The notes under the pieces: model-generated | Told to the model about the DNA's origin: nothing | Seen by the model: only the letters and a program-made list of their open reading frames with translations | The model's database searches: none | Part shown: one piece after another, positions 1 to 64,000 of the stretch | How the letters are laid out: each line of letters starts with the position of its first letter | How positions within the stretch are numbered: the first letter of the stretch is position 1 | Made by a program: the position numbers and the translations under genes | From: a virus | Virus record (IMG/VR): IMGVR_UViG_3300030380_006483 | DNA length: 64,000 bases | Strand: one strand, 5' to 3'

Positions 1-1
1 T

Positions 2-73
2 TCTTTAGATCCATCTATATTTGAAATAAAATTTCCTGATACAGATATATTAGGAAGAGTAGTAACAAACTAA
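2..73 (+). CDS. 3' end of an upstream gene, probably a baseplate wedge (gp6-like) protein (partial)
   Basis: Reads SLDPSIFEIKFPDTDILGRVVTN* from the window edge, with TAA at 71-73. It lies directly upstream of structural genes. The product is inferred from context and the look of the C-terminal motif. Confidence 0.45.
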   Translation, partial: SLDPSIFEIKFPDTDILGRVVTN

Positions 74-78
74 TAAAA

Positions 79-1140
79 ATGGCAGTATATAAAATATTTC
101 CCGAAAAAGATACTTTTATTTTATCCCAATACCCTGCTCAAAATACAGGTAGAGATGAAATATTAGAGGTTACAAATTATAATGGAATTAATGTTTTGTC
201 ATCCGCTCAAGGTGATTTACCTGCCGTTACACGTGCATTAATTCAGTTTAAAACAGCTGATATAAACAATGTAGTTAATAATATAATAACTGGTAGTGCA
301 TTCCAAAGTAAACTTAATTTATACCTTGCAAGTGCTGGAAATGCACCTTTAAATTATATGATAGAAGCTTACGCTATTTCAGGGTCATGGAATATGGGTA
401 CTGGAAAGGTAAGTGATGTACCAAAAACTGAAAATGGATGTTCATGGGGGTGGAGAGAAGAATCAGGTTCAATGGCTTGGACAACAGCTGGAGGAGATTT
501 CTATTCAGATAAATCTGGTTCTTCCCAAACCTTTTTATATACAAGTGATAAAGATATTTCAATGGATATTACTAATATGGTTAAACTATGGAACAGTAGT
601 TCAATTCCTAATGATGGTCTTATCCTTAAACATACTAGTAGCATAGAATTTTCAGCATCATATGTTGAAACAAACTATTTTTCTATGGATACACATACAA
701 TTTACCCACCTGAAATTGAATTTAAATGGGATGATTCTGATTTTGATACACCTTTAACAGTTGTAACATCAAGTGATTTTGTAGCTTCATTTACAAATAT
801 TAAAGAAGAATTTGAGGATACTGCTATATACGATTTTAGAGTAAAAGCAAGAGATAAATTCCCTACTAGAGTATTCCAAACATCCTCAGTATACTTGAAT
901 TCTAAAGTATTACCTACATCTTCATATTGGGGGTTAAAAGATCTAAAAACTAATGAAATGGTAGTTGACTTTGATACTTCATACACTAAACTAAGTGCAG
1001 ATAGTGGTAGTAATTATTTTAAAGTTTATATGGATGGGTTAGAACCCGAAAGATATTATCAATTAATGATAAAAACTACAGTTGGAGATGAAACTTTAAT
1101 AATTGAAAATAAAGATAACTATTTTAAAGTAGTTAGATAA
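79..1140 (+). CDS. Virion structural/baseplate-associated protein (DNRLRE-like beta domain at N-terminus)
   Basis: 353 aa ORF. N-terminal KDTFILSQYPAQNTGRDEILEV...RALIQF pattern resembles DNRLRE-type domains. Translationally coupled to the next gene. Confidence 0.5.
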   Translation: MAVYKIFPEKDTFILSQYPAQNTGRDEILEVTNYNGINVLSSAQGDLPAVTRALIQFKTADINNVVNNIITGSAFQSKLNLYLASAGNAPLNYMIEAYAISGSWNMGTGKVSDVPKTENGCSWGWREESGSMAWTTAGGDFYSDKSGSSQTFLYTSDKDISMDITNMVKLWNSSSIPNDGLILKHTSSIEFSASYVETNYFSMDTHTIYPPEIEFKWDDSDFDTPLTVVTSSDFVASFTNIKEEFEDTAIYDFRVKARDKFPTRVFQTSSVYLNSKVLPTSSYWGLKDLKTNEMVVDFDTSYTKLSADSGSNYFKVYMDGLEPERYYQLMIKTTVGDETLIIENKDNYFKVVR

Positions 1141-1484
1141 TGGCAAGACAAGAAATAAAACTTAATAAGCAAGTATTTGGAAAAGTATCTTATCCTAAAG
1201 TTATTGATACTGAATTTAAACAATTAGTTAAACCTGAAGAAGTTCTAACAATTGAAGAACCCTTAACTATACCAGAATTTTTTGCTGAATATGATAAACT
1301 GTTTTTTGAAATCCCTCAAAAGGGAGCAGGTTCACATGATGAAATAGTTAAAAGAAGTTCTGCTTACATAGGTGTAACAGGACAATCTGAACAAATACAA
1401 GCATTATTAGATGAAATAAATGAATTAAGATCACAATTACTATCGGCTCAACAAGAGATAGTTAACTTAAGTAGTAATATATAA
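1140..1484 (+). CDS. Hypothetical protein with C-terminal coiled coil (baseplate region)
   Basis: 114 aa, TAATG-coupled on both sides, heptad-like C-terminus. Confidence 0.6.
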   Translation: MARQEIKLNKQVFGKVSYPKVIDTEFKQLVKPEEVLTIEEPLTIPEFFAEYDKLFFEIPQKGAGSHDEIVKRSSAYIGVTGQSEQIQALLDEINELRSQLLSAQQEIVNLSSNI

Positions 1485-4400
1485 TGATAGAAGAAGTAAG
1501 CATTTCTAGTGTTTCAGCTAGTTCTCTAGAAACACAAGTTTATTCATCACAGGATATAAACCTGTTAAATGAATTTGAGTTAAATAGAGACTTTGGGGCT
1601 GAACAGGATATAATTGAATATCATATATTTGATATTAACAATAATCTTTTATCTTCAAGTTATGATTATACAAGTTATAACACTCAAGTAACAAACCCTT
1701 CCAGTTCATTATATAATACCCTTTATATTAACCCTGACCAGGACCTAAATAATTCAGGATTTAATATAGGAGAATATAATGTTTTATATAAATTCTATAG
1801 GCCTGTATTTTTATCTTCCAATACTACAAGATATTTTATTAAGGAAATATCTTCGGATAGAACAGAGATCCAAATTTCAACTAATAATTTATCTTATAAT
1901 GCTGTAGGTACATCTTATTTTAATTATTTAACATCTAAAGCAGAAAAAACTTTTTACTCTGATTTACTTTTAAATTTTGGAGATAATAATACTTTAATAG
2001 CTGTAAATAGTTTATTAGATACAGAAGACACATCACAAGCTGGTATATTTATAAAACTATACGAACCACTACCCGCAGAATACAGTCTTAAAGATACTTT
2101 ATATATAGTAGAAGAGATATCTGATCCAATCTCATTTCAAGTTAATATTCAATTTACATCTGAAGAAACAGAAGAGATAGAGTTTTTAAGAGGCCCTAAT
2201 ACTAGCATTGATTTAAATGATAAAACTAATACCCCTACTAAATATTTTAATACAAATGAATTACTAGGTACAGTTTTAACATCTTCATTCCAACAAGTAC
2301 AGTCTGTATTGGAAGAAAAGGGTATTTCTATTAATATAGATTATACAGACTATAATAATTTTGTCCAATTTTCATCTGCATATGATAGATTAGCTAATTT
2401 TAAACATAAATTAACCCAAATTCAATCCTTTCAAAGTGATTTAAATACAATAAAAGGTTTAAATCCATTAACGGATCAAACATCAATTTCTGCATCGGAG
2501 GCAACTTTACAAGAAAATATTAATACATTAATAGAACAATTTGATGGATATGAATATTTCTTATATTTTGAATCAGGAAGTAAATCATGGCCTAAATCAA
2601 ATTCAACCCCACCATTTAATAATTTTAGCGTAACATCAAATTCAGCTTCAGTTTGGTATGGTTCTAAAGTTGAAAGTGATTCAAATTTTGGAGGACAGAG
2701 TTTATCTGCTTCTTTATATGATACTAATAACTTAACTTATGTTTGGAATACATTACCAACTTATGTACAAGAAGATACTCAAAACCAAAATTTAGAACTA
2801 TTAGTATCAATGTTAGGTCAACATTTTGATACTATATGGACATATACAAGGGCTATTACTGATATAACAAATGCAGATAATAGAATTGACAGAGGTATTT
2901 CAAAAGATATAGTAGCAGATACTTTACGCTCATTAGGTATTAAATTATATACTTCCAATAGAACAAATCAGGATGTATTTACTACTTTATTAGGTATAAC
3001 TCCTTCGGGATCATTAGTCCCTGAAACTGGATCCTTAAGAGTAGAAACTTATATTTCTGCTTCAAATGAAGTTACACCTTATAATGATATAAATAAGGAA
3101 GTATATAAAAGAATTTATCATAATTTACCTTATTTATTAAAAACTAAGGGATCATATAGAGGTTTAAGAGCTCTCTTAAATTGTTTTGGTGTTGAAGATA
3201 CTATTTTAAGAATACATGAATATGGAGGAATTGAGAAAAATGTAAAACAAATAACCCAATTTTATAAAAATCATGTATATGCACTAGATACAAGAAGATC
3301 AAGTTCAGTTGAAATTCCATGGTTACCATCTTTAATGCCTATAGTAGGAGAAAATTGGGAAGATATAGAACAAGATTGGAATAATATAGAAGGTTGGTGG
3401 AACGGAACATTAGCAGAGGACCAAGTACCTGATACAGTACAATTTAGATTCAAAGCATCTAGTATACCATCAGCATCTTACGCTACTCAATCCTTATTTC
3501 AAGTTAACACCGGTAGTGCTACACAATTTGGAATACAATTAAGGCATACATCCGCATCATTTGGTGAAATGAAATTTATACTATCCGGTTCTCAGGGATA
3601 TGTAACTACTAGTCCTATGCTACAACCTTTCTTTACAGGAGGATTTTGGGATGTAATGTTAAGAAGAGATCCTGGTAAAACAAATTTAAACCAAACCGGA
3701 TCAGTAGATGTTACCTATGAATTAATAACTAAAAATAGCAGATTTGATGGGGATAATTCATTTATACAATATCAAGATTCTTCAAGTTTATTTATTTCTA
3801 GTTCAACTTCCGCTTCATATAATGAAGCTTGGAGCAAATACACTTTCTCTTCAGAAAATACTCATTTATTAGGTTATCTAGGAGGAACAGGAAGTAATAA
3901 TGTAATAGCACCTAATAATATTATTTTTGATGGTGAATTCCAAGAATTTAGATATTGGATAACTAGTTTATCTCAATCAAAATTTGATGAACATGTTTTA
4001 AATCCAACATCTTATATTGATAACGATTTAACATCATCCTATTATAATTTAGTATATAGACTACCTTTAGGAAATTATGACCAAATATCAGGTTCAGACG
4101 GAGACAATAAAATAACATCAGTTCACCCAATGGTCACAGGATCCTTTGCTCCTACAGGATCATTTTTAGGTACGGGATCATCAACAGTTAACTTTGCTAT
4201 TATAAATAATTTTACAGGTAGTAGTTTTAAATCCGAAAGTAGAGTAGATGCAATCCAAGGACCAGATTTGGGTGGGTTTGTTACAAATGACAACAAGGTA
4301 AGGGTATTAAACAACGAAATAATATCTGGTTCAACACTGTCACCGTATGTATCAGTTCAAATTAATCAACTAAGCAGTTCAGTAATTGATTACACACCAG

Positions 4401-6829
4401 ATTTAGATATAGCAGAAATAGCAATATCTCCACAAAATAGTATTGATCAAGATATTATTAACCAATTTGGGTTTTTTGATATAGATGAATATATAGGTGA
4501 CCCTACTTTATCTGGCTCTTTAACTTATCCTAAATTAGATGAACTAAAGGATTTTTATTTTAGAAAATATTTTCAAAAAACAAGTGTATTACAATCTATA
4601 AGGTTATTATCATATTTTGATAATTCTTTATTTAAAATGTTAAGGGATTTTGTTCCTGCTAAAACCTTATTAAATACTGGATTAGTAATAAAACCTACAA
4701 TATTAGAAAGAACTAAAGTAGAAAAATTTGAACCCGCTTTTACTTATATAGATTATAGTGGTTCCACTCAAGTAGTAAGTGTTACTGGATCCAACCCAAT
4801 GGACAAAAACCTAAACACCAGCTATACTGGTGAAGTTATAATCCCATCCAGTTCAGCTAATACTATTACGGCTTCAGGGGTAATTTTTAATTTTAACGAT
4901 TTAAGAGAACCTTTTACTGGAGAGTTTAGTGGTAGTGAATTAACAGTTTATACTTTACCTACTAGTAGTACAGTAACAGAACTAAGCTTTTTTGATAAAG
5001 AAATAGATTCTAATACTATGCTAACCTATTCTGCTATACCTTTAAACCCTACTTTAAATAACATATCGGAACCACGAAAATCAATAAGATTTATGGATAT
5101 TGATTACTCATCAAACCCAATAGTTCCTGTTAATATAGGTTTTATAACAAGTAGATCATTAGGAACACTATCAGAATTAAGTTCATCTTTCTTAGATGCT
5201 CCTGTACAAGATAGTAATTATACTTTATTGCGTAGTAAAAACCCTAGATATTTAGGTAGTAAAAACACATCCCAAAAATATAATATATTTACTGTAGGAG
5301 ATACTTCTTTTGGGCAAACTGCAGCAATTGATTTAAATTCACTTAAATTTGCCTACTTTTCAGAAATAGTAGAAACTGGATCGGCATTTCCAGAAAGATC
5401 TAATGTGTATATTAAATATTTAATTGATGGAAGATCTAATGTTATAGAATTAACTAGAAATAATGAAAATATATTTGATTTACAAAATATATTTAATGCT
5501 AAAAAAGAAGTTGATATATCTTTAGATAATAATCAATTATTTGGAGACCAAAAATATTTAGATGGTTTAAAACCTGTATATGCTGGTGGATTTAAATATT
5601 TACCTACACTACAAAATCCAACAGGAAGTAGTAATTTAAATTATAGATTTACAGCTGGGCCGATTGAAAATCTAACTAAGGAAGATATATTCCCTATACC
5701 TAATAGTTTAGGGGGTAAATTTGTAAATATAGGTGATTTTACTCTAGGAACCATTCAAATACAAAGTGGAAGCAATAGTGTATCAGTAGGAGGATACCCT
5801 GCTATTACATTAACTAGAAGTGAACCTATTAATAGAGAAAGTATTTGGTGGGATAATGATTTATTGATTAATGTAGAAGGACAAGTAGAACTAGAAATTA
5901 ATGTTCCTAAAAATGTATCGGCTTCATTTGATACTATATCCTGGAACCCATTTAATGGAGTGGCACCAATATTTTCAGCATCAACAGATTTCGGAGATTT
6001 TGAATTAATAGAAGCTATTTATCATATTTCTAATTCTGTAATTTTACCTAAAAATACAGATAAAATCGAAGCAATATTTGATGAATCAATATCAGCAATG
6101 GGGGGACAATTTGAAACTAGTTTTGAAACACCTGATATAGTAAGTGCTTCTGTAAATATAGGTGGTTTACAAGCGGCCTCTTTTGGTACTCCCTCTTATA
6201 CTTACTATTTCCCTTCGGATCCAATGACTTCATTTACATCAAGTATAGTTGATGGTGGAGATGCTAGTAATGGAAATGCATTTTTCTTAAGAAATAATAC
6301 AGGATCATTTAATATTTTAACTGCTTCTGTATCCATGTCTTTTTGGTATGACAATTTTACTCAAACTTCATCTATTTATGAAAGTGGTTCTGATTCATAT
6401 GGTGTTATAGATGAAAGGTTTGTTATAGAAGAAGGAGATCTATTTAGATTTGTAGATAAAGCTGGAGGAGTAGCAGGTTCAGGAAGTGGAGAATTTCCTA
6501 TAACATTTGAAAGACAAGTTAAAAGAGTAAGTGTTATACCGAGGGATGAAGTAACAAATACAAGACGTTTAACTATTGAATTTGACAAAGACATACCAGC
6601 TAGGGCTTGTGAAGATTTTACAACCGCAAACCCGGACGCTGCTAGACAAATTAAAAGATTTGTCATACTAAAAAAAGTAGAAGATGAAACAAATATTGTC
6701 CTTAATTTTGAAAAACAACCAGGACAAACTTCTACAGGTATAGTATTACCCGCTGACTTACCTCAAACATTACAGGAAAAAGCAGGTAATATAGTAAAAG
6801 AACTTAAGTCACAAAACTTAATAACATAA
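1484..6829 (+). CDS. Large virion structural protein (putative baseplate wedge/hub component)
   Basis: 1781 aa uninterrupted ORF, Ser/Thr/Gly rich, in the baseplate cluster. A KTKGSYRGLRALLNCFG segment resembles baseplate tail-I/gp7-type motifs. Confidence 0.55.
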   Translation: MIEEVSISSVSASSLETQVYSSQDINLLNEFELNRDFGAEQDIIEYHIFDINNNLLSSSYDYTSYNTQVTNPSSSLYNTLYINPDQDLNNSGFNIGEYNVLYKFYRPVFLSSNTTRYFIKEISSDRTEIQISTNNLSYNAVGTSYFNYLTSKAEKTFYSDLLLNFGDNNTLIAVNSLLDTEDTSQAGIFIKLYEPLPAEYSLKDTLYIVEEISDPISFQVNIQFTSEETEEIEFLRGPNTSIDLNDKTNTPTKYFNTNELLGTVLTSSFQQVQSVLEEKGISINIDYTDYNNFVQFSSAYDRLANFKHKLTQIQSFQSDLNTIKGLNPLTDQTSISASEATLQENINTLIEQFDGYEYFLYFESGSKSWPKSNSTPPFNNFSVTSNSASVWYGSKVESDSNFGGQSLSASLYDTNNLTYVWNTLPTYVQEDTQNQNLELLVSMLGQHFDTIWTYTRAITDITNADNRIDRGISKDIVADTLRSLGIKLYTSNRTNQDVFTTLLGITPSGSLVPETGSLRVETYISASNEVTPYNDINKEVYKRIYHNLPYLLKTKGSYRGLRALLNCFGVEDTILRIHEYGGIEKNVKQITQFYKNHVYALDTRRSSSVEIPWLPSLMPIVGENWEDIEQDWNNIEGWWNGTLAEDQVPDTVQFRFKASSIPSASYATQSLFQVNTGSATQFGIQLRHTSASFGEMKFILSGSQGYVTTSPMLQPFFTGGFWDVMLRRDPGKTNLNQTGSVDVTYELITKNSRFDGDNSFIQYQDSSSLFISSSTSASYNEAWSKYTFSSENTHLLGYLGGTGSNNVIAPNNIIFDGEFQEFRYWITSLSQSKFDEHVLNPTSYIDNDLTSSYYNLVYRLPLGNYDQISGSDGDNKITSVHPMVTGSFAPTGSFLGTGSSTVNFAIINNFTGSSFKSESRVDAIQGPDLGGFVTNDNKVRVLNNEIISGSTLSPYVSVQINQLSSSVIDYTPDLDIAEIAISPQNSIDQDIINQFGFFDIDEYIGDPTLSGSLTYPKLDELKDFYFRKYFQKTSVLQSIRLLSYFDNSLFKMLRDFVPAKTLLNTGLVIKPTILERTKVEKFEPAFTYIDYSGSTQVVSVTGSNPMDKNLNTSYTGEVIIPSSSANTITASGVIFNFNDLREPFTGEFSGSELTVYTLPTSSTVTELSFFDKEIDSNTMLTYSAIPLNPTLNNISEPRKSIRFMDIDYSSNPIVPVNIGFITSRSLGTLSELSSSFLDAPVQDSNYTLLRSKNPRYLGSKNTSQKYNIFTVGDTSFGQTAAIDLNSLKFAYFSEIVETGSAFPERSNVYIKYLIDGRSNVIELTRNNENIFDLQNIFNAKKEVDISLDNNQLFGDQKYLDGLKPVYAGGFKYLPTLQNPTGSSNLNYRFTAGPIENLTKEDIFPIPNSLGGKFVNIGDFTLGTIQIQSGSNSVSVGGYPAITLTRSEPINRESIWWDNDLLINVEGQVELEINVPKNVSASFDTISWNPFNGVAPIFSASTDFGDFELIEAIYHISNSVILPKNTDKIEAIFDESISAMGGQFETSFETPDIVSASVNIGGLQAASFGTPSYTYYFPSDPMTSFTSSIVDGGDASNGNAFFLRNNTGSFNILTASVSMSFWYDNFTQTSSIYESGSDSYGVIDERFVIEEGDLFRFVDKAGGVAGSGSGEFPITFERQVKRVSVIPRDEVTNTRRLTIEFDKDIPARACEDFTTANPDAARQIKRFVILKKVEDETNIVLNFEKQPGQTSTGIVLPADLPQTLQEKAGNIVKELKSQNLIT

Positions 6830-6842
6830 TTTTTAAAAACAT

Positions 6843-6852
6843 TATATTTATA
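6843..6852 (+). promoter_or_regulatory. Putative late promoter motif WATATTTAT(A), representative of about 24 copies
   Basis: The same motif sits upstream of start codons at 6843, 16040, 19732, 23116, 25597, 28053, 28419, 29666, 32747, 34703, 36676, 38501, 41569, 44116, 50786, 53441, 54699, 55401, 57815, 58118, 59902, 60472, 61520 and 63647. Confidence 0.7.
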
Positions 6853-6869
6853 TATAACAAAAATAAACC

Positions 6870-7529
6870 ATGGGATACTTAAACAATACCACAGTTACTG
6901 TTGACGCCATTTTAACAAAAAAAGGACGTGAATTATTAGCGCGAAACGATGGCTCATTTAGAATTACACAGTTTTCATTAGCTGATGATGAAATAGATTA
7001 CACTTTATATAATCCATTCCATCCATCAGGTTCAGCTTTTTATGGAGAAGCTATTGAAAACATGCCAATTCTTGAAGCATTTCCAGATGAAACTCAAGTA
7101 ATGAAATATAAATTATTAACATTACCAAGAGGAACTGCTAAATTACCTGTATTAGAAGTAGGATATACTACTATTACATTAAAACAAGGAGCAGCATTAT
7201 CTATTACTCCTCAAACCTTAAATTATTTAGGTGCTGATACAACGTTTGAAGCATCAGGATATACTGCAACAATTGGAGATTCAAGAGTTTTATCTGTTTT
7301 CCAAGGAACGGGAATAAACACTACAGATGCTGCTACATTAAATTCTACTTCAACAGTAGGAACAAACGTATCAAGAACAGTAATTGGAACTACAATTAAC
7401 CTAACCGCTACTACAGTTAATACTTTATTTGGAACGGCAAATACTTTAAATACTATATTAACAATTACAGGTAGAGATTCGGGAGCCAGATTAACTATTC
7501 CTCTTAACATAACTAAAGTAACTACATAA
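6870..7529 (+). CDS. Virion structural protein
   Basis: 219 aa, Thr-rich beta-type C-terminus, preceded by the late motif, within the structural cluster. Confidence 0.6.
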   Translation: MGYLNNTTVTVDAILTKKGRELLARNDGSFRITQFSLADDEIDYTLYNPFHPSGSAFYGEAIENMPILEAFPDETQVMKYKLLTLPRGTAKLPVLEVGYTTITLKQGAALSITPQTLNYLGADTTFEASGYTATIGDSRVLSVFQGTGINTTDAATLNSTSTVGTNVSRTVIGTTINLTATTVNTLFGTANTLNTILTITGRDSGARLTIPLNITKVTT

Positions 7530-7530
7530 T

Positions 7531-8571
7531 ATGAGCTTTGTAAGTTTAAACACTAGCGATTTCGTAGTAAGTGCAGATTCAATCACTTCTACACTATGGT
7601 CAGGTGAAGTACCAACATTAACACAATTTTTTACTTCATCACAAACTTCTTCATTTGATACCTTTTTAGATGTTTTTCAAACAGCATCTTTAAGATCAGA
7701 TGCTGCAGTACAATTTTCTATAGCTTATGGAGAAGTAGCAGGTTCAGGTTCAGCACCATATAATACTTTAGTTACTGGTAGTTCACCATCAAGAGTAACT
7801 TATGGACAATATAGAACTTTAGTTAATGGAGATGAAAATACAAACTTTAATTTTGGAGTAGGAAACACCGATTCTAGAGATATGTATGCTTTAACTATTA
7901 ATAGAGCAAGATATAAAGAAAAACTATTCCCAGGAACCTTTAATTTAACATTATCTGGTTCGGACGGTAGTGTTGCTTCTAAAATCCAATTAACAGATAA
8001 TTCAAAAGATATAAGTACACTAACTTTTTCAGATGCCGGTAGAGTATTTGATATAGTAAGTGGTACAAATGGAAGTGCTGTATCAGAAAGTGTTACAGGA
8101 AGTGTAACACCTGGACGTACACCTTCAGGTTCATATGGTAAGTTTTTACCAGATGTAGGTTTAGTATTATTAAACCCAAGAGCCTTAGCATTATCAGCAT
8201 CACAAGGAGGAGTAGGATTAGTAATTAATGATGATTTAACAAACACAGCATTAGTTGCTAATCATAGTGCTTTATTTGAATCAATAAAATTAGCCTCAAC
8301 ATTCTCAATGAATTCAGAAGAAACAATAACTTCTGATTATATATTTGTTAGAGTAAGAAATACAGACTTTAATTATACAACTAATCCATCTATGATAAGT
8401 GGTAGTGGAGAGTTTGTACATTCTAGTTTAATTAATAACCCTCAAACTTTTATTACAACTGTAGGTTTATATAATGATGCTACAGAATTATTATCAGTAG
8501 CAAAATTATCAAAACCATTAGTTAAAGATTTCACTAAAGAAGCTCTTGTAAGAGTAAAATTAGATTTTTAA
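7531..8571 (+). CDS. Baseplate/virion structural protein (full-length paralog of 8575-N plus 13584)
   Basis: 346 aa. C-terminal FITTVGLYNDATELLSVAKLSKPL motif is shared with the 13584 product. Confidence 0.6.
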   Translation: MSFVSLNTSDFVVSADSITSTLWSGEVPTLTQFFTSSQTSSFDTFLDVFQTASLRSDAAVQFSIAYGEVAGSGSAPYNTLVTGSSPSRVTYGQYRTLVNGDENTNFNFGVGNTDSRDMYALTINRARYKEKLFPGTFNLTLSGSDGSVASKIQLTDNSKDISTLTFSDAGRVFDIVSGTNGSAVSESVTGSVTPGRTPSGSYGKFLPDVGLVLLNPRALALSASQGGVGLVINDDLTNTALVANHSALFESIKLASTFSMNSEETITSDYIFVRVRNTDFNYTTNPSMISGSGEFVHSSLINNPQTFITTVGLYNDATELLSVAKLSKPLVKDFTKEALVRVKLDF

Positions 8572-8574
8572 TGA

Positions 8575-11500
8575 ATGAGTTTTGCATACAAAAAACTAAA
8601 TCCAGCTGATATTAAATCGGTTCCTTATATTGCTAATAAGCAATATGAGTACGATTCATCATCTTATTCAGATAATAATATTCAAACTTATGTAGGAGAG
8701 TATATTCCTATTACTACAGATCGACCTTTTGATCCTGTAAATGATAATCTAACTACTGATCAAAATTATAGAAGATTAATATATGAATCTATTCGTCATT
8801 TATATTATGAAAATTATATTACAGCTTCTTCAGTTGATCAAACCCCAGAAAGATCAGGCTTAGAATTTCCAGATAATGTTAATTATTTTTGGCATTCTTC
8901 ATCATTTGATAATTATATCCAAAATACTTTAGCATCAGGTTCCTTCCCAAATTATAGGAATTTTCCTTATTTCCAATCTCAGGAATTTGATTATGATGAT
9001 GAGGGAAATGCTTTATACGGAACAGCAGTTTATTTCATAGAAAACTCAGCTAAAATTAGAGTTATATCTGTTCCAAAGGACAAATATAGTGAAGGAATAA
9101 AACCTACAACTTTTGCTATCTCGGGTTCAGATTATTTTATAGCTGATGATGGGCAAGGAAATTTATTTGATTTTATAAAAGTAATAGCCGAATATGGTGA
9201 TGTATTTTATTCTGCTGCACCAGCATTTTATGCAGGAAAAGCAGATGGATTAGTTATACCTGTAGGAAATATATTTTATAATCATGGTTTAGCCGTTATT
9301 ACTAATCAAGACTATTTATGTTTTATAGAAGGTAATCCCGTAGCTAGAAATGATTATTTTACAATATTAAACACCCAGGAAGAAAAAATATTAAATATAA
9401 TATCCCAAGATTTTGATGATTGTGTATTTATAGCAACAGAATCAGTATCAACTTCTAATATTACAGATTTTACATTTCCTGATTTTAGTGTAAGTGGAAG
9501 TGGAGATTTAGTAATTACCCCTAATTTATCAAGTGCTATTCCGGGACAATATAAATTGCAATATACAGTAGATAATACTTTAGGAAATACAAGCAATACA
9601 GCATCAATAACATTAAATATAACTGCAGAGCCATTAACATCTTCAATAAATTCTGTAACAGAATCTTGTTTTGAAGGAAATGATTCTGCTTCTGTAACAT
9701 TTTCAATAGATAAAGGTTTACCACCTTATAGTTGGTCTATTGATGATTTAAATTATACTCCTTCAAATGATTTATTTCAACCTATATTAAGTGCCTCATT
9801 AACTCCAACACGTTCTTTAGTACTTTATATAAAAGATAATGAAGGAAATAAAGTAACTCAATCTTTAAATACTTCTTTTATCCCAATTAATGGAAAGGTA
9901 TTTCAAAATGAAGTATCATTTTGTGATACAGATGATGGTGAGATAATAATTAGTGCAAGTGGAGCAGAAGGCATAATATCAGCATCACTAACATCTTCAT
10001 TCTCTAACTCAGTATCATTACCAAACTCATATTCTTTATTAACTGAAGGGTCTTATACTGTATATTTTAAAGATTCTAATTTATGTACAAGTTCTTCTAC
10101 AATTACAGTAGGTAAAATATCACCTGTAACAGCTAGCTATTCTCTAACTCATATAGATTGTTTTGCTTCAAATAGTGGGCAAATTTTACTTGATGTATTA
10201 GATACTAATGATACTGCTTCTGATTCTTTTATAACAGGGGGTAGAGAACCTTTATCTTGGAGTTGGACGGGCCCTGGTGGGTTTACTACTACCTCTATAG
10301 ATGCAAACAACTTAGTAAGTGGAACTTATGAATTATATATATTTGATAATGATAATTGTAATTATCTTTTTAGTTATGAAATAACTTCTTCTGAAGAAAT
10401 TAAATATACTGCTAGTATTAATTATAGTAGTAGTATTTTTACTGCCCTTGATATTACAAATTTAAGTGGTAGTAGTGCTGAATATAATTATGTTCTATCT
10501 ACTTCTCAAAGTATACTTACAGGAAGTGTAACTACAGGGTCTAATAATATTTCTTTAGATGAAATAGGTCTTAACTCGGGTTCTGCTAGTTTAACTATTA
10601 CAGATACTTTAGGTTGTCAAGCTTCTACTTCAAGTTTAGAAATCTATGGTAGAACATGGGAAGTAAGCCAATCATTTTGTGAAGATGGAACAGGTAGTGT
10701 ATCAGCAAGAAATCTTAATTTTTATACTCTTAATACTGCAAGTGCAGAATGGGTAACAGTTAAAATACATTCTGGAAGTGAAACCCCAGTAGAAGTAGCT
10801 ACTTCAGGTAGTGCTACAGGAAGCTATACATGGAATCATAATAGTACATTATACTTAGATATATTTACAGGATCAAATAATAATTTTTCACTAGTAAGAG
10901 AATTTAGTGGATCCAGTGATTTACTAAATTACCCTGCAAACTTAACAGGTAGTGAAATTACAAATTCAGCTATTATTACGGGTAGTGGTAGAATGGATTA
11001 TTTTTATGAAAATAAAGATGTTTCATTATCATTTGGTACTAGTCATTCAATTTCTTCTTTACATTTAACAGCATCAAAAGTTAATACTGAAGAGTTAGTT
11101 ACTAATATTAATTTTAAATTTGGTAAAACTATTGATTTAAAAGATATTAGAGATAACTTTACAGGTAGTGCTACAAATTTATCATTAACAGGAAGTGGAG
11201 GAACAAACATAGCGGATGGTTCAGGTAGTAACTTTATAGCACGAGATAATGAATTTACAGATACTATATATGGTAATACAGGTAGTTTTATAGGACCTAA
11301 TACTTTATTGTTTAGAGAAGAATATCCATTTGGAAATATAATTAATACACCATCTGCATCTAATGTAGAATTTACTAATGGAAAAATATTTAGTGGATCA
11401 ATATCAGCAAGTTATTTTGGAAGTGATAATGCACAATATTTTACTCAAAGAACAGATAAAGCATGGTTAATGACAGCAGATATAGATAGTATTCCTTTTG

Positions 11501-11853
11501 TAGAAGCTTATTCCTACACAGATAATAGTCAGTATCAAAATGACCCTATAGGAATTAGAACTAATACTACAGGTAGTCATCGTGGATATAATATTTTTGC
11601 TGCAACTCAAAGAATGGAACATGATTTAATGTATTTAATGATAATACATGAAGATGAGTTTGCTAATATGCCTTTACCTACTGGTATAGGAAGTGGACAA
11701 ATATTTAGAAGAAGATTAAATTTAATAAGAGATGTTAATAGAATATACTATTTATTTATGTCTCCTATAGCAACATCAGGATCACAAGCTCAATTAGATA
11801 ATAGAGCAATATCAATTGGAAAATATTTTATAGATAATGTAATTAATGGCTAA
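8575..11853 (+). CDS. Structural protein: baseplate-like N-domain, Ig-like domain, SprB-like repeats, C-terminal domain
   Basis: 1092 aa. ARNDYFTILNT...NIISQDFD Ig/cadherin-like segment at about 9340. SprB-type repeats with Cys and GG.PxSWSW.G...L..GTY.L.I.D...C at about 9630-10645. Confidence 0.6.
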   Translation: MSFAYKKLNPADIKSVPYIANKQYEYDSSSYSDNNIQTYVGEYIPITTDRPFDPVNDNLTTDQNYRRLIYESIRHLYYENYITASSVDQTPERSGLEFPDNVNYFWHSSSFDNYIQNTLASGSFPNYRNFPYFQSQEFDYDDEGNALYGTAVYFIENSAKIRVISVPKDKYSEGIKPTTFAISGSDYFIADDGQGNLFDFIKVIAEYGDVFYSAAPAFYAGKADGLVIPVGNIFYNHGLAVITNQDYLCFIEGNPVARNDYFTILNTQEEKILNIISQDFDDCVFIATESVSTSNITDFTFPDFSVSGSGDLVITPNLSSAIPGQYKLQYTVDNTLGNTSNTASITLNITAEPLTSSINSVTESCFEGNDSASVTFSIDKGLPPYSWSIDDLNYTPSNDLFQPILSASLTPTRSLVLYIKDNEGNKVTQSLNTSFIPINGKVFQNEVSFCDTDDGEIIISASGAEGIISASLTSSFSNSVSLPNSYSLLTEGSYTVYFKDSNLCTSSSTITVGKISPVTASYSLTHIDCFASNSGQILLDVLDTNDTASDSFITGGREPLSWSWTGPGGFTTTSIDANNLVSGTYELYIFDNDNCNYLFSYEITSSEEIKYTASINYSSSIFTALDITNLSGSSAEYNYVLSTSQSILTGSVTTGSNNISLDEIGLNSGSASLTITDTLGCQASTSSLEIYGRTWEVSQSFCEDGTGSVSARNLNFYTLNTASAEWVTVKIHSGSETPVEVATSGSATGSYTWNHNSTLYLDIFTGSNNNFSLVREFSGSSDLLNYPANLTGSEITNSAIITGSGRMDYFYENKDVSLSFGTSHSISSLHLTASKVNTEELVTNINFKFGKTIDLKDIRDNFTGSATNLSLTGSGGTNIADGSGSNFIARDNEFTDTIYGNTGSFIGPNTLLFREEYPFGNIINTPSASNVEFTNGKIFSGSISASYFGSDNAQYFTQRTDKAWLMTADIDSIPFVEAYSYTDNSQYQNDPIGIRTNTTGSHRGYNIFAATQRMEHDLMYLMIIHEDEFANMPLPTGIGSGQIFRRRLNLIRDVNRIYYLFMSPIATSGSQAQLDNRAISIGKYFIDNVING

Positions 11854-13573
11854 TACTGGATTTGAAATATCACAACATGTAGCTCAATATTTTACTACAG
11901 GACCTAATTCAGGTAGTAAAGTAACAAGTAGCTTTGATGTAAATTTAGGTCTCACTCCTTTTAGTGCATCATTAAATGGAGAAGAATTTTTTAATAGGTC
12001 TTATAACCCAGTAACATGTGAACCTGGGTTTGAAGATTGTTTAGTTCCTTTATTAACTAGTTTAACAACAGGATCTAGAAGAGGAAGATTTACTGTAAAT
12101 TATGTTACTCAATCTTCAACAAACACTCCTACTAGAATAACCGCTTCAGTTAGTGATGATATAAATTTTTCATCAGGAAGAACAGAAATATTTTCTGCTT
12201 CAATAGGTACTTTATTTCCAATAACATCTTCCTTTATAAGTGGGACAGTATATTTTAGAGCATTTACATCTTGTAGTGGACCTACCCCTTCACCTAATTC
12301 AGATTTATTATCATTTACTTATGATTTAATCCCTCCATTAAGTAAAAGTACAGTAGAAGTAGTATTTACTAATACTTTATCTTCACCAATGGAAGTAGAA
12401 ATTAGAAGTGAAAGAGGAAATCAAAATTATATTATAGAGGCTAAGGAATCAATTACATATGATTATACAAATAATTCATTTGACCCTGGAGCATGGGTAT
12501 CAACTAATAAATCATCTGATTTAACTGTAACTATAAAAGGAGGATCTAAAAGTACTTATGGTAATTCAATTCAAAGAGTTACTAATGGTGTTATAAAAGA
12601 AACATTTACAAAAGAAGGAGGATTTAATAACCCTACTAGTAGAAGAGATACTAGTGCTAATTACAACCCAGATGTTGGTATTACATTTAAAATTCAACAG
12701 TTAGTATTACCTGAAGGAGATACTACAACAACAACATTATCATTAGTACAAAATACCCCACCCCCACCACCACCAGCGGAACCAACTCCTGTATATACCC
12801 CTTACCCAAGAGCAGTTGTAGGATCTATTCCATATGAAACTGAAGAAGAAGCTTGTGCTGATTCTGGAGTTAATTTTAGAGAAAAAACTTATCAAAAATT
12901 TAAGGGATATTTGTATGATAATATAGAAGATGCTTTAATTGATAATAAAACCACATTTGAATTTTTAAATAATTTTATTCTTACTACTTTAACTGAGTAT
13001 TTAGAAGTAACAAAAGAAGGAAAAATAATAAGGGAAGGAGAAACATGTGATTTACCTCAAATTTCAATAGAAACAAGTAGAGGATCTTATACTGACCAAG
13101 AATCGGCCTGTAGAAGGAAAAAAATTGCAGGAGTTAATTTTAATTTTAAAGATAACACTTTAATAGGATCACGTTTAACAGGTAGATTCCCAGTATTTGA
13201 AGGCATAGGAAGAGGAGGTCGTAATATTATTTTAGAAAATGGTAAAATATTAGCATATGAAACTTGTGGAACTGAATTAACAGATATTCAATATTCTGAA
13301 ATAGGATTTAACAACGAAATATACCCATTAGAAACCCCTGAATTAATTAACCCAAGTCAATTAAGATTTGTTTGTAATTTTTCACAAAGATACATAAACT
13401 ATTCCTTAGGCCCATCAGGGATCGTATATTATGGGTTTAATTATAAAGAAGGTAAATATAAATATGTCCCACTAGGATTAGGACTTAGATGGTATAGAAC
13501 AACAGATGATAAATTTATAATACTTAATAAAGGATTAGTAGTAAATACTATAGATAATATAACATTTTGTTAA
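11846..13573 (+). CDS. Putative virion/fibre-associated protein with poly-Pro hinge and Cys-containing repeats
   Basis: 575 aa. TPPPPPPAEPTP hinge, then repeated Y-x-(T/D)-x-E-x-AC and G.(I/T)...ETC segments. Confidence 0.5.
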   Translation: MANTGFEISQHVAQYFTTGPNSGSKVTSSFDVNLGLTPFSASLNGEEFFNRSYNPVTCEPGFEDCLVPLLTSLTTGSRRGRFTVNYVTQSSTNTPTRITASVSDDINFSSGRTEIFSASIGTLFPITSSFISGTVYFRAFTSCSGPTPSPNSDLLSFTYDLIPPLSKSTVEVVFTNTLSSPMEVEIRSERGNQNYIIEAKESITYDYTNNSFDPGAWVSTNKSSDLTVTIKGGSKSTYGNSIQRVTNGVIKETFTKEGGFNNPTSRRDTSANYNPDVGITFKIQQLVLPEGDTTTTTLSLVQNTPPPPPPAEPTPVYTPYPRAVVGSIPYETEEEACADSGVNFREKTYQKFKGYLYDNIEDALIDNKTTFEFLNNFILTTLTEYLEVTKEGKIIREGETCDLPQISIETSRGSYTDQESACRRKKIAGVNFNFKDNTLIGSRLTGRFPVFEGIGRGGRNIILENGKILAYETCGTELTDIQYSEIGFNNEIYPLETPELINPSQLRFVCNFSQRYINYSLGPSGIVYYGFNYKEGKYKYVPLGLGLRWYRTTDDKFIILNKGLVVNTIDNITFC

Positions 13574-13583
13574 AAAATAAAAC

Positions 13584-13883
13584 ATGGCAATAACAGTAGG
13601 ACCAAATATCATTAAATTTAAAAATAAACATACTATATATGAAAATGAAATAGTATGTAGGGTAAATGCTACTGAACTTAATATGTCCCAAAACCCAACA
13701 ATCACAACCAACACTTCGGGTTCATTAAGGGATTTTGCTACAGGTTCTATTTTCCAACCTTATGCTACTACCATAGGAATATACAATGAAGCAAACGAAT
13801 TATTATTAGTAGGTAAATTTGGTCAACCTATTCCAATGACTAATGAAACAGACATTACATTCGTAATTAGATACGATCAATAA
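13584..13883 (+). CDS. Small structural protein, homologous to the C-terminal part of 7531..8571
   Basis: YATTIGIYNEANELLLVGKFGQPI aligns with FITTVGLYNDATELLSVAKLSKPL. Confidence 0.6.
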   Translation: MAITVGPNIIKFKNKHTIYENEIVCRVNATELNMSQNPTITTNTSGSLRDFATGSIFQPYATTIGIYNEANELLLVGKFGQPIPMTNETDITFVIRYDQ

Positions 13884-14303
13884 ATGTGGTTATACAATAA
13901 TAAAGTTATAAAAGGCATTGAACAAATGCCTAAAAATACATTTGGTTTCATTTATGAAGCTACTTATATTCCAACTAATGAAAAATACTTAGGTAAAAAG
14001 GTATTATATTTTAATAGAACTTTACCACCTTTAAAAGGATTTAAACGTAAAAGAAAAGTAGTAAAAGAAAGTGATTGGCTAACATATTATGGTAGCCATG
14101 AAAAAATAAAAACTCTCCTAAAAGAAAATAAACATAATGATTTTAGAAGAGAAATTTTAGAATTTGCATTTAATAAAAAACACCTTACATACTTAGAGAC
14201 AAAATATTTGTTTTGTAATAATGTATTAGAGAATACAGAATATATAAATGATAATATATTAGGCAAGTTTTTTAGAAAAGATTTGGTTAACCCAAATATC
14301 TAA
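13884..14303 (+). CDS. GIY-YIG family (Seg-like) endonuclease
   Basis: GFIY...KYLGKK motif, YYGS, FRREIL and YINDNI, as in T4-like Seg-type proteins. Confidence 0.7.
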   Translation: MWLYNNKVIKGIEQMPKNTFGFIYEATYIPTNEKYLGKKVLYFNRTLPPLKGFKRKRKVVKESDWLTYYGSHEKIKTLLKENKHNDFRREILEFAFNKKHLTYLETKYLFCNNVLENTEYINDNILGKFFRKDLVNPNI

Positions 14304-14313
14304 CGTATCTTAA
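14282..14313 (+). promoter_or_regulatory. Bacteroidota-type sigma promoter-like site upstream of primase
   Basis: TTTG (14282-85), 20-nt spacer, TATCTTAA (14306-13). Resembles the TTTG-N19-21-TAnnTTTG consensus. Confidence 0.5.
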
Positions 14314-14334
14314 ATCTAAACTGAAGTCTTTTTT

Positions 14335-15264
14335 ATGGTAAACCAAATATTACTTGGATTAGTGGAATCCGTTCTGGGTAAGAGTAATCCAACAGCAAGG
14401 GGAAATCATGCTTTCCATTGTGCTTTTTGTCATCATAAAAACCCAAAACTAGAAATAAATTTAATACCAAATAAAAAGAAAGAAAATTTATGGCATTGTT
14501 GGGTATGTGATAAAAAAGGTAAAACTTTATTTGGTTTATTTAAAGCATTAAAAGTATCTTCTAATAAACTTACCCAATTAAAAGATATATTAGGAACTAC
14601 AGAAAAATATGATATTGTAGTTACAAACACAAAAGTTGAACTCCCCCCAGAATATAAATCATTATATAATCTTACTAAATCGGATATACATGCTAGACAT
14701 GCTTTGGCTTATCTTAAAAGAAGAGGAGTTTCTACTATAGATATTTTAAAATATCAAATAGGATATTGTGAAAAAGGTAGATATGCTAATAAAATTATTA
14801 TCCCCACATATAATGTTAATGGACAGTTGGATTATTTTGTAGCACGTTCATTTGAAAGAGAACCATCAAGAAAATATGACGCACCATCTTCAGATAAAAA
14901 TATTATAGGGTTCGAAAATATGATAAATTGGAATATTCCTATTGTATTATGTGAAGGTGCCTTCGATGCTATTGCTATAAAAAGAAATGCTATACCATTA
15001 TTTGGCAAAAATATATCAAAAAAACTAATGCAAAAATTAGTTACATCTGAAGTTAAAAAAGTATATTTAGCTTTAGATAAAGATGCTATTAAATCAACTT
15101 ATAAAATAGCAAAACAATTGTTAGAAGCAGGAAAAAAAATATTTGTAATAGACTTAGACGACAAAGACCCAGCTGATATGGGGTTTGCTTTATTTACAAA
15201 TAAAATTCAACAATCACAAGAATTTACATTTTCTTCTCTATTTAACTTAAAATTATCTATATGA
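14335..15264 (+). CDS. DNA primase (Zn finger + TOPRIM), T4 gp61-like
   Basis: CAFC...WHCWVC zinc finger; CEGAFDA and LALDKDA TOPRIM motifs. Confidence 0.85.
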   Translation: MVNQILLGLVESVLGKSNPTARGNHAFHCAFCHHKNPKLEINLIPNKKKENLWHCWVCDKKGKTLFGLFKALKVSSNKLTQLKDILGTTEKYDIVVTNTKVELPPEYKSLYNLTKSDIHARHALAYLKRRGVSTIDILKYQIGYCEKGRYANKIIIPTYNVNGQLDYFVARSFEREPSRKYDAPSSDKNIIGFENMINWNIPIVLCEGAFDAIAIKRNAIPLFGKNISKKLMQKLVTSEVKKVYLALDKDAIKSTYKIAKQLLEAGKKIFVIDLDDKDPADMGFALFTNKIQQSQEFTFSSLFNLKLSI

Positions 15265-16019
15265 AATTAAGGAAAGCTAATTTTCCTAAGCAGGAATTAA
15301 ACCGCGAATTTACTCAAATTACTACTAACGATTCTAGATTCTATGAAGATGGAGAAAAAACATATCCTTCTGTTACGTATGTTTTATCATATTTCCCTAA
15401 AGGAAAACATTTTGAAGAATGGTTAAAGAGAGTAGGATATAATGCTGATTTTATTGCTAAAAAAGCAGCAGGTGAAGGAACATTAGCTCATGACTTATGT
15501 GAGCAATATTTACTAGGTAAAGAAATTAATTTAATGAAAGATGGTTCTCCACAATATGATTTACATGTTTGGAAAATGTTTTTACGTTTTGTTGATTTTT
15601 GGGAAACTAGTGGTGCAGAATTAATTGAAACAGAAGTATTTTTATATTCTGATACTTTACATATAGCAGGAACCTGTGATTTAGTTTGTAAAATAAATGA
15701 TGAAATATGGGTTATTGACATTAAAACATCAAACAATCTACAAACCACATATGATGTCCAATCAGCTATATATGCTAGATGTTTTGAAGAATGTTATGAG
15801 CAAAAAGTAGATAGGGTAGGTATTTTATGGTTAAAATCATCTAAACGTGGTCCAAAAGAAGGTAAACTACAAGGTAAAAAATGGGAAGTATATGAATCAC
15901 CTCGTTCTATAGATGAAAATTTAGAAATTTATACTAATGTTAGAGCTTTATTTGATTTAGAAAATCCTGTTCTTAAACCTCTATCAGAAAAATACAGAAC
16001 TTCTGTTAAAAAATCCTAG
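15261..16019 (+). CDS. PD-(D/E)XK exonuclease (Cas4/lambda-exo-like)
   Basis: YPSVT motif, GTLAH, AGTCDL...VIDIKTS catalytic motif, Q-x-x-x-Y (QSAIY). Confidence 0.8.
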   Translation: MKLRKANFPKQELNREFTQITTNDSRFYEDGEKTYPSVTYVLSYFPKGKHFEEWLKRVGYNADFIAKKAAGEGTLAHDLCEQYLLGKEINLMKDGSPQYDLHVWKMFLRFVDFWETSGAELIETEVFLYSDTLHIAGTCDLVCKINDEIWVIDIKTSNNLQTTYDVQSAIYARCFEECYEQKVDRVGILWLKSSKRGPKEGKLQGKKWEVYESPRSIDENLEIYTNVRALFDLENPVLKPLSEKYRTSVKKS

Positions 16020-16067
16020 GCTTCTTCATTAATTTTTCGTATATTTATATGTTGATAATGTAAGCCT

Positions 16068-16868
16068 ATGTATAAATTACGTGATATAATACTTGAACGT
16101 ATAAGCCGTCCTAAAGCAATGATACTTGCTGGATCCCCCGGTGCTGGTAAGTCTTCTTTTATAGAAGATATTGATAATGCTTTAATAATGAATATCGATG
16201 ACATTTTTATTCGTAATTTACGAAATATGGGGGTGTCTTTAGATTTAAAAAATGCTAGTGCTGAAGAACGCAGCAAAGCAGCCTCAGCATTTGCCGCAGC
16301 TAATAAAGAATTTCGTCCTCAAATAATAGATATAATTAAAGGAAAGAAAAATTTTGTATTAGATACCACATCTGCAAATACAGGTACTACTCTTAGATAT
16401 AAACAACAATTAGAAGAATTAGGTTATGAAGTATTAATGGTATATGTTTTTGCTTCATTAGAAAAATCACTAGATAGAAATGAAACAAGGTTTAAACGTT
16501 CACAAGGCAAAGATAGAAGTTTATCACCCGCTATTGTATTACGTACTTGGAATTCTGTAACTCAAAATTATGATTTTTTTAAAAAAGAATTTGGAAATAA
16601 TTTTGTTTCTGTTGTAAATGATAAAGCCTTACAAAAAGGTGAACCACAAAAATCATTAGAAGATTTATTAGATAAGTATGTCACTCCTTATAAACCAACA
16701 GATACTAAACCTAAAACAGATAAACAACAACAAAAATCTGACCAACAAAAAGCAGAATTAAATAATCAAATAACAACTTTTATTAATTCTGATAAGGTAG
16801 AAGATATAAAAAGTGATTCTGTATCTAAAGGTGAAGCAAAATCTAGAGTAAAACAATTTTTCTCATGA
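16068..16868 (+). CDS. P-loop kinase (AAA_33/zeta-toxin/Pnk-kinase-like)
   Basis: Walker A GSPGAGKS, NIDD, VLDTT, R-x-x-x-R lid (DRNETR). Short leader MYKLRDIILE. Confidence 0.75.
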   Translation: MYKLRDIILERISRPKAMILAGSPGAGKSSFIEDIDNALIMNIDDIFIRNLRNMGVSLDLKNASAEERSKAASAFAAANKEFRPQIIDIIKGKKNFVLDTTSANTGTTLRYKQQLEELGYEVLMVYVFASLEKSLDRNETRFKRSQGKDRSLSPAIVLRTWNSVTQNYDFFKKEFGNNFVSVVNDKALQKGEPQKSLEDLLDKYVTPYKPTDTKPKTDKQQQKSDQQKAELNNQITTFINSDKVEDIKSDSVSKGEAKSRVKQFFS

Positions 16869-18616
16869 ACCCAGAAAAAGTAGGTAAACAAATAGCTAAA
16901 AGAATCCTAATGGAAGAAGAAATGACTAAAGTTTCTATCTATCCAGGTGCTTTTAAACCACCACATAAAGGACATGTTGAAACAGCTTTAAGATCTATGG
17001 ATGATAAAACTAATAAGGTAATTATTTTTATGTCTACTAAGGAAAGAGAAAATATAGATGTAGAGGAAGCAAAACAAGTATGGGATTTATATAAAGCTAA
17101 TATACCTGAATTAGAAAAAGTTGAAATACAATTAACACCCACCCCAGTAAAATCTGTTTATGATTATGCTAAAGATAATCCTACACATGATATAAGAGCT
17201 GTATTTGGTAAAGGTGAAGAAGAAAGATTTAAATCATTATTAGATAAGGAAAAATATCCCCACGTAGAAGTATTTGATGCCGGTACTGTAGGTGATTTTT
17301 CAGCTACAACTTTAAGACAAGCTATTAGAGATAAAGATTTAGAAACAATCAGGGACTATATTCCATATTTAATTAATGTAGATGATTTTTTAAATATATT
17401 TCAATTAAATGAAGCTATTGTAGGTGATAAAATCGTATGTGATAATTGTGGGTGGGAATGGAAAATAAAAGATGGAGGAGATGATTTATTTATATGCCAT
17501 AAATGTGGGTATGATAATAACCCTTTAGATGAAGGTTTATACCCTAGATATGATTATAGAAAAGTTAAACAAGTAAGATACAAAGCATCAGATGTTAGAA
17601 CTAATGATCCGGATGCATTAGAGGAAGATCCTAAAAAAGGTACAGGTAAAAAACCTAAGGGGTCTGGTAGAAGATTATATACTGATGAAGATCCAAGCGA
17701 TACAGTAAAAGTTAAATTTAGTACTAGACAGGATATAGTAGATACTTTAGGTAAAACCTCATTTAAAAATAAATCTCATGCTAGGCAATCCCAAGTAATA
17801 AATTTAATACATCAAAGAGTAAGAGCGGCTTTAGGTAGAACTAAAGATCCACTAAAAAAAGCTAAATTAAAATCTGCTTTTGAATATATTAAAAAACGAA
17901 AGGAAGCATCTAAGAAAAAAACACAAAGATTGAAAAAACAAAAAACAAATGAAGGGGTTTTATCTCAAACTAGTCTTGTATTACCAAGAGGTAAGAAAAT
18001 AGTATTACAAGCTGAAGAACAAGACTATGATAGAGGACTAATAGTAGAACTTACCGAAGAAGGAGGATATAAAATATACTATTGGTATGGTGATGATATA
18101 AAAATATATCCTGCTGAAGTTTTAGTAGACGGAGAATCAATAAAACCAGATGCAAGAGAAGTTTATATTAAATTCCATCCAGAATTGGAAAAAGAAAATA
18201 TAGAAGAAGGAGATAAATATTTACAAGAAGCTAGATATAAAAAATTTTTAAATGAAGCTTGGGATGATTCTAAAGCTAAAATTATAAATAGATTTATGGA
18301 TTTTGCTACAGATTATTTATCTATAGATAGACCTAAAATTAAACTTATTAACCAAGAAGGATATACCCAAGAATATAAAAGTTTTGGTGGTTATTTACCT
18401 TCTGAAGAAAAAATATTTGTTGTAGTTAGAAATCGTAATATGGCAGACATTTTACGTACATTAGCACATGAAATGGTCCATCATATGCAAAACCTTGATG
18501 GTAGATTAACACCAACCTCGGGTGAAGATGGATCCCCTGATGAAAATGAAGCAAATTCATTAGCAGCAGTTTTAATGAGAAAATTTGGAAGAGAAAACCC
18601 AGACATTTATGAATAA
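16865..18616 (+). CDS. Multidomain protein: HIGH nucleotidyltransferase, Zn ribbon, basic module, HExxH metallopeptidase
   Basis: YPGAFKPPHKGH and SATTLR motifs; CDNC...CHKC; HEMVH...ENEAN. Modules are separated by LNE/LDE/LEE/TNE/LQE linkers. Confidence 0.75.
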   Translation: MNPEKVGKQIAKRILMEEEMTKVSIYPGAFKPPHKGHVETALRSMDDKTNKVIIFMSTKERENIDVEEAKQVWDLYKANIPELEKVEIQLTPTPVKSVYDYAKDNPTHDIRAVFGKGEEERFKSLLDKEKYPHVEVFDAGTVGDFSATTLRQAIRDKDLETIRDYIPYLINVDDFLNIFQLNEAIVGDKIVCDNCGWEWKIKDGGDDLFICHKCGYDNNPLDEGLYPRYDYRKVKQVRYKASDVRTNDPDALEEDPKKGTGKKPKGSGRRLYTDEDPSDTVKVKFSTRQDIVDTLGKTSFKNKSHARQSQVINLIHQRVRAALGRTKDPLKKAKLKSAFEYIKKRKEASKKKTQRLKKQKTNEGVLSQTSLVLPRGKKIVLQAEEQDYDRGLIVELTEEGGYKIYYWYGDDIKIYPAEVLVDGESIKPDAREVYIKFHPELEKENIEEGDKYLQEARYKKFLNEAWDDSKAKIINRFMDFATDYLSIDRPKIKLINQEGYTQEYKSFGGYLPSEEKIFVVVRNRNMADILRTLAHEMVHHMQNLDGRLTPTSGEDGSPDENEANSLAAVLMRKFGRENPDIYE

Positions 18617-19154
18617 ATACAGTTTAAAAGAATTAATGTTTGAAGATATAGCTAAAGCTTATGACATTTTTGTTGATATGGATGGGGTATTAACTAATTT
18701 TGAAGGTAGATTTGAACAATTTGCCGGAGTTACACCTGATGAATACATATCTCAAAAAACTATTCAAGTTGGAAAAGATAAGGCATATGAGCAATTTTGG
18801 GATTTAGTAGATGAGCAAGTAGGGGTTAGATTTTGGGCAGGGATGCCTTGGATGCCCGAAGGAGAAGGATTATACAAATATATAAAAAAATACAAACCAA
18901 CTATTTTAACATCTCCTTCTAGAAATGAAGCATCTAAAATAGGAAAAGGTGTGTGGGTTAAAAGAAATATGTCTGGCACACCATTAAAATTTGGTTATCA
19001 AGCACAGGGCAAAGCTAAATTCGCGGGTCCAAATAAAATATTAATAGATGATAGAACCGATAATATCTCTGCTTGGAAAGCTGCAGGGGGTATTGGTATA
19101 TTATTTAAATCAACAGAACAAGTAAAAAACGAGTTATCTAAACTAGGGTTATGA
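18609..19154 (+). CDS. HAD-family 5'(3')-deoxyribonucleotidase-like phosphatase
   Basis: FVDMDGVL motif I, ILTS motif II, ILIDD motif IV. ATG at 18609 overlaps the upstream stop and is preferred over the 18585 start in the ORF track. Confidence 0.8.
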   Translation: MNKYSLKELMFEDIAKAYDIFVDMDGVLTNFEGRFEQFAGVTPDEYISQKTIQVGKDKAYEQFWDLVDEQVGVRFWAGMPWMPEGEGLYKYIKKYKPTILTSPSRNEASKIGKGVWVKRNMSGTPLKFGYQAQGKAKFAGPNKILIDDRTDNISAWKAAGGIGILFKSTEQVKNELSKLGL

Positions 19155-19723
19155 GCACACAATTAAATAAAGAATTCTCTAAACGTGATGTTCAGAGAAT
19201 GAGAAATATAGTCACAGGAAATACCGCTGATAAAACAAGAGTTCAAGCTGGGTATGAAAAGGAAAATAAAGTATATGTTGAGGGTGATATATGGGAGGAA
19301 AATGGTAAAACATGGACTATAAAAAATGGTCTTAAACAAACCATCACCAAACATGATAAATTAAGACAAATTATTGTAATGCCATTAAAATGCCCTGAGT
19401 GTGAAAAGGCAATAAAAGTAAATGATCTTAATAAAAAAATGTGGTCAATTCATAATAAGTGCTTTGATTGTGTTGTTGAATATGAAACACATTTAAGGAA
19501 AACAGGAAAATATAAAGAATACGAAAAAAAATTAATGAATGATAATAAAGATAGTTTTGTTGACGATTATGAACAAGCTGTAAATGCATTTATTAATGAC
19601 CAAGGAGAATCATTTATGTCTGAGGCAGGAGACATGGAAAATTGGTCAAAAGCTAAAATAAATCCCGAAGTAATTAAATCCCTTAAAGATAATATTAAAC
19701 AATTAAGGGAATTAGAGATATAA
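19151..19723 (+). CDS. Hypothetical Zn-binding protein
   Basis: 190 aa with CPEC...HNKCFDC; ATGA-coupled. Confidence 0.6.
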   Translation: MSTQLNKEFSKRDVQRMRNIVTGNTADKTRVQAGYEKENKVYVEGDIWEENGKTWTIKNGLKQTITKHDKLRQIIVMPLKCPECEKAIKVNDLNKKMWSIHNKCFDCVVEYETHLRKTGKYKEYEKKLMNDNKDSFVDDYEQAVNAFINDQGESFMSEAGDMENWSKAKINPEVIKSLKDNIKQLRELEI

Positions 19724-19760
19724 TATCTTTATATATTTATTACAGAATAATTCTAGAACT

Positions 19761-20378
19761 ATGAAAAAATCAGAAATTAAAAAAATCTTAAAAGAGAATA
19801 TCACTGATTGGTTAAAGGAACGTAATATTCCCGAAGCTGATAGTGGTGATATGGCTTATACAGAAAAAGCTAAAGTAAAAGAAAATAAAATCGAGGACCA
19901 AATTGCTGAATTTTATTACGTAACAAAACCAACTAAAGAATCTAAAGTAGAAGAATTAGTTAAAAGTGGGGACGTATTTGAATTTGCTGTGAGTGGTTTA
20001 ACTCGAGAAGACATCTCAGGTATTTACAAATCAGAAGGTAGAGCAAAATCTGCTGCTAATAAAGTAATTAAAGAAAGAGATATTAAACTTAAAGAAACTT
20101 ATAAAAAAGGTCAAGATAAGTTAAAGAAAATGGAATCTTCAATTGATGAAATTAAAACTCAAATTGAAGGTAAAATGTCTGAAGCTACATCAAATCCAGA
20201 TATGAGAGAATCTTTAACAGCTGAATCTAATAGCTTAATGGAAAAACTTTCTATGTTAGAAGCACAGGTTGAAAGACTAAGAGAAGTGTTAGAAGCAGAA
20301 GGAATGCGTTTCGAAAAGAAAAAGCCTAAAAAAGATAACAAGAAAGACGAAAAAGAGGACGATAAAGATAAAGAGTAA
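19761..20378 (+). CDS. Putative internal head/prohead-associated protein (charged, coiled coil)
   Basis: Late motif upstream; leader MKKSEIKKILKE; K/E-rich. Confidence 0.5.
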   Translation: MKKSEIKKILKENITDWLKERNIPEADSGDMAYTEKAKVKENKIEDQIAEFYYVTKPTKESKVEELVKSGDVFEFAVSGLTREDISGIYKSEGRAKSAANKVIKERDIKLKETYKKGQDKLKKMESSIDEIKTQIEGKMSEATSNPDMRESLTAESNSLMEKLSMLEAQVERLREVLEAEGMRFEKKKPKKDNKKDEKEDDKDKE

Positions 20379-20381
20379 TCA

Positions 20382-21185
20382 ATGGATAAGCTCAAACTCA
20401 GATATCTAATCAGAGAGGCTATAGAAAATGTTGCTAATATTTCATCCAAATTTTCTGTAGGTGATAAAGTAACAACTGTAGATGGAGACACTGCGTTTGT
20501 TACAATGGCAGAACATCCTTTTTATACTGTAGAATTAGAAGAAACTGGTACAACTAAATCATTTAACTTTAAGGATTTAGCTCCTTTTCAAGAAAAAGTA
20601 ATAGCAAAAACATCGGAAGGTATTAAGCTACAAGAGGGAGTTAATGCCTCTCCCGGTTTATTATTTCACCAAGCCCACAATAAACCACTATCAGAATGTA
20701 TTTTTAGAATTGGTTCTAAATCATATATAGAGTTCTACTCTGAAGCAAGAGAATTATTCAATGAAGGTATTCTAAAAATTAATGAATTAGATAAAGATTT
20801 AATTCGTAAAACTGATATTGGTGAATATGGGTTATTTGAAGGTATAGAAGTACCATTAGATGTTCCTTATATTAATGAAAATATTGAGGAAAAAAAGAAA
20901 AAATCAACTAAAAAGGATCCACCTATTGGAAAACCAAAAAGAGGAGGTTCAAAAGCCTACTATGTTTATGTAAGGGATCCTAAAACAAAAAGAATTAAAA
21001 AGGTTTCATTTGGGTCAGGAGGTTTAAGGGCAAAAATTAATAACCCCAAAGCACGTAGAGCATTTGCTGCTAGACATAAATGTTCACAAAAAAATGATAG
21101 AACAAAAGCTTCATATTGGAGCTGTAGGTTGCCAAGATATGCAAAGCAGTTAGGTTTAGGTGCTAATAAAAACACTTTTTGGTAA
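20382..21185 (+). CDS. Modular putative internal head protein with basic Cys/His C-terminal module
   Basis: Leader MDKLKLRYLIRE; linkers LQE, VNA, INE, IEE; C-terminal module K...RHKC...YWSCR. Confidence 0.55.
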   Translation: MDKLKLRYLIREAIENVANISSKFSVGDKVTTVDGDTAFVTMAEHPFYTVELEETGTTKSFNFKDLAPFQEKVIAKTSEGIKLQEGVNASPGLLFHQAHNKPLSECIFRIGSKSYIEFYSEARELFNEGILKINELDKDLIRKTDIGEYGLFEGIEVPLDVPYINENIEEKKKKSTKKDPPIGKPKRGGSKAYYVYVRDPKTKRIKKVSFGSGGLRAKINNPKARRAFAARHKCSQKNDRTKASYWSCRLPRYAKQLGLGANKNTFW

Positions 21186-21186
21186 A

Positions 21187-21444
21187 ATGGCCGCATACAC
21201 TGACTACGATTATAAAGGTTATCATGTAAGACATTTTTCACACGATACTGAAAGCGCTGAGCTAGTATGGCATCGTGACAGAAAAGATAGATATATTACA
21301 CCTATTGGTAAAACTGATTGGCAAATTCAATTTGATGATGAGTTGCCTAGACCAATAGATGATTGTATCTTTATAAAAGAAGGTGTATGGCACAGGGTAA
21401 TAAAAGGCAGTGGATGTTTAAAAATATTAATAGATGAAAATTAG
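21187..21444 (+). CDS. Cupin-like small protein
   Basis: WHRD...WQIQFD...FIKEGVWHRVIKG pattern. ATG at 21187 just after the upstream stop. Confidence 0.55.
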   Translation: MAAYTDYDYKGYHVRHFSHDTESAELVWHRDRKDRYITPIGKTDWQIQFDDELPRPIDDCIFIKEGVWHRVIKGSGCLKILIDEN

Positions 21445-22174
21445 TAAATTAAAAGAAATATTTGAAGATGAAAGTTTAAAGTATGCTTTAGCTACTAATA
21501 TAGCTAAATATGGGCGTCCTCAATCTAAGAAATCAGATAAAAAAGCTAAACTAACTAAAGGTTTAGAGAAAAAAAGAGAAAAAGCAGTGAAAGATTTAAA
21601 AAAATCTATGGGTGAACAAGATATGGGCTCACCATTCCCAGCACCTGATTTAGATAATAAAGGATACATGGCCGCTAGAAAGCTTATAGATCAATTAAGA
21701 TTAACTACATTTAGAAAACTAAATCCGGATGAGTTTGAGGAATTCAAAAGGGAAATAGCCAGTGCTTTTAATATGACATTAAATGAAGCTAAGGATACAG
21801 GAGTTGGATTAGATAGAATTAAATTTTATTTTGATAAATTATATGGTCCTGATTTAAGATTTAATATTAATAGAGATCCTAATAATCCTGAAAGAGATCG
21901 TATTGATGTTCGTGGTTCACAACAAGATTTAGCAGATTTTGGAAGAGCATTACAAGGTGAAAAAATGGAAGGTTACGAAGTATTTTGGACGGATGAGGAG
22001 GATAGAGGAAATATAGTTCGTATCGTTAAATCAGATTCTATAAATGAAAAAAAGAAAAAAGATGGGGATAGATGTCTTAGAATAGCTAGAAGAAAAATGC
22101 CTAAAACATCTGCATACCGTTCTGGATTAATAGTTAAGTGTAGAAAAGGAATGATATGGAAAAAAGAGAAATAA
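21434..22174 (+). CDS. Modular putative internal head protein
   Basis: Leader MKISKLKEIFE; linkers MGE, LNE, INE; basic Cys-containing C-terminal module (DRCLRIA...SAYRSG...KCRKG). Confidence 0.55.
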   Translation: MKISKLKEIFEDESLKYALATNIAKYGRPQSKKSDKKAKLTKGLEKKREKAVKDLKKSMGEQDMGSPFPAPDLDNKGYMAARKLIDQLRLTTFRKLNPDEFEEFKREIASAFNMTLNEAKDTGVGLDRIKFYFDKLYGPDLRFNINRDPNNPERDRIDVRGSQQDLADFGRALQGEKMEGYEVFWTDEEDRGNIVRIVKSDSINEKKKKDGDRCLRIARRKMPKTSAYRSGLIVKCRKGMIWKKEK

Positions 22175-22479
22175 AAAAAGAAACCATTGAATTCAGCCAA
22201 GATTTAAAGGCTTTTACTAAGGGGTTTTTAAAAGAATCTCTTCGTAATTGGTTTAAAAAGGAAAAATGGGTTAGAATAGATACTCAAGGAAATATTACTG
22301 GTCCTTGTGGTACAATGAAAAAAGGTAAAGCTACAACACGTTGTTTACCTTCAGCTAAAGCTAGAAGTTTAACTAAAGCCCAAAGAGCTTCTACAGCTAG
22401 AAAAAAAACAAGGGGTTCTAGAAAAGGTAAACAGTTTGTAAAAAATACTAAAAAGGCAACCGTAAGACTAAAAAAATGA
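22156..22479 (+). CDS. Very basic small protein (putative DNA-binding internal protein)
   Basis: FLKE followed by SLRNWFKKEKWV...GPCG...RCLP...KQF; highly Lys/Arg rich. Confidence 0.55.
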   Translation: MEKREIKKETIEFSQDLKAFTKGFLKESLRNWFKKEKWVRIDTQGNITGPCGTMKKGKATTRCLPSAKARSLTKAQRASTARKKTRGSRKGKQFVKNTKKATVRLKK

Positions 22480-23117
22480 AAAAATTATTATTATTAATTG
22501 TTTTAATGTTAACAGGTTGTAGCAGTTATCAAGTTAATGATAACCGAATAGCAAGTATATTAGCTGTAACTGAAAAAGGAGACACTATTTCTGTCCCTTA
22601 TAAAAAATTTTTAAATGATAGATATACTGAATATACTAGATTTAATTATAATAATAATTGGTATTGGAATAATTGGAGATATGATTGGCAATGGAGATAT
22701 AATTATTGGTATTATGGACAATTAGATTATTACAATAATTACTATAATAATACACCAACACGTAGTTATAATTTTTCAAACCCAAGTAGTAAAAGGGGAG
22801 AAAAAGTAACAGTTATACCACCTGAAAATGATGGGATATATGTACCACCTTCACCTCCAAAACCACCAAAGGATAAAAAAGATAATATACGTATTTGGAA
22901 TAATCCTAGGCCTGCCCCAGGAAATCCAGTAAGAAGAAGTTTTAATCAACCTAATCAACCTTCTTATAGACAAAATAGTTTTAGTGCCCCTAGAAATAAT
23001 TTTAGTGCCCCTAGAAGCTATAGTGCTCCTAGAAGTAGTGCACCCACAAGATCGGCATCTCCTGTTCAAAGTGCGCCATCGGGTGGAAAAGGAAGTTCAA
23101 CTGGCAAAATTAATTAA
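22476..23117 (+). CDS. Lipoprotein with Trp/Tyr/Asn-rich core and Pro/Ser/Arg-rich tail
   Basis: MKKLLLLIVLMLTG-C lipobox; C-terminal (S/F/Y)SAPR repeats at 22978-23043. Confidence 0.7.
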   Translation: MKKLLLLIVLMLTGCSSYQVNDNRIASILAVTEKGDTISVPYKKFLNDRYTEYTRFNYNNNWYWNNWRYDWQWRYNYWYYGQLDYYNNYYNNTPTRSYNFSNPSSKRGEKVTVIPPENDGIYVPPSPPKPPKDKKDNIRIWNNPRPAPGNPVRRSFNQPNQPSYRQNSFSAPRNNFSAPRSYSAPRSSAPTRSASPVQSAPSGGKGSSTGKIN

Positions 23118-23140
23118 TATTTATATAAAAATATATAATC

Positions 23141-23887
23141 ATGGATAAATTTAACTTAAAAGGATATATCAACGAAAATAATCTTGGCGCCTATTCTAGG
23201 TTAAAAGAAAAACTTGATCCAGTAGGAAAAGAAGATAGTGATATTGACAACGATGGTGATGTTGATAAAACAGATGACTATTTAGCTAATAAAAGAAAAG
23301 CTGTATCTAAAGCAATAGCTGATAAAGAAAAAACTGACACTGAAAAAGATGCTAGAAAAGCAAAAGGTATGATGAATGAAGCTACTGATGCTGAGATAAT
23401 TGATTTATTATCTGATATGTTACTTAAATTATCTGATGGGAATACTACAGCTAGACAAGCTGCTTTTGATATAGCTAAAGAACAAGGTGTAAGTTTTAAT
23501 CTTATTATACAAAAATACCAACAAAAAGGTGGTGAGTTACAAGATATAGATTTTGAAACGTTAAAAGAAGATTTAGATGTAGGACATCAAGATGATGAAC
23601 CAAATATGTTAAAGAAAACTTTATATAGATCAGCTAAAATGGCTTCAATGTTATATAAGGAACTAGATAAATTTGATAAATTCCCAACGGAAGTAGATTT
23701 TCCAAATTGGTGGCAAGCCAAAATTATTAAAGCTAATGATTATTTAACTGCGGCATTTGATTATTTAGATGGTGAACAACAAACTGCTAAATTAGATGCT
23801 ATGCAGGAAAAGAAAATTGAAGTAGATGATGATACTAATTTTAAAGTGTCATTATCCCATTTATTAGATAAGCATATAACTAAATAG
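23141..23887 (+). CDS. Modular putative internal head protein
   Basis: Leader MDKFNLKGYINE; DIDNDGDVD loop; linkers LKE, MNE, LKE, MQE; late motif upstream. Confidence 0.55.
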   Translation: MDKFNLKGYINENNLGAYSRLKEKLDPVGKEDSDIDNDGDVDKTDDYLANKRKAVSKAIADKEKTDTEKDARKAKGMMNEATDAEIIDLLSDMLLKLSDGNTTARQAAFDIAKEQGVSFNLIIQKYQQKGGELQDIDFETLKEDLDVGHQDDEPNMLKKTLYRSAKMASMLYKELDKFDKFPTEVDFPNWWQAKIIKANDYLTAAFDYLDGEQQTAKLDAMQEKKIEVDDDTNFKVSLSHLLDKHITK

Positions 23888-25596
23888 TGGATAAAAAAGA
23901 ATTCATACAACTTTTAGAGCAAGAAATAGAGGATTTTGTCCAAACTCAAGCCGAAAAGATTGTCTCATTTGAAGATGATCCCAAGGAATATATTCTGCAA
24001 AAATACCCCTCATTAAAGGAAACACTTGTTGATTTAATGACGGAAAGTTTTGATGAGTACATTACTGGTATCTATGTAATGGCTCCTAAACCAACTACAT
24101 TTAAAGTACTACTTCACAATGGTCAACATTTCTTTTTAATCTATGCTAAAGATTCTTACATAGCAAAAATTTCAGGTAAAAAATATTATTTATCAGATTT
24201 AGGAGCAGAAGAATATGCTATTAAAGCAATAGCGGATTTACTTACAATGGGTATGCCTCCAGGAGCAGAAGGTCCTGATCAAGAAGCTGATAATGATATG
24301 ACTAAGGATGCTGATGAAACCCCAGATGCAGAACCAGCAGATGATACAGGAGGGGATGAAGAAGAACTAGCAGAAAGTGTTGATGATATTCCTGATAGTG
24401 AAAAAGATGATTATGGTCGTCCATTTGTAGATCCAAAAGGTTCAAGAACGTTTATGGAGCCAGATGAAATGAAGCCTTTTAATAGATTTAAAAAAATGAT
24501 GGATAAATTAGAAAAAAAATTACCATCTAAAAAGCTTCGTATCTTAAAAGAGCAAGAAGAAAAAAAAACTGATCTAAAGACTGATCTTATTAATTTAATA
24601 CGTTCTAGTGAACTTTCTGATGAACAACTTGCTGTTTATATAAAATCTGTTAAAAATAAAGGAAAAAAAGATAGTTTAACAAACCAATTAACTTCAAAAG
24701 GATACACCCCAGATAGATTCAAATTTGGGGAAAAAGCAATTGAAAAAATAAACAGAGATTTAGATAATGCTGATTTAGATGCTTATTTTAAATATCTTGA
24801 AAATCCTAAATCTCTAAAAAGTTTATCTCCTTCAGGAAAATTTTATCAAGAATTAGGTTTAGATAAAGAATTAGTAAATTCATTTGTTAATATAGAACCA
24901 GGGGCTGACCAAGGAGGATCCTCTATTGGTAAAGCGGAATTGTTTTTAAGTTTATTTTTTAAAGATGTAGGTAATTCAGAAGGTGGAATAGATCCTGAAA
25001 CGGGTGAAATTAAAAAAGCAAAAGGTGATAATAATTGGGAAGGTGTAGGAAACTTAGAAGTAAAAGGTACTAATGGTAGATTAGGACAACAAGGAGGTAG
25101 AGGGCTAGATGCTACTAATACTTTTGAAAATTTATCTAAAGACTTACTTTCTGATGAACAATTAAAAGAATTTGGGGATAGATTTTTTAAAAAACCTTGG
25201 ACAATGTCTACATCAATAGCTGAGTTATATAAATTAGCTATGCAAAATAAAGTTCCTGAAACTGAAATACAAAGTAAAATAAATAAGGCTTTAGATGCCG
25301 TATATTTTAATCAAAATTTAGCTAATGATTATTTTAAAACAGAAACAGATTTTACAGATTTAGAAGAAATAACTAAAAACTTGTTAAAATTAAATGCCGC
25401 TTCTTATTCAAAAGCTAAAGGCATAGATGCTGTTTTATTTGTAGACACAGCAGGAGGTGAAAATAGATATGTTATAGTAAAAAAATCTGACTATGATGAA
25501 ACTATTGATAATAAAAAATTTTGGACTACAACTAAGGGACCTACTGGTTTCCAATGGACAAATGTTAACCCTAATTTAGTAGTTGCTAAAGATTAA
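23887..25596 (+). CDS. Modular protein with C-terminal PD-(D/E)XK restriction-endonuclease-like domain
   Basis: GTG start; acidic linker ending LAE; ILKE; then GKAELFL...KGD...LEVKGTNGRLG. Confidence 0.5.
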   Translation: MDKKEFIQLLEQEIEDFVQTQAEKIVSFEDDPKEYILQKYPSLKETLVDLMTESFDEYITGIYVMAPKPTTFKVLLHNGQHFFLIYAKDSYIAKISGKKYYLSDLGAEEYAIKAIADLLTMGMPPGAEGPDQEADNDMTKDADETPDAEPADDTGGDEEELAESVDDIPDSEKDDYGRPFVDPKGSRTFMEPDEMKPFNRFKKMMDKLEKKLPSKKLRILKEQEEKKTDLKTDLINLIRSSELSDEQLAVYIKSVKNKGKKDSLTNQLTSKGYTPDRFKFGEKAIEKINRDLDNADLDAYFKYLENPKSLKSLSPSGKFYQELGLDKELVNSFVNIEPGADQGGSSIGKAELFLSLFFKDVGNSEGGIDPETGEIKKAKGDNNWEGVGNLEVKGTNGRLGQQGGRGLDATNTFENLSKDLLSDEQLKEFGDRFFKKPWTMSTSIAELYKLAMQNKVPETEIQSKINKALDAVYFNQNLANDYFKTETDFTDLEEITKNLLKLNAASYSKAKGIDAVLFVDTAGGENRYVIVKKSDYDETIDNKKFWTTTKGPTGFQWTNVNPNLVVAKD

Positions 25597-25610
25597 AATA
25601 TTTATAACAT

Positions 25611-25847
25611 ATGGATAATTTCGATCTAAAAAAATATTTAGTAGAAGGTAAATTAACCGAACAAGAAGAAGAAATGGATTTTTCTTATACTGAACTAACT
25701 GATGATGAAAAAGATATGGTTAGTGATGTACTTGAAGATATATATGAAAAGATAAATCCAACTAATGATATAAAAAAATACACAGGATTATTTAAATTCA
25801 TTGATAGCTGGTTTGAAGCTAGAGGTGGTATAGGATCAGGAGCATAA
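25611..25847 (+). CDS. Small acidic protein with conserved leader MDNFDLKKYLVEGKLTE
   Basis: 78 aa; late motif at 25597. Confidence 0.7.
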   Translation: MDNFDLKKYLVEGKLTEQEEEMDFSYTELTDDEKDMVSDVLEDIYEKINPTNDIKKYTGLFKFIDSWFEARGGIGSGA

Positions 25848-25857
25848 TATAAATAAT

Positions 25858-26139
25858 ATGAATAATTTTAATTTAAAAAAATACTTAGCTGAAGGTCACT
25901 TATTAAAGGAGGCCGTAATTTGGAACTGGGATGGAGATAGAAACTCTCTAGAGGAAGTTCCACCAAAATTTAAAGCTGCTGTAAAAGCAGAATTAGAAGA
26001 TCCATTAAGTGACGAACAATTTGAAGAAGCTTTTGATGCTGTTAAAAATTCTTTTGCTGATGAAGCAGGTAGAGGTAGCATGAAATTTAAATCAGACGAT
26101 TGGGCTGAAATGATTGATATGGATTACGATCCAGATTAA
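25858..26139 (+). CDS. Small acidic protein with conserved leader MNNFNLKKYLAEGHLLKE
   Basis: 93 aa; first 47 nt are 45/47 identical to the start of the next gene. Confidence 0.7.
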   Translation: MNNFNLKKYLAEGHLLKEAVIWNWDGDRNSLEEVPPKFKAAVKAELEDPLSDEQFEEAFDAVKNSFADEAGRGSMKFKSDDWAEMIDMDYDPD

Positions 26140-26174
26140 CTTTAAAAATAAATGTATAATTAAAATAAATAAAA

Positions 26175-26483
26175 ATGAATAATTTTAATTTAAAAAAATA
26201 CTTAGCAGAAGGTCGCTTATTTGAATCAATTAATCTTGACATTGAAGATGATATAGCAATACTAAGTGGGGATTCAGGTGAATACGAAGGTGAAATTAAA
26301 GATGGAAAAGTATCATTTTCTATTATATATGATAATTTAGATTTTAGAATAACAGATAAATTTAATAAAAATAATATTGAAGATTTTTTAGGTAAAAGTC
26401 ATGCATTTGTAGAATTAGCTAAAAAATATGACCATAATTGGGATATTGAACGTGATTTAGTTGGTATAACAATAAAATTATAA
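26175..26483 (+). CDS. Small acidic protein with conserved leader MNNFNLKKYLAEGRLFE
   Basis: 102 aa; shares only the leader with the two preceding genes. Confidence 0.7.
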   Translation: MNNFNLKKYLAEGRLFESINLDIEDDIAILSGDSGEYEGEIKDGKVSFSIIYDNLDFRITDKFNKNNIEDFLGKSHAFVELAKKYDHNWDIERDLVGITIKL

Positions 26484-26540
26484 TAAAAAACATACAGACT
26501 ATATTCATAGCATAGTCGTTTATTTTAGTTAATAGGAGCT

Positions 26541-26574
26541 GTGGCCCAATTTTTTGGAGCCACAACTTTTTTTT
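26541..26574 (+). terminator. Rho-independent terminator
   Basis: GTGGC-CCAA-TTTT-TTGG-A-GCCAC hairpin followed by AAC and a T8 run. Confidence 0.7.
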
Positions 26575-26584
26575 CGTATATTTA
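26553..26584 (+). promoter_or_regulatory. Bacteroidota-type promoter-like site upstream of the FAD oxidoreductase
   Basis: TTTG (26553-56), N20, TATATTTA (26577-84). Confidence 0.55.
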
Positions 26585-26601
26585 ATAGTTAAATCGTGTA
26601 A

Positions 26602-27897
26602 ATGAAAAACGTAGTAATAATAGGTGCAGGTGTAGCAGGTGTAAATGCTGCTACTAAATTAATTGATAATCAATTTGATGGTCAAATTACTATCATTGAT
26701 ATGGGTAAGGATCCTTATAAGAGACCTTATGAAGAAGTAATGACAGGCTTTTTAGGAGCTGGTGGTTGGTCAGATGGTAAATTAACTTACCACACATCTA
26801 TAGGTGGACAATTAGCAAAATATTGTGGTGAAGAAAAAGCAATGGAGTTAATGGATCAAGTAATTGAAAATTTTAAAAGATTCCACCCTAAACCGGAGGC
26901 AGTACAATGTTCTAACCCAATAGAAGAACCAGATTTTATTAAACCATATTTTGGTTTGAGATTATTCCCAGTATGGCATGTTGGTACTGATTACTTACAT
27001 GAAATAGGTAAAAATTGGTATAATTTTTTAGTTGATAATTTTGTAAACTTTAAATGGGAAACTAAAGTGACTGATATTGATTTTGATAAAAACTTAGTCT
27101 ATATGGGTGATGAAGTTATATTATATGATGAATTAATATTTGGAGTAGGAAAATCAGGAATTGATTTTGGTAAACAATTAGCTGAAAAATATGAATTACC
27201 AACTGAACCTAAATCAGTACAAATAGGTGTTAGATTTGAAGCACCACAAGAACATTTCCAAAAGTTAATAGATGTTTCTTATGATTTTAAATTATATAGA
27301 AAATTTGATGATGAAGGGGTATCATTAAGATCATTCTGTACTAATAATAACGCTGCTTACGTAGCAGTGGAAGAAACGTATGGAGACCATAGTTACAATG
27401 GTCACGCCAAAAAAGATGAGGCCTACCGAAATAACATGACTAACTTCGGAATTCTCATGGAAATACAGGGTATAACATACCCATTTAATTTCTCAAGAAG
27501 TGTAGTATCTAATTTAAATGATATGTCTAAAGATGGAACTGGATTATACTATAGTCCATCCCGTAAACCTTCAACAACATCAGAAGGTGTAGATGTATCT
27601 GCTATTCAAATTGGTGAAGATGATTTAAAACAAGTAAGAGAAGAATTTAGAGGATATTTTAAATATATAGATGGTTTCATTGATGATATGAAAAAAGTAT
27701 TTCCAACATTAAAAGATGATTGGGGTATTTACATACCAGAAGTCAAATATTTATCACCCGAACCATTAGTAAATTATAATAATTTAAGTTTAACAAAATA
27801 TGGACAAGTCTACTTTGTCGGCGATGCGCTCTCTGCTAGAGGAATTACAGTCAGTGGAGCACAAGGCATCTACGTTGCCGAAAAACTTATCAGCTAA
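26602..27897 (+). CDS. FAD-dependent oxidoreductase (uncharacterised COG2509-like)
   Basis: IIGAGVAG Rossmann motif, GAGGWSDGKL, C-terminal YFVGD...RGITVSG. Confidence 0.8.
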   Translation: MKNVVIIGAGVAGVNAATKLIDNQFDGQITIIDMGKDPYKRPYEEVMTGFLGAGGWSDGKLTYHTSIGGQLAKYCGEEKAMELMDQVIENFKRFHPKPEAVQCSNPIEEPDFIKPYFGLRLFPVWHVGTDYLHEIGKNWYNFLVDNFVNFKWETKVTDIDFDKNLVYMGDEVILYDELIFGVGKSGIDFGKQLAEKYELPTEPKSVQIGVRFEAPQEHFQKLIDVSYDFKLYRKFDDEGVSLRSFCTNNNAAYVAVEETYGDHSYNGHAKKDEAYRNNMTNFGILMEIQGITYPFNFSRSVVSNLNDMSKDGTGLYYSPSRKPSTTSEGVDVSAIQIGEDDLKQVREEFRGYFKYIDGFIDDMKKVFPTLKDDWGIYIPEVKYLSPEPLVNYNNLSLTKYGQVYFVGDALSARGITVSGAQGIYVAEKLIS

Positions 27898-28069
27898 GGA
27901 ATTAGAAGAACTGTTAATAGCAATTGATGGGTATTTTGTACTTAATTACTCCAATAAATCATTATTTGATCCACTTACTTTAAAGGAAATGGAAGGATTT
28001 CTAGATTTAAGGCATGAGGTTTTAACTAAATATCAAACGCTTAGTCCGCACAAATATTTATTGATATAA
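27875..28069 (+). CDS. Small hypothetical protein (TTG start)
   Basis: MPKNLSAKELEELLIAIDGYF... fills the gap between two genes; start uncertain. Confidence 0.3.
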   Translation: MPKNLSAKELEELLIAIDGYFVLNYSNKSLFDPLTLKEMEGFLDLRHEVLTKYQTLSPHKYLLI

Positions 28070-28073
28070 CCTT

Positions 28074-28394
28074 ATGAACGAAAACTTGATCCATATTTTA
28101 ATTGCTGTTATTTCTGCGCTTGGTAGTGTAGGAGCATGGAGATTTTATGAAACTAGATTAACATTAAAATCTAAAGTTGAACGAAGTACTCAACGAGCTA
28201 ATGAGAATTTTATTAATGATTTACAAGAAAGAGTAAATAAACTAGAAGCTTTACTTGTAGAATCATCAGAAGAAAAAGATGAAATGCGTGATATAATTAC
28301 TTCATTATCTTCTGAAGTATCAGGTTTAAAAGTTAAAATTGAGTATTTAGAGAATGAAAATATATTTCTTAAAGGAAAGAAATCACGCAAATAA
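28074..28394 (+). CDS. Membrane-anchored coiled-coil protein (holin/lysis-associated candidate)
   Basis: N-terminal hydrophobic helix LIHILIAVISALGSVGAW, then heptads; late motif upstream. Confidence 0.45.
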   Translation: MNENLIHILIAVISALGSVGAWRFYETRLTLKSKVERSTQRANENFINDLQERVNKLEALLVESSEEKDEMRDIITSLSSEVSGLKVKIEYLENENIFLKGKKSRK

Positions 28395-28426
28395 TTTGGA
28401 GAAGCCAAATATTGTTCGTATATTTA
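28395..28426 (+). promoter_or_regulatory. Bacteroidota-type promoter-like site
   Basis: TTTG (28395-98), N20, TATATTTA (28419-26); contains a TTTGG-N5-CCAAA inverted repeat. Confidence 0.55.
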
Positions 28427-28451
28427 TGTGTTCAAATTAAAATTAAATGTT

Positions 28452-28703
28452 ATGAAAAAATCTACAAAAGGAGATTGGAGTACTCGCACAATAAACACTC
28501 CAGAAGGTATTCAAGTTACTTTTTTTGATAAAAAATTCCATAATTGGAATGGCCCAGCTATAAAATATCCAAGAGAATTTAAGCAAAAAGCTAGATATTT
28601 CTTATATGGATTTGAGAAAACAAGAGATGAATGGATTGATGCTAGAAGAGATAGAAATGGTGTTCCACCAGATAAAAACCCACAAGTAAAAGCTAGATTC
28701 TAA
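28452..28703 (+). CDS. Hypothetical protein (HNWNGPAI, MORN-like motif)
   Basis: Open frame; ATG at 28452 is preferred to 28428, which lies too close to the promoter motif. Confidence 0.5.
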   Translation: MKKSTKGDWSTRTINTPEGIQVTFFDKKFHNWNGPAIKYPREFKQKARYFLYGFEKTRDEWIDARRDRNGVPPDKNPQVKARF

Positions 28704-29129
28704 ATGAAAAAAGCTATAATAGTATCTGGTTATTTTAACCCAATACATAAAGGTCACTTAGAGCTCTTCGCGAAAGCGAAGGCTCAAGCTGATGAGTTAT
28801 GGGTTATTGTTAATAGTGATTTACAACGTGAATTAAAAGGTTCAAAAGAATTTCAAGATGAAAATGAAAGATTATTAATAGTAAGCAGTCTTAAAATGGT
28901 TGATTATGCTATGGTATCTGTTGATAAAGATAGAACAGTATGTGAATCAATTAGAACATTAAATGTAAAAGCAATAACTAAGGATCCTAAATATCAAATT
29001 ACATTTGCTAATGGTGGTGATCAAAACAATGATTCTATACCAGAAGCGGGGATTTGTAGAGAACTTGGTGTATCTTTATTAGAAGGTTTAGGTGATAAAA
29101 TTCAATCATCTAGTTGGTTATTAAAATAA
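28704..29129 (+). CDS. Cytidylyltransferase-like nucleotidyltransferase (TagD/HldC/RibL-type)
   Basis: SGYFNPIHKGH HIGH motif, VIVNSD, ERLLIVSSLKMVD, FANGGD, terminal QSSSWLL. Confidence 0.8.
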   Translation: MKKAIIVSGYFNPIHKGHLELFAKAKAQADELWVIVNSDLQRELKGSKEFQDENERLLIVSSLKMVDYAMVSVDKDRTVCESIRTLNVKAITKDPKYQITFANGGDQNNDSIPEAGICRELGVSLLEGLGDKIQSSSWLLK

Positions 29130-29135
29130 AAATAT

Positions 29136-29666
29136 ATGAAAATAGGTTTATGTGGTACAATGAGTGTAGGTAAAACTACATTAGTTAATAGATTAAAAGA
29201 ATTAGGTCAATTTAAAGATTTTGAATTTGCTACTGAGCGTAGTAAATATTTAAATGATTTAGGTATTCCATTAAATACTGATTCTACATTAAAAGGTCAA
29301 ACTGTATTTTTAGCAGAACGTGTTGCTGAATTAATGAAAGAAAATATTATAACTGATAGAACAATTATAGATGTTATTGCTTTTACTAATTTAGCTAGAT
29401 CAATTGATTTTAAAGATAAAGAATATTTTGAAGATTATGCTTGTTTATTTGTAGGTGAGTATGATTATATATTTTATATTTCTCCCGAAGGTACTGTTAT
29501 GGAAGATAATGGTGTTAGAGAAACTGATTTAGAATATAGAGATAATATTGATGAAGCTATTCGTAATACATTAAATAAGTTTGGTCATAGATGCGATAAT
29601 GTGCATATATTAAAGGGAAGCACTAATGATAGAATCGAACAAATGCTAGGAATTATACAAGATTAA
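29136..29666 (+). CDS. AAA_28/NadR-like P-loop nucleoside/nucleotide kinase
   Basis: GTMSVGKTT Walker A, TDRTIID, YDYIFY, EDNGVR. Confidence 0.75.
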   Translation: MKIGLCGTMSVGKTTLVNRLKELGQFKDFEFATERSKYLNDLGIPLNTDSTLKGQTVFLAERVAELMKENIITDRTIIDVIAFTNLARSIDFKDKEYFEDYACLFVGEYDYIFYISPEGTVMEDNGVRETDLEYRDNIDEAIRNTLNKFGHRCDNVHILKGSTNDRIEQMLGIIQD

Positions 29667-29689
29667 ATATTTATAGCAAATATAATATC

Positions 29690-30508
29690 ATGGATAATTT
29701 TAGTTTACAAAACTGGAGAATCAGAGTAGTTAACGAAGACGCATTTAGAGAAGGAATGGGAGAATTAAATGTATATGGGTATCAAACTAACCATTTTGAT
29801 ATATGCCCAGGTGCCCAAACTTTATTTAAGGACATTTTAAGAGGAGAATTTACTGATGGCATACCTAGTGCTAAGGAACAAGATAAAATTGTTGAATTAG
29901 CTAAATTACATGATATTTTATTTAAATTAGAAAAAATTGCTCTTAAGGATCAGGGTGATGCAAAGGTAGTATTTGATAAAGTTGTAGAGACGGCTTCTGA
30001 TATCTACACATTAGGTACTGAAATTGGATTAGATCAAAATTCCGACTTAAGATATATTCAAGGCCATGTAGAAAGGGTTAATGATGCAGCTAGAGGAACA
30101 GATGATATTGGTAGACCCTTAGATGAAGATAAAGCTGAAGATATGGCAGCTTTAATTAAACAAAGAGATGCCTTAATAAAAAAACATTCTGATGCTGGGG
30201 AAATGTTTAGTGATAAAGTCTATGATCTTGATAGCCAAATTCAAAAAATAGCAAAATCAGAAAGCTTAGATGAAATTGAATTAGAAATCCCAGGTGAAGA
30301 AAACGCACCTGCAGGGGATAAGGTTTTAAATAAAAAGTTAACTAAAAATGATAAAATTATTGCAGCTTATAAAGATATAGAGCAAGAAATTAAAGATAGT
30401 ATTCAAAAAATTAAATCAGGTAATGAACTTGAAAAAAAGACTGCTATGGATTTCTTAAAATCTAATCAAGATACTATAAAAGCTTACAATAATTTAAAGA
30501 AGGTTTGA
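29690..30508 (+). CDS. Modular putative internal head protein
   Basis: Leader MDNFSLQNWRIRVVNE; linkers FRE, MGE, LDE, LDE; late motif upstream. Confidence 0.5.
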   Translation: MDNFSLQNWRIRVVNEDAFREGMGELNVYGYQTNHFDICPGAQTLFKDILRGEFTDGIPSAKEQDKIVELAKLHDILFKLEKIALKDQGDAKVVFDKVVETASDIYTLGTEIGLDQNSDLRYIQGHVERVNDAARGTDDIGRPLDEDKAEDMAALIKQRDALIKKHSDAGEMFSDKVYDLDSQIQKIAKSESLDEIELEIPGEENAPAGDKVLNKKLTKNDKIIAAYKDIEQEIKDSIQKIKSGNELEKKTAMDFLKSNQDTIKAYNNLKKV

Positions 30509-30852
30509 ACCGAATAAGTGTTATATTACTTTGTATTACTACCCTTGCTATATTCTTCATAATTAATAAAAAAGAAGATATAGACTTATCCGAGTATAGA
30601 GATAAAATTGAAGAATTGCAACAACAGGTAGAAGTGTTGGAGCAAGTAAATGATAGTCTAGAACTAATAGAACAACAATTAGAGACTAAAATATCTAATT
30701 ATGATAATACAATTAATAACCTAAATAGACAACTTGATGTTATTAAAATTGAAACAGAAGCTAAACTTAACGCTGTTAATAATCTTGATGCTACTGAGCT
30801 GGAATGGTTTTTCACAAACCGATATAGATTCAGTAAAGATACAATTAACTAA
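30505..30852 (+). CDS. Putative inner-membrane spanin-like protein
   Basis: TTG start; N-terminal TM helix followed by a long coiled coil. Confidence 0.45.
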   Translation: MNRISVILLCITTLAIFFIINKKEDIDLSEYRDKIEELQQQVEVLEQVNDSLELIEQQLETKISNYDNTINNLNRQLDVIKIETEAKLNAVNNLDATELEWFFTNRYRFSKDTIN

Positions 30853-31165
30853 ACCTGTTGCTAAATTAGTAATACAGGATTTAATAAAATTTGATGCCTC
30901 TTATATGGAGATAGAGACATTACAACAAATTCTTAAAGAAACTAATTCAAAAATTGATACTCAAAACGAATTAAATACTAATTTAAGATCTCAAATTGAA
31001 ACATATAGAACAATGTTATCAACTAAAGATGAACAATTAGATACTTCAAAAGATATGTCTAAAGAATTAGAAAGAGCGTATAAAAAAGAAAGACGTCTTA
31101 AAAAATTCTACCAAATAACTTCTATGGTAGGTGGAGCAGCAATATTATTACTATTAGTACAATAA
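30737..31165 (+). CDS. Signal-peptide coiled-coil protein with C-terminal TM helix (spanin partner candidate)
   Basis: MLLKLKQKLNLTLLIILMLLSWNGFS-Q signal peptide; overlaps the previous gene by 116 nt in another frame; C-terminal ITSMVGGAAILLLLVQ. Confidence 0.45.
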   Translation: MLLKLKQKLNLTLLIILMLLSWNGFSQTDIDSVKIQLTKPVAKLVIQDLIKFDASYMEIETLQQILKETNSKIDTQNELNTNLRSQIETYRTMLSTKDEQLDTSKDMSKELERAYKKERRLKKFYQITSMVGGAAILLLLVQ

Positions 31166-32748
31166 TGGCTGATAATTTAAAACATATAATAAAGGAGGAA
31201 TTTATAAAGTGTGCTAAGGACCCAGTATACTTTATGAAAAAATACTATACTATCCAGCACCCACAAAGAGGTAGAATTAAATTTAATCTTTACCCATTTC
31301 AAGAGAAAGTTCTTACTCACATGAATAATGAAGATTATGTTATAATAAATAAATCAAGACAATTAGGTATATCAACTTTATGTTCAGCTTATTCATTATG
31401 GATGATGTTATTTCATAAAGATAAAAACGTATTATGTATAGCAACTAAACAAGAAACTGCTAAAAACATGGTAACTAAGGTAAGGTTTGCTTATGACCAA
31501 TTGCCAAAGTGGTTACAAATAAAAACAGATGAACATAATAAATTATCTTTACGTTTAGCAAATGGTTCCCAAATTAAAGCAGTAGCAGCAAGTCAAGACG
31601 CAGGTAGGAGTGAAGCAGTATCTTTATTATTAATAGATGAGGCAGCCTTTATTGATGGAATAGATGAGATATTCGCCTCAGCCCAACAGACACTAGCTAC
31701 TGGTGGTGGATGTATAGCATTATCAACACCTTATGGTACTGGTAATTGGTTTCATTCAACTTGGGCTAAAGCAGAAGCAAGAGAAAATACATTTTTACCA
31801 ATTAGATTACCATGGACGGTTCACCCAGAAAGAAATCAAGAATGGAGAGATGAACAAGATATAGTACTAGGACCTAGAATGGCCTCACAGGAATGTGATT
31901 GTGATTTTAGCACTTCAGGTGACACTGTTATAGAACCTGATATATTAAATTTTTACGAAAGTACTTACATCCAAGAACCAGTTGAAAGAAGAGGTATAGA
32001 TGGAAATTTATGGGTATGGCAAATACCAGATTACTCTAAAGATTATATAGTAGTAGCAGATGTTGCTAGAGGTGATGGTAATGATTTTTCAGCATTCCAT
32101 GTATTTGATATAGAAGAAGCAACACAAGTAGCTGAATTTAAGGCTCAAGTTCAAACAAAGGATTATGGTAATTTATTATTTGCTGTAGCTACAGAATACA
32201 ATGATGCTTTACTTGTAGTAGAAAATGCAAACATAGGTTGGGCTGTAATCCAACAATTAATAGATAGAGGTTATAGAAATTTATATTATTCTCCTAAAAT
32301 GGATGTGTCAATGACTAATGCTGACCAATATCTTTCTAGGTTTGAAAATGGACAAGGTATGGTTCCTGGATTTACTACATCAATGAAGACAAGACCACTT
32401 GTAGTCTCCAAAATGGTTTCGTATCTTCACGACAAATCTGTTACTCTTCGTTCTAAAAGATTATTAGAAGAACTAAGAACGTTTGTGTGGAAAAATGGTA
32501 AAGCACAAGCATTATCAGGTTATAATGATGATTTAACTATGGCATTAGGAATAGGAATGTTTTTACGAGACACAGCTTTACACTTTAGGCAACAGGGTGT
32601 AGATATGGCAAGAGCGGCACTAGGAGGAATACACTCAACAAATCATCAAGCACCTAATATTTACCAAGGTGGAAAACCAAACATAAACCCATACGAAATG
32701 GAAAATCCATATGGAGATAAAGAAGATATCTCTTGGTTATTGGGTTAA
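31165..32748 (+). CDS. gp17: Terminase large subunit
   Basis: KSRQLGIS Walker A, LLLIDEAAF Walker B, ALSTPYG motif III, nuclease ADVARG...D and DDL. Confidence 0.95.
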   Translation: MADNLKHIIKEEFIKCAKDPVYFMKKYYTIQHPQRGRIKFNLYPFQEKVLTHMNNEDYVIINKSRQLGISTLCSAYSLWMMLFHKDKNVLCIATKQETAKNMVTKVRFAYDQLPKWLQIKTDEHNKLSLRLANGSQIKAVAASQDAGRSEAVSLLLIDEAAFIDGIDEIFASAQQTLATGGGCIALSTPYGTGNWFHSTWAKAEARENTFLPIRLPWTVHPERNQEWRDEQDIVLGPRMASQECDCDFSTSGDTVIEPDILNFYESTYIQEPVERRGIDGNLWVWQIPDYSKDYIVVADVARGDGNDFSAFHVFDIEEATQVAEFKAQVQTKDYGNLLFAVATEYNDALLVVENANIGWAVIQQLIDRGYRNLYYSPKMDVSMTNADQYLSRFENGQGMVPGFTTSMKTRPLVVSKMVSYLHDKSVTLRSKRLLEELRTFVWKNGKAQALSGYNDDLTMALGIGMFLRDTALHFRQQGVDMARAALGGIHSTNHQAPNIYQGGKPNINPYEMENPYGDKEDISWLLG

Positions 32749-32772
32749 TATTTATTATATATACTAGACACG

Positions 32773-34698
32773 ATGGCAGACACTTCATTATTTGGTAGAC
32801 TAAGAAGATTATTTTCTACAGATGTAGTAATAAGAAACGTTGGGGGGAATCAACTTAAAGTAATAGATTCTAACCAAATACAATCCTTAGGTCAACTACA
32901 AACAAACTCACTATACGATAGATTTAATAAGTTGTATAGCACTACAGGGGGGCTGAATTATAATACAATGCAGCAAACTAATTTCCCTTCTACTAGAATT
33001 CAATTATACACAGACTATGAATCAATGGATACTGATTCTATTGTTGCTTCTGCATTAGATATAGTATCTGATGAATCTTGTTTAAGAAATGATATGGGCG
33101 AAGTACTACAAATTCGTTCAGCTGATGAAACAATACAAAAAATATTATATAATTTATTTTATGATGTACTGAATATAGAATTTAATCTATGGTCTTGGAC
33201 ACGTAATATGTTAAAATATGGAGACTTTTATCTAAAATTAGAAATATCAGAAAAATTTGGTGTATTTAATGTAATTCCATTTTCTTCTTATACTATTATG
33301 AGAATGGAGGGTGCAGATCCAGCTAATCCGGCTGACGTAAAATTTAAATATGATCCTAGTTATTCAGTATCTGAAAGTCCATTAGGATTTCAACAAATAT
33401 CACCCGGAGTAGGTGTTAATACTGGTGAGGAAGTAGTGTTTGATAATTATGAAATGGCCCATTTTAGACTATTATCTGATTTTAATTACTTACCTTATGG
33501 TAGATCATATCTTGAACCAGGAAGAAAAATTTGGAAACAAATGACATTGATGGAAGACGCAATGTTAATCCATAGAATAGTTAGAGCACCAGAAAAAAGA
33601 ACTTTCTTTGTAAATGTTGGAAATATACCACCTAATGAAGTAGAAACTTATATGCAAAGAATGATCAATAAAATGAAAAAAACACCTTATGTTGATCCAA
33701 ATACAGGTGATTATAATTTAAAATTCAACATGCAAAACATATTGGAAGATTTTTATATTCCTGTAAGAGGTGGAGATGCAACAACTAGAATTGAAACAAC
33801 AAAAGGTTTAGATTATGCTGCTATTGAAGATGTAACTTATTTAAGAGATAAATTATTCTCTGCACTTAAAGTTCCAAAAGCTTATTTAGGGTATGAAGCT
33901 GATTTAGAGGGTAAAGCAACACTAGCTGCTGAAGATATTAGATTTGCTAGAACAGTTGAAAGAATTCAAAAAATATTAATATCTGAATTAACTAAAATTG
34001 CATTAGTACATTTATATGCACAAGGATATGATGATTCTGCATTAACTAATTTTGAATTATCATTAACTACACCTTCTATTATATATGACCAGGAAAGAAC
34101 GGCATTGTTAAAAGAAAAAGTTGACTTAGCTCAACAAATGATGGATACTAAGTTAATGCCTACAGATTGGATATATGATAATATCTTCCATTTTAGTGAA
34201 GATCAATATCAAGAATATAGAGATCTAATTATTGAAGATCAAAAACGTAAATTTAGAGAGGCACAAATTGAAACAGAAGGAAACGACCCTGCTGAATCAG
34301 GTGAAGCATATGGTACACCTCATTCATTAGCTTCATTATATGGTGCTGGAAGATATCCGGGAAGCAAAGGAGTTCCTACAGGGTATAGTATTAATGACCC
34401 AGAATACCCAGAACAAGCATTAGATCAGGGAAGACCGGCGGATTCTGTATCTGATTATGGTACACAAGATAGTAATTTAGGTAAAGATCCTCTTGGTTCT
34501 AATAGAATGACAGCAAAATCAGGAGAAGAAGAAAGACCAGGATTATCTAACGCAGGAATGGCTTTAGAAAATTTAAATACTAAATCAATATTTGCTCAAA
34601 ATGAAAAAATGTTGAAAGGTATGTTTAAACAAAAAGTTAATTTGTTTGAAGGAGAAAACCTCTTGGATGAAGATAATATTCGTGAGGAAGTTGAATAA
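32773..34698 (+). CDS. gp20: Portal protein
   Basis: MEDAMLIHRIVRAPEKRTF...NVGN...EDFYIPVRG...IE...ALKVPK, typical of T4-like portals. Confidence 0.95.
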   Translation: MADTSLFGRLRRLFSTDVVIRNVGGNQLKVIDSNQIQSLGQLQTNSLYDRFNKLYSTTGGLNYNTMQQTNFPSTRIQLYTDYESMDTDSIVASALDIVSDESCLRNDMGEVLQIRSADETIQKILYNLFYDVLNIEFNLWSWTRNMLKYGDFYLKLEISEKFGVFNVIPFSSYTIMRMEGADPANPADVKFKYDPSYSVSESPLGFQQISPGVGVNTGEEVVFDNYEMAHFRLLSDFNYLPYGRSYLEPGRKIWKQMTLMEDAMLIHRIVRAPEKRTFFVNVGNIPPNEVETYMQRMINKMKKTPYVDPNTGDYNLKFNMQNILEDFYIPVRGGDATTRIETTKGLDYAAIEDVTYLRDKLFSALKVPKAYLGYEADLEGKATLAAEDIRFARTVERIQKILISELTKIALVHLYAQGYDDSALTNFELSLTTPSIIYDQERTALLKEKVDLAQQMMDTKLMPTDWIYDNIFHFSEDQYQEYRDLIIEDQKRKFREAQIETEGNDPAESGEAYGTPHSLASLYGAGRYPGSKGVPTGYSINDPEYPEQALDQGRPADSVSDYGTQDSNLGKDPLGSNRMTAKSGEEERPGLSNAGMALENLNTKSIFAQNEKMLKGMFKQKVNLFEGENLLDEDNIREEVE

Positions 34699-34730
34699 TT
34701 TTAATATTTATTGACAGTAGCGCACTACTT

Positions 34731-35579
34731 ATGAAAGTAAAACACAACAAGTACAAGAATACTGGTATTCTGTTTGAACTTCTAGTAAGGAAGATTACTT
34801 CCGATGCTATGAATAACAGCAACTCTAAGGCAGCATCTTTAGTAAAAAAATATTTTACTAAAAGTGAACTAGCCAATGAAAATAAACTATACCAGACAAT
34901 AAACAATTCAATATCATTATCAGAAGGTAAAGCTGAATCAGTATTATCTACAATACTTGATTTATCTAGAAAATTAGATAAGGATAAATTATCAAAAGAG
35001 AAATATAACCTTATTAAAGAAATAAAAGAAAACTTTGATATGGTTGATTTTTTCCAAGCTAAAATTAAAAGTTATAAACTTTTAGCATCAACATATATTC
35101 TTTTAGAATCACATAATAATAGAAAATTTGCAAATCCCGAATCTATTATTACATCAAAAATTACTATTTTAGAGCATATTACTTCAAATCCTGATACTAA
35201 AATATCTTTAACACCTTTAGTTGAAGATTTAATGAAATTAGATAAAGGAACACGTGCGCTTACTTATAAATTAATGCTTGAAAAATATAATACTAAATTT
35301 GATGATTTAACTACTGATCAAAAAGAAGTATTAAAAGAATACATAAATAGTGCTGCAGATGCCCCAAAACTTAAAGAATTTTTAAATTCTAAATTTGAAG
35401 CAATATCTACTATATTAAGAGAAAATATAGATAAAATAACTGAACCTGCACTTAAAATTAAAATCCAAGAAGTTATAAACCTTATTGAACCTATTTTAGA
35501 ATCTAGAAAGATAAAAGATGATCACCTTGTAGCGCTACTACAATATCTTGAACTTTCTAAGGAAATAAAGGCAGTATGA
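34731..35579 (+). CDS. Putative prohead core protein
   Basis: 282 aa helical protein between portal and protease, the position of T4 genes 67/68. Confidence 0.5.
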   Translation: MKVKHNKYKNTGILFELLVRKITSDAMNNSNSKAASLVKKYFTKSELANENKLYQTINNSISLSEGKAESVLSTILDLSRKLDKDKLSKEKYNLIKEIKENFDMVDFFQAKIKSYKLLASTYILLESHNNRKFANPESIITSKITILEHITSNPDTKISLTPLVEDLMKLDKGTRALTYKLMLEKYNTKFDDLTTDQKEVLKEYINSAADAPKLKEFLNSKFEAISTILRENIDKITEPALKIKIQEVINLIEPILESRKIKDDHLVALLQYLELSKEIKAV

Positions 35580-36655
35580 CAAAAATTAGGATAAAAGGAT
35601 TAAATAAAGAAATGAGCACCACAGGAACTGGTGCTTCCTTTGCACCTGGTACGGGTGCGCAATATGCTTCACCTAAATCATTCAAAAAAAAAGATGAAAT
35701 AGGAGAACCATTCACTAAACCTAATTCTTCTGTTCCTAATAGAAAATCTAAATTTATAGATTACAAGCAATTATTTGAAAAAGCTAAAAAAGCAATAAAA
35801 TTTAACCCTATTGATGATTTTACAGATTCACAAGCATGGGCTGGTGATAACACTGGGTATGATATGGACACTCAGGATGCTGCTTCAGTATTAGAATTAG
35901 CTAAAACATCTAAGGACGGTGAATTTAAAGTAGGTGATGTTCAAATTGAAAAGGGAACTAGATATGTTGTAACAGATGTAGACCCAGTTACAGGTGGAAT
36001 TTCTTGGGATGTAGAAAATGTACCCGCTTTTGATTCAGTATATAAAGAATTTGATGAATTAAGAAAGGCAATAGCAACTTTAGATAGAAAAACTGATGAT
36101 ACCGTTGTAGATGATATAGCTACTAAAATTAAAGCTGAGTTTAATAGATATAGAACTCATATTAGAAAAAATTATCCTGATGAATACAAAAGATTCCAGA
36201 CCAATGAAAATATAAATGAAGCAAGTGGAGGACCATCAAGAAGTATTCTTATAAAATTAATTCATGATATAGGAGCACAAAGATTTGCTGATATTATTGC
36301 TGATTTAAGAGATGAAAATTTACAGGATCAAATAGTAGCAGCATTTGGTCTATATAAAGATGAAGAAGGATCAGAATTTATGAAACCTGATATATTAAGG
36401 GAAGCAAGATATTCACAATTTAAAAAAGAATCACAATTCCGTACACCAACCCAACAATTACATATAGCTGTGCGTGAAATTAGACGTAAAATAGATGAAA
36501 TGTCTAAAGTAGTATCATTTACAGAGAGAATGAGAACTGAATTAAAATCAAGTAATGAAGGTATGACTTATTTAAATCGTACACGTAATGCTATATCAAA
36601 AATTAATGAAAAATTACAAGATTTAAATAACAGAATTAAAGGATTAACCGAGTAG
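35576..36655 (+). CDS. Putative prohead core/internal protein with a major-capsid-like N-terminal segment
   Basis: NKE-MSTTGTGASFAPGTGAQYA; further linkers LFE, LE, INE, LRE. Confidence 0.6.
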   Translation: MTKIRIKGLNKEMSTTGTGASFAPGTGAQYASPKSFKKKDEIGEPFTKPNSSVPNRKSKFIDYKQLFEKAKKAIKFNPIDDFTDSQAWAGDNTGYDMDTQDAASVLELAKTSKDGEFKVGDVQIEKGTRYVVTDVDPVTGGISWDVENVPAFDSVYKEFDELRKAIATLDRKTDDTVVDDIATKIKAEFNRYRTHIRKNYPDEYKRFQTNENINEASGGPSRSILIKLIHDIGAQRFADIIADLRDENLQDQIVAAFGLYKDEEGSEFMKPDILREARYSQFKKESQFRTPTQQLHIAVREIRRKIDEMSKVVSFTERMRTELKSSNEGMTYLNRTRNAISKINEKLQDLNNRIKGLTE

Positions 36656-36688
36656 TACAGAGGACAAAGACGATAAATATTTATATAC

Positions 36689-37855
36689 ATGACAACACAA
36701 GAACTATATAACAAGGTATTAGCTGAGGAGGTAACACAGCAAAAATTCTTATACGAAGTTCGTAGAGATATAAATTTACCTTTCATAACTTCAAGCAATA
36801 ATTTCAAAGATACTGTACAGATCTTAAAGAATAAAGGCATAATATCTGAAAAAAAATTATCAACTGGTAAACAAGATGTTGAAATTTACGCTAAAACTAT
36901 TGATATGGTTAATCCATATGAGTATAGTAGGGGTATGAATTTTGAATTAGGTGTTGTTATGGACGCAATAGGAAATAGAATTTCTGATAATGCCGGTGAT
37001 AGTATGCACATTGAAGATCTTACTAAAGATGACGTATTAAAGGCACAGAAAAAAGTATTAAAAAATCTTACTAAAAACCCTCAATACTATCAACAAAAGT
37101 TAATCCCACAAATGGAAGGTGAAACTGAACACCCAGTTGAAGTAAATGCTAAATCAATAGAGGCCTTAAAAAAAAAAGCAGGGAAAGTAATTCGTGAACA
37201 TGGTGAAGATTATGAGAAAGTATCCAAAGTTATGGGTAGTATTTCTCCCTTAGAAGAGGATAGCTATACTCTTACTGGTAAAGAATCAGAAACTTTTAAA
37301 GAAAAAGTAAAAAAATTTACAAGAGCTAAAAGTTATGCAGAAGAACTTGTAGCTTTAAAGGAATTAGATAAGTTATATGCTCAGTTAGATTTAAAAAAGA
37401 TGGATGTAAATGACTATGAAGAAATAGTAACTGATCCTCAATTAAAACTTGATTTAGACGAATTTAAAACTTCGGAAACAAATACTGATTACATATTGGC
37501 TTTACAGGCTTGGAAACAAACCGGAAGTGATATAGCTTATAGAAACTTAGTAAAAGCTTCTAAAGCTAATAATATGCCATTACCCCCACCAAAAAGTGAA
37601 ATGAATCCATTAAGAGAATATGGAACTGGAATTGGTAAAGAAGAGCAAATTGCAGCTAAAGAAATAGCAGCTAAACGTGAACAGATTTATAAAAAATATG
37701 CCGAAGAATATAATGTGGATGTTAATGAAATTAAAGATAGATTAGAAGCATATAAAATATCCCAAGAAGAAGCTATTGAGGTTGAAGATGAAGATACAGC
37801 AATATCAGTACAAAAAAAATCACCTAACGCTGACGTAAGAATAATCGGAAAATAA
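36689..37855 (+). CDS. Putative prohead core/internal protein
   Basis: 388 aa, charged; linkers ISE, IRE, LEE, LRE; late motif upstream. Confidence 0.5.
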   Translation: MTTQELYNKVLAEEVTQQKFLYEVRRDINLPFITSSNNFKDTVQILKNKGIISEKKLSTGKQDVEIYAKTIDMVNPYEYSRGMNFELGVVMDAIGNRISDNAGDSMHIEDLTKDDVLKAQKKVLKNLTKNPQYYQQKLIPQMEGETEHPVEVNAKSIEALKKKAGKVIREHGEDYEKVSKVMGSISPLEEDSYTLTGKESETFKEKVKKFTRAKSYAEELVALKELDKLYAQLDLKKMDVNDYEEIVTDPQLKLDLDEFKTSETNTDYILALQAWKQTGSDIAYRNLVKASKANNMPLPPPKSEMNPLREYGTGIGKEEQIAAKEIAAKREQIYKKYAEEYNVDVNEIKDRLEAYKISQEEAIEVEDEDTAISVQKKSPNADVRIIGK

Positions 37856-38472
37856 TGGCTCAAACACTATTAATAGAGTATTCGGTATTTACTCCAAAGA
37901 ATACCCAAATTACTGAAGGTATTTCGGGTAATAAAAATATGATTGTTAACGGTGTCGTTCAACGTGCCGAAGAATTCAATCACAATGGTAGAAGATATCC
38001 ATTTGAAATTTTAAAAAGAGAAGTAGATAAATATATTGAAGGCCCTATTAGAGAAAATAGAGCTTTAGGTGAATTAGACCATCCAGAATCATCTGTAATT
38101 AATTTAAAAAATGCTTCTCATAATATAAAAGAATTATATTTTGAAGGAAATGATTTAATGGGTAGTATAGAAATTTTACCTACTCCTTCAGGTAATATCT
38201 TAAAAGAATTATTTAAAAATAATATTACGGTTGGAATTTCTTCTAGAGGTATGGGTTCTGTAAAACCTTTAGGTGAAGGTAAGGTAGAAGTAGAAGATGA
38301 TTTTGAATTATTATGTTGGGATTTTGTATCAACACCATCTACACATGGGGCTTTTGTAAAACCCGTAGGGTTAAACGAAGGACGAAATCATAATTCTAAT
38401 CCATATATTAAATTAAACAAAATTATATCTGATATTATTTGTACTCAATCAGGTATTTGTTGTTTAAAATAA
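37855..38472 (+). CDS. gp21: Prohead core protease
   Basis: NHNGRRY, ALGELDHP, NASH, VGISSRGMGS, WDFVSTPSTHGA motifs of the T4 gp21 (U9) family. Confidence 0.95.
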   Translation: MAQTLLIEYSVFTPKNTQITEGISGNKNMIVNGVVQRAEEFNHNGRRYPFEILKREVDKYIEGPIRENRALGELDHPESSVINLKNASHNIKELYFEGNDLMGSIEILPTPSGNILKELFKNNITVGISSRGMGSVKPLGEGKVEVEDDFELLCWDFVSTPSTHGAFVKPVGLNEGRNHNSNPYIKLNKIISDIICTQSGICCLK

Positions 38473-38521
38473 AAACCCATTTTTGTTTTTATCCTCCTTA
38501 TATATTTATCTATGATAAGAT

Positions 38522-38583
38522 AGATATTCCCAATAATATCTCACTCTAATAAAACACACTTATATTACTTCCTAATAAGTAAT
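38522..38583 (+). promoter_or_regulatory. Tandem hairpins in the 5' leader of the scaffold/capsid transcript
   Basis: AGATATT-CCCAAT-AATATCT (38522-41) and ATTACTT-CCTAAT-AAGTAAT (38564-83): two perfect 7-bp stems of different sequence with near-identical loops. Confidence 0.6.
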
Positions 38584-38599
38584 CCCAAAAATTTTTATA

Positions 38600-39835
38600 A
38601 TGTCAAATACAAAGTTTTTCAACGATGCTATCGCTGAAGCTAAGGCTATTAGAGAAACTGCTCTAGCCAATGCTAAACTTGCATTAGAAGAAGCTTTTAC
38701 TCCACAGATTCAATCTATGTTAGAGAAAAAGCTATCAGAAGAAGCTGATGATATGGATGAAGCTAAAGACATGGACGAGGCGAAAGCTAAGGATATGGAT
38801 GAAGCTAAAGACATGGACGAAGCTAAAAAAGATGTAGATGAAGCAAAAAAGGACATGGACGAAGCAAAATCCAAAGATATGGATGAAGCTAAGGATATGG
38901 ACGAAGCAAAGAAAGACGTTGACGAAGCCAAAAAAGACATGGATGAAGCTAAAAAAGACATGGACGAGAAAAAGGACATGGATGAAGCAAAATCTGATGT
39001 TGATGAGGCTAAGAAAGACGTAGACGAAGCAAAAGTTGACGAGAAAAAGGACATGGAAGAAACCGTAGAAGTATCTGAAGAAGTATCTGAAGAGAAAGAT
39101 ATGGATGAAGACATGTACGAAGAAGGTCAAATCGAAGAAATCGATCTTGACGAATTGCTAGCGGAATTAGAAGCAGCTGAAGAAGGCTATTCTAACGAAG
39201 GTGAAGCAAAAGAAGAAATCGCTGTTGAGGCGCCTGTATCAGAAGAAGAAGTAGCTGAAGAAGCTGCTGCTGATGATGAAGTAGGTGAAATCTCAGTAGA
39301 AGATCTTAAAGACATCATCAAAGACGTAATGGCAGATGTGCTAGGCGGTGGCGGTGGTGAAGACATGGAAGTTGACGTTGATGGAGATGGTGACATAGAT
39401 GTTGCTATTGACGGAGATGACGACGGAGATGTTGAAGTAGAGGATGACATGGCGGAAGCTAAGAAAGATGATAAAATGGATGAAACAAAAGCTGAGTTAA
39501 ATGAAGCTATTAAAGTAATCGAAACTTTAAAATCTGAACTTAACGAAGTTAACTTACTTAACGCTAAACTTCTTTACGTAAATAAATTATTTAGAACAAA
39601 GAACCTTACTGAAACTCAGAAAGTAAAAGTGATTAATTCATTTGATAAAGCTGAATCAGTTAAAGAGGTTAAAAACTTATTTGAAACAATTAAGGATGCA
39701 GTTACTACAACTAAAAAGCCAGTGAACGAATCTAAAGGATTTGCTTCTAAAGCAGCAGGTGTAGCACCAAAAGCCCCAATTGTAGAAAGTGATAACTTTG
39801 TAGCTAGAATGCAAAAGCTAGCAGGAATTATTTAA
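38600..39835 (+). CDS. gp22: Prohead scaffold protein
   Basis: Acidic coiled-coil protein between protease and major capsid protein; assignment is largely positional. Confidence 0.8.
   Translation: MSNTKFFNDAIAEAKAIRETALANAKLALEEAFTPQIQSMLEKKLSEEADDMDEAKDMDEAKAKDMDEAKDMDEAKKDVDEAKKDMDEAKSKDMDEAKDMDEAKKDVDEAKKDMDEAKKDMDEKKDMDEAKSDVDEAKKDVDEAKVDEKKDMEETVEVSEEVSEEKDMDEDMYEEGQIEEIDLDELLAELEAAEEGYSNEGEAKEEIAVEAPVSEEEVAEEAAADDEVGEISVEDLKDIIKDVMADVLGGGGGEDMEVDVDGDGDIDVAIDGDDDGDVEVEDDMAEAKKDDKMDETKAELNEAIKVIETLKSELNEVNLLNAKLLYVNKLFRTKNLTETQKVKVINSFDKAESVKEVKNLFETIKDAVTTTKKPVNESKGFASKAAGVAPKAPIVESDNFVARMQKLAGII
38747..39061 (+). repeat. Tandem (K)D(M/V)DEAK repeat, about 15 units, in the scaffold
   Basis: Direct translation; 18-24 nt units with synonymous variation and one higher-order 4-unit duplication. 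Confidence 0.9.
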
Positions 39836-39862
39836 TAACCCTAATTTTAAAATAAAATTAAA

Positions 39863-41515
39863 ATGTCAAACGTAGTAAATCAACTATTAGAAACTGCAAA
39901 CCCGTACAAATCAGTACAAAAAGATGCTGCTAAATTAGCGGGTAAGTGGGAAAAATCAGGTTTATTAGAAGGTATTTCTAATGAAACTGATAAGTCTAAC
40001 ATGTCGATCATGTTAGAAAACCAAGCTAAACAACTTGTTGTTGAAGCTAACACTACTGGGACAGGTGCAACATTTACTCCAGGTACAGGTGAACAATACG
40101 CTGCTGTAGCGTTACCACTTGTAAGAAAGGTATTTGGACAAATCGCTGCTAAAGAATTCGTTTCTGTACAGCCAATGTCTTTACCTGCTGGTTTAGTATT
40201 TTACCTAGACTTCCAGTACGGAAATTCAAAAACTCCATTCACTGATGGGGATTCAACGTATGGTGATAGCTATGCGGATGGTCACTTTGGTAATACAAAC
40301 GAAGGTGGTCTTTACGGTGCTGGTAAATTCGGATATTCAATTAACCTATTTTCAGCTTCTGTTGCTGACGCTAACCACACTATATCTTCAGCTTCTTATG
40401 CTGATGTAAACTTTGATGCTGATTTATCAGCTTCAGTAGCTGCCGCTCCAGGTAGAATTACTAAAATTTCTGTTAAAACAGGATCTTTATCAGGTGCTGA
40501 TGTAGACGGAGTAAGAGGATGGAGAGTAACTGGTGCTAACGGAGCACTAGCTGCGATCACAGAGGCTTTAAACTTCCCAGCATTAACTAAGATAAACGGA
40601 GATAGTGTTGAATTCTTTGTAACATCATCAGGTGTTGAAAGTGATGAAGACATTACTGTTTTCTATAACAAGCAAACTGCAGATAACGCAAGAGGTGACT
40701 TCGAAGATGGTGCTGATTACTCTTCTCAGACTGGTACTGGTAGAGCAATTAACATCCCAGAAATTGATGTTCAATTAAGAAGTGAAACTATTGCTGCTAA
40801 AACAAGAAAGTTAAAAGCACAATGGACACCAGAATTCTCTCAGGACTTGAATGCATTCCATTCATTAGATGCTGAAGCAGAATTAACTAACATTTTAAGT
40901 GAGTACATTTCATTAGAAATCGATCTTGAAATTTTAGATATGTTAATTGAAAACGTACCTTCAACTCAGGTGGCTAACTGGTCAGCTAAAGTAGGTAATG
41001 AAATTAACGCAGGTGCCACAGCTTTCACATCTAACACAGATGGTGTATACTATACACAAATGAGCTGGTTCCAAACTCTTGGAATTAAATTACAGAAAAT
41101 CTCTAACTTAATCCACCAGAAAACTTTAAGAGGTGGTGCTAACTTTATGGTTGTTTCTCCAACAGTAGCTACAATATTAGAATCTATTCCAGGATTCGCT
41201 GCTGATACTGACGGGGATGCTGCTAAAATGCAATATGCATTTGGTGTACAGAAAATTGGTGCATTAAACAGCAGATATAAAGTTTACAAGAACCCATACA
41301 TGAAAGAAAACACGATCTTGATGGGATTCAGAGGTAATCAATTCCTAGAAAGTGGTGCTGTATATGCTCCATATATTCCATTAATCATGACACCATTAGT
41401 GTATGATCCTAATACTTTCACTCCAAGAAAAGGTATTATGACTAGATACGCTAAGAAAATGGTAAGACCTGAATTCTATGGAAAAGTACATGTTGCAGAC
41501 TTAAACATAATTTAA
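39863..41515 (+). CDS. gp23: Major capsid protein
   Basis: VQPMSLPAGLVFYLDF, KTRKLKAQWTPEFSQDL, YAPYIPL, PRKGIMTRY; probable maturation site LVVE61-A62. Confidence 0.95.
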   Translation: MSNVVNQLLETANPYKSVQKDAAKLAGKWEKSGLLEGISNETDKSNMSIMLENQAKQLVVEANTTGTGATFTPGTGEQYAAVALPLVRKVFGQIAAKEFVSVQPMSLPAGLVFYLDFQYGNSKTPFTDGDSTYGDSYADGHFGNTNEGGLYGAGKFGYSINLFSASVADANHTISSASYADVNFDADLSASVAAAPGRITKISVKTGSLSGADVDGVRGWRVTGANGALAAITEALNFPALTKINGDSVEFFVTSSGVESDEDITVFYNKQTADNARGDFEDGADYSSQTGTGRAINIPEIDVQLRSETIAAKTRKLKAQWTPEFSQDLNAFHSLDAEAELTNILSEYISLEIDLEILDMLIENVPSTQVANWSAKVGNEINAGATAFTSNTDGVYYTQMSWFQTLGIKLQKISNLIHQKTLRGGANFMVVSPTVATILESIPGFAADTDGDAAKMQYAFGVQKIGALNSRYKVYKNPYMKENTILMGFRGNQFLESGAVYAPYIPLIMTPLVYDPNTFTPRKGIMTRYAKKMVRPEFYGKVHVADLNII

Positions 41516-41538
41516 GAATAGCAAATATACTTTAAATT

Positions 41539-41568
41539 AAATCCCGCCCATAAGGCGGGATTTTTTTT
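41539..41568 (+). terminator. Rho-independent terminator after the major capsid gene
   Basis: AAATCCCGCC-CATAA-GGCGGGATTT followed by a T run. Confidence 0.9.
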
Positions 41569-41590
41569 AATATTTATAACAAAATATACT

Positions 41591-42742
41591 ATGTCTCAAG
41601 TACCTATAATTTGGCCTGGAACTTCAACATTCTCTCAGAGCCAAACACCTTTTGGTTTTTATGATACAGATACTGATTTTTCAACAGATGCTGATAAAGT
41701 AGCAAGCTTTTGTGCATCTCGTTTAGGATACCCTACAGTAGATGTTGAATTAGGTAGTGGTTCATTCTATGCTTGTTTTGAAGAAGCAGTTACTACATAT
41801 GGTAATGAACTTTACTTATATCAAATAAGGAATAATTTTATAAATTTAGAAGCATCTAGTACGGGATCTTCTCATAATCAAGATGTAATTAATCCTAATC
41901 TAGGAAATGTTATTAGATTAGCAGAAAATTACGGATCTGAAGCGGGATCAGGAGGTACAGTAACTTGGTATTCAGGATCGATTCCACTTACGGCATCTAT
42001 ACAAGAATATGATTTAAATGATTGGAAACAAACACAAGGCATTACAGGTTCAATTGAAATAAAACAGGTATTTTTCCAAAACACCCCAGCAATTGTAAGA
42101 TATTTTGATCCATATGCTGGTACGGGATATGGTTCTCAACAATTATTAGATGTATTTGGATTTGGAAATTATTCTCCTGCAATTAATTTTTTATTAATGC
42201 CTATTTACTATGATGTTTCTGTAATTCAAGCAATTGAATTAAATGATCAAATTAGAAAATCCGCATTTACATTTGAACTTGTAAATAATAATTTAAGAGT
42301 ATTTCCTATACCAAATGCTGAAGGACAATTATTTATTCAATACATTAAAGTAGATGAAAGAAATGCACCTACTACTGCTGCATATTCGGGAAGTAATTTA
42401 GTAACAGATATATCAAATGTCCCATATGAAAATCCTACTTATGCTTATGTTAATGCACCTGGTAGATATTGGATTTTTGAATATACATTAGCTTTAGCTA
42501 AAGAATTACTAGGATATGTAAGAGGAAAATATCAACAGGTACCTATACCTGGTGCTGAAGTTTCATTAAATCAAGCAGATTTAATATCAGCTGCTAGTGC
42601 TGAAAAAGCTGCTTTAATTGAAAAATTAAGAACGGACCTAGATGAAAACTCTAGAAAAATGCAACTACAAAGAAAAGCGGAAGAAGCCGAAGCAATGAAA
42701 GGTACATTGGATCAAGTACCATTACCTATTTACATAGCATAA
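41591..42742 (+). CDS. gp13: Neck protein (gp13-like)
   Basis: LGYPTVDVEL N-terminal motif; LGYVRGKY...IPGAEVSLN...PLPIYIA C-terminus; position after the MCP. Confidence 0.75.
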   Translation: MSQVPIIWPGTSTFSQSQTPFGFYDTDTDFSTDADKVASFCASRLGYPTVDVELGSGSFYACFEEAVTTYGNELYLYQIRNNFINLEASSTGSSHNQDVINPNLGNVIRLAENYGSEAGSGGTVTWYSGSIPLTASIQEYDLNDWKQTQGITGSIEIKQVFFQNTPAIVRYFDPYAGTGYGSQQLLDVFGFGNYSPAINFLLMPIYYDVSVIQAIELNDQIRKSAFTFELVNNNLRVFPIPNAEGQLFIQYIKVDERNAPTTAAYSGSNLVTDISNVPYENPTYAYVNAPGRYWIFEYTLALAKELLGYVRGKYQQVPIPGAEVSLNQADLISAASAEKAALIEKLRTDLDENSRKMQLQRKAEEAEAMKGTLDQVPLPIYIA

Positions 42743-42743
42743 T

Positions 42744-43235
42744 ATGGCATTATACGGAAGAAATAAAGATGTATTACTATTTCAAGGGCTTAATACAGAG
42801 CTCTTACATAGAATTATAGAACAACAAGTTGGTTATTATAAACCTAAATTAGATAATACACCTTCCAACATTTATGGTGAAGCACAAAATAAAACTTGGA
42901 TTGGTCCTGTTTTATTAAAATGTTTATTAGATAGAGGAGAACAAACAGTAGCAAATGATGATTTTGGTGTTGATAGGAACAGAGTACTATCAGCTAGATT
43001 TTTAAGAAAAGATTTACTTGATTCTAATGTAGTTCCCGAAATAGGAGATGTAATATTATGGAATGAAGATTATTATGAAGTTGATAATTTAGTTGAAAAT
43101 CAATTATTTGTAGGTAAAGATCCATCATATCCTTATAGTGATACAGTAGATGATTTTGGAACTAGTTTATCAATAATAGTAGAATGTCACTATACAAGAC
43201 CAGAAAGAATAGGACTTAAAGAACAAAGATTATAA
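42744..43235 (+). CDS. gp14: Neck/head-closure protein (gp14-like)
   Basis: PEIGDVILW...YEVD motif; position. Confidence 0.6.
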   Translation: MALYGRNKDVLLFQGLNTELLHRIIEQQVGYYKPKLDNTPSNIYGEAQNKTWIGPVLLKCLLDRGEQTVANDDFGVDRNRVLSARFLRKDLLDSNVVPEIGDVILWNEDYYEVDNLVENQLFVGKDPSYPYSDTVDDFGTSLSIIVECHYTRPERIGLKEQRL

Positions 43236-44113
43236 TGGATTTTAAACCTAGACCATATACTAAAAGAGAATTTTTATCTAAATTTAACAAACCTTATGTT
43301 AATCCAGATACTAATGAAATTGTTGCTCCCTTAACTGAAACAGTAGCATCTGCTGAAGTGAATCCAGGACAACCCGAAATTAATAGGGCATTAGAGGTAT
43401 CATTAAAAGATGATACTAAACATAAAACTATGTCTATTGGTTTAAAAGATATAGATAGTTCAATTTTGTATTATTTAGAAAATGTAATTAAACCTACAGT
43501 AACCCAAAATGATAGAAGAATTTCTGTACCAATAATTTATGGTTCTCCTGAAAGATGGAAGTCTATGCAAGGAGATGGTTTTTATAGAGATAAAAATGGT
43601 AAAACAATGGTACCTCTTGTAATGTTTAAAAGAGATAGTTTTACTAAAAATAATACTATAGGAAATAAATTAGATGGTAATAAAGTAAATAATGTACAAT
43701 ACTTTGAAACAGGATATTCAAGAAGAAATGTGTATGATAATTTTAATGTTTTAAGAGGACAAAAACCACAAAAAGAATATATAGTAGGAATAATACCAGA
43801 TTATATAGATATAACTTATAGTTTATCTATTTTTACAGATTATGTAGATCAGGCTAATGAAATCACAGAAGCAATAGAATTTGCTGCTAGATCATATTGG
43901 GGGGATCCTGAAAGATTTATGTTTAGAGCAAATATAGATAATTTTGATACCCCTGTTTTATTAGAAAATGGAGTTGATAGGGCAAATAGAATTAATATGA
44001 ATGTTTTAGTTTATGGGTATCTAATACCATCTGGTATAAATGCCGCTATGGCTGGACCTAGTCCAAAATCATATAACGTTACTAAAACTGTATTTAAAGA
44101 AACAATAGCATAA
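43235..44113 (+). CDS. gp15: Tail terminator/sheath stabiliser (gp15-like)
   Basis: VPIIYGSPERW motif, PDYIDITY, YGYL; position. Confidence 0.7.
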   Translation: MDFKPRPYTKREFLSKFNKPYVNPDTNEIVAPLTETVASAEVNPGQPEINRALEVSLKDDTKHKTMSIGLKDIDSSILYYLENVIKPTVTQNDRRISVPIIYGSPERWKSMQGDGFYRDKNGKTMVPLVMFKRDSFTKNNTIGNKLDGNKVNNVQYFETGYSRRNVYDNFNVLRGQKPQKEYIVGIIPDYIDITYSLSIFTDYVDQANEITEAIEFAARSYWGDPERFMFRANIDNFDTPVLLENGVDRANRINMNVLVYGYLIPSGINAAMAGPSPKSYNVTKTVFKETIA

Positions 44114-44144
44114 TATATATTTATTATAGAAATAAAGAAATAAC

Positions 44145-46448
44145 ATGGCAGGAATAAGTACCCAAGGAATTGCTAGTGGAAGTATAATATTTCCAGAACA
44201 TATATTAAGATCAATTGATGCTTTAAATGGTGAAGCAGGACCATTTGATTTTAAACTATCGGGATCTGTAACAGTATCAGGAAGCACAAAAATATCTTCA
44301 GGTAGTGTTATTGAAAATAATAATGCACCTACTGCTTTAATGTATAATACTGCATCGGGTGATATATTTTTTAGTACAGGAAGTTTAGGTGGTGGTGGTG
44401 GATCAGGTACTAGTGGTACTTCAGGTACTTCAGGTACAAGTGGATCATCTGGTTCAAGTGGTACAAGCGGTACAAATGGTAGCTCAGGATCAAGTGGATC
44501 ATCTGGTTCAAGTGGTACAAGCGGTACAAATGGTAGTTCAGGAACTTCAGGTGCAGATGGTAATTTATTTACAACTACATCTTCTACATCTACAGCTATA
44601 GGTACAGGGTCTAAAGGATTTACAGTTGCCGCAGGATTAGCCTTTATAGTAGGACAATCCCTTGTTATAGTAGATGCCTTAAATGCTGCCAATTTTATGA
44701 ATGGTAAAATTACTGCTTATAATAGTGGTACAGGAGCATTAACAGTAAATGTAACATCAGTTACAGGTAGTGGTACTAAATCATCATGGAATATAAGTTT
44801 AGAAGCAGCCCCTGGTACAAATGGTACTAGTGGATCTTCAGGTAGTTCTGGATCAAGTGGATCATCTGGTTCAAGTGGTACAAGTGGGTCTAATGGTACA
44901 GACGGTAGCTCAGGATCAAGTGGTTCAAGTGGTAGTTCAGGAACTTCCGGTGCGGATGGTGATGAATTTACAACAACTTCCTCAACTTCATTAGCAATTG
45001 GAACTGGTGCTAAAACATTAACAGTTGAAGCAGGTTTAGCATATGTAGTAGGTCAATCAGTAGCTATTATTTATGCTTCTGATGCAGATGATAAAATGAT
45101 TGGTAAAATTACTGGTTATAATTCAGGTAATGGAGCCTTATCCGTAACTGTATTATCATCAGCAGGTAGTGGAACCTATTCAAGTTGGAATGTAACTTTA
45201 GAATCAGTCCCGGGTACATCAGGTACTAGTGGTTCTAGTGGATCCTCTGGTACAAGTGGATCTTCAGGTTCCTCAGGTACTAGTGGCTCAAGTGGCTCAA
45301 GTGGAACTAGTGGTACAAATGGTACTTCAGGTTCTTCAGGATCAAGTGGATCATCAGGTACGAGTGGTACAAATGGAACTAGTGGTACAAATGGTACATC
45401 AGGTACAGGAGTAGGATTCCCATTTTCGGGAAGTGCACTACTATCAGGTAGTTTATTAATACATGGAACGGGAGCAGCTTTAAATGTACTTGGTGGAATA
45501 TCTGGATCTTCAATTTCAGGATCATTAACAGGATCATTATTAGGTACAGCTTCAATAGCTAATACAGCTACTACTGCATCTCATATAGTAACAGCTTCAT
45601 TTGCTAATACTACAACAAGTGCTTCTATAGCAACAACTGCGGGTACAGCTTCGGTAGCTGTAAGAGCAACTGCTTTAAGTGCACAAGCTACAGCTTCAAT
45701 AGCAGATAGAGCAACAACAGCATCATTTGCAAGTACGGGTGATGGAACATTTAGTGGATCATTTAGTGGTTCATTCCAAGGAGATGGATCGGACTTAGTA
45801 GGAGCAGGAATTAATACAACCTTTAATAATGAAGTAAGATATTTAGCATCTGATTTAGGAAGTAGTGGTGCGGATGGAAGTGTTGAATTATTATCATCAG
45901 CAACTATGTTTGGTGGATTAACCTGGACAAGAAGTAGTACTACTTTATCAATTAGTAGTTCTGCTCATGGACTATCTAATGGTGATTATGTAGTTATTCA
46001 AAATATGAACCAAAATTACTTATATGCTTCAGCTTCTGCAGTTGGGACAAATACATTCCAAATTACGGGAGTAGCAAATTCAGGAGGTACATCAGGGAAA
46101 AAAGGTGCCTATATACCTGCATTTAAAGTATCATCTTTTACACAAGCAGGTGCAACCATATCATCACCAAGTGCAGGTAATGTTCAATTAATTTCAGCAA
46201 AAGTTACCACGCCAACTAAAACAACAACAACATTTGATTTTACAATGCCGACCTCTAGAGAAAATGGAGCTGGTGCAAATGGATCTTTATATTCACAAAA
46301 CCCACCAATAATACAAGCTTGGGCTTTAAGTAATGGAAACCAAAACACCTCAGCAGTAATAACACTTAACACAAGTTCAAACTTTAATATATTCCAAGTA
46401 GGAGGATTAAGTGCTTTAATAAAATCAATGATTAAAGTAACATTCTAA
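44145..46448 (+). CDS. Fibre protein with three proline-free collagen-like (Gly-Ser/Thr-Ser/Asn)n blocks and two duplicated beta domains
   Basis: G-X-Y blocks of about 17, 16 and 21 triplets; duplicated FTTTSSTS.AIGTG...SSWN..LE domain. Confidence 0.75.
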   Translation: MAGISTQGIASGSIIFPEHILRSIDALNGEAGPFDFKLSGSVTVSGSTKISSGSVIENNNAPTALMYNTASGDIFFSTGSLGGGGGSGTSGTSGTSGTSGSSGSSGTSGTNGSSGSSGSSGSSGTSGTNGSSGTSGADGNLFTTTSSTSTAIGTGSKGFTVAAGLAFIVGQSLVIVDALNAANFMNGKITAYNSGTGALTVNVTSVTGSGTKSSWNISLEAAPGTNGTSGSSGSSGSSGSSGSSGTSGSNGTDGSSGSSGSSGSSGTSGADGDEFTTTSSTSLAIGTGAKTLTVEAGLAYVVGQSVAIIYASDADDKMIGKITGYNSGNGALSVTVLSSAGSGTYSSWNVTLESVPGTSGTSGSSGSSGTSGSSGSSGTSGSSGSSGTSGTNGTSGSSGSSGSSGTSGTNGTSGTNGTSGTGVGFPFSGSALLSGSLLIHGTGAALNVLGGISGSSISGSLTGSLLGTASIANTATTASHIVTASFANTTTSASIATTAGTASVAVRATALSAQATASIADRATTASFASTGDGTFSGSFSGSFQGDGSDLVGAGINTTFNNEVRYLASDLGSSGADGSVELLSSATMFGGLTWTRSSTTLSISSSAHGLSNGDYVVIQNMNQNYLYASASAVGTNTFQITGVANSGGTSGKKGAYIPAFKVSSFTQAGATISSPSAGNVQLISAKVTTPTKTTTTFDFTMPTSRENGAGANGSLYSQNPPIIQAWALSNGNQNTSAVITLNTSSNFNIFQVGGLSALIKSMIKVTF

Positions 46449-46457
46449 TAGCTTGTT

Positions 46458-48470
46458 ATGGCATATAGAGATCAAAGATTTATAGGTGTTATTAATGCCG
46501 ATAGTATTGTTGATAGTAACTTTATTATCGGAACTGGTAATTTTGCAGATGGATCCACCTTAATTGCTGATGTTAATATATCTTCAGGAGATGAAGATTT
46601 AATTAGACCTGGTCAAATTGTATTTTCAGTAGCAGGTGCATTGCCTGCAAATACAAAAGTATCATCTGTTAATGCCGATCGTACACAAATTACTTTAGAT
46701 AAAGCCGCTACATCTACCGCGGCGGGTGATACATTTGGTTTATCAACTCCTTCAGGATCTTACTTTTTTCAATCTGCTAGTTTTAATGATCCAAATAATA
46801 ATTTAACTGTAAATAATATTAGTGGTAGTGATTCGGGATCTAGTTTTGCTATAGTAGGTGTAGCAAAAAAGAGTAATGCTACCATAAAAAATAGATTCCA
46901 TCTTTATACAGTATCTGAAGTAGTTCAAAGAAACATAGGATCTGCTGAAATTTCATTTTTTGTAGAATGGGGAGAACAAGGTGAAGAATCGGGTTCAGGT
47001 GATGAATTACAAACTGCAGAAAAAGAAGTTGCAATTATAGATTTAACTGATACTGGTTCTATAGCTCCGGGATTCTCATTAGGGGTTGCTGGAATGGAAA
47101 GTTTAAAGGCCGGTTCCGAATATGCTGGTTATAATATAGCAATTAATCAATACTTATCTGACTTATCAAGTTCAGTAGCTTCATCATTAACTGGATCATT
47201 ATCAGGATCAGTTACCGGTTCTTTAATTGGAACTGCTACATCTGCATCAACAGCAGTATTAGCCCAAACTGCTTCAGTTGCTACTAGGGCAAATACTTTA
47301 GCTCCAACTGCAACAGCTTCACGAGCAGATAGTGCAACCACAGCATCATTCCCTGAACGAGGAGTAATAGGTGGTAGTGCTACTCAAAATATTATTACCC
47401 TTAATAGAGGAGATGGTACTACTATAACTTTAGAAACATCAGTTTCTGGTTCTGTAGAATCTGCCTCAATTGCAACTGTAGCTAGTACTGTTAGAAATGG
47501 AGGTAGTGGTTCATTTAGTGGTTCATTCCAAGGAGATGGTTCAAGTTTAACAGGATTAGTTACTGCCTCACATGCTTTAACCGCTGTATCTGCTTCATTT
47601 GCTACTTCAGCATCAGTAGAGATAATAAAAGAATTAAGTTCATCATTTGCTGATACAGCTTCTGTAGCACAAAGTGGTACAGGATCATTTAGTGGCTCAT
47701 TTACAGGTTCAGGTGACTTTGATGATGTTAGAGTTAAACAATACATTTATCATAAAGGTGATGAAAATACATTTATAAACTTTACTGATAATAGGATTAG
47801 ATTTAATGCTGGTGGTATTAACTTTATGAGTTTGGAAGATGATGGTAGTGCTCCTTTTCCTTTTGTAATTAATAATGGTGGTAATAGAATTAACTTTAGG
47901 GTCATGGATAGAAATTCAGACCTTCTTTTAAAAACTGATTCTGAAGCACTTAATGTTGGATTATATTATGCAGGTGGTAAAAAATTCGAAACAATATCAA
48001 AGGGTGTTAATGTAACAGGTAGTATCGATGTATCAGGTAGTATAGATGTAACAGGTAGTGTCTCCGCATCTGAAGATATAGTTGTTTCAGGAAATGTATT
48101 TGTAGATGGAACTTTAGATGCTGCAACTAAAAACTTTAGAATTGATCATCCAACCATGGAAGGTTATTATTTAATTCACTCATCATTAGAAGGACCAGAA
48201 AGAGGAATATATTATAGAGGTAAATTAAAAACAAATAATATTATATACTTACCGGATTATTGGAATGAATTAACAGATGAAACAGATATTACAGTTCAAC
48301 TTACACCTATAGGAAATGCCTGTCAACATTTTGTTAAATCTGTAACTAAAAAAGAAATTGAAGTAGGTTGTGATTGTGGAAAACCACATTGCTATTATAT
48401 AGTTCATGCTCAAAGATTTAATGAAGGTAGATTAGATATTTTAAAACCAAAAATTTCAAAAAGGTTGTAA
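46458..48470 (+). CDS. Tail fibre/spike-like protein with C-terminal chaperone-like domain
   Basis: TAS/SAS repeats, SGSFSGSFQGDGS motif, C-terminal KNFRIDHP...HSSLEGPE...VQLTPIG. Confidence 0.65.
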   Translation: MAYRDQRFIGVINADSIVDSNFIIGTGNFADGSTLIADVNISSGDEDLIRPGQIVFSVAGALPANTKVSSVNADRTQITLDKAATSTAAGDTFGLSTPSGSYFFQSASFNDPNNNLTVNNISGSDSGSSFAIVGVAKKSNATIKNRFHLYTVSEVVQRNIGSAEISFFVEWGEQGEESGSGDELQTAEKEVAIIDLTDTGSIAPGFSLGVAGMESLKAGSEYAGYNIAINQYLSDLSSSVASSLTGSLSGSVTGSLIGTATSASTAVLAQTASVATRANTLAPTATASRADSATTASFPERGVIGGSATQNIITLNRGDGTTITLETSVSGSVESASIATVASTVRNGGSGSFSGSFQGDGSSLTGLVTASHALTAVSASFATSASVEIIKELSSSFADTASVAQSGTGSFSGSFTGSGDFDDVRVKQYIYHKGDENTFINFTDNRIRFNAGGINFMSLEDDGSAPFPFVINNGGNRINFRVMDRNSDLLLKTDSEALNVGLYYAGGKKFETISKGVNVTGSIDVSGSIDVTGSVSASEDIVVSGNVFVDGTLDAATKNFRIDHPTMEGYYLIHSSLEGPERGIYYRGKLKTNNIIYLPDYWNELTDETDITVQLTPIGNACQHFVKSVTKKEIEVGCDCGKPHCYYIVHAQRFNEGRLDILKPKISKRL

Positions 48471-48495
48471 ATTTAAATAAAGGTTATTATATTAT
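48464..48495 (+). promoter_or_regulatory. Possible host-type promoter for the glycosyltransferase
   Basis: GTTG (48464-67), N20, TATATTAT (48488-95); the late motif is absent here. Confidence 0.35.
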
Positions 48496-48501
48496 ACGGT
48501 T

Positions 48502-50787
48502 ATGAAAATTCAAGCCCACACAAGTTTTATTGGTACTACTGGGTATGCTAACCATGCTCAATCTTTTTTTACTGAATTAGATAAACTAACACCTATTAAG
48601 GTTAGAAATGCTACAGTAGGAAAATCATGGAACTGGCCTAATAATACCCCTCATGACAAAGAACCTTACATAACCCCTCAAATGAAAAAAATGCTTCATT
48701 TACAAACATTATTTGAAGCAGATAAAAGTAGAAATGATTATCCTATATACCATCATAAAGAAAATTTCCAATCTGATATAGATATAATTTTAGAGGAACA
48801 TGATCACCATTATTTTTATGATTCTTATAATGGTTATAAAATAGGATATAATGTTTGGGAATCAACTAAATATTCTAATCAATTTTTTAATCAGTTACTT
48901 ACCTTAGATGAATTATGGGTTCCTACTGAATGGCAAAAAGAAATATCCATCAAACAAGGATACCCAGAAAATAAAATATTTGTAATTCCAGAAGGAGTAG
49001 ATGGTAAAATATTTAAACCAAATCCAAAATTAAAAAAACCTAATAAATTTCAATTTATTATAGTAGGTAGGTGGGATTATAGAAAAGGTATAAAAGAAAG
49101 TATTGAAGGTTTTTTAAAAGCATTCCCCGATAATCAAGATGTTGAATTATTATTAAACGTAGAAAACCCATATCCTACAGATGGTATGAATTCAACAGAA
49201 GAACGTTTAAAACACTATAATTTAGAAGATAATAGAATAAAAATATTAAAATTTTTAAATAGAAAACAATATATTAAACTATTACAAAATGCTAATGTAT
49301 TAATTTCTTGTGCTAAAGCAGAAGGATGGAATTTACCTTTAATAGAATCATTAGCTTGTGGTACTCCTTCAATTTATACTAAATGTTCAGGGCAATTAGA
49401 ATTTACTAAAAGTAAAGGATTAGGAGTTGAAATATTAGGAGAAGAAAAAGCAGGAGAAAACATACCTGGTAATTTTTATACTCCTGATTTAAATGATTTA
49501 ATTAAAAAAATAAAAGATTCTTATAATAACTATAATATATGGAAAGAATGGCATTTAAATCGTTCTAAAGAAATAAGAGAAGAGTATTCATGGAAAAATC
49601 AAGCAATAAAAGCATATAATCGTTTACAACAAATAAAAATTACTCCTAAAATTAAAACACCTATATTAGATGTAAATTTTGTAGATGGTCCTTATGCTTG
49701 TTTAAGAAATTCTAATCAAGAATATTTAGTAGATTTTATAAATCAAGACACTAACCAAAGTGAATATTCAGTTAATTTAAAAAATGACCATTGGGGTAAA
49801 ACATTTCATAAATTTTTTATAAATTGGGATATACAAATAAAAGATAATTTTGGAGAAATAATTTATTCCCACAAATATAATGCATCTGGTAAAAGAGTCT
49901 ATATAGCTTTTGGTTCCAAAGCTTTAGGTGATACTTTAGCTTGGTTTCCTTATGCTTTAGAGTTTAAGAAAAAACACAATTGTCATGTAATTGTATCTAC
50001 CTTTTGGAATAAGTTTTTTAAAGAAAAATATCCTGAATTAGAATTTGTATCTCCCGGAGCTACTGTTCCTAATTTATATGCTATGTATGAAATAGGTTGG
50101 TATTATGATGATAATGATCAATTAGATAGGTTTAAACAACCATATGACCCTAAACAATTTACTTTACAACAAACAGCAACTAATATACTAGGATTAGAAT
50201 ATAAAGAAATTATACCTAAAATAAATTATGAAGTAAAGGATCGTCCTTTTAAAGAAAAATATATATGTATATCTCCACATGCTTCTGCAAGCGCTAAATA
50301 TTGGCACCATCCTACTGGGTGGCAAACTATTATTAATTATATTAATAATGTTTTAGGGTATAAAGTAGTAATGATTTCTAAAGAAAAATATAATGATAAT
50401 TGGGAAACTGATAAATTACCTTTACAAAAGAAATTTCAAAATATAATAGATGCTACAGGTGATCACCCTATAGAAGATATAATTAATATGTTACACCATT
50501 CAGAAATGTATATAGGTGTATCTAGTGGTTTAGCTTGGTTATCTTGGTCAATTAAAAATCCTGTAGTGTTAATATCTGGATTTAGTTCTGATTGGACTGA
50601 ATTTTCCTCAAATATTGAAAGAATTATTAATAAAAATGTATGCAATTCTTGTTTTAATAATTTTAAATTAGATGCAGGTGATTGGAATTGGTGTCCTGTC
50701 CACAAAGATACTCCAAGACAATTTGAATGCACTAAAAAAATATTACCTGAAACCGTAATAGAAGGTATTACTCGTAGACTTAGTTAA
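48502..50787 (+). CDS. Fusion of a GT4 glycosyltransferase and an autotransporter O-heptosyltransferase-like (TibC/Aah, BAHT) domain
   Basis: N-half: YNVWES, ELWVP, GRWDYRKG, AEGWNLPLIE (E-x7-E). C-half: KRVYIAFGSKALGDTLAWFPY, IGVSSGLAWL, and four-Cys motif CNSC-x13-C-x11-C at 50641-50730. Confidence 0.85.
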   Translation: MKIQAHTSFIGTTGYANHAQSFFTELDKLTPIKVRNATVGKSWNWPNNTPHDKEPYITPQMKKMLHLQTLFEADKSRNDYPIYHHKENFQSDIDIILEEHDHHYFYDSYNGYKIGYNVWESTKYSNQFFNQLLTLDELWVPTEWQKEISIKQGYPENKIFVIPEGVDGKIFKPNPKLKKPNKFQFIIVGRWDYRKGIKESIEGFLKAFPDNQDVELLLNVENPYPTDGMNSTEERLKHYNLEDNRIKILKFLNRKQYIKLLQNANVLISCAKAEGWNLPLIESLACGTPSIYTKCSGQLEFTKSKGLGVEILGEEKAGENIPGNFYTPDLNDLIKKIKDSYNNYNIWKEWHLNRSKEIREEYSWKNQAIKAYNRLQQIKITPKIKTPILDVNFVDGPYACLRNSNQEYLVDFINQDTNQSEYSVNLKNDHWGKTFHKFFINWDIQIKDNFGEIIYSHKYNASGKRVYIAFGSKALGDTLAWFPYALEFKKKHNCHVIVSTFWNKFFKEKYPELEFVSPGATVPNLYAMYEIGWYYDDNDQLDRFKQPYDPKQFTLQQTATNILGLEYKEIIPKINYEVKDRPFKEKYICISPHASASAKYWHHPTGWQTIINYINNVLGYKVVMISKEKYNDNWETDKLPLQKKFQNIIDATGDHPIEDIINMLHHSEMYIGVSSGLAWLSWSIKNPVVLISGFSSDWTEFSSNIERIINKNVCNSCFNNFKLDAGDWNWCPVHKDTPRQFECTKKILPETVIEGITRRLS

Positions 50788-50825
50788 TATTTATTAGGGA
50801 ATAACCCTAAGTAAAAAAAATATTA

Positions 50826-53072
50826 ATGGCTTCAACAATAAGTACATCAGGTATAGCGAGTGGTAGTGTCATTAAGGCCCAACATGCCTTAAGAATTATT
50901 AACTCTTTAAATGGAACGGCAAATAATGATATCTATGTAACTGGTTCTGTAGGAATTACAGGTAGTTTATCAATAAAAAGTGGTAGTTTAGCGGAAACTG
51001 GTTCCGGTTTTGATTTTTTATTAGCATATGATACAGGTAGTGGAGATGTAAAATTTACAAGAAGAAATTCAACTTCTGGTACATCAGGTACTTCAGGTAG
51101 TTCAGGTTCAAGTGGTACAAGTGGTTCATCTGGTTCAAGTGGAACAAGTGGTACAAATGGTTCATCTGGTTCCTCCGGTTCAAGTGGAACAAGTGGTACC
51201 AATGGTACTAATGGTTCATCAGGTACATCTGGTTCATCCGGTAGTTCAGGAACAAGTGGAGAAAAAGGAGGAGTAGAATATAACTTTGATAACAATACTA
51301 GTGATGCAGATCCAGGAAATGGAGAAATAAAATATAATAATGCATCTATTGCTTCTGTAACTTTTATTTATATAGATAATTTAGATCAAAGAGGGGCAGA
51401 TCAAACTGCATGGTATGCTACTTGGGATGATTCAACAAATAGTGCTGACCGTGGACAAATAATTGTAACCAGTAGGGATACAGGAACAGTTGTAAATTCA
51501 TTTAAAATAACAGGTGCAGTAACAGCAGCTACTGGGTATTATAAAATACCTGTAGCTTATATAACGGGTACTATACCATCTAATGGTAATAAACTATCAG
51601 TCCAATTTTCAAGATCTGGTAATGCAGGTACTTCTGGTACAAGCGGTACTAATGGTTCATCAGGTACTTCAGGTGGATTAAATATATCTAATAATGTTAC
51701 AGGATCTTTACTATTAGCTAGTGGTTCAACTAGTGATCTTAATGGTGCCGCAGGGTTAAAATATACAGGTAGTATTTTCCAAATTACAGGATCAGAAACT
51801 AGAATTTCAAGTTCAGTTAGTATAACTGGAAGTAATGCTCCCGCATTAAGAGTTAGTGGCAGTACAACTTTAACAGGATCAGTTACTATTAGTGGTAGTG
51901 TTTCAGCTTCTAATGTTTATTCTATTGGTGATGCTTTTTTGGGAACTGGAACTGGTAATGATGAGGTAAAATTAGTTCATGCTGGAGATACTGATACTTA
52001 TTTACTATTTGATACAAACCATGTAAATTTAGTTGCAGGTGATAAGTCAGTCATTAAATATGATCAGACACTATCAGATAAAAAAATAATGATTAACAAC
52101 ACCAATGCTGACCTTGACACGCAAATAATGGCGGACAATGGTAATGTAATTATTCATGTTGATGCTGGAGATAATAGAGTAGGAATAAATAAAACAACCC
52201 CAAATAACGCTTTAGACGTAAAAGGAGGTACAAGTATAACAGGTTCAACTACAATTACAGGATCATTACACGTAAGTAGTAGTAATATTTTTATCCCCGC
52301 ATTTAGAGTTACTGGTAGTACAACATTAACAGGTAGTTTATTTGTTAGTGGTGGAATGAAAGTTTCTGGAAGTAACGTTCATAGTGGAAGTACAATACAA
52401 CAAGGTAGTATAAGACTAAAAGGTAGCGCCCATATTTCAGGATCCGAGGCTATATCGGGCTCATTATTAATAACAGGTAGTAATGCCCCAGCATTAAGAA
52501 TTAGTGGTAGTACAGCATTAACAGGTAGTTTACTACAAAGTGGTAGTACACAAATTACAGGTTCTACTCTCTTATCAGGTTCATTACTTTTAACAGGTAG
52601 TTCTACCTTAGCATTAAGGATAACTGGTAGTACAGCATTAACGGGAAGTTTATTACAAAGTGGTAGTACTGTAACTACAGGTAGTGTAGAAATTTCTGGT
52701 AGTTTAGGAGTAGGAACAGCTGCATCAGGTGTTATAGGTGCAATTTTAGCTGCAAACGATGTTGTAGCATTTGCTTCTTCAGATGAAAGATTAAAGGAAA
52801 ATATAACATTAATAGAAAATCCATTAGATAAAATTATTAAAATATCTGGATATGAATATGATTGGGTCCCAATGGAAGGAGTACATGTACATTCAGGACA
52901 CGATATAGGAGTAATAGCACAAGAAGTAGAAAAAGTATTTCCAGAAATTGTAGCAGACAGAGATAATGGATATAAAGCAGTAAAATATGAAAAATTAGTA
53001 TCCGTGTTAATAGAAGGTATAAAGGAATTAAAACAAGAAGTAGATTTACTTAAGAAAAAAATAAATGGCTAA
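50826..53072 (+). CDS. Tail fibre with collagen-like GTS/GSS blocks, TGS beta repeats and a C-terminal intramolecular chaperone (peptidase S74)
   Basis: N-terminus is homologous to the 44145 product; SSDERLKENI...GVIAQEVEKVFPEIV...YKAVKYEKL. Confidence 0.8.
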   Translation: MASTISTSGIASGSVIKAQHALRIINSLNGTANNDIYVTGSVGITGSLSIKSGSLAETGSGFDFLLAYDTGSGDVKFTRRNSTSGTSGTSGSSGSSGTSGSSGSSGTSGTNGSSGSSGSSGTSGTNGTNGSSGTSGSSGSSGTSGEKGGVEYNFDNNTSDADPGNGEIKYNNASIASVTFIYIDNLDQRGADQTAWYATWDDSTNSADRGQIIVTSRDTGTVVNSFKITGAVTAATGYYKIPVAYITGTIPSNGNKLSVQFSRSGNAGTSGTSGTNGSSGTSGGLNISNNVTGSLLLASGSTSDLNGAAGLKYTGSIFQITGSETRISSSVSITGSNAPALRVSGSTTLTGSVTISGSVSASNVYSIGDAFLGTGTGNDEVKLVHAGDTDTYLLFDTNHVNLVAGDKSVIKYDQTLSDKKIMINNTNADLDTQIMADNGNVIIHVDAGDNRVGINKTTPNNALDVKGGTSITGSTTITGSLHVSSSNIFIPAFRVTGSTTLTGSLFVSGGMKVSGSNVHSGSTIQQGSIRLKGSAHISGSEAISGSLLITGSNAPALRISGSTALTGSLLQSGSTQITGSTLLSGSLLLTGSSTLALRITGSTALTGSLLQSGSTVTTGSVEISGSLGVGTAASGVIGAILAANDVVAFASSDERLKENITLIENPLDKIIKISGYEYDWVPMEGVHVHSGHDIGVIAQEVEKVFPEIVADRDNGYKAVKYEKLVSVLIEGIKELKQEVDLLKKKING

Positions 53073-53442
53073 AAATGTAAGAATCGTTCCTGCATCAGGG
53101 TCAATATTCTTCACTGGTGATGGATTTGATGTTACTGGTTCTATTAAATTACAAACTGTAGGTAGTACTGAAAATGTACAATTTATAGATGGTACTTCAA
53201 ATGAATCAATAATTTTAATTCATAAAGCATCTAGGAGAGTTGGAATAGGTTTAGTATCCGCTTCTGCTAAATTAGAAGTATCTTCCTCTAATACTGAAGA
53301 TGCTTTAAAAGTTGGAACCCCAGATGGTGATTTAAAAGTAAATAATAAAGGAATTTTACAATTATCGGAATACCAAGGAAATGCTACCGCTGTTGAGGGT
53401 GGTATTTTATATAGTGGAAGTAATCTATTCATCGGAGATTAA
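53065..53442 (+). CDS. Small virion structural protein (fibre-associated)
   Basis: 125 aa; RVGIG...LEV motif typical of fibre beta repeats. Confidence 0.55.
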   Translation: MAKNVRIVPASGSIFFTGDGFDVTGSIKLQTVGSTENVQFIDGTSNESIILIHKASRRVGIGLVSASAKLEVSSSNTEDALKVGTPDGDLKVNNKGILQLSEYQGNATAVEGGILYSGSNLFIGD

Positions 53443-53471
53443 TATTTATTATAGAATAAAAAATCACATAA

Positions 53472-54434
53472 ATGCCAAGTTGGAAAAAAGTCATAGTCTC
53501 CGGATCCCATGCAGAACTAAGTTCAGTTACAGGTTCATTTACAGGTTCATTTAAAGGAGTAGTTGTAGGTACTATTGCCTCTTCTTCTACTGCATTATTA
53601 GCTGGAACAGCTTCTGTTGCTACTAGAGCAAATTCTTTAGCTCCAACTGCAACTGCTTCATTCGCAGACAGTGCTACAACAGCTTCTCATGCATTAAATG
53701 TACCTAATACTGCATCACATGCACTAACTACAGTATCAGCTTCAATAGCCGATGAAGCTTCAACATTAAGTTCAACTGCAACGGCTTCATTTGCTGATAT
53801 ATCCACATTAGCTAGAGCAGGTTCAGGATCATTTAGTGGTTCATTTCAAGGTGATGGTTCAAATTTATCAGGAATTGCTACTACTTTAACTGTAGATGGT
53901 GATTCAGGAGCACAAGATGTAGATTTACAAACTGATGATTTACAAATATTAGGTACTGCAAATGAAATAGTAACTGCCGTTACAAAAGCTGGTAACGACG
54001 TAAGAGCAACTATTAGTTTACCTGATGATGTTACTATTGGACAAGATTTAACAGTTACTAGAGATGCTACTATTACTAGGAATTTAACTGTTCAAGGTAC
54101 AGCTTCTTTTCAACATACAACTGATTTAGATGTTGCAGATAGATTCATTAGATTAGCATCAGGATCAAATGCTGCAGGGGATGGTGGTATAGCTGTTATT
54201 CAATCTGGATCCAAAAACTCCGAAGCATTAGCTTATGATTCAGCCGTAACTAGATGGGGTTTTACTGGTTCTTTTGATCCATCTCAAAATACTATAGTTC
54301 CAGAAGCATTTGTTGCAGCGGTAATAGAAGGTGGGAGTGGAGATAATGATCCTACTGATACAATTGCTAAATATGCTAAAAAAGGAAATATATTTGTAGC
54401 AGATAACGGAGAAATATATGTTTATTCTTCATAA
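53472..54434 (+). CDS. Fibre-associated structural protein
   Basis: MPSWKKVIVSGS start, ASVATRAN repeat, SGSFQGDGS motif. Confidence 0.6.
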   Translation: MPSWKKVIVSGSHAELSSVTGSFTGSFKGVVVGTIASSSTALLAGTASVATRANSLAPTATASFADSATTASHALNVPNTASHALTTVSASIADEASTLSSTATASFADISTLARAGSGSFSGSFQGDGSNLSGIATTLTVDGDSGAQDVDLQTDDLQILGTANEIVTAVTKAGNDVRATISLPDDVTIGQDLTVTRDATITRNLTVQGTASFQHTTDLDVADRFIRLASGSNAAGDGGIAVIQSGSKNSEALAYDSAVTRWGFTGSFDPSQNTIVPEAFVAAVIEGGSGDNDPTDTIAKYAKKGNIFVADNGEIYVYSS

Positions 54435-54449
54435 TAAATTTTAATAGTT

Positions 54450-54668
54450 TTGGGTTTTATTGCAAGCAAAATAGAAGTAAAAGAGGGAAAAAGTAAGGTA
54501 ATTGATAATGCAGAATTACCTCAAGATTTGCTTTTAGATAAGGCAGAATTACAAGTTCTTTTAAAAATGATTAAAAATTCTTCATTTGAAGGAAAAGATA
54601 TTGAACTGGTTTTTAAAATGACCTGGAAATTACAAGAAGCTTATTTATCTCTACAAGAGAATGAATAA
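54450..54668 (+). CDS. Small hypothetical protein (TTG start; possible fibre chaperone)
   Basis: 72 aa helical ORF filling the gap. Confidence 0.45.
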   Translation: MGFIASKIEVKEGKSKVIDNAELPQDLLLDKAELQVLLKMIKNSSFEGKDIELVFKMTWKLQEAYLSLQENE

Positions 54669-54713
54669 ATATATTTTACTTCTCCTCCATAAATTTAAAA
54701 TATTTATACTTGA

Positions 54714-54766
54714 TATTATCGGCCCTTAAGGGAAGTGGGCAGGCAATCCTGTAACCAACCATAATA
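54714..54766 (+). ncRNA. Candidate structured cis-regulatory RNA in the 5' leader of 54773
   Basis: GC-rich island in an AT-rich genome: TATTAT/ATAATA closing stem, CCC-TTAA-GGG and CAGG-CAAT-CCTG hairpins. Lies between the late motif (54699) and the ATG. Confidence 0.4.
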
Positions 54767-54772
54767 AATTAT

Positions 54773-55399
54773 ATGCCTAGTTGGAAAAAACTTATTACTA
54801 GTGGCTCTAATGCTACTCTATCCTCACTATCAGTTGATAACCAAATAACGGGTTCATCTTATACAGGTTCTTTTACTGGTTCTTATCAAGGTGATGGTTC
54901 GGATTTAACAGGTATAAATCCTTTCCCATTTACTGGATCCGCTTCAGTCCTAGGAGATTTAAGATTAGACTCTCCATCAAATGATTACGTAGATGATGCT
55001 TATGTAAATGATTATTTAGTTGGTGGAACTGCTTTAATAGTTGAGGATAATGCTATATTTAGTGGTTCTGTAACTGTATTAAATTTATCAGGTTCAGTTT
55101 CAGGTTCATTCCAAGGACAAGTAAATACAGAATTATTAAGAATTAGTTCTCCAAATGATTATGTTGCTGATTATGTTGAAGATTATATAGCGGGTATAGC
55201 ATTAATTACAACAGGGTCAGCTATCATAGAAGGTGGGGCAGATATAATAGGACCTTTAAATCATTCACAAGGAGCAGTTGTATTAACTAGAGTATCTGAA
55301 AGTCTTAACTTTACAAATGATACAGATGCAGCTACTGGTGGAGTTCCTTTAGGAGGATTATACAGAAATGGAAACGATATTAAAATTAGAATAACTTAA
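54773..55399 (+). CDS. Short fibre-like structural protein
   Basis: MPSWKKLITSGS start shared with 53472; duplicated SP.NDYV.D.YV.DY segment; C-terminal DAATGGVPLGGLYR motif. Confidence 0.6.
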   Translation: MPSWKKLITSGSNATLSSLSVDNQITGSSYTGSFTGSYQGDGSDLTGINPFPFTGSASVLGDLRLDSPSNDYVDDAYVNDYLVGGTALIVEDNAIFSGSVTVLNLSGSVSGSFQGQVNTELLRISSPNDYVADYVEDYIAGIALITTGSAIIEGGADIIGPLNHSQGAVVLTRVSESLNFTNDTDAATGGVPLGGLYRNGNDIKIRIT

Positions 55400-55427
55400 C
55401 AATATTTATAACATATATTAATTAACT

Positions 55428-57746
55428 ATGGCAATTACTTTAAGAACAGGTTTAGGTAGAAAGCTTACCATCGCAGAGATGGATGAAAACTTTACTTTTT
55501 TAAGTAGCTCCTATGTAGTAAACAGTGTGACGGCTTCAATGACGGCTGGTTCAGCTTCAGTTGCTACAAGAGCTAATGGTTTAGCTCCAACGGTAACAGC
55601 TTCATTTGCTGATACAACTACATCGGCTTCTATATCTACCACTGCTCAAACATCATCCGTTGCTACAAGAGCTAATACTTTAGCTCCAACTGCAACAGCT
55701 ACATCTGCATCAACAGCAGTATTAGCCCAAACTGCTTCCGTTGCTACTAGGGCAAATGGTTTAGCTCCTACAGTTACAGCAACATCAGCCTCTACTGCTA
55801 TTGCAGCTCAAACAGCCTCAGTGGCTACAAGAGCAAATGGCTTAGCACCAACAGTTACAGCAACTTCTGCTTCAACTGCTATTGCAGCTCAAACAGCCTC
55901 AGTCGCTACAAGAGCAAATGCTTTAGCCCCTACAGTAACTGCCACTTCAGCTTCCGTAGCTGCAAGAGCAACTACTTTAAGTGCACAAGCTACAGCTTCA
56001 TTTGCAGACGTAGCAGGCACGGTACATGATGGTAACATAACTGCTACAAAAATTGCAGCAGATGCCGTTATTACAACTAAAATATTAAATAGTAATGTAA
56101 CAAATGCTAAATTAGCAAATGATAGTGTTACTATAGGTTCAACAGAAGTAGATTTAGGAGCTACAGCAGCTTCATTAACAGGGTTGACAAGCATTTCTGC
56201 TCAAACTGGTAGTTTTGTATTACAAGTATTTGAATCCGCTTCTACTATAATAACATCTGGATCAAACATTCTTGGTGATAAAGCAACTGATATTCAACAA
56301 ATTACAGGTAGTTTACTACAAACAGGTAGTATGACTGTTATAGGTAATATATCAGCTAGTGTAGGAGGATTTAGTGGTTCATTCCAAGGAGATGGTACAT
56401 TATTAACAGGTGTAATAGCTTCAGGTTCGATTCAATCAGCCTCTGTTGCTGCAAGAGCAACTACTTTAAGCCCAGCGGCTACGGCTGCATCATCATCAAC
56501 GGCAATATTAGCCCAAACAGCTTCTGTTGCTACAAGAGCAAATGCTTTAGCCCCTACAGTAACTGCCACTTCAGCCTCTGTTGCTGCAAGAGCAACTACT
56601 TTAAGTGCTGCGGCAACAGCAAGTTTTGCAGATAAAGCAAACGTCGCTGTAACATCAAATGTAATTCCTGTAACAGTAGTTAATGATGGAGGAAACAAAT
56701 ATGCATTTAATGGAGTAACTGCTCCAAAAATATCACTTAATAGAGGAGAATTATACAGATTTGATCTATCAGATTCAAGTAATAATGGTCACCCACTTAG
56801 ATTTAGATTACTTAATGATACCTCATACACACCAGGAGTAAATGCAGTAGGTACACCAGGTCAAGCAGGTGCATATGTGGATTTTGATGTTAATTTTTCA
56901 ACATCAGCATCTTTAAAATATTACTGTACATCCCATGGAAATGGAATGGGTAATACAGCTCAAGTACCAGATTTTCTTAATAATAGTGGTTCATTTAGTG
57001 GTTCTTATCAAGGTGATGGTTCTAATATAACTGCAGTATCAGCAATTTCATCATCTACAGCAGTATTAGCTCAAACAGCCTCTGTTGCTACTAGAGCTAA
57101 TGGTTTAGCACCAACAGTTACAGCATCATTTGCAGATTTAGCAAGTAATGTACGTAACCTTTCCATTTCAGGATCTGGAGCTATATCAGGTTCATTATTA
57201 GTAACAGGAAGTTCTGCTCTAGCAATAAGAGTTAGTGGTAGTACAGCTTTAACAGGTAGTATTTTCCAAACAGGATCATTTAACGTCTCGGGTAGTAGTA
57301 TGTTATCTGGATCTGTAAGTATTACTGGTAGCACAAATATAATTGGTGCCGTAAGTTCAAGTGATACAGGTAGGTTTAAGAGTTTAGGTATTAATGTTGC
57401 CCCTTCAGGTGTAGCCGGAGCTATATTAGCTACTAATGATGTTGTTGCATTTGCCTCTTCAGATGAAAGATTAAAGGAAAATCTAGAACCAATTGGAAGT
57501 GCAGTTGAAAAAGTAGAACAAATAACAGGATATACTTATAATTGGATTCCTATGGAAGATATTCACGTATATGGTGATATGAAAGATATAGGTGTAATAG
57601 CACAAGAAGTAGAAAAAGTATTACCTGAAATAGTATCAGATAGAGAAAATGGATATAAAGCAATTAAATATGATAAATTGACAGCTGTATTAATCCAAGC
57701 AGTAAAAGAATTATCTGATAGAGTTAAAACTTTAGAAAATAAATAA
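55428..57746 (+). CDS. Tail fibre with ASVATRAN repeats, a cupredoxin-like domain and a C-terminal S74 chaperone
   Basis: About 22-aa tandem repeats; GHPL...YYCTSHGNGMG; SSDERLKEN...GVIAQEVEKVLPEIV. Confidence 0.8.
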   Translation: MAITLRTGLGRKLTIAEMDENFTFLSSSYVVNSVTASMTAGSASVATRANGLAPTVTASFADTTTSASISTTAQTSSVATRANTLAPTATATSASTAVLAQTASVATRANGLAPTVTATSASTAIAAQTASVATRANGLAPTVTATSASTAIAAQTASVATRANALAPTVTATSASVAARATTLSAQATASFADVAGTVHDGNITATKIAADAVITTKILNSNVTNAKLANDSVTIGSTEVDLGATAASLTGLTSISAQTGSFVLQVFESASTIITSGSNILGDKATDIQQITGSLLQTGSMTVIGNISASVGGFSGSFQGDGTLLTGVIASGSIQSASVAARATTLSPAATAASSSTAILAQTASVATRANALAPTVTATSASVAARATTLSAAATASFADKANVAVTSNVIPVTVVNDGGNKYAFNGVTAPKISLNRGELYRFDLSDSSNNGHPLRFRLLNDTSYTPGVNAVGTPGQAGAYVDFDVNFSTSASLKYYCTSHGNGMGNTAQVPDFLNNSGSFSGSYQGDGSNITAVSAISSSTAVLAQTASVATRANGLAPTVTASFADLASNVRNLSISGSGAISGSLLVTGSSALAIRVSGSTALTGSIFQTGSFNVSGSSMLSGSVSITGSTNIIGAVSSSDTGRFKSLGINVAPSGVAGAILATNDVVAFASSDERLKENLEPIGSAVEKVEQITGYTYNWIPMEDIHVYGDMKDIGVIAQEVEKVLPEIVSDRENGYKAIKYDKLTAVLIQAVKELSDRVKTLENK
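55560..56000 (+). repeat. Tandem about 66-nt repeat encoding (A)QTASVATRANGLAPTVTATSASTA
   Basis: Five to six consecutive units, with further copies at about 56529, 57070, 47235, 53600 and 45646. Confidence 0.85.
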
Positions 57747-57767
57747 TATAGTTATTTAATTTTAGTT

Positions 57768-57796
57768 AAAAAAGGAGAACATTTGTTCTCTTTTTT
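57768..57796 (+). terminator. Rho-independent (possibly bidirectional) terminator after the fibre cluster
   Basis: A-run, GAGAAC-ATTT-GTTCTC, T-run. Confidence 0.65.
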
Positions 57797-57840
57797 GTTT
57801 TCATATACAAATTAAATATTTATATATAAATAAAAACGTT

Positions 57841-58095
57841 ATGGCAATTAAAGAAACAAAGGTAACAAACGAGGAGTTAAAGGAATTAGAAGATTTCCAA
57901 CAAAACATTAATGTTATAACCTATCAATTAGGACAATTAACATTAAAAAAATTAAATATTAATGAAGAAGAAGAAGTTTTAAAAACAAGATATAAACAAC
58001 TTCTTTTAGAAGAAAAAGAAATAGGAGATAAATTAAAAGAAAAATATGGTGATGCATCAATTGATTTAAAAACAGGTGCAATAACCAATAATTGA
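57841..58095 (+). CDS. Small coiled-coil protein (possible fibre assembly chaperone)
   Basis: 84 aa; late motif at 57815. Confidence 0.55.
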   Translation: MAIKETKVTNEELKELEDFQQNINVITYQLGQLTLKKLNINEEEEVLKTRYKQLLLEEKEIGDKLKEKYGDASIDLKTGAITNN

Positions 58096-58150
58096 TAATA
58101 TTTTTAAAACTCTCTTATATATTTATTATTGATAAAAATAAATTATTACA

Positions 58151-59887
58151 ATGGCTGAAACATTATTATCCCCAGGAGTTTTAACACGTGAAAACGATCA
58201 ATCACTTGTTACACAAGGACCCGTAGTAGCAGGACTAGCAATTTTAGGTCCTACAGTAAAAGGTCCAGTAAATGTCCCAACAGTAGTTACTTCATATAGT
58301 GATTATAAAAATAAATTTGGTGGATCATTTACAAGTGCAAGTATAAAATTTGAATATTTAACTAACATTTCAATTAATAACTACTTCCAACAAGGAGGAC
58401 AAACTGCAGTTGTTACTAGAATTGTATCGGCTTCATATGCGCCCTCAAGTGCAGAAGTAAGAGCAATTATGCATGCTGATTCTGCATCATTTACATTAGA
58501 AACCTTATCAGAAGGTGCTATAATGAATAACTCAGGTAGTGTATCTACAAGTGGTTCATTAGTAAGTGGTTCATCAGAGAATTTAAGATATGAAATTGCA
58601 AATGTTGATTCAGGGAGTGGTACATTTAACTTATTAATTAGAAGAGGGGATGATACTACAAGTAGAAAAACAATATTAGAATCTTTTACAGATTTATCAT
58701 TAGATCCTAATTCACCAAATTATATAGAACAAGTAATTGGTAACCAAAGACAAAATTTTGATACTGATGCTGATGGAAATAGATTTATACAAACTACAGG
58801 ATCTTACACTAATAACAGCCGTTTCGTAAGAGTATCTTCAGTAGGTCAACCGACATTAGACTATTTGGATAGTGATGGTAACTTTAAAGCAGCACTTACT
58901 TCATCATTACCTCAAATAGGTAGTGGTTCAAATCAAGGAGCATTTACAGGAGGAGCAGGTAGCGTATTTGGAAGAGGTGCTAATGGAAATACAAGATTAA
59001 AAATGTATGATGAAATAGACGTTTCTTCTATTCAAGGATTAGAAGCAGCTTACTATACAGCATCATTAAACTTATTACAAAATACAGATGAGTATGATTT
59101 TGAAATACTAACTATACCAGGTGTAACAATTCAAAATGGAAACGTTGCTGTAAATTCGGCAATTGATTGTGTTACACAAAGAGGTGATGCTATAGCAATA
59201 GTTGATACTAGAGATTATGGTGCAACATTAAACCAAGCAATAACTTCAGCAACAACAATTGATTCAAGCTTTGGTGCTACTTATTGGCCTCATGTTCAAG
59301 TGAAAGGAGTAGAAACTGGTAAAAACGTTTTTGTACCAGCTTCAACAGTAATGCCAGGAGTATATGCTACTAATGATAGATTAGGTGCTGAATGGTTTGC
59401 TCCAGCAGGATTTAATAGAGGTGGTGTAGGTGGTGTAATTACCACTGAAAGAAAATTATCTCCAGCGGATAGAGATAAATTATACTTAGCAAAAGTTAAT
59501 CCAATAGCTCAATTCCCAGGAAATGGAACAGTAGTATTTGGTCAGAAAACATTACAAAATGCAGCTACTGCTTTAGATAGAGTAAATGTTAGAAGACTAT
59601 TAATAGAACTAAAAAGAGTAATTGGTGATATAGGAAATGGATTATTATTTGAGCAAAATACTGCTGCAACTAGAAATAGATTCCTAAACCAAGTAAACCC
59701 ATTTTTAGAAGGAATACAACAAAGACAAGGATTATTTGCTTATAGAGTAGTAATGGATGATACAAATAATACAGCTGATGTAATTGATAGAAATCAAATG
59801 GTAGGACAAATATTTATCCAACCAACTAAAACAGCTGAATTTATAATACTAGACTTTAATGTAACACCAACGGGAGTTGAATTCTAA
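58151..59887 (+). CDS. gp18: Tail sheath protein
   Basis: LSPGVLTREND N-terminus; WFAPAGFNRG; KVNPI; FGQKTL; RVNVRRLLI; PTKTAEFI. Confidence 0.95.
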   Translation: MAETLLSPGVLTRENDQSLVTQGPVVAGLAILGPTVKGPVNVPTVVTSYSDYKNKFGGSFTSASIKFEYLTNISINNYFQQGGQTAVVTRIVSASYAPSSAEVRAIMHADSASFTLETLSEGAIMNNSGSVSTSGSLVSGSSENLRYEIANVDSGSGTFNLLIRRGDDTTSRKTILESFTDLSLDPNSPNYIEQVIGNQRQNFDTDADGNRFIQTTGSYTNNSRFVRVSSVGQPTLDYLDSDGNFKAALTSSLPQIGSGSNQGAFTGGAGSVFGRGANGNTRLKMYDEIDVSSIQGLEAAYYTASLNLLQNTDEYDFEILTIPGVTIQNGNVAVNSAIDCVTQRGDAIAIVDTRDYGATLNQAITSATTIDSSFGATYWPHVQVKGVETGKNVFVPASTVMPGVYATNDRLGAEWFAPAGFNRGGVGGVITTERKLSPADRDKLYLAKVNPIAQFPGNGTVVFGQKTLQNAATALDRVNVRRLLIELKRVIGDIGNGLLFEQNTAATRNRFLNQVNPFLEGIQQRQGLFAYRVVMDDTNNTADVIDRNQMVGQIFIQPTKTAEFIILDFNVTPTGVEF

Positions 59888-59925
59888 AAAATAAAAAAGG
59901 CAATATTTATAATAAACAATAGAAA

Positions 59926-60411
59926 ATGGCAGTATTAGACCCTAACGAAATAATGTATACCGCTTTTGAACCAAAAGTTCAAAATAGATTTATACTATAT
60001 GTAGACGGTATCCCAGCATATTTAATTAAAAATGTAACTGCACCTGGATTTGAAGCAGGTGAAATCATTCTTGACCACATGAATGTGTATAGAAAAGTGA
60101 AAGGAAAAGTTAGATGGAATGATATGACTTTAGGTCTATATGATCCTGTAACTCCATCAGGAGCTCAAGCTATAATGGAATGGGCTAGATTAGCACATGA
60201 AAGTGTAACTGGTAGAGATGGATATTCTGATTTCTATAAGAAAAATTTAACATTAGATATATTAGGTCCAGTAGGAGATGTAGTAAGCGAATGGGTTATC
60301 AAAGGAGCTTACTGTAAAACTGCTACATTTGGTGAATATGATTGGTCAGCTGACGCAGCAATCAATTTAGATATCACTATTGCAATGGATTATTGTATAT
60401 TAAACTTTTAA
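59926..60411 (+). CDS. gp19: Tail tube protein
   Basis: FEPKVQNRF, W..M.L.LYDP, LGPVGDVVSEWVIKGA; follows the sheath. Confidence 0.9.
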   Translation: MAVLDPNEIMYTAFEPKVQNRFILYVDGIPAYLIKNVTAPGFEAGEIILDHMNVYRKVKGKVRWNDMTLGLYDPVTPSGAQAIMEWARLAHESVTGRDGYSDFYKKNLTLDILGPVGDVVSEWVIKGAYCKTATFGEYDWSADAAINLDITIAMDYCILNF

Positions 60412-60436
60412 TTACCCAACCCTCCATACCTTTGAG

Positions 60437-60470
60437 AATGGTGCCTATTTTGGCACCATTTTTGTTTTTT
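60437..60470 (+). terminator. Rho-independent terminator after the tail tube gene
   Basis: AATGGTGCC-TATTTT-GGCACCATT followed by T-rich sequence. Confidence 0.85.
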
Positions 60471-60508
60471 ATATATTTATATCCGTAAAAAAATAAGTTA
60501 TTAAAAGT

Positions 60509-61264
60509 ATGGAAGAAAACGTTACAAAATCAAAATTAAAATTCCCAACAGAAACAGTTGAATTACCATCTAAGGGATTAATATATCCTAAGGATAATCC
60601 ATTATCATCAGGTAAATTGGAAATGAAATATATGACTGCTAAAGAAGAAGATATTTTAACTAATACTAATTATATTCAAAAAGGTACTGTATTAGATAAA
60701 TTACTAGAATCTTTAATAGTATCTAAAATAAACTATAATGATTTAATTACTGGAGATAAAAATGCATTATTAATAGCAGCTAGAGTATTAGGTTATGGTA
60801 AAGATTATGAATTTTCCTATGCAGGTCAAACATTATCAGTTGATTTAACTACCTTAGAAGATAAAAATTTAAATACTAAAGATTTAATAGAGGAAGGTAT
60901 AAATGAATTTGAGTTTAGTTTACCAAGTTCTAAAACTACAGTTACCTTTAAATTATTAACTCATGGTGATGAAAGATCAATAGATAGAGAACTTCAAGGT
61001 TTAAAGAAAATTAGAAAAGATATAGTTCCTGAAGCAACTACAAGATTAAAATACATGATCACTTCAGTAGATGGTGATAGGGAAAAGAAAACAATTAGAG
61101 AATTTGTAGATAATTATTTATTAGCTATAGATGCTAGATCATTACGTGAAGAAATCCGTAGAGTTTCACCTGATGTTGAACTTAAATACTATGGAGATGA
61201 TGTAGAGGAGGCCATCACTATTCCAGTAGATCTTACCTTTTTTTGGCCTGACGCCCGAATATAG
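60509..61264 (+). CDS. gp26-like baseplate hub/tail assembly chaperone
   Basis: VELPSKG..Y...MKYMTAKEEDIL motif; lies between tube and tape measure; ends ...DLTFFWPDARI*. Confidence 0.75.
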   Translation: MEENVTKSKLKFPTETVELPSKGLIYPKDNPLSSGKLEMKYMTAKEEDILTNTNYIQKGTVLDKLLESLIVSKINYNDLITGDKNALLIAARVLGYGKDYEFSYAGQTLSVDLTTLEDKNLNTKDLIEEGINEFEFSLPSSKTTVTFKLLTHGDERSIDRELQGLKKIRKDIVPEATTRLKYMITSVDGDREKKTIREFVDNYLLAIDARSLREEIRRVSPDVELKYYGDDVEEAITIPVDLTFFWPDARI

Positions 61265-61511
61265 AAAAAATTTATTTTCTCAAATACATGAGATAATATT
61301 TCATGGGAATGGTGGTTATGATTGGCACACTGTTTATACTATGCCTGTTTGGCTCCGTAATTTTACTTACAAAAAATTAGAAGAACATTATAAAAAAATA
61401 CAGGATAAAGAAAATAAACAAGCAAATACCCTTAAAAACAAATCAGAAATACATAGACCCAATATAAATCCATCTAACGTATATAATAGTTCAATGCCTA
61501 CTAAAAAGTAG
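61230..61511 (+). CDS. Unannotated frameshift extension (GT/gp51-like) of the gp26-like gene
   Basis: Frame is open from 61230 to TAG 61509-11: ...FFGLTPEYRKNLFSQIHEIIFHGNGGYDWHTVYTMPVWLRNFTYKKL...; entered across a T7 run at 61238-44. Confidence 0.65.
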   Translation: MLPFFGLTPEYRKNLFSQIHEIIFHGNGGYDWHTVYTMPVWLRNFTYKKLEEHYKKIQDKENKQANTLKNKSEIHRPNINPSNVYNSSMPTKK

Positions 61512-61520
61512 GCATTTTTT
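61493..61520 (+). terminator. Terminator hairpin overlapping the stop of the frameshift ORF
   Basis: AATGCCTACT-AAAA-AGTAGGCATT followed by a T run. Confidence 0.75.
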
Positions 61521-61543
61521 ATATTTATATACACAACTATAAT

Positions 61544-63646
61544 ATGGCTAGAAAAAAATCCAATCCAAACCAATTAGATCTTTTTAAGGATTCAGTTGAA
61601 AGTTTAGGACAAGAATTTGATAGAGTATCCGAAAGTATTGCCGATGCTATTTTTAATAAAATTAAAAAAGCAATTGATGCAACTGATGATAGCTCTAAAC
61701 AATTTTTACAAAGGTTTAAAAGAAACGTTAAAGCTATAGCAGATAGTAGTGGGGCTTTACTAGATATAGAACAAAAATTAGAAGCTGGATCAGCTAGAAC
61801 AAATGATTTCCAAAGAGCTGAACTAAAACTTTTAAAACAGAAATCTGTAATTAAGCAAGCTTTAAAAAAAGCACAGTCTGAACAAATTAACCTTTCAGAA
61901 ACTTTAGTAAAAGCAGCCAATGAGGAATTAGCAGTTTTAAATGCAGAAAAAGATTCACTAGGTGATTTAAAAACTATATTTGAAGAAACAAATAAGGAAT
62001 CAACTTTCTTTTCTACTTTATTATCAGGAGCGGGTAAAGCCTTAAATAATTTAGGTATAGATAATCCTTTTTCTACAATTAAGGATAATATGTCCTCTAT
62101 TAATCAAGAATTAGTTTTTCTTGAATATCAATTAGATACTAATAAGGAACTTTCTGAAGAAGATGTTGAGTTATATAACCAACGAATTCAAGCTTTAAAA
62201 GGACAAAGAGGTTTATTTAATCAATTTGTAATTGCTTTACAATCATCTCTTACCCCTGCTAATGTATTACAAGGACTGATCACGGGTACAGTAGCTTCAA
62301 TGGGAGCTATAAACGCAGAACAAGTTAAATTTCAAAGGCTTACTGGAGAAGGTGTAAAAAATTTATCATCTATTAGATTAGAAGCATCTACTCTTGTTGA
62401 TGTACTAGTGCAAGCTACCTCAGCTGCTGAACAATTTGGATTTAATATTCAAGATACTATAAGTGCCCAAAATATAGCAGCAGCTTCAGACTTAGTTGAA
62501 GGATTGGGACTATCAGCTGAAGAAGCAAATAAATTATTACTTCTTACTGAGGCACAAGGTCTCAATTTGATGGATGTTGCAAGTGCTGCTAATGATGTAT
62601 TAGATCCTTCTATTTCAACAAAGGCTGTATTTCAGGACATAGTAGCCAGTTCAGCTCAAACAAAAGTTTTATTTGCCTTTAATGCTGAGGCAATGGCTAA
62701 AACTGCTAGTGATGCAAGATTACTAGGGTTAAATTTATCTAATATTGAAAAAATATCTAAAAGTATTTTAGATATTGAATCTAGTATTGCAGCAGAATTT
62801 GAAGCAGAAGTATTAACAGGCCAGCAATTAGAGTTAAGTAGAGCAAGAATGTTTGCTTTACAAGGAGATCTTCAAGGTGTAACTGAAGAATTAGCTAAAA
62901 ATCAAAAATTATTTAATGATTTTAGTGGTATGAATGTTCTCCAACAAGAATCTATTGCTAATGCATTAGGACTAGGTGTTGATGAATTATCAGAATCCAT
63001 ATTATTACAAAAAGAATTAAGTAAGCTATCAGAAACAGAAAGAAAAAGAAAAAGAATTGATGAAAAAATAGCATTAACTGCAAGAGAAAATATAACAAAA
63101 TCTATTCAAAGTATAACTCAACAAATAGCTATATTAATAGAACCTCTTGTAAGAGGATTTGAAGGAGCTCTTAAATTTACTAATTTATTAATTGATGGGG
63201 TTAAAGAATTAAAAATCCCTTTAATAGCTCTTGGAACTTATTATGGTATTGTAGCTCTTAGAGCCCAGGCAGCTGCTATTAGTACTATGATTACAACATT
63301 TAGTTTAGCTAAATTTAACCCTTTATTTATTGGTCTTGGTATAGCGGGTGCTTTAGCAGCAGCCGGGGCTGTAAGACAAGCTAATCAAAGAGGAGTAGTT
63401 CCATTAGCTGAAGGTGGTGTAGTAACCTCTCCAACTTTTGCATTAATTGGAGAAGCGGGACCTGAGGCAGTTATACCATTAGATAGAGGTGGAAGAAATT
63501 CTATGTTATCATCTGCTGATATTAATGCTATCGCAAAAGCAGTAAGAGAAGGAGCATCACAAGCGCAAATTAACTTAGATGGTGGTAGGGTATCAAATAG
63601 ATTACAACCATCATTAGCAGTTAATACAAGGAAATACTCAATATAA
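61544..63646 (+). CDS. Tape measure protein
   Basis: 700 aa helical Ala/Leu/Gln-rich protein, hydrophobic C-terminal stretch, PLAEGGVVTSPT.ALIGEAGPEAVIPL motif; follows the chaperone gene. Confidence 0.8.
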   Translation: MARKKSNPNQLDLFKDSVESLGQEFDRVSESIADAIFNKIKKAIDATDDSSKQFLQRFKRNVKAIADSSGALLDIEQKLEAGSARTNDFQRAELKLLKQKSVIKQALKKAQSEQINLSETLVKAANEELAVLNAEKDSLGDLKTIFEETNKESTFFSTLLSGAGKALNNLGIDNPFSTIKDNMSSINQELVFLEYQLDTNKELSEEDVELYNQRIQALKGQRGLFNQFVIALQSSLTPANVLQGLITGTVASMGAINAEQVKFQRLTGEGVKNLSSIRLEASTLVDVLVQATSAAEQFGFNIQDTISAQNIAAASDLVEGLGLSAEEANKLLLLTEAQGLNLMDVASAANDVLDPSISTKAVFQDIVASSAQTKVLFAFNAEAMAKTASDARLLGLNLSNIEKISKSILDIESSIAAEFEAEVLTGQQLELSRARMFALQGDLQGVTEELAKNQKLFNDFSGMNVLQQESIANALGLGVDELSESILLQKELSKLSETERKRKRIDEKIALTARENITKSIQSITQQIAILIEPLVRGFEGALKFTNLLIDGVKELKIPLIALGTYYGIVALRAQAAAISTMITTFSLAKFNPLFIGLGIAGALAAAGAVRQANQRGVVPLAEGGVVTSPTFALIGEAGPEAVIPLDRGGRNSMLSSADINAIAKAVREGASQAQINLDGGRVSNRLQPSLAVNTRKYSI

Positions 63647-63675
63647 AATATTTATAACAAACAAAAATTAATATT

Positions 63676-64000
63676 ATGGCAATTTTAAATGATTACAATA
63701 ACCCTAAAAGTGGTCTAGGATCACTAATTAGATTTAAACAGGGACAAGTAACCCCTGCTGGAAATACTTATATAGCTTATGGTAGAAATGATGAAACTGC
63801 CCTATATAGTTCAGCTTTACATAACGAGTATTCTACAATTGGGAATCCTAATGTAGATCTTACTAGTACCCTTTATAATTCATCACAGAAAAAACCATCC
63901 CAAAATTTAGATTTATCACCTAATCCTATTGGAGATGCTAAAAGTGGATTTCAACAAAAATATCTCCCTAATCAGGAAAAAACTTATGAAGAACAAGTAA
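63676..64000 (+). CDS. Hypothetical structural-region protein (partial, runs off the window)
   Basis: ATG 63676, MAILNDYNNPKSGLGSL...; open to the window end; late motif at 63647. Confidence 0.55.
   Translation, partial: MAILNDYNNPKSGLGSLIRFKQGQVTPAGNTYIAYGRNDETALYSSALHNEYSTIGNPNVDLTSTLYNSSQKKPSQNLDLSPNPIGDAKSGFQQKYLPNQEKTYEEQV

What the first reader, a model, noticed from the sequence alone, without database searches (positions are those of the whole stretch)
16865..18616. Polyprotein of unrelated modules separated by prohead-protease-type sites
Seen: NTase domain, LNE, 40-aa Zn ribbon (17414-17533), LDE, short peptide, LEE, basic module (17627-17953), TNE, beta module, IEE/LQE/LNE, HExxH...E.EAN metallopeptidase (18257-18616; HEMVH at 18467). 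Each domain boundary coincides with an x-x-E motif. The same architecture recurs in 20382, 21434, 23141, 23887, 29690, 35576 and 36689. Known: HExxH...EAN is the IrrE/ImmA-type gluzincin signature, and T4 gp21 cleaves after Glu. Inference: the phage strings cargo domains into polyproteins that are packaged once and released by the head protease, a strategy mainly associated with eukaryotic viruses.
Basis: partly seen in the sequence, partly recalled or inferred. Interest (0 to 1): 0.78.

Follow-up and report, generated by a model that had tools for sequence, protein, structure and literature searches.

The report
Phage cargo polyprotein with Glu-ended cassettes
This gene of an uncultured marine T4-like phage strings an NMNAT-like enzyme, a zinc ribbon, small modules and a zinc protease into one protein, and its relatives swap these modules almost always right after a glutamate that looks like a head-protease cutting site, so it is probably a packaged, cut-apart cargo protein, though no cutting or packaging has been shown.

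Summary

The x-x-E coincidence inside this one protein is not significant (p=0.17). More than 2,600 close metagenomic homologs and 3,823 50%-identity representatives gain, lose and reorder whole cassettes. In 46 of 48 mutually dissimilar left contexts, the residue before a cassette is Glu (background 7.8%; p~1e-48). Over all occurrences it is 572 E, 0 D, 8 other. P3 is L/I/V/M/F in 51 of 74.

Neighbours 20382, 21434, 23141, 23887 and 36689 behave the same way, and at least one cassette is shared between genes.

The phage has a gp21-type prohead protease and a scaffold with about 25 [MV]-D-E|A repeats. Adjacent genes carry leaders like the T4 capsid-targeting sequence. Distant NMNAT-like homologs in T4-like cyanophages carry a T4-like leader and were found in purified virions.

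Best reading (about 0.55): head-packaged cargo polyproteins cut after h-x-E by the prohead protease. Cleavage and packaging are inferred, not shown. The C-terminal domain is a minimal zincin; ImmA/IrrE membership was not demonstrated.

This is a new variant of two known kinds: T4 internal proteins and Aravind-type polyvalent proteins.

The parts
16865..17413 (+). Residues 1-183. N-terminal amphipathic helix (1-17, ends I-L-M-E) plus an NadD/NMNAT/PPAT-fold HIGH nucleotidyltransferase. The module ends L-N-E.
   Evidence: PPHKGH and SATTLR motifs. pLDDT >90. Foldseek matches to NadD, NadM and PPAT, E 5.6e-7, TMt about 0.65. Pfam CTP_transf_like 17.3 bits, below the 21-bit cut-off. The helix stays with the module when the module is internal in homologs.
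17414..17533 (+). Residues 184-223: zinc-ribbon cassette (C-x2-C-x17-C-x2-C), ends L-D-E.
   Evidence: Present or absent as a unit in homologs (P0009 lacks exactly this stretch). Preceded by Glu in 39 of 39 occurrences across 5 dissimilar contexts.
17534..17626 (+). Residues 224-254: short GLYPRY peptide cassette, predicted disordered, ends L-E-E.
   Evidence: Absent as a unit in P0014, P0056 and P0063. pLDDT <50. Preceded by Glu in 99 of 99 occurrences.
17627..17953 (+). Residues 255-363: basic, largely helical cassette (DPKKGTGKKPKG...), the most widely shuffled module. Ends T-N-E.
   Evidence: Helices 288-360, pLDDT 85-94. Found at many positions in proteins up to 1,580 aa. Free-standing 96-aa gene without h-x-E ends in Pelagibacter podophage HTVC033P. 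No Pfam family. The nearest named ESM Atlas cluster is DUF5771 at 0.84, a lead only.
17954..18208 (+). Residues 364-448: beta-rich cassette, ends I-E-E.
   Evidence: Absent as a unit in P0012, P0047 and P0063. Strands 378-436 but low confidence.
18209..18256 (+). Residues 449-464: short peptide (GDKYLQEARYKKFLNE) with L-Q-E and L-N-E.
   Evidence: Replaced or absent in P0082 and P0087, where another cassette joins the zincin directly after L-N-E or L-S-E.
18257..18616 (+). Residues 465-583: minimal zincin metallopeptidase domain (HEMVH ... ENEAN). The protein ends I-Y-E, then stop.
   Evidence: Model pLDDT 89.6 with helix, three strands, HExxH helix and Glu helix. VIA-align 2 structural matches: Wss1 Z 9.2, YbeY 9.1, SPRTN 8.9, PprI 7.5, minigluzincins 7.2-7.3, ArdC 6.8. 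H, E, H, E, N invariant in 24 diverse homologs, which continue after I-[FY]-E when more cassettes follow.
16068..16868 (+). Upstream gene: Zeta-toxin/AAA_33-type kinase with a 10-aa leader MYKLRDIILE. In other phages it is fused into the same polyproteins.
   Evidence: Pfam tags on identical contigs. PHROGs. Fused in P0173 after I-K-E. Leader seen.
18585..19154 (+). Downstream gene: 5'-deoxyribonucleotidase (HAD/NT5C type). With the ATG start at 18609 its N-terminus is the leader-like MNKYSLKELMFE. In other phages it is a C-terminal cassette of family members.
   Evidence: phrog_2643, 9e-26. Fused in at least 8 representatives. An x-x-E lies 5-15 residues before the DMDG strand in 9 of 9.
19761..25596 (+). 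Neighbouring cassette proteins 19761, 20382, 21434, 23141 and 23887, with 11-12-aa N-terminal leaders ending h-x-E.
   Evidence: Syntenic orthologs in L005-L007 differ by whole cassettes after F-I-N-E, M-D-E, L-K-E, I-I-K-E and similar sites. The GDTYEK cassette of the P0001 family sits in the 21434 ortholog of L005. One cassette occupies different positions in three orthologs.
25611..26483 (+). Three small unrelated ORFs sharing only the leader MNNFNLKKYLAE|G (or MDNFDLKKYLVE|G). They look like T4 internal-protein genes.
   Evidence: Orthologous loci carry 0-2 different small genes with the same leader.
29690..30508 (+).
   Evidence: Sequence pattern only. No comparative test was run.
34731..37855 (+). 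Three genes between portal and protease (34731, 35576, 36689), in the position of T4 prohead-core genes 67 and 68. These are expected protease substrates.
   Evidence: Gene order: portal 32773, protease 37855, scaffold 38600, MCP 39863. Orthologs of 36689 keep an N-terminal domain ending I-I-R-E and diverge right after it. The 35576 N-terminus resembles MCP residues 50-81.
37855..38472 (+). Prohead maturation protease of the T4 gp21 type.
   Evidence: phrog_207, E 3.6e-50. 54% identical to the annotated 'prohead core protein serine protease' of Flavobacterium phage immuto.
38600..39835 (+). Scaffold-like acidic protein with about 25 repeats K-D-[MV]-D-E|A-K. It serves as an internal calibrator of the protease's site.
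   Evidence: Its position between protease and MCP matches T4 gene 22.
16041..16048 (+). Upstream motif ATATTTAT, 27 nt before the kinase/polyprotein operon. The same motif precedes portal, head-core, neck and fibre genes.
   Evidence: 26 matches on the + strand against 6 on the - strand. 22 of the + strand matches lie within 60 nt upstream of a start codon.

Best explanation
P0001 belongs to a block of cargo genes (about 16068-30508) of an uncultured marine T4-like myovirus.

Each gene encodes one or several small autonomous cassettes, and every cassette carries its own C-terminal h-x-E site (h = L/I/V/M, x mostly N/K/D).

The proposed path is:
1. The proteins are made together with the virion proteins.
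2. They enter the prohead core, helped by short amphipathic N-terminal leaders that end in h-x-E, like the T4 capsid-targeting sequence.
3. The gp21-type prohead protease (37855) cuts them after each exposed Glu.
4. This releases the NMNAT-like nucleotidyltransferase, the zinc ribbon, the basic module, the beta module and the zincin as separate head-internal proteins and peptides.
5. These are injected with the DNA.

Because every cassette brings its own site, cassettes can be inserted, lost, reordered and moved between genes without breaking release. This explains the mosaic seen in thousands of homologs.

Shown: the architecture, the cassette mosaic, the invariant Glu, the protease gene, the scaffold repeats, and the leaders.

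Inferred: packaging, cleavage, the identity of the protease, and injection.
For: 1. Cassette gain, loss and reordering among homologs.
2. Glu at P1 in 74 of 76 distinct and 46 of 48 mutually dissimilar left contexts. Occurrences are 572 E, 0 D, 8 other. P3 is hydrophobic in 51 of 74 against a 25% background. In T4, Asp at the P1 position blocks processing (PMC9026906).
3. Published gp21 specificity is L/I-X-E. A gp21-type protease is in the window.
4. The scaffold-like protein has about 25 [MV]DE|A repeats, and the MCP has V-V-E|A at the position expected from T4 gp23.
5. Cassette proteins without any zincin (20382, 21434, 23141, 23887, 36689 families) have the same junctions and share a cassette with the P0001 family, so a trans-acting protease is needed.
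6. Leaders: MYKLRDIILE, MDKKEFIQLLE and MNNFNLKKYLAE here, and MIRLQDILAE and MIKLIDILFE on relatives whose first cassette is the basic module, against the T4 CTS MKTYQEFIAE.
7. The cyanophage 'cytitidyltransferase', whose NTase is related to that of P0001 (E 2e-5), starts M[KR]xFxxF[LI]xE|A. It was detected in purified virions of S-SZBM1, S-CREM2 and others.
8. Independent domain limits agree. The Pfam SOD domain in P0173 is flanked by IDE/IRE and VAE/LEE/LNE. The nucleotidase cassette is preceded by x-x-E in 9 of 9 fusions.
9. The basic module lacks h-x-E ends where it is a free-standing gene in a podophage.
10. The junctions lie in predicted disordered linkers.
11. The operon shares an upstream motif with the virion genes.
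Against: - There is no proteomic or biochemical evidence for this protein or any close homolog.
- The gene sits in a conserved primase, exonuclease, kinase, NTase, nucleotidase neighbourhood. That context looks like cytoplasmic nucleotide metabolism.
- The N-terminal helix of P0001 is 17 aa, unlike the 10-aa CTS. It is retained when the NTase is internal and is missing from many family members.
- N-terminal h-x-E within 20 residues is common here: 10 of 35 ORFs outside the block have it, the terminase among them.
- Some junctions have S, T, Q or K at P3.
- h-x-E sites also occur inside folded modules.
- The cyanophage proteome hits are low-abundance and concern distant homologs.
Confidence: 0.55

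Rival explanations
1. Self-processing polyvalent protein. The embedded C-terminal zincin cuts the polyprotein at the h-x-E junctions, and cuts the zincin-less neighbours in trans. This would happen in the cytoplasm, in the head or after injection, as proposed in general for MPTase-containing polyvalent proteins.
For: The zincin has all catalytic residues invariant and a confident zincin fold. It is kept in every close homolog while the middle cassettes vary. Iyer et al. 2017 predict autoproteolytic release by MPTase domains and cite P1 DdrB.
Against: - By my own knowledge, not tested here, P1-Glu specificity is not known for zincins of this fold.
- P1-Glu specificity is the established rule for gp21-type proteases.
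- Scaffold and MCP sites of the same type exist in the same phage.
- Four or more neighbouring cassette proteins have no zincin.
- In cyanophage S-SRM01 the zincin is a separate 132-aa gene next to a single-module NTase that has nothing to release. This suggests the zincin has a function of its own.
Confidence: 0.12
2. An uncleaved multidomain enzyme. The protein would work as one chain in the cytoplasm, for example as a nucleotide-metabolism or anti-defence enzyme complex with kinase and nucleotidase partners. The h-x-E would then be a linker or recombination signature that is tolerated at domain joints, not a protease site.
For: - The replication and nucleotide-metabolism gene context is conserved as far as Flavobacterium phage immuto.
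- Rosetta-stone fusions with kinase, nucleotidase and Pol-beta NTase suggest a shared pathway.
- The NTase and zincin association is conserved as adjacent genes in cyanophage.
- The within-protein site enrichment is not significant.
Against: - A single invariant Glu that is never Asp (572:0), with a hydrophobic P3 and otherwise free flanks, in 46 of 48 unrelated contexts, is what a protease site looks like. No structural reason for it is known.
- The DNA at the joints shares only the codons themselves, with no long repeats for recombination.
- Conserved mini-cassettes of 14-31 aa bounded by Glu on both sides make little sense as linkers.
- The same module lacks these ends outside T4-like phages.
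Confidence: 0.25
3. The mosaic is an artefact of metagenome assembly or gene calling: chimeric contigs, fused neighbouring genes.
For: All homologs are from metagenomes. Some start codons are miscalled, for example P0013 and P0174.
Against: - The same architectures recur on many independent contigs and samples (the 629-aa form on 82 contigs, the window's form on 6).
- The ORFs are uninterrupted.
- A cultured phage genome (immuto) has a 907-aa member.
Confidence: 0.02

Closest known systems
T4 internal proteins (IPI, IPII, IPIII, Alt) with capsid-targeting sequence, processed by prohead protease gp21
   Same: - A gp21-type protease is encoded next to scaffold and MCP.
- Short N-terminal leaders end in L/I-x-E.
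- There is a hypervariable set of unrelated small genes sharing only the leader.
- Cleavage is predicted after Glu.
- Cargo is presumably injected to act early.
   Different: - T4 internal proteins are single-module proteins that lose one short propeptide (Alt also loses a C-terminal piece).
- Here several unrelated modules are strung in one chain with a site after each.
- The modules are shuffled between positions and between genes.
- P2 is biased to N/K/D.
- The leader of P0001 is 17 aa and travels with the NTase module.
Polyvalent proteins of phages and conjugative elements (Iyer, Burroughs, Anand, de Souza, Aravind 2017; PMC5512222)
   Same: - Many unrelated enzymatic and binding domains sit in one phage polypeptide.
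- A zincin-like MPTase is the recurrent hub domain.
- ParB-like, NTase and Zn-ribbon modules occur in relatives.
- The predicted roles are delivery with the DNA and release of the domains by proteolysis.
- The analogy to RNA-virus polyproteins has already been drawn.
   Different: - That work proposes release by the embedded MPTase and defines no junction motif.
- A term search of the paper found no mention of HIGH-type NTases or zeta-type kinases, and its only mention of T4-like phages concerns ARTs that are not in polyvalent proteins.
- Here the joints carry the signature of the head protease, and zincin-less proteins share them.
Proteolytic maturation of head and ejection proteins in phiKZ, 201phi2-1 and SPN3US (gp175/gp245; PMC10052503, PMC9026906)
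   Same: Divergent gp21 homologs cut many head-internal proteins after Glu at a three-residue motif. There are multiple cuts per protein, and many enzymes are packaged.
   Different: In those phages the motif is S/A/G-x-E. The multiple cuts mostly destroy long N-terminal propeptides rather than separate functional modules. No cassette shuffling at the sites has been described.
Virion-associated NMNAT-like / 'cytitidyltransferase' proteins of T4-like cyanophages (S-SZBM1_140, S-CREM2 ORF154, S-SCSM1, S-CBWM1)
   Same: - A HIGH-motif nucleotidyltransferase distantly related to P0001 residues 23-200 (E 2e-5).
- An N-terminal leader ending [LI]-x-E|A.
- A neighbourhood with primase and, in S-SRM01, a stand-alone copy of the same zincin.
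- Some carry extra C-terminal cassettes (S-RIM2), one of which is shared with window ORF 23141.
   Different: Mostly single-module proteins. About 20% identity. Their cleavage has not been mapped either.
ImmA/IrrE (peptidase M78) and minigluzincins / Wss1-SprT zincins
   Same: HExxH plus a downstream Glu in an E-x-E-A-N helix. Same helix, three-strand, two-helix core.
   Different: - No Pfam M78 hit.
- Best fold matches are Wss1, SPRTN and YbeY rather than IrrE.
- No partner repressor.
- Own conserved N-R-N-x-A-D-I-L-R and H-H-x-Q-N motifs.

Membership tests
T4-type capsid-targeted, gp21-processed internal proteins | The genome encodes a gp21 (S77) family prohead protease in the head gene cluster. 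| tested here: met
   ORF 37855-38472 matches phrog_207 at 3.6e-50, between the portal-side core genes and scaffold/MCP.
T4-type capsid-targeted, gp21-processed internal proteins | A short N-terminal targeting leader (about 10 aa) ending in L/I-x-E. | tested here: inconclusive
   P0001 has a 17-aa helix ending I-L-M-E. 'LLxE' is kept in most homologs, but the helix travels with the NTase module and is absent in many members. Neighbours 16068, 19761, 20382, 21434, 23141, 23887 and 25611-26483 have 10-12-aa leaders of the T4 type. The pattern also occurs in 10 of 35 other ORFs.
T4-type capsid-targeted, gp21-processed internal proteins | Cleavage C-terminal to Glu at L/I-x-E. | not testable with these tools
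   Sequence only. Glu at P1 in 46 of 48 independent cassette joints, never Asp. P3 is L/I/V/M/F in 69%.
T4-type capsid-targeted, gp21-processed internal proteins | Physical presence in the mature head. | not testable with these tools
   Indirect only. Distant NMNAT-like homologs were detected in CsCl-purified virions of several T4-like cyanophages (PMC9146016, PMC10665884, PMC9602691).
Polyvalent proteins (Iyer et al. 2017) | Two to fifteen unrelated effector-type domains in one polypeptide of a phage or conjugative element. | tested here: met
   P0001 has five foldable modules. Relatives of up to 1,580 aa add SOD, Zeta-type kinase, NT5C, a Pol-beta NTase-like N-terminal domain and a ParB-like DGNHR-motif cassette (the last two read from sequence motifs), and a second HExxH domain.
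Polyvalent proteins (Iyer et al. 2017) | A zincin-like MPTase domain with HExxH and a Glu-bearing second helix. | tested here: met
   The topology and catalytic residues match the description in PMC5512222.
Polyvalent proteins (Iyer et al. 2017) | Delivery into the host with the DNA. | not testable with these tools
   Inference only.
ImmA/IrrE metallopeptidase (Pfam PF06114, MEROPS M78) | Significant match to the family profile. | tested here: not met
   No PF06114 hit at E<=0.01 for P0001. The only weak, sub-threshold hits in a homolog are DUF3920 and DUF6782.
ImmA/IrrE metallopeptidase (Pfam PF06114, MEROPS M78) | Fold closest to IrrE/PprI. | tested here: inconclusive
   PprI Z 7.5 and IrrE Foldseek E 0.02. 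Wss1 (9.2), YbeY (9.1) and SPRTN (8.9) score higher. All are zincins.
HIGH-motif nucleotidyltransferases (NadD/NMNAT/PPAT; Pfam CTP_transf_like) | (H/T)xGH and ISxTxxR-type motifs on a Rossmann-like fold. | tested here: met
   PPHKGH at residues 32-37 and SATTLR at 146-151. Foldseek probability 1.0 to NadD, NadM and PPAT.
HIGH-motif nucleotidyltransferases (NadD/NMNAT/PPAT; Pfam CTP_transf_like) | Profile match above the curated cut-off, and a defined substrate. | tested here: not met
   PF01467 scores 17.3 bits against a cut-off of 21. The substrate cannot be told from sequence, so an NMNAT assignment is not justified.

The most novel reading that the evidence does not exclude
Marine T4-like phages keep a common pool of plug-and-play cargo cassettes. 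Any small domain that ends in h-x-E can be spliced into any of several head-targeted carrier genes, is packaged once through the carrier's leader, and is then set free by the prohead protease. This would be a generic, evolvable delivery bus for injected enzymes and anti-defence factors, in use across thousands of phage lineages in the ocean. It would also explain why NMNAT-like enzymes keep turning up in cyanophage virions.
Probability: 0.45. Interest if true: 0.82.

Novelty: new variant of a known kind. Interest (0 to 1): 0.72.

Why it matters
If the joints are real head-protease sites, an abundant group of ocean phages packs a far larger and more changeable set of enzymes into the capsid than T4 does. 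It would do so through a simple rule: a leader plus Glu-ended cassettes.

That rule would have three uses:
- It lets one predict injected proteins from sequence alone in uncultured phages.
- It explains the puzzling virion-associated NMNAT-like enzymes of cyanophages.
- It gives a natural design principle for loading foreign proteins into T4-type heads.

It also separates two ideas that are usually merged for polyvalent proteins: release by an embedded zincin versus release by the morphogenetic protease. The question can be tested directly in a cultured relative, Flavobacterium phage immuto.

Tried and rejected
- **Single-protein test.** Enrichment of [LIVM]xE in low-pLDDT linkers of P0001 was not significant (p=0.17).
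- **Automated breakpoint mapping.** I tried global pairwise alignment, BLAST HSP ends, k-mer walking and E-INS-i alignment. All were blurred by reordered cassettes and K/N/E-rich joints. Only 25 of 100 'clean' indels could be placed exactly between two Glu, although all lay within a few residues of one. I replaced this with signature-anchored counting of the residue before each cassette. The cassette start signatures were chosen by eye, which is a possible bias. The diversity of left contexts and the independent Pfam limits argue against circularity.
- **Column-wise E/D counts on alignment A1**. These are unreliable at joints because of the mosaic.
- **Idea that joints are former gene ends.** Rejected: ORFs in the window do not preferentially end in Glu (4 of 57).
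- **Idea of DNA-level recombination sites.** Rejected: joints share only TTA-xAx-GAA-G.
- **Database searches that gave nothing useful.** Megablast of the region against cultured phages found no match. A PDB sequence search with the zincin gave only spurious or motif-level hits. Pfam on the variable C-terminal domains of the 23887 and 21434 orthologs found nothing.
- **Whole genome.** None is held for this window.
- **Upstream motif ATATTTAT.** It is not the T4 late-promoter word TATAAATA in the coding orientation, so I do not call it a late promoter.


Full report
**What is there.** ORF 16865-18616 (+) is a single 583-aa reading frame, found letter for letter on six metagenome contigs.
- residues 1-183, HIGH-motif nucleotidyltransferase (PPHKGH, SATTLR);
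- 184-223, C-x2-C-x17-C-x2-C zinc ribbon;
- 224-254, short peptide;
- 255-363, basic module;
- 364-448, beta module;
- 449-464, short peptide;
- 465-583, HEMVH...ENEAN domain.

Each module ends in x-x-E.

AlphaFold2 with 112 homologs gives confident models for the NTase, the helical part of the basic module and the C-terminal domain. It places joints 183, 223, 254, 363 and 448 in segments with pLDDT <50. The NTase matches NadD, NadM and PPAT structures. The C-terminal domain, modelled alone at pLDDT 89.6, has the helix, three strands, HExxH helix and Glu helix of a minimal zincin. Its best matches are Wss1 (Z 9.2), YbeY (9.1) and SPRTN (8.9). PprI/IrrE (7.5), minigluzincins (about 7.2) and the ArdC peptidase (6.8) follow. 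No Pfam M78 match was found. 'Zincin metallopeptidase' is therefore supported, and 'ImmA/IrrE family' is not.

**Context.** The window is an AT-rich (about 30% GC) T4-like phage. It carries terminase 31165, portal 32773, three core-position genes, gp21-type protease 37855 (phrog_207, 3.6e-50), an acidic scaffold-like protein 38600, MCP 39863, and then neck and fibre genes.

The polyprotein lies upstream, in the order primase, exonuclease, Zeta/AAA_33 kinase, P0001, 5'-deoxynucleotidase. The cultured Flavobacterium phage immuto has the same order, with a 907-aa version annotated as NMNAT and a protease 54% identical to the window's.

**Is the x-x-E coincidence more than chance?** Not within this one protein. 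Five of 13 [LIVM]xE sites fall in the 22% of residues with low confidence (p=0.17).

The homologs settle it. The word-index search scored 2,627 proteins at E<=0.001. The exhaustive search of 50%-identity representatives found 3,823. Close homologs range from 454 to 863 aa, and they differ by whole cassettes:
- the zinc ribbon is cleanly absent in P0009;
- the GLYPRY peptide is absent in P0014;
- the beta module is absent in P0012;
- other cassettes (GDTYEK, KLCKRG, IGDSTATPY, IGxxLSNY, NIDP, a ParB-like one) are inserted, and in different orders.

Automated breakpoint mapping was blurred by this reordering. I therefore anchored on the conserved start of ten cassette types and read the residue before each, across 269 family members. 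It is Glu in 74 of 76 distinct left contexts, and in 46 of 48 contexts that share at most 4 of 11 flanking residues (binomial p~1e-48 against 7.8% Glu). Over all occurrences the count is 572 E, 0 D, 8 other. P3 is L/I/V/M/F in 51 of 74 (background 25%, p~5e-15). P2 is mostly N, K or D.

Limits set independently of my eye agree. In the 1,547-aa member P0173, the Pfam superoxide-dismutase domain (617-813) is flanked by IDE606/IRE610 and by VAE811/LEE816/LNE821. The kinase is preceded by I-K-E and the nucleotidase by I-K-E. In nine fusions the nucleotidase is preceded by an x-x-E 5-15 residues before its first strand. The zincin itself ends I-[FY]-E and is followed by further cassettes in some members. 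P0001 stops exactly at that Glu.

**The same rule in the neighbours.** Syntenic loci from three related phages show the same behaviour in the 20382, 21434, 23141 and 23887 families. These proteins differ by cassettes inserted after F-I-N-E, M-D-E, L-K-E, I-I-K-E and similar sites. One cassette sits near the N-terminus in one ortholog and near the C-terminus in two others. The GDTYEK cassette of the P0001 family sits inside the 21434 ortholog of L005. Cassettes are therefore drawn from a pool shared between genes.

Eleven orthologs of 36689 keep an N-terminal domain that ends I-I-R-E and diverge right after it. The kinase and the nucleotidase, which are separate genes here, are cassettes of P0001-like proteins elsewhere.

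**Why a protease site, and which protease.** An invariant Glu that is never Asp, with a hydrophobic residue two positions before it and otherwise free flanks, is the published rule for T4 gp21: L/I-X-E, with Asp at P1 blocking processing (PMC9026906).

The window encodes such a protease. Its scaffold-like protein carries about 25 repeats K-D-[MV]-D-E|A-K, and the MCP has V-V-E|A where T4 gp23 is cut.

The neighbouring cassette proteins have no zincin, so a trans-acting enzyme is required. By my own knowledge, not tested here, Glu specificity is not known for zincins of this fold. In cyanophage S-SRM01 the same zincin is a stand-alone 132-aa gene next to a single-module NTase. It therefore probably has a job of its own.

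The DNA at the joints shares only the codons, and ORFs do not generally end in Glu. In a Pelagibacter podophage the basic module is a free 96-aa gene without Glu-ended flanks.

**Evidence for packaging.** Genes 16068 to 30508 mostly begin with 10-17-aa amphipathic leaders ending h-x-E. Three unrelated small ORFs (25611-26483) share only the leader MNNFNLKKYLAE|G, which is the T4 internal-protein pattern. Relatives that start with the basic module begin MIRLQDILAE|A or MIKLIDILFE|M. The kinase begins MYKLRDIILE. The T4 targeting sequence is MKTYQEFIAE.

The widespread 'cytitidyltransferase' of T4-like cyanophages has an NTase related to that of P0001 (E 2e-5). It begins M[KR]xFxxF[LI]xE|A in all five phages examined. 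This protein was detected in CsCl-purified virions of S-SZBM1 and S-CREM2, and NMNAT-like proteins are reported repeatedly in cyanophage virion proteomes (PMC9146016, PMC10665884, PMC9602691).

The operon is preceded by the word ATATTTAT, which also precedes portal, core, neck and fibre genes (26 on the + strand against 6 on the - strand; 22 within 60 nt of a start).

**What weighs against.** Nothing shows cleavage or packaging of this protein. The replication-type neighbourhood and the Rosetta-stone fusions with kinase and nucleotidase would also fit a cytoplasmic multi-enzyme. The 17-aa helix of P0001 belongs to the NTase module and is missing in many members. Leader-like N-termini are common in this K/E-rich proteome, even in the terminase. 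A quarter of the joints have S/T/Q/K at P3.

**Relation to what is known.** T4 internal proteins and their targeting sequence, Glu-specific head proteases of T4 and the giant phages, and the polyvalent proteins of Iyer et al. 2017 are all established. Iyer et al. already compared polyvalent proteins with RNA-virus polyproteins and proposed release by embedded zincins.

I could not find in the held literature three things. One is a defined joint motif. Another is a cassette pool shared among genes. The third is the link between polyvalent-type proteins and the morphogenetic protease in T4-like marine phages.

**Verdict.** It is a new variant of known kinds, with confidence about 0.55 for head-protease release, 0.12 for zincin self-processing and 0.25 for no cleavage. 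Two first-reader notes on this genome (e1-5810570, e1-5810581) flagged the same system and the shared leader. Neither had been followed up.

Noticed in passing
window 25611-26483: Three tandem small ORFs (78, 93 and 102 aa) are unrelated except for a shared 12-aa leader MNNFNLKKYLAE|G (or MDNFDLKKYLVE|G). Related phages carry 0-2 different small genes with the same leader at this spot. This is a hypervariable locus like the T4 internal-protein locus.
   Followed up: partly
window 35576-35671 and 40010-40105: The first 32 residues of ORF 35576 are 56% identical to MCP residues 50-81 (TTGTGA.F.PGTG.QYA), in both cases right after a candidate cleavage site (L-N-K-E|M and V-V-E|A). A head-core protein may mimic the mature N-terminal arm of the capsid protein.
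   Followed up: no
window 38600-39835: The scaffold-like protein has about 25 tandem repeats of K-D-[MV]-D-E-A-K, which is an array of predicted protease sites. In phage immuto the corresponding gene is annotated 'DNA polymerase phi-like', probably because of its acidic repeats.
   Followed up: partly
window, e.g. 16041, 19733, 23117, 29667, 32748, 34704, 41570, 44117, 50787, 53442: The word (T)AATATTTAT occurs 26 times on the + strand against 6 on the - strand. 22 of the + strand copies lie within 60 nt upstream of start codons, mainly of virion genes and of the cassette-gene operons. It is a candidate promoter element of this phage group and is not the T4 late word TATAAATA in the coding orientation.
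   Followed up: partly
P0173 (1,547-aa family member, metagenome): One polyprotein combines the HIGH NTase, a second HExxH domain, a complete Fe/Mn superoxide dismutase (Pfam 1.6e-28), the basic module, the zincin, a Zeta-type kinase and the 5'-nucleotidase. A phage-borne SOD as a cassette is unusual.
   Followed up: no
L011 (Synechococcus phage S-SRM01, 164797-166750): A stand-alone 132-aa copy of the zincin lies directly upstream of the CTS-bearing 'cytidyltransferase'. The NTase and zincin pairing is therefore conserved as neighbours in cyanophages and as a fusion in this lineage, which hints at a functional link.
   Followed up: no
window 23141-23887 and L018 (S-RIM2 gene SWTG_00144): The acidic motif L-D-[PA]-V-G-K-E-D-x-D-I-D-N-D-G-D-x-D (a Ca-binding-like loop) of ORF 23141 also occurs as a C-terminal extension of the 1,021-aa S-RIM2 'cytidyltransferase'. 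This explains the phrog_764 hit of 23141.
   Followed up: no
window 23887-25596 and orthologs L005:18025-20007, L006:17588-19288, L007:18085-19680: The orthologs share a conserved N-terminal domain of about 180 aa and an acidic linker. After K-I-I-K-E or R-I-L-K-E they carry completely different C-terminal domains of 300-400 aa with no Pfam match. This looks like a carrier with exchangeable effector heads.
   Followed up: partly

Follow-up and report, generated by a model that had tools for sequence, protein, structure and literature searches.

Three tandem genes at positions 25611-26483 of a 64-kb window (the whole stretch of phage DNA analyzed here) encode proteins that share an N-terminal tag of 17-18 residues. 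This leader is probably a diverged, two-unit propeptide of the T4 capsid-targeting type, mounted on exchangeable and mostly acidic cargo proteins. The window has a G+C content of ~30% with essentially all genes on the + strand. It is DNA of an uncultured marine T4-like myophage, which probably belongs to a distant branch of the T4-like phages with Flavobacteriia as hosts.

Three leader-cargo genes and their surroundings

The array lies between a promoter-like motif and a terminator-like hairpin, and genes with a variant leader are found on both sides of it:

23141..23887, + strand: gene with variant leader MDKFNLKGYINE, 248 aa; ATATTTATA motif upstream at 23117
25598..25606, + strand: promoter-like motif ATATTTATA, 5 nt upstream of 25611
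25611..25847, + strand: leader-cargo gene 1, 78 aa; leader MDNFDLKKYLVEGKLTE encoded at 25611-25661
25858..26139, + strand: leader-cargo gene 2, 93 aa; leader MNNFNLKKYLAEGHLLKE encoded at 25858-25911
26175..26483, + strand: leader-cargo gene 3, 102 aa; leader MNNFNLKKYLAEGRLFE encoded at 26175-26225
26534..26575, + strand: terminator-like hairpin with T-run at the end of the three-gene unit (RNA fold of 26484-26600)
29690..30508, + strand: gene with variant leader MDNFSLQNWRIRVVNE, 272 aa; ATATTTATA upstream at 29667

The translated open reading frames bear out the common start M(D/N)NF(D/N)LKKYL(V/A)EG.L..E in genes 25611, 25858, and 26175, and they contain the variant leaders MDKFNLKGYINE and MDNFSLQNWRIRVVNE as claimed in the original prediction. 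When the first ten codons were turned into a degenerate DNA pattern, the window gave three matches, precisely at the three array genes, against none in 100 shuffles; the shared leader is far above chance. The leaders of 25858 and 26175 agree at 45 of the first 47 nt, as had been noted before, with only GCT/GCA and CAC/CGC differing, and the DNA of these two genes aligns neither 5' of the ATG nor past codon 16.

The cargo of gene 25611 is an acidic stretch of 61 aa (pI 4.05), followed by those of gene 25858 (75 aa, pI 4.07) and gene 26175 (85 aa, pI 4.45), in agreement with the small acidic cargos that were predicted. The cargos are indeed unrelated past the Glu, as BLASTP gives no hit at E ≤ 100 for two of the pairs and E = 15 for the third. 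Each cargo represents a family of its own, with homologues elsewhere that are 50-97% identical. The family of the 25611 cargo comprises seven related protein clusters in metagenomes, including a relative in the same slot of another phage locus (L114), and 56 related clusters were found for the 26175 cargo. None of the three proteins has a match in Pfam or PHROGs, and tblastn against 50,697 phage records returned chance-level matches only.

AlphaFold models built with family alignments predict a beta-rich domain for 26175 (pLDDT 77, locally up to about 90) and a mainly helical protein for 25858 (pLDDT 67). In both models, the leader extends from the rest of the protein with low confidence and forms a short helix at residues 6-11; in the 26175 model, residues 1-19 have low confidence and the fold begins at residue 20. 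A Foldseek search of the 26175 model against PDB and BFVD gave nothing at E ≤ 0.001, its best VIA-align score against 48,161 chains (Z 5.1) is under the noise level stated for that tool, and the ESM Atlas yielded no usable match.

The tandem arrangement and the two nearly identical leaders would also fit plain paralogs that arose by tandem duplication and whose bodies diverged past recognition. We consider this highly improbable. Homology beyond the leader, named in the original prediction as the sign of plain paralogs, is not detected by BLASTP, and the predicted folds of 26175 and 25858 differ. In addition, the cargos form separate families with close homologues elsewhere, and a given cargo can follow leaders of different types.

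The motif ATATTTAT[AT] occurs 23 times on the + strand of the window and twice on the - strand. Nearly all + strand copies precede a gene start by about 5-75 nt; the genes concerned include portal, tail, and sheath genes as well as 23141 and 29690, and we infer that the motif may serve as the late or virion-gene promoter of this phage. The T4 late-promoter consensus TATAAATA is present only six times in the window, including a site 10 nt before 25858, and was rejected in favor of ATATTTAT[AT] as the more convincing promoter candidate for this phage. A simple sigma-70 promoter scan of the window gave fewer matches than shuffled controls. The stem-loop of the downstream hairpin precedes UUUUUUUU; the fold has a minimum free energy of -22.2 kcal/mol (z = -2.07), and a simple terminator scan did not report the hairpin.

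The C-terminal module of 23141 recurs inside differently built proteins of relatives (210-801 aa). Gene 29690 is located upstream of the terminase block, and no homologue of its cargo is encoded in the fetched loci.

The leader family in related phages

Applied to IMG/VR, the same ten-codon pattern matches at least 119 stretches. The matches listed include 125 distinct full-length proteins, all with the leader at the extreme N-terminus. Their post-leader parts fall into at least 87 BLASTP cargo clusters, 70 of which are singletons among the matches listed, and the mean column identity outside the leader is 7%. Among these 125 proteins, cargos have a median length of 113 aa and a median pI of 4.56, with 78% below pI 5.5. 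About 120 of the 125 listed proteins have no Pfam match. The domains recognized with Pfam and PHROGs among the matches listed are one zeta-toxin/AAA-type kinase, one sigma-70 protein (regions 2 and 4), and one HD domain. These few enzymes and the sigma-70-like protein are not obvious capsid passengers and count against the capsid reading.

A tblastn search with a 28-residue leader against 50,697 deposited phage records retrieved only the four records of the cultured phage immuto, and 596 Gb of prokaryote genomes contain seven pattern matches, three of which are true leaders on contigs of 29-31% G+C in metagenome-assembled genomes. Essentially only phage DNA carries the leader. Each complete relative (155-166 kb) has one to five leader genes, mostly clustered. 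The literature searched contains none of the leader strings and does not seem to describe this family or the scale of it.

The leader is made of two units that each end on a glutamate. Glu12 is retained in 123 of the 125 proteins among the matches listed, and an [LIVM]-x-E motif ending at residue 17-32 in 120 of the 125, where conservation stops; these leaders are mutually related and do not represent independent observations. The closing motif ends at residue 17-19, 23-24, or 28, depending on the leader subtype, and the window leaders close with L-T-E17 (25611), L-K-E18 (25858), and L-F-E17 (26175). At control positions, [LIVM]-x-E is found within 15 residues in 20% of cases. The motif is short, and the proteomes concerned are rich in Lys, Glu, and Leu.

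The wobble positions of the leader, compared over 134 distinct genes, are as variable as the background or more G/C-rich. For instance, F4 is encoded by TTC in 31% (background: 16%), and residue 14 is specified through six Lys/Arg codons. The amino acid replacements are of conservative kinds (K/R, A/V, Y/F, G/N). Since the residues are kept while wobble positions are as free as the background, selection acts on the peptide. The view of the leader as a DNA-level cassette thus applies to the adjacent genes 25858 and 26175 only, where 12 of 13 shared-residue codons are identical (within the top 2-3% of between-contig pairs), but not to the family as a whole, in which synonymous sites vary like background. 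The near-identity of these two leaders suggests that, as a secondary effect, the leader was duplicated locally or underwent gene conversion. Leaders from the same contig are slightly more alike at synonymous sites than those from different contigs (0.73 versus 0.67, p = 0.013, with pairs that are not independent).

Alternatively, the shared 5' end might mainly be an expression and recombination module, i.e., an A/T-rich start that makes translation initiation efficient in hosts that use no Shine-Dalgarno sequence, combined with a patch of homology for shuffling genes, with no role for the peptide. The first ten codons are about 90% A/T, and both the codon identity of the 25858 and 26175 leaders and the slight excess likeness within contigs speak for such a module. 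The kept residues, conservative substitutions, and free wobble positions in the 134 genes make it very unlikely, however. An RNA or DNA element also needs no Glu end, and the second leader half is found in frame within fusion proteins, far from start codons.

These fusions belong to a broader pattern in which cargos and leaders change partners. The 25858 cargo family occurs behind a short leader (..YLAEG.LLKE|AV..) or a long one (..FLVENKLTSNSKFLNE|AV..), and homology between the cargos begins directly after ..[KN]E|AV. Likewise, a P-loop kinase carries an array-type leader in one locus (L014), but starts with MISLVQLLKE or MYKLRDIILE in its orthologues; the orthologues with a 10-residue alternative start include gene 16068 of the window, and kinase homology begins directly after the Glu of ..LKE. 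Fused proteins keep a joint of the form ..(Y)LAEG[KR]L.xE, which corresponds to the second leader half without the N-terminal part (P0027, P0031, P0052, P0059, P0066, the three-cargo L077, L109, and L100), and other cargos recur as internal modules within larger proteins. An exchange of cargo and leader is supported by these arrangements. The recombinational swapping put forward in the original prediction is indicated by the fusions and the leader swaps, but a dependence on identical DNA, as originally worded, is not supported.

The proposed survey of cargo diversity and synteny in related phages revealed, besides the many cargo clusters, recurrent hypervariable slots. Leader genes among the matches listed recur in four slots of the fetched loci. 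The slot of the window, upstream of a g26602-like oxidoreductase gene, accounts for 19 cases, followed by a slot beside a SegE-like homing endonuclease gene (17 cases), a slot between g19151 and g23141 (13 cases), and one flanking the prohead protease gene (9 cases). In seven relatives, the g26602 slot contains zero to three leader genes with differing cargos. Locus L107 has canonical leader genes on either side of the protease gene.

The cultured relative immuto, vB_FspM_immuto_2-6A grown on Flavobacterium sp. LMO8, has its head-gene block in the same order as the window and encodes at least five proteins that begin with MENTFDLKKFLVENKLT.., MADNFNLRSFLTENKLT.., MENFDLKKFLVENKLT.., or MENNFDIHKWQAKFLKE. 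Two of the leader genes are found directly upstream of the terminase gene and one variant is located between the protease and scaffold genes. Compared to the window, the leaders of immuto are of the long type and the cargos are different. In the annotation, its leader proteins are called hypothetical or bear wrong names derived from weak similarity, for example ‘cob(I)alamin adenosyltransferase’.

Instead of a capsid address, the leader could be a tag by which the proteins are recognized by some other partner encoded by the phage, for example a chaperone or modifying enzyme, as in RiPP-like systems with one enzyme for many tagged substrates. The g26602-like FAD/NAD(P) oxidoreductase is the nearest recognized downstream gene in the 19 fetched cases mentioned above. 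However, this gene is absent from the 166-kb complete genome of G001, which has terminal repeats, and from that of immuto (160 kb), each of which carries about five leader genes, and it lies ~80 kb away from the leader cluster in G003. In the window, the terminator-like hairpin and a different upstream motif part the oxidoreductase gene from the array. The flavoenzyme was rejected as the partner of the tag on the grounds that the gene is missing from these two complete leader-bearing genomes. A tag for any such partner is rather unlikely, as it also leaves the [LIVM]-x-E end and the internal linker half in the fusions unexplained.

Head genes and a proposed route into the capsid

The capsid-targeting reading draws on the T4-type head set that is encoded downstream of the array and includes a portal (gp20), a prohead protease of the S77 family (gp21 type), and a capsid protein (gp23):

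31165-32748: large terminase
32773..34698, + strand: portal protein of the T4 gp20 type (phrog_213 portal, E = 8.6e-64)
37855..38472, + strand: prohead protease of the T4 gp21 family (Pfam Peptidase_S77, E = 5.6e-29; phrog_207)
38600..39835, + strand: gp22-like scaffold candidate, in the slot between the protease and capsid genes, with acidic repeat composition
39863..41515, + strand: major capsid protein of the gp23 family with an N-terminal propeptide (Pfam Gp23, E = 9.9e-76)

The putative scaffold role of 38600..39835 follows from its position and composition, and the protein has no family match in Pfam or PHROGs. Its N-terminus reads MSNTKFFNDAIAE|A (..AIAE|A) and is followed by ~20 tandem ..K(K)D[MV]DE|AK units. 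The capsid protein matches T4 gp23 in the PDB at about 3e-29, and its residue 63 aligns with residue 10 of mature T4 gp23*. By this alignment, the candidate sites M-L-E52|N and V-V-E61|A are located at the position of the T4 gp23 maturation cut. The [LIVM]-x-E motif is thus common to the leaders, the scaffold candidate, and the capsid propeptide. The S77 protease was found in four out of four complete or near-complete leader-bearing relatives, a co-occurrence that has no discriminating power because the leader-bearing contigs all belong to one phage clade.

In the proposed route, the three array genes would be expressed as one transcript from the promoter-like motif, which is also present before virion genes, to the hairpin terminator. 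The first leader unit, M-D/N-N-F-D/N-L-K-K-Y/F-L-A/V-E, would then dock the protein on the scaffolding core during prohead assembly; the presumed cue consists of Phe4 and the aromatic-Leu-x-Glu end, comparable to MKTYQEFIAE of T4. The gp21-family protease encoded at 37855..38472 is the enzyme proposed for leader removal and would cut after the closing Glu (L-T-E17, L-K-E18, and L-F-E17 in the window), perhaps with a second cut after L-x-E12. The remaining acidic cargo of 61-85 residues would stay in the head and enter the cell together with the DNA. If the tag alone suffices for loading, cargos could be gained, lost, swapped, and fused freely, resulting in hypervariable slots and in occasional multi-cargo polyproteins jointed by a cleavable leader half.

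The leader could also target the prohead while the cargos are core assembly or charge-balancing parts that are not injected, comparable to gp67, gp68, and the acidic internal peptides of T4. The cargos are strongly acidic, as is the scaffold candidate, and some leader genes are found within the head-gene block, adjoining the protease gene. Nevertheless, at least 87 unrelated families, mostly singletons and patchily distributed among close relatives, are unlike essential assembly parts, and the folded domains (with a pLDDT of up to about 90 in 26175) and the occasional enzyme domains suggest activities of their own; we regard such a role as unlikely. The capsid-targeting function assigned to the leader in the original prediction has become probable through the T4 head genes, the cleavage motif at the end of homology, the number of cargo families, their exchange, and the hypervariable slot.

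Relation to T4 and other systems

The capsid-targeting sequence (CTS) of T4 consists of the first 10 residues, MKTYQEFIAE (PMC8442874), and is cut after Glu10. In T4 IPIII, residues 4 and 7 function in targeting and residues 8 and 10 in processing (PMC9026906). The internal proteins of T-even phages share the leader alone and their loci are polymorphic (PMC3012670, PMC12373910). The leader system described here resembles this organization in several respects. A short N-terminal tag is the sole similarity among unrelated small proteins, and its hydrophobic-x-Glu end corresponds, on sequence only, to the Leu/Ile-x-Glu cleavage rule of T4 gp21. Gp20, gp21, gp22-like, and gp23 head genes are present, as in the T-even phages, and the slots are hypervariable between close relatives like the T-even ip loci, with about three to five copies per genome. 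As in the T-even CTS, residue 4 is aromatic and the first unit closes with aromatic-[IL]-A-E; the leaders studied here have two more residues between these features. Phe4 is invariant and Tyr/Phe9 precedes L-x-E12, although both were fixed by the search pattern, while T4 has Tyr4 and Phe7 before I-A-E10, a spacing that is two residues shorter.

The differences are also considerable. There is no sequence homology to the T-even CTS, with only M1, the aromatic residue 4, and [FY][IL]AE corresponding by eye, and tblastn with the 28-residue leader against the 50,697 phage records retrieved no T-even phage. At 17-28 residues, the leader contains two L-x-E units. Most of the cargos have an acidic pI, whereas the T4 internal proteins are highly basic (PMC8442874), with a small size as common feature. 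The sampled repertoire of at least 87 families compares to about 10 reported for the T-even phages, and the natural multi-cargo fusions with a cleavable leader half distinguish the present system as well. Finally, the hosts are presumably Flavobacteriia and the system is known from sequence alone. The cassette had initially been called independent. Considering that the phage is T4-like and that the first leader unit ends with [YF]-L-A-E, like F-I-A-E of T4, this is doubtful, and a diverged version of the T4 system would be at least as likely as an independent origin.

The phiKZ-like giant phages, including 201phi2-1, phiKZ with its gp175 protease, and SPN3US, offer a second comparison (PMC9026906, PMC5694885, PMC7411985). 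As proposed here, the Glu of a short motif marks the site after which a diverged protease of the gp21 family cleaves many of the head proteins, multiple sites per propeptide provide redundancy, and many different proteins are loaded into the head. The giants do so without a single shared N-terminal tag on unrelated small cargos, and they load large inner-body or ejection proteins compared to cargos of 60-300 residues here. Their cleavage motif is S/A/G-x-E, unlike the [LIVM]-x-E of the leaders.

Polyvalent proteins of phages and conjugative elements, reportedly described by Iyer, Burroughs, Anand, de Souza, and Aravind in 2017, form a third point of comparison. They are reported to combine unrelated conflict-type modules in one polypeptide, which presumably travels with the DNA and is cleaved into its parts. 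To that extent, they are resembled by the L077, L100, and P0052 fusions and by the multi-module neighbors in the window. The present system differs in that a gene usually encodes a dedicated tag and a single small cargo, and in the joints of its fusions, which are remnants of the tag.

Each of the T4 proteins Ip1-3 inhibits an enzyme of the GmrSD type directed against modified DNA (PMC12373910), and an anti-defence role of the cargos is suggested by analogy with these proteins only. In immuto, all G is replaced by the 7-deazaguanine derivative fdPreQ1 (PMC10516641). QueC was found in three out of four relatives; a search for DpdA in the relatives with the Pfam TGT family missed even immuto, which encodes DpdA3. 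Extended to the whole clade, marine and freshwater T4-like phages of the Flavobacteriia type would inject hundreds of unrelated, mostly acidic effector families, many of them inhibiting modification-dependent or other defences of the host in parallel to T4 Ip1-3, with kinases, an HD hydrolase, and a sigma-70-like factor among the effectors that the head protease would set free from single-cargo products or polyproteins. This extension, whose link to modification-dependent defences comes from the complete G replacement in immuto, is possible but doubtful.

If the leader is a head-loading tag, one could recognize by a simple sequence rule which proteins a large group of environmental phages delivers into its hosts at the first moment of infection. 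This would turn dark-matter open reading frames into defined candidates to be screened for counter-defence and host takeover in Flavobacteriia, for which few such tools exist, and the tag could be a packaging handle for engineering phages of the same group. The capsid-targeting logic of T4 would then be an old, general feature of T4-like phages instead of a speciality of the T-even coliphages, to which the phages described here would add two twists, namely a two-unit leader and natural polyproteins jointed by its cleavable half.

Leader exchange and cargo fusions

The P-loop kinase of the window (16068-16868) starts with MYKLRDIILE and its orthologues begin with MISLVQLLKE, while one orthologue (L014:8743-9561) has the MDNFNLKKYL.. 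leader in place of MISLVQLLKE. These kinase N-termini suggest a second leader class of 10 residues, interchangeable with the MDNFNLKKYL.. class.

Fusion of cargoes, the unrelated parts following the leader, was found in three proteins from IMG/VR loci. The joints of these natural two- or three-cargo fusions are leader remnants (..IDNFDLKKYLAEGRLFKE.., ..NLAEGRLLKE.. and ..MKELNAFRQYLTEGTINE..).

L077:11385-12176, minus strand, fusion protein
L100:8452-9201, minus strand, fusion protein
L109:4218-4730, plus strand, fusion protein

The leader-bearing proteins of alignment A3 include one sigma-70-like factor, matched by Pfam at regions 2 and 4 (8.5e-07 and 1.9e-14). The single Pfam HD-domain match probably comes from another member (L078:364-954, minus strand), which has a His-Asp motif of the HD type (..FHDLGK..). 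Four gut MAG contigs of Bacteroides/Bacteroidaceae and Oscillospiraceae (L121, L124, L125, and L126) encode peptides of 27-44 residues that fit the search pattern but form a separate, unrelated small-peptide family with the N-terminus MNNF(D/N)FKKYF(G/K)NLVG...

Genomic setting of the leader genes

In relatives, the interval between a SegE-like gene and the primase-like gene (14335 in the window) is a recurrent slot of leader-cargo genes.

13884-14303, SegE-like GIY-YIG homing endonuclease gene (Pfam PF19835, 1.7e-27)

Many further genes between 16 and 30 kb (e.g., 19761, 20382, and 21434) begin with Lys/Leu/Glu helices that resemble the 10-residue kinase starts and close in hydrophobic-x-E.

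Hypothetical genes from many cyanophages, from Methylophilales phage Melnitz and from one Paraglaciecola phage share 73-78% DNA identity with a stretch of about 40 residues in gene 23141 (23203-23330, containing ..PVGKEDSDIDNDGDVDKTDDYLANKRKAV..). This stretch is an acidic, Asp-rich module that is widely shared.

The motif ATATTTAT[AT] occurs at 23 sites on the plus strand of the window versus two on the minus strand, nearly always about 5-75 nt upstream of a gene start. As a candidate promoter specific to this phage, probably one of the late type, it differs from the T4 motif (TATAAATA). A second type of upstream motif, TCGTATATTTA, precedes genes 16068, 26602, and 28428.

6844, 16041, 23117, 25598, 29667, 32748, 34704, 36677, 41570, 44117, 53442, 58119, 61521, plus strand, example sites of ATATTTAT[AT]

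Scaffold-position protein

The protein at the scaffold position gave no function match in Pfam and PHROGs searches.

38600-39835, scaffold-position protein of 411 aa with about 20 tandem AK(K)D[MV]DE-type units

Since every unit holds one [MV]-D-E protease-type site, maturation would cut this protein into very short peptides.

Follow-up and report, generated by a model that had tools for sequence, protein, structure and literature searches.

Why should a second head protein of a T4-like phage carry a near-copy of the segment with which its mature major capsid protein (MCP) is expected to begin? The question is raised by ORF359, encoded between the portal and prohead protease genes of the window, a 64,000-nucleotide stretch of the IMG/VR virus record IMGVR_UViG_3300030380_006483. 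Its head genes are arranged as follows:

32773..34698 (+), portal protein of gp20 type (Pfam PF07230 7e-68, phrog_213), where the conserved head block begins
34731..35579 (+), conserved 282-aa head-block protein with no role assigned, with homologues at the same position in 16 printed related loci
35576..36655 (+), ORF359, the copy-bearing candidate core protein, between portal and protease
36689..37855 (+), conserved 388-aa head-block protein with homologues in the printed related loci
37855..38472 (+), prohead protease of T4 gp21 type, S77 (Pfam PF03420 5.6e-29, phrog_207 3.6e-50)
38600..39835 (+), acidic repeat-rich scaffolding protein at the gp22 position, with position, composition and termini conserved in relatives
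39863..41515 (+), MCP of T4 gp23 type (PF07068 1e-75, phrog_138 1.6e-70)

The stop codon of the 282-aa gene overlaps the ORF359 start (35576) as ATGA. Profile searches of Pfam and PHROG gave no family match for the 282-aa, 388-aa or scaffolding proteins, and the structure-database (PDB) matches of the MCP were exclusively to T4 gp23. A second MCP-like gene of gp24 type was sought by tblastn of the MCP against the window, and none was found.

ORF359 residues 15-31 and MCP residues 64-80 agree at 14 of 17 positions, at an equal offset after a Glu; the 17-mer occupies 35618-35668 in ORF359, after E12 and M-S, and 40052-40102 in the MCP, after E61 and A-N. A first-pass annotation had reported this match together with a predominance of synonymous codon differences, and both were reproduced from the sequence: the codons differ at 8 of the 14 identical residues, and nucleotide identity over the 17-mer is 37/51. 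Local alignment of ORF359 1-45 with MCP 1-120 scores 87, against 23.9 +/- 4.5 (maximum 52) for 2000 composition-preserving shuffles, and when the MCP is compared with the window by tblastn the ORF359 site is the sole secondary match below E = 0.1 (E = 3e-5). The likeness is thus far above chance. A six-frame scan of the window found the full motif in no further place; ORF 41591 has L-E followed by A-S-S-T-G at residue 84, which reaches background score only.

The MCP is divided as follows:

39863..40045 (+), propeptide M1-E61, with a helix at 41-60 (AF2) ending at the putative cut site L-V-V-E
40046..40105 (+), mature N-terminal segment A62-A81, the N-fist equivalent by HMMER alignment to T4 gp23* and the template of the copy
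40106..41515 (+), N-arm helix and HK97-type body with T4-type insertion (PF07068)

By analogy with T4 gp23, which is cut after E65, the MCP would be cleaved after E61. Across 52 aligned MCPs, E52, Q54, A55 and E61 are invariant, and N53, K56 and Q57 nearly so. In T4 the N-fist comprises gp23 residues 66-91, the first ~25 residues of the mature protein, and precedes the N-arm proper (PMC7136217, PMC9958956). It is Gly/Thr/Ala-rich, starts at the protease cut and acquires an ordered structure only once the lattice has assembled and expanded (PMC9546572); within the unexpanded head it is disordered, and expansion leaves it on the outside of the capsid (PMC9546572, PMC9958956). It contacts four subunits, and it is unbound where a neighbouring capsomer is missing (PMC9958956, PMC7136217). 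The window MCP segment aligns with positions 10-26 of gp23* but is ~9 residues shorter than the T4 N-fist, and in the AF2 monomer model its pLDDT is below 50. The copied segment had earlier been called the mature N-terminal arm of the capsid protein; the HMMER comparison with gp23* places it in the N-fist and not in the N-arm helix.

ORF359 itself begins with a module of ~70 residues, consisting of a short leader, a Glu, the MCP-like peptide with its x-S-T-T-G-like beginning, a Y-x-T-P-x-A-F element and a basic tail:

35576..35611 (+), leader M1-E12, similar to T4 capsid-targeting sequences and conserved in clade homologues; its last residue is the Glu of the putative cut site
35612..35668 (+), MCP-like peptide M13-A31, nearly invariant within the clade and co-varying with the cognate MCP
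35663..35683 (+), hallmark Y-x-[ST]-P-x-[AS]-F right behind the copy, from the module alignment
35684..35785 (+), basic tail and conserved module end, from the clade and module alignments
35786..36655 (+), remainder of ORF359, a small beta unit and long helices in the AF2 model

The window protein fits the module HMM with a score of 61.0 (E = 8e-18). In the module alignment E12 and F36 are invariant and Y30, T32 and A35 nearly invariant, and within the clade the copy peptide ranks among the best-conserved parts of ORF359. The AF2 model has residues 1-109 disordered, strands at 122-148 and helices from there to the C-terminus, with a mean pLDDT (48.5) too low for a fold search. The C-terminus, R-I-K-G-L-T-E, echoes the leader.

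Cleavage of the ORF359 product after E12 is predicted from the leader and from the Glu that precedes the copy peptide in 42/42 unique core sequences. Capsid-targeting leaders of T4 comprise 10-19 residues and end in [LI]-x-E; the 12-residue leader of ORF359 ends in L-N-K-E and so has Leu at P4. The [LI]-x-E pattern is the only feature that T4 gp21 sites have in common (PMC9026906). Throughout the clade of the window, Leu occupies P4 and P3 is Asn or Lys, whereas numerous other lineages have L, I, V or M at P3. The gp21-type protease encoded at 37855..38472 is presumed to make both cuts. The pre-cut side is almost invariant in the MCP and variable in the core protein, and only the post-cut side is copied, which suggests that it is as a mature N-terminus that the peptide acts. 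Leaders of the same kind, 10-12 aa long with a final Glu, stand at the start of about nine further ORFs of the window; as the ORF359 leader resembles those of these other presumed cargo proteins, targeting to the core would not need the copy.

The module is not confined to the window. Of the 74 related head loci in which 4.8 kb or more precede the MCP gene, 68 matched the module HMM, always within the portal-to-protease interval to which the search was confined, and the order portal, module protein, protease is met in the window and in the 16 printed loci. A homologue of the 388-aa protein is nearly always the next gene, with a small ORF intervening in a few loci. A profile search retrieved 768 cluster representatives at E <= 1e-3, in which the module is N-terminal or internal and the protein is 59-693 aa long; in some phages the module is the entire protein (73-84 aa). 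An ESM Atlas search returned viral clusters only. Cultured phages with the module are Flavobacterium immuto phages only, which have the short form (a 74-aa protein in vB_FspM_immuto); Mel-JY01 gives a weak match (E = 0.056). The N-fist copy was not found in T4, Pelagibacter phage HTVC008M or Synechococcus phage S-RSM4. Judged by these sequence matches, the module is a previously unannotated element that is abundant in marine T4-like phages.

Across these loci the two peptides change together. Co-variation with the cognate MCP had been set beforehand as the finding whose absence would overturn the first-pass reading; cognate MCP/core pairs have a mean score of 56.6 against 40.3 for non-cognate pairs, and 0/20,000 permutations reach the cognate mean. 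With one representative from each of 15 deep clades below 65% MCP-body identity the values are 57.0 and 39.1, again with 0/20,000. Derived positions in common number 1.93 per cognate pair and 0.48 per non-cognate pair (0/20,000 permutations). Individual lineages illustrate the pattern: L045, L049 and L050 have TNSGGA in both proteins, L079 has an identical 17-mer in both, its G-V-S-N insertion included, L136 has an N-V insertion in both, and L107 has a lineage-specific NSSF.SGTEGEN stretch common to the two. What all lineages share is confined to the first ~8 residues plus the aromatic end, and co-variation extends 10-20 residues past the scissile bond. A crown subclade combines a core peptide of only ~10 residues with an MCP segment of still 20-26, so a full match is not obligatory. 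Because the copies change together from phage to phage, it is probable that head assembly requires both peptides to fit one common partner.

That partner, and the consequences of sharing it, can be proposed from the sequences with graded confidence. The reading favoured here, tentatively and at somewhat less than an even chance, is that ORF359 is an internal head protein of the prohead core, at the position of T4 gp67/gp68, whose copy engages the partner of the MCP peptide. A gp21-type protease would cut the MCP and the core protein after Glu, both would then be left within the prohead with the same peptide at a new N-terminus, and the core peptide would engage whatever the N-terminal peptide of the MCP itself engages, most probably the docking surface of neighbouring MCP subunits. 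The core fragment would thereby be tethered to the shell, perhaps along with DNA through the basic tail; alternatively, N-fist sites would be occupied or competed for during maturation. The docking groove on the inner capsid surface proposed in the first-pass annotation is doubtful, as the T4 N-fist comes to lie on the outside once the head has expanded; an internal protein would therefore have to pass its peptide through the shell or do its work while the head is still unexpanded. A more specific version is considered unlikely: an N-fist would be contributed in trans by the core protein, whose peptide, once cut, would dock on or thread into the lattice at positions left vacant by MCP N-termini, such as those beside the portal or a vertex. 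If it held, an internal protein with a DNA-binding basic tail would be coupled to the shell, or expansion would be timed, and the lineage-wise co-variation would amount to a natural specificity map of capsid docking.

The partner may also belong to the scaffolding core, which is about as likely as a partner in the shell. In the corresponding explanation, possible but on the whole rather unlikely, contact would be made before cleavage through the uncleaved cut-site region of the MCP, and the core protein would use the same contact to affect stoichiometry or curvature and hence head size. The MCP N-terminal region of T4 sits inside the unexpanded head, its head-length mutations A66D, A94V and G97S are read as core contacts (PMC9546572), and mutants of genes 67 and 68 have altered head shape and length (PMC2984593). 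Furthermore, T4 gp67 1-48 resembles gp23 propeptide 19-67 up to the cut (score 47, reached by 3/2000 shuffles), so that likeness between a core protein and the N-terminal part of the MCP has a precedent in T4. In ORF359, however, the propeptide side is uncopied although it is the best-conserved part of the MCP N-terminus, and a targeting signal already seems to be provided by the leader. The peptide could instead be an extended P'-side recognition element through which the prohead protease processes both proteins alike and simultaneously. The element common to all lineages is indeed the first ~8 residues after the Glu, and Leu is at P4 in both proteins of the window's clade, but this explanation is very unlikely: the stretch over which the peptides co-vary goes beyond the expected reach of protease subsites, the other leader-bearing ORFs of the window have no such motif after their Glu, the motif follows none of the [LI]-x-E sites of the scaffold, and no further residues are shared among T4 gp21 sites (PMC9026906).

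Shared ancestry through DNA exchange has also to be weighed. Over 42 unique pairs, 204 of 418 identical residues use the same codon, against 191.8 expected from codon usage; synonymous sites are thus randomised across pairs, which excludes recent gene conversion as a general cause. The earlier claims that the likeness is kept at the protein level and does not stem from a recent DNA duplication are upheld by these counts. Concerted evolution without matching function, in which ~60-nt segments are occasionally homogenised by conversion and then held by separate purifying selection, is quite improbable, though somewhat less so than recognition by the protease. DNA copying is the easiest way to produce the same insertion in the two genes, as in L079, L136 and the G-A-G group, an F-T-x-G-x-G element is present in both genes of derived lineages, and the short-form subclade indicates that the full match can be lost. 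Old conversion events likely seeded the shared insertions. Nevertheless, no locus shows signs of a recent conversion (the best case, 9/12 codons, is not significant after 42 tests), and the segments, at ~70-80% base identity, are judged a poor substrate for exchange, yet matches are fixed in many lineages. Moreover, the strong conservation of the peptide relative to the rest of ORF359 speaks against it.

The contact between core and shell in T4-type heads and the effect of minor core proteins on head shape are old and poorly resolved questions. A peptide pair that has changed together in dozens of lineages offers a defined contact whose specificity can be tested, since matched and mismatched variants occur naturally.

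The closest known counterparts of ORF359 are T4 gp67 and gp68, small core components processed by gp21 whose genes also lie between portal and protease (PMC9958956), and whose mutants alter head shape and length (PMC9958956, PMC2984593). ORF359 is not assignable to either, as it and seven homologues gave no PHROG or Pfam match, including to phrog_1064 (gp67) and phrog_1049 (gp68), while T4 gp67 itself, as a positive control, matches phrog_1064 at 1.7e-30. The likeness between gp67 and gp23 was noted in older T4 literature. Like ORF359, gp67 resembles the MCP N-terminal region, but on the opposite side of the cut: it resembles the removed propeptide and has an acidic tail, whereas ORF359 copies the retained mature N-terminus and has a basic one. 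Neither gp67, gp68 nor gp22 matches the gp23 N-fist, and T4 has no second protein with a copy of it. The N-terminus of T4 gp24, a leader and Glu followed by S-T-T-T, was also compared with that of ORF359, and the score of 25 is not significant (132/2000 shuffles).

T4 IPI-III and Alt have a short N-terminal leader ending in Glu that is removed by gp21, with unrelated cargo behind it (PMC3012670, PMC9026906), and several window ORFs bear such a leader. In the T4 internal proteins, however, the shared element is the removed leader, whereas in ORF359 the element that is shared and co-evolves is on the far side of the cut and copies the MCP, not other cargo proteins. A mechanistic parallel is provided by SaPI1 CpmB and the 80alpha scaffold, which bind the same capsid-protein site through homologous short peptides and whose competition sets capsid size (PMC5644958). 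CpmB pits a parasite against its helper phage and copies the C-terminal helix-and-hook of the scaffold, whereas ORF359 belongs to the same phage as the MCP and copies the capsid protein's own N-terminus.

The window, of 31% G+C, holds a T4-type head block on its + strand. Judged by the major capsid protein (MCP), its nearest cultured relatives are Flavobacterium phages vB_FspM_immuto (57.6%), Microcystis phage Mel-JY01 and Rhodothermus phage RM378. The block comprises, in order:

32773-34698, +, portal (PF07230)
between portal and ORF359, +, conserved 282-aa ORF, no Pfam or PHROG family
35576-36655, +, ORF359 (359 aa), presumed prohead-core protein, no Pfam or PHROG family
between ORF359 and prohead protease, +, conserved 388-aa ORF, no Pfam or PHROG family
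37855-38472, +, prohead protease (PF03420, S77)
38600-39835, +, scaffold, acidic and repeat-rich
39863-41515, +, MCP (PF07068)

ORF359 overlaps the gene before it, start codon on stop codon (ATGA). The scaffold consists mostly of acidic K-D-M-D-E-A-K-type repeats and has a C-terminal D-N-F-x-A-R-M motif, kept in relatives as N-D-A-F-x-R-M-R-E-L. The gene 3' of the MCP (41591-42742) weakly matches a head-tail adaptor (phrog_211); at its residue 84, L-E is followed by A-S-S-T-G-S-S (L-E-G-S-S-T-G-G or similar in relatives), a background-level score, so the resemblance may be fortuitous or may mark a third cut site of this style. Mel-JY01 has an annotated bS21 ribosomal protein gene between protease and scaffold (L002:6188-6415). 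One related contig (L114) encodes two tandem full-length MCPs (2600-4207 and 4225-5515; ~80-85% base identity), both with propeptide and N-fist segment, which may represent a recent split into major and vertex proteins, as with gp23/gp24.

The match between ORF359 residues 15-31 (35618-35668) and MCP residues 64-80 (40052-40102) is exactly as the first-pass annotation reported, with 14/17 residues and 37/51 bases identical, different codons at 8 of the 14 shared residues, and, in each protein, a Glu three residues ahead of the point where the 17-mer begins. The local alignment score is 87, against 23.9 +/- 4.5 for shuffles of the same residues (n=2000), and tblastn within the window recovers the copy at E = 3e-5 with no other match below E = 0.1. 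The segment had been described as the N-terminal arm; it would form the mature MCP N-terminus, but HMMER aligns it to T4 gp23* positions 10-26, within the 'N-fist' (residues 66-91) ahead of the N-arm proper. In T4 the N-fist touches four subunits and becomes ordered only once the lattice has expanded (PMC9958956, PMC7136217, PMC9546572). AF2 models the MCP monomer with a helix at 41-60 that stops at E61; pLDDT is below 50 at residues 57-112, though an N-arm helix is drawn at 79-97.

ORF359 has 481 homologues by protein search, and 138 related loci emerged when viral contigs were scanned with ORF359 and an MCP alignment. Small extra ORFs aside, the loci examined with sufficient upstream DNA keep the order portal, 282-aa-type, peptide-bearing protein, 388-aa-type, protease, scaffold, MCP. 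The peptide-bearing protein varies from 73 to > 500 aa around a conserved unit of ~70 residues. In this unit a leader or short helix whose last residue is Glu precedes the MCP-like peptide, which is followed by Y-x-[ST]-P-x-[AS]-F, then by a basic stretch, then by a few conserved closing residues (module alignment A3). Of 74 loci with 4.8 kb or more of sequence ahead of the MCP, 68 contain the unit as judged by its HMM, and a profile search of 1.84 billion representatives returned 768 clusters at E <= 1e-3, in which the unit is N-terminal or internal. Some phages encode the unit as an entire protein; in the window's clade, where the copy is among the best-conserved parts of ORF359, it is N-terminal in a larger protein, and in other phages it lies C-terminal to a domain matching ORF359 residues ~113-215. 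The ORF359 C-terminus, R-I-K-G-L-T-E (36632-36652), echoes the leader I-R-I-K-G-L-N-K-E (35588-35611), which, together with those relatives, suggests that the module moved from the C-terminal to the N-terminal side in the window's clade by circular permutation. AF2 (mean pLDDT 48.5) predicts disorder for residues 1-109 and, beyond them, a small beta unit and then long helices. Some close homologues (clade alignment A2) have a 22-residue insert behind the central domain, after ORF359 residue ~212, ending G-S-A-Y-E-P-V-[RK]-E, and protein P0128 contains the peptide a second time in short form, G-A-S-A-Y-E-A-P-Y-A-F; both may be degenerate extra copies of the module hallmark.

Co-variation with the MCP across relatives, the check named beforehand, is clear when the core peptide is located by its own hallmark, independently of MCP likeness. 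Cognate pairs score 56.6 on average versus 40.3 for non-cognate pairs (42 unique MCP/core pairs; 0/20,000 permutations), and 57.0 versus 39.1 with one pair from each of 15 clades below 65% MCP-body identity (0/20,000). Positions at which both members share a residue differing from both family consensuses in the joint alignment average 1.93 in cognate and 0.48 in non-cognate pairs (0/20,000). Both proteins read TTGTGA in the window's clade versus TNSGGA in L045/L049/L050; in L079 the two have identical 17-mers that include G-V-S-N as an insertion, in L107 both show NSSF.SGTEGEN, L136 has N-V inserted in both, and L075, L083, L099 and L110 have G-A-G inserted in both. Were two linked genes diverging independently, cognate pairs would not be expected to resemble each other more than non-cognate ones, so the two peptides evolve in concert.

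Codon sharing is near expectation (204 of 418 identical residues versus 191.8 from local codon usage; 42 unique pairs), with no single locus significant after correction. This excludes recent gene conversion and bears out the earlier view of a match kept at protein level without recent DNA duplication. For the identical insertions the easiest account is that DNA was, on rare occasions, copied from one segment to the other, after which both drifted for a long time at synonymous sites while strong purifying selection acted on each. Such copying could also produce concerted evolution without any matching function, a less likely reading: at only about 70-80% base identity the segments are judged a poor exchange substrate, and the repeated fixation of matches nonetheless suggests that matching itself is favoured.

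The likeness has limits. On a tree of MCP bodies, the segment is short in MCP and core protein alike in the basal lineages, derived lineages have F-T-x-G-x-G-x-Q in both, and one crown subclade has a core peptide reduced to ~10 residues (like MSTSGGAGAY) with an MCP segment still of 20-26. All lineages share the ~8 residues that directly follow the Glu, and the closing aromatic (Trp in 33/39 MCPs, Tyr in 38/42 core peptides). The two families share x-S-x-T-G-x-G-A downstream of the cut when anchored on the Glu, and F-T-x-G-x-G-x-Q ahead of the aromatic when anchored on that residue. Upstream of the cut, the MCP is nearly invariant and the core protein variable, with Glu in 42/42 core sequences and Leu or Val at P3 in 18/42; in the window's clade, Leu occupies P4 in the core protein as in the MCP (L-V-V-E).

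The peptide is a conserved copy, under selection, of the mature N-terminal peptide of the MCP; it changes in concert with its MCP and follows a protease-type Glu within a module of a prohead-core protein. A gp21-type protease would cut both proteins, and both peptides would have to fit one common partner. That the shared stretch is instead an extended protease recognition element is less likely; the motif was found neither after the Glu of the other leader-bearing window ORFs nor after any [LI]-x-E site of the scaffold. Those ORFs, about nine in number, and ORF359 itself open with similar 10-12 residue leaders ending in Glu (M-x-K-x-x-L-K-x-[YL]-[IL]-x-E; starts at 18609, 19761, 20382, 21434, 23141, ~25600, 25858, 26175, 29690 and 35576), behind which their sequences are unrelated. 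The leaders resemble T4 capsid-targeting sequences (PMC3012670), and by analogy with T4 internal proteins the family looks like capsid-targeted cargo. The copy covers only the retained side of the cut and the leader already explains targeting, which slightly favours the shell, at its N-fist docking surface, as the common partner; a pre-cleavage contact with the scaffolding core comes close to it in likelihood.

The literature searched yielded no account of a copy like this. The gp23 N-fist has no match in T4 gp67, gp68 or gp22, and the copy is absent from HTVC008M and S-RSM4. Residues 1-48 of T4 gp67 resemble gp23 propeptide residues 19-67 as far as the cut site, with a score of 47 that 3/2000 shuffles attained; T4 thus offers a precedent for a core protein resembling the MCP N-terminal region, but on the opposite side of the cut. 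The head-length mutations A66D, A94V and G97S lie in this region of gp23, and genes 67/68 are linked to head shape (PMC9546572, PMC2984593). Among known systems, CpmB and the 80alpha scaffold are the clearest example of two assembly proteins that bind one site on a capsid protein through a common peptide (PMC5644958).

What the first reader, a model, noticed from the sequence alone, without database searches (positions are those of the whole stretch)
48502..50787. GT4 + TibC/Aah-like heptosyltransferase fusion inside a Ser/Thr-rich tail-fibre cluster: candidate phage virion-glycosylation system
Seen: the only enzyme gene in a 14-kb run of fibre genes. It has two complete GT domains, and the second carries the four-Cys motif CNSC-x13-C-x11-C and SKALGDTLAWFPY. 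All neighbours are extremely rich in SGS/TGS/TAS motifs. Known: BAHT enzymes (Aah, TibC) are iron-containing O-heptosyltransferases that serially modify Ser in bacterial autotransporter adhesins; GT4 enzymes are retaining transferases able to extend glycans; virion glycosylation is documented in some mycobacteriophages. Inference: the phage has repurposed an adhesin-glycosylation enzyme to decorate its own fibres with a two-step glycan, for folding, protease resistance, receptor binding or camouflage. An apparent host-type promoter would have the enzyme ready before the late substrates appear.
Basis: partly seen in the sequence, partly recalled or inferred. Interest (0 to 1): 0.86.

Follow-up and report, generated by a model that had tools for sequence, protein, structure and literature searches.

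The report
Phage TibC-like enzyme beside collagen-like fibres
An uncultured marine T4-like phage encodes one protein that joins two sugar-adding enzymes, one a true relative of the bacterial adhesin-glycosylating enzyme TibC; it sits between two tail-fibre genes with proline-free Gly-Ser/Thr-Ser collagen-like tracts and most likely sugar-coats those tracts, though no sugar has been seen.

Summary
ORF 48502-50787 (761 aa) is an N-terminal GT4 glycosyltransferase fused to a C-terminal TibC/Aah-type (BAHT) domain. The BAHT half scores 312 bits on TIGR04414 (cut-off 200), its model matches TibC at TM 0.81-0.83, and the catalytic Asp and all four iron-finger Cys are kept.

- **Acceptor:** the best candidates are the (Gly-Ser/Thr-Ser)n collagen-like tracts of the two flanking fibre genes, not general Ser/Thr richness. 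All 30 such DNA tracts in the window lie in those two genes. The same holds genome-wide in three related phages. The closest cultured relative, which lacks the enzyme, has none.
- **Family position:** 27 of 80 bacterial BAHT loci have a (G-S/T-S)n gene within 1.3 kb. None of about 28-30 classical-type loci does; there, 6 of 7 neighbouring ORFs tested carry AIDA repeats. The phage enzyme therefore belongs to a separate, collagen-linked branch.
- **Sugar:** heptose is not supported. TibC's adenine-contact Arg-286 is Ile here, and a complete relative has no gmhA.
- **Promoter:** the "host-type promoter" is no better than chance. The gene appears to ride on the late fibre transcript.

This scan has already described the same pairing on other DNA (291 notes, at least 232 genomes). 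I found no paper on it. All evidence is computational.

The parts
44117..44125 (+). Promoter-like motif ATATTTATT, 20 nt upstream of fibre gene 44145. Inferred start of the transcription unit that carries the enzyme gene.
   Evidence: ATATTTATW occurs 25 times against 15.8 expected. 23 hits are on the + strand and 22 lie just upstream of ORF starts. It is exact at the equivalent place in 7 of 9 relatives.
44145..46448 (+). Fibre protein P0121 (767 aa; 35% Ser+Thr, 17% Gly) with three collagen-like tracts. Candidate acceptor.
   Evidence: PF01391 Collagen 67.7 bits; tail-fibre PHROGs; sequence.
44379..44567 (+). Collagen-like tract 1 of P0121 (21 Gly-X-Y triplets; Y mostly Ser).
   Evidence: DNA pattern hits.
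44814..44966 (+). Collagen-like tract 2 of P0121 (17 triplets).
45213..45410 (+). Collagen-like tract 3 of P0121 (22 triplets).
46458..48470 (+). Fibre-like protein P0122 (670 aa; 22% Ser+Thr; no Gly-X-Y tract). It starts 9 nt after P0121 and has no promoter-like motif.
   Evidence: phrog_17490 and phrog_28536 at the C-terminus.
48502..50787 (+). GT4 + BAHT fusion enzyme P0001 (761 aa). Soluble, with no transmembrane segment.
48502..49635 (+). GT4 domain (residues 1-378). E-x7-E motif E274...E282 and GRWDYRKG at 189-196, invariant in 32 homologues.
   Evidence: PF00534, phrog_2170; invariant columns; Foldseek hits PglA, chlorovirus NY2A GT, MshA, PimA.
49654..50787 (+). BAHT domain (residues 385-761): beta-barrel, GT-B catalytic core with Asp477 (codon 49930-49932), and iron-finger Cys714/717/731/743 (50641-50730).
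   Evidence: TIGR04414 312 bits; TibC 4rap E=1e-51; Foldseek TM 0.81-0.83; column counts.
50787..50795 (+). Promoter-like motif ATATTTATT overlapping the enzyme's stop codon, 31 nt upstream of fibre gene 50826.
50826..53072 (+). Fibre protein P0123 (748 aa) with collagen-like tracts and a C-terminal Peptidase_S74 chaperone domain. Candidate acceptor.
   Evidence: PF01391 33.1 bits; PF13884 59.6 bits; long-tail-fibre PHROGs.
51078..51275 (+). Collagen-like tract 1 of P0123 (22 triplets).
51618..51680 (+). Collagen-like tract 2 of P0123 (7 triplets).
53065..53442 (+). Conserved 125-aa ORF that follows the S74 fibre in every relative. Function unknown.
55428..57746 (+). Second S74-type fibre (772 aa; 27% Ser+Thr; no Gly-X-Y tract).
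   Evidence: PF13884 58.4 bits.

Best explanation
The gene encodes a soluble, two-headed protein O-glycosyltransferase made late in infection on the same transcript as fibre genes. Proposed mechanism: the C-terminal BAHT domain, with Asp477 as catalytic base, puts a first sugar on serine hydroxyls in the proline-free (Gly-Ser/Thr-Ser)n collagen-like tracts of the flanking fibre proteins P0121 and P0123, in the cytoplasm before or during fibre trimerisation. The N-terminal retaining GT4 domain then extends the glycan. The sugar-coated tracts end up on the virion. The likeliest benefit is stabilisation or solubilisation of a collagen helix that has no proline. Protease shielding or receptor interaction are also possible. 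Shown here: domain identity, intact catalytic motifs, the fold, and a genomic pairing between this BAHT branch and (G-S/T-S)n proteins in phages and bacteria. Inferred: the acceptor, the order of the two steps, the timing and the benefit. Unknown: the sugars. ADP-heptose is doubtful for this clade.
For: 1. Family and fold: TIGR04414 312 bits against a cut-off of 200. TibC E=1e-51. AF2 pLDDT 88, and Foldseek to TibC TM 0.81-0.83 over about 383 columns.
2. TibC's functional residues, as listed in PMC4358343: Asp-110, Trp-305, Phe-368 and the four Cys are invariant in 107 homologues; Lys-230 is kept in 106 of 107; Thr-226 is Ser or Thr.
3. GT4 half: E-x7-E and GRxxxRKG are invariant.
4. Tract placement: all 30 (G[ST][ST])x4 DNA matches in the window (0 in shuffles) lie in the two genes that bracket the P0122-enzyme pair.
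5. Whole records: in a 166-kb complete relative all 18 matches lie within 4.3 kb upstream or 1 kb downstream of the enzyme. In G004 all 13 lie in the gene just upstream. In Microcystis phage Mel-JY01 all 17 flank it. Flavobacterium phage immuto has no such enzyme and 0 matches.
6. More distant viral contigs (44-51% identity): by my hand count, 23 of 30 loci with a full 8-kb flank hold a collagen-like ORF.
7. Bacteria: 31 of 80 BAHT loci hold such an ORF, 27 of them within 1.3 kb. These include small Sec-signal (GTS)n proteins in methanotroph chromosomes.
8. Contrast class: 0 of about 28-30 loci with TibC-like Arg-286 plus Ser hold such an ORF. There, 6 of 7 neighbouring large ORFs carry AIDA repeats. 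That class is one side of a branch in the tree (SH-like 84).
9. Architecture: GT4 is always first and BAHT always last. Methyltransferase, deacetylase and extra GT modules are inserted between them in relatives, up to 2859 aa. This fits a glycan-building enzyme.
10. Expression: the promoter-like motif precedes both flanking fibre genes but never the enzyme gene, in the window and in 9 relatives.
11. Precedent: the C. difficile sgtA gene lies next to bclA3, and SgtA O-glycosylates Thr (and Ser) in the collagen-like repeats of BclA3 (PMC7157674).
Against: There is no biochemical or proteomic evidence of any glycan on any fibre of this lineage. Within the window's own lineage the synteny is simply inherited, so the independent support comes only from distant phages and bacteria. 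TibC's known substrate is a folded beta-helix, not a collagen-like chain. TibC Arg-286, whose mutation abolished or largely diminished activity, is Ile here. The beta-hairpin thumb needed for the TibC dodecamer is not kept: its tip is W634/E635, there is a 5-residue insertion, and the model shows no hairpin. In megaphage LR756501 most collagen-like tracts (1440 matches) lie far from its BAHT gene. About 7 of 30 distant viral loci and 19 of about 50 non-classical bacterial loci show no tract within the flank.
Confidence: 0.6

Rival explanations
1. The enzyme glycosylates virion proteins, but the acceptors are not the collagen-like tracts. They would be the Ser-rich beta-structured repeats (ITGS / SGSL type) found in all the fibres, closer in shape to TibC's beta-helix substrate, or other structural proteins.
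For: TibC recognises a folded beta-helix and modifies Ser in its loops (PMC4358343). P0123 and the 55428-57746 fibre carry long xTGSxxxSGS repeat regions. All fibre ORFs are 18-35% Ser+Thr. The beta-barrel and iron finger, which bind the substrate helix in TibC, are retained.
Against: General Ser/Thr richness is equally present in immuto, which lacks the enzyme. The feature that tracks the enzyme across phages and bacteria is the (G-S/T-S)n tract. The methanotroph partner proteins are small, and the (GTS)n tract is their only repeat.
Confidence: 0.15
2. The enzyme modifies the host cell envelope (LPS core, capsule or a host surface protein) during infection, for example to block superinfection or keep progeny from sticking. 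Its position among fibre genes would then be incidental.
For: GT9 relatives are LPS heptosyltransferases; there are weak hits to RfaQ and RfaF. PHROGs files the GT4 half under 'moron, auxiliary metabolic gene and host takeover'. A relative carries a 20-kb nucleotide-sugar island of the kind often read as LPS-related.
Against: The match is to the protein-modifying BAHT equivalog, far above LPS heptosyltransferase models (312 bits against 33 or less). BAHT-specific modules are kept. There is no membrane segment. The gene appears to lie in a late structural transcription unit. The pairing with collagen-like genes recurs in unrelated genomes.
Confidence: 0.1
3. The enzyme glycosylates phage DNA, as the T4 glucosyltransferases do.
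For: T4-like phages are the classic case of DNA glucosylation, and those enzymes also have a GT-B fold (general knowledge).
Against: There is no similarity to the T4 alpha- or beta-glucosyltransferases. The complete relative G001 and Mel-JY01 have no ThyA/dCMP-hydroxymethylase family gene that could make hydroxymethyl-pyrimidine. Bacterial homologues sit next to secreted repeat proteins.
Confidence: 0.02

Closest known systems
TibC-TibA and Aah-AIDA-I of E. coli (bacterial autotransporter heptosyltransferases, BAHT; TIGR04414; PDB 4RAP/4RB4; PMC4358343)
   Same: True homology of the C-terminal half: 312 bits, TM 0.81-0.83, about 29% identity. Kept features are the N-terminal beta-barrel, the GT-B core, catalytic Asp-110, Lys-230, Trp-305, Phe-368 and the four-Cys iron finger. 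As with these enzymes, the gene lies next to a Ser-rich repeat protein that ends up on a surface.
   Different: It is fused behind a GT4 domain. The neighbour is a collagen-like phage fibre, not an AIDA-repeat autotransporter. Arg-286 (adenine contact) is Ile and Pro-300 is Ser. The thumb hairpin for the dodecamer is not kept. It lies on the other side of the tree from the AIDA-linked class. The donor sugar is unknown.
SgtA-BclA3 of Clostridioides difficile, and BclA of Bacillus anthracis (glycosylated collagen-like spore proteins; PMC7157674; Daubenspeck 2004 as cited in PMC11923368)
   Same: A glycosyltransferase gene lies next to a collagen-like (Gly-X-Thr) protein gene. The enzyme O-glycosylates Thr and Ser within the triplet repeats of a surface filament.
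   Different: SgtA is a GT-A O-GlcNAc transferase unrelated to BAHT. Its repeats are Gly-Pro-Thr (proline-containing), and the system is bacterial spores rather than phage fibres.
Mycobacteriophage virion glycosylation (Che8, Corndog, Myrna; Freeman et al. 2023, recalled from my own knowledge and listed in the search)
   Same: Phage-encoded glycosyltransferases (with a methyltransferase) decorate the phage's own structural proteins. The GT4 half here finds glycosyltransferases of Streptomyces and Rhodococcus phages at 24-26% identity.
   Different: Those glycans sit on capsid and tail-tube subunits. No BAHT domain or collagen-like acceptor is involved. The hosts are actinobacteria.
Giant-virus-encoded glycosylation (chlorovirus capsid, Mimivirus fibrils; PMC9614988)
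   Same: The virus encodes its own glycosyltransferases and nucleotide-sugar pathways for its own surface proteins. The GT4 half resembles chlorovirus NY2A GT 3OY2 in fold, and a relative carries a 20-kb sugar island.
   Different: Those are eukaryotic viruses, and there is no BAHT-type initiating enzyme.

Membership tests
BAHT (TIGR04414, TibC/Aah) | Score above the curated equivalog cut-off | tested here: met
   312.4 bits against 200; residues 405-757 cover profile positions 26-372 of 374.
BAHT (TIGR04414, TibC/Aah) | Catalytic base Asp-110, and sugar/phosphate contacts Thr-226, Lys-230 and Trp-305 | tested here: met
   These map to D477, S595, K599 and W679. Across 107 homologues D and W are invariant, K is kept in 106, and the Thr position is Ser or Thr.
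BAHT (TIGR04414, TibC/Aah) | Arg-286, the adenine N1 contact taken to explain ADP-sugar specificity | tested here: not met
   It is Ile660 here. Across the family the column reads I 75, R 18, T 7, V 6, A 1. Arg is paired with Gly at the Pro-300 column in every case; non-Arg residues mostly go with Ser.
BAHT (TIGR04414, TibC/Aah) | Four-Cys iron finger (Cys-339/342/358/370) | tested here: met
   C714, C717, C731 and C743 are aligned and invariant in 107 of 107. Iron binding itself cannot be tested here.
BAHT (TIGR04414, TibC/Aah) | N-terminal beta-barrel plus GT-B core fold | tested here: met
   The AF2 model shows strands 388-470. Foldseek aligns about 383 columns to TibC chains of 380-390 residues, TM 0.81-0.83.
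BAHT (TIGR04414, TibC/Aah) | Beta-hairpin thumb (Phe-265/Val-266) and dodecameric ring | tested here: inconclusive
   The tip residues are W634/E635 with a 5-residue insertion. The model shows a short helix and coil instead of a hairpin at 627-648.
BAHT (TIGR04414, TibC/Aah) | Partner substrate is an AIDA-repeat autotransporter encoded nearby | tested here: not met
   The neighbours are collagen-like/S74 fibres. AIDA repeats were found beside 6 of 7 tested classical-type bacterial homologues, and those form the other side of the tree.
BAHT (TIGR04414, TibC/Aah) | Donor is ADP-heptose | not testable with these tools
   No gmhA was found in a complete 166-kb relative or in Mel-JY01. The host's pathway is unknown.
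GT4 retaining glycosyltransferases (PF00534) | Pfam score above the gathering threshold, GT-B fold, and E-x7-E motif | tested here: met
   51.7 bits against 26.4. E274-x7-E282 and G189-R-x3-R-K195 are invariant. Foldseek hits PglA, MshA and PimA at E=1e-11 to 1e-13.
Phage virion glycosylation systems (mycobacteriophage type) | Glycan demonstrated on virion proteins and dependent on the phage's own GT | not testable with these tools
   This needs mass spectrometry of virions. The only cultured carrier found in the phage collection is Microcystis phage Mel-JY01.

The most novel reading that the evidence does not exclude
A distinct branch of the TibC family, spread through aquatic phages and many bacteria, is the dedicated glycosyltransferase of a previously unrecognised class of proline-free 'glyco-collagens', (Gly-Ser/Thr-Ser)n. 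In this reading, sugars on the Y-position serines take the triple-helix-stabilising role that hydroxyproline plays in animals and glycosylated threonine plays in vent-worm cuticle collagen. In the window's clade the enzyme would also have switched from ADP-heptose to another nucleotide sugar (Arg-286 to Ile, with Ser at the Pro-300 position), possibly one supplied by the phage's own deoxy-sugar island.
Probability: 0.3. Interest if true: 0.8.

Novelty: new variant of a known kind. Interest (0 to 1): 0.62.

Why it matters
If true, tailed phages of aquatic bacteria would routinely sugar-coat their tail fibres with their own enzymes. Virion glycosylation is so far documented only for some actinobacteriophages. 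The TibC family would gain a second, probably larger, substrate class beyond pathogen adhesins. It would also explain how proline-free collagen-like helices, common in phage fibres and in bacterial secreted proteins, can be stable. Fibre glycans would bear on host range, on resistance to proteases and on recognition of phages by grazers or immune systems. The idea is directly testable, because a cultured carrier (Microcystis phage Mel-JY01) and cultured methanotrophs with the bacterial version exist.

Tried and rejected
- **No whole genome:** none is held for the window.
- **No close cultured relative:** megablast of the fibre cluster against cultured phages found nothing.
- **T4 late promoter:** TATAAATA is not enriched (24 found, 23 expected). 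Its occurrences are mostly the reverse reading of the real motif ATATTTATW.
- **Sigma-70-like promoter:** the site before the gene is no better than chance.
- **Heptose pathway:** no gmhA in five related records. The 'cytidylyltransferase-like' gene near the Mel-JY01 enzyme was noted but not resolved.
- **DNA glycosylation:** rejected (plus the bacterial contexts).
- **Literature:** searches for a phage BAHT, for Mel-JY01, and for collagen-like proteins with heptosyltransferases found nothing relevant.
- **Unassigned ORFs:** PHROGs gave no assignment for the large upstream ORFs at 79-13573.
Full report
**What is there**

The window is part of an uncultured T4-like myovirus of about 30% G+C, with all genes on one strand. 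It has a Gp23-type major capsid protein at 39863-41515. That protein is 57.6% identical to the capsid protein of Flavobacterium phage immuto and 50.8% identical to that of Microcystis phage Mel-JY01. No whole genome is held for it.

ORF 48502-50787 encodes 761 residues. Residues 1-378 are a GT4 glycosyltransferase. PF00534 scores 51.7 bits and phrog_2170 covers residues 7-376. The E274-x7-E282 and G189-R-x3-R-K195 motifs are invariant among 32 homologues.

Residues 385-761 belong to the TibC/Aah (BAHT) family. TIGR04414 scores 312 bits against a cut-off of 200, and phmmer finds TibC (PDB 4RAP) at E=1e-51. An AlphaFold model (pLDDT 88.2) superposes on TibC with TM 0.81-0.83 over about 383 columns, including the N-terminal beta-barrel. 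The protein has no membrane segment.

**How TibC-like is it?**

I took the functional residues from the TibC structure paper (PMC4358343) and compared them across 107 homologues.

| TibC residue | Role | Here | Across 107 homologues |
|---|---|---|---|
| Asp-110 | catalytic base | D477 | invariant |
| Trp-305 | sugar contact | W679 | invariant |
| Phe-368 | – | F741 | invariant |
| Cys-339/342/358/370 | iron finger | C714/717/731/743 | invariant |
| Lys-230 | phosphate contact | K599 | 106 of 107 |
| Thr-226 | phosphate contact | S595 | Ser or Thr |
| Arg-286 | adenine contact | I660 | I 75, R 18, T 7, V 6, A 1 |
| Pro-300 | heptose stereoselectivity | S674 | S 84, G 23 |

Two features differ from TibC. 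First, Arg-286, which the paper uses to explain ADP specificity and whose mutation abolished or largely diminished activity, is Ile-660 here. Arg at that column is always paired with Gly at the Pro-300 column; non-Arg residues mostly go with Ser. Second, the beta-hairpin thumb that builds the TibC dodecamer is not recognisable. Its tip is W634/E635, there is a 5-residue insertion, and the model shows no hairpin. The enzyme is thus a real family member with an intact catalytic machine, but its nucleotide sugar and quaternary structure may differ.

**Surroundings**

The enzyme lies in a 13.6-kb run of fibre genes.
- P0121 (44145-46448) has three collagen-like tracts.
- P0122 (46458-48470) is fibre-like.
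- P0123 (50826-53072) has collagen-like tracts and a Peptidase_S74 chaperone domain.
- A second S74 fibre lies at 55428-57746.

The collagen-like tracts have almost no proline. Their X position is Ser or Thr and their Y position is mostly Ser.

**Promoter**

The sigma-70-like site before the gene (9 of 12 matches) is not above chance: 68 such sites were found in the region against 77 expected.

Instead, a motif ATATTTATW occurs 25 times against 15.8 expected. 23 occurrences are on the coding strand, and 22 of those lie 10-30 nt upstream of ORF starts. It precedes P0121 (at 44117) and P0123 (at 50787) but not P0122 or the enzyme gene. In 9 relatives it is again exact before the flanking fibre genes in 7-8 loci and never closer than 2 mismatches before the enzyme gene. 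I infer that the enzyme is co-transcribed with P0121 and P0122 as a late gene.

**What tracks the enzyme?**

General Ser/Thr richness does not. The fibres of immuto, which has no homologue of the enzyme, are 18-34% Ser+Thr yet contain no Gly-X-Y run.

The collagen-like tract does. Written as DNA, (G[ST][ST])x4 gave the following counts.

| Record | Enzyme present | Matches | Where |
|---|---|---|---|
| Window | yes | 30 (0 in shuffles) | all inside P0121 and P0123 |
| G001 (complete 166-kb relative) | yes | 18 | all within 4.3 kb upstream or 1 kb downstream of the enzyme |
| G004 | yes | 13 | all in the gene just upstream |
| Mel-JY01 | yes | 17 | all flank the enzyme |
| immuto | no | 0 | – |
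| LR756501 (735-kb megaphage) | yes | 7 + 1440 | 7 lie 5 kb from its BAHT gene; 1440 lie in a giant gene far away |

Among more distant viral contigs (44-51% identity), by my hand count 23 of 30 loci with a full 8-kb flank hold a collagen-like ORF, usually a giant one 3.7-5.7 kb upstream.

**Bacteria**

At least 577 stretches in GTDB genomes encode relatives. Of the best 80 loci, 31 hold an ORF with (G[STN][STN]) repeated at least 4 times, and 27 of those lie within 1.3 kb of the BAHT gene. In methanotroph chromosomes these are small proteins with a Sec signal peptide, a (GTS)n tract and a globular domain.

By contrast, none of the roughly 28-30 loci with the TibC-like combination (Arg-286 plus Ser at the Pro-300 column) holds such an ORF. 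These come from Bradyrhizobium, Burkholderia, Trinickia and Selenomonadales. There, 6 of 7 neighbouring large ORFs carry AIDA repeats, with or without an autotransporter beta-domain.

In a FastTree of 126 sequences, that AIDA-linked class is one side of a single branch (SH-like support 84). All phage enzymes and all collagen-linked bacterial enzymes lie on the other side. The phage enzyme is therefore not a recently captured adhesin enzyme. It belongs to a separate, widespread branch whose recurrent partner is a (G-S/T-S)n protein.

**Architecture in relatives**

GT4 is always N-terminal and BAHT always C-terminal. Between them, relatives insert FkbM or class-I methyltransferases, a second GT4, DUF6625, a PIG-L deacetylase and a CmcI-like methyltransferase. 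One protein reaches 2859 residues. The BAHT domain alone finds 1529 clusters at 50% identity, with lengths of 370-2033 residues. This modularity fits an enzyme that starts and then tailors a glycan.

**Sugar**

No gmhA was found in five related records, including the complete G001. G001 instead has a 20-kb island about 90 kb from the enzyme. The island encodes:
- Gmd-like, GDP-fucose-synthase-like, dTDP-glucose-dehydratase-like and RfbH-like enzymes;
- a GT10-like transferase and a methyltransferase;
- an APS kinase;
- a beta-phosphoglucomutase/nucleotidyltransferase fusion.

The donor sugars therefore remain open, and heptose is not supported for this clade.

**Mechanism proposed**

Late in infection the soluble enzyme is made together with the fibres. 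The BAHT domain O-glycosylates serines of the collagen-like tracts, and the GT4 domain extends the glycan.

There are precedents for glycosylated collagen-like tracts. SgtA acts on BclA3 GPT repeats, and its gene lies next to the substrate gene (PMC7157674). BclA of B. anthracis carries oligosaccharides, and vent-worm cuticle collagen has glycosylated threonine in its helix-stabilising positions (references listed in PMC11923368). By analogy I suggest the glycan stabilises or solubilises a proline-free triple helix. That step is inference only.

**Rivals**

- Other Ser-rich fibre repeats as acceptors (0.15).
- Modification of the host envelope (0.10).
- DNA glycosylation (0.02). G001 and Mel-JY01 lack any ThyA/hydroxymethylase-family gene.

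**Novelty**

I found no paper on a phage BAHT or on a link between BAHT and collagen-like proteins. Automated JGI annotation already names these proteins 'autotransporter strand-loop-strand O-heptosyltransferase'.

This scan has described the same pairing before on other DNA: 291 notes in at least 232 genomes. The present window is one more instance. I re-tested the pairing independently here in viral and bacterial genomes, added the contrast with the AIDA-linked class, and added the transcription-unit evidence.

Virion glycosylation as such is known for mycobacteriophages. I therefore rate this a new variant of a known kind, of moderately high interest, resting entirely on computation.

Noticed in passing
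window, 22 intergenic sites (e.g. 6844, 16041, 23117, 29667, 36677, 41570, 44117, 50787, 53442, 55402, 57816, 59903, 61521, 63648): The motif ATATTTATW sits 10-30 nt upstream of most structural-gene starts (25 hits against 15.8 expected; 23 on the + strand). It is probably this lineage's late promoter. It reads as the reverse complement of T4's TATAAATA.
   Followed up: partly
L001 (Microcystis phage Mel-JY01, PP395634.1) 635-3052 +: An 805-aa + strand ORF (41% Ser+Thr, 222 collagen-like residues) just upstream of the enzyme is not annotated. A minus-strand 'hypothetical protein' (739-2298) is annotated across it instead, which is probably a mis-call caused by the repeat.
   Followed up: partly
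L035 (G001:C1:27000-46999), a complete 166-kb relative: A 20-kb nucleotide-sugar island with Gmd-like, Fcl-like, dTDP-glucose dehydratase-like and RfbH-like enzymes, a GT10-like transferase, a methyltransferase, an E1/transketolase pair, an APS kinase, a 2OG-Fe oxygenase and a beta-phosphoglucomutase/nucleotidyltransferase fusion.
   Followed up: partly
L018 270-8849 +: A 2859-aa single protein that strings together GT4, three FkbM methyltransferase stretches, DUF6625, a PIG-L deacetylase, a CmcI-like methyltransferase and a C-terminal BAHT domain.
   Followed up: no
L065 9220-9930 (-), L059 9166-10059 (-), L051 6787-7776 (+), L043 6932-7792 (+): Methanotroph chromosomes (Methylomicrobium, Methylobacter, Methylococcales) encode small Sec-signal proteins with long (GTS)n or (GTA/GTT)n tracts directly beside a stand-alone BAHT gene.
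   Followed up: partly
LR756501.1 (735-kb uncultured megaphage), about 103.5 kb onwards, minus strand: A giant collagen-like gene region gives 1440 overlapping (G[ST][ST])x4 matches, far from that phage's BAHT gene at 580 kb.
   Followed up: no
L014 6848-9160: In one relative the enzyme gene is split into two ORFs (487 and 234 aa). This is either a frameshift or an assembly error.
   Followed up: no
alignment columns equivalent to P0001 residues 660 and 674: The TibC Arg-286 and Pro-300 columns co-vary across phage and bacterial homologues: Arg is paired with Gly or Ser, and Ile/Val/Thr with Ser or Gly, by clade. This hints at different donor sugars in different subclades.
   Followed up: partly
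window 57769-57796 and about 41541-41569: Strong terminator-like hairpins followed by T-runs sit after fibre gene 55428-57746 and after the capsid gene. Each is followed directly by the ATATTTATA motif.
   Followed up: no
L039 (contig binned as Winogradskyella sp. MAG): The best 'bacterial' BAHT hit (48% identity) is a 17-kb contig with a collagen-like ORF. It is binned with a flavobacterial MAG and may be a phage contig. This is a weak hint that the host is a flavobacterium, in line with the capsid similarity to Flavobacterium phage immuto.
   Followed up: no
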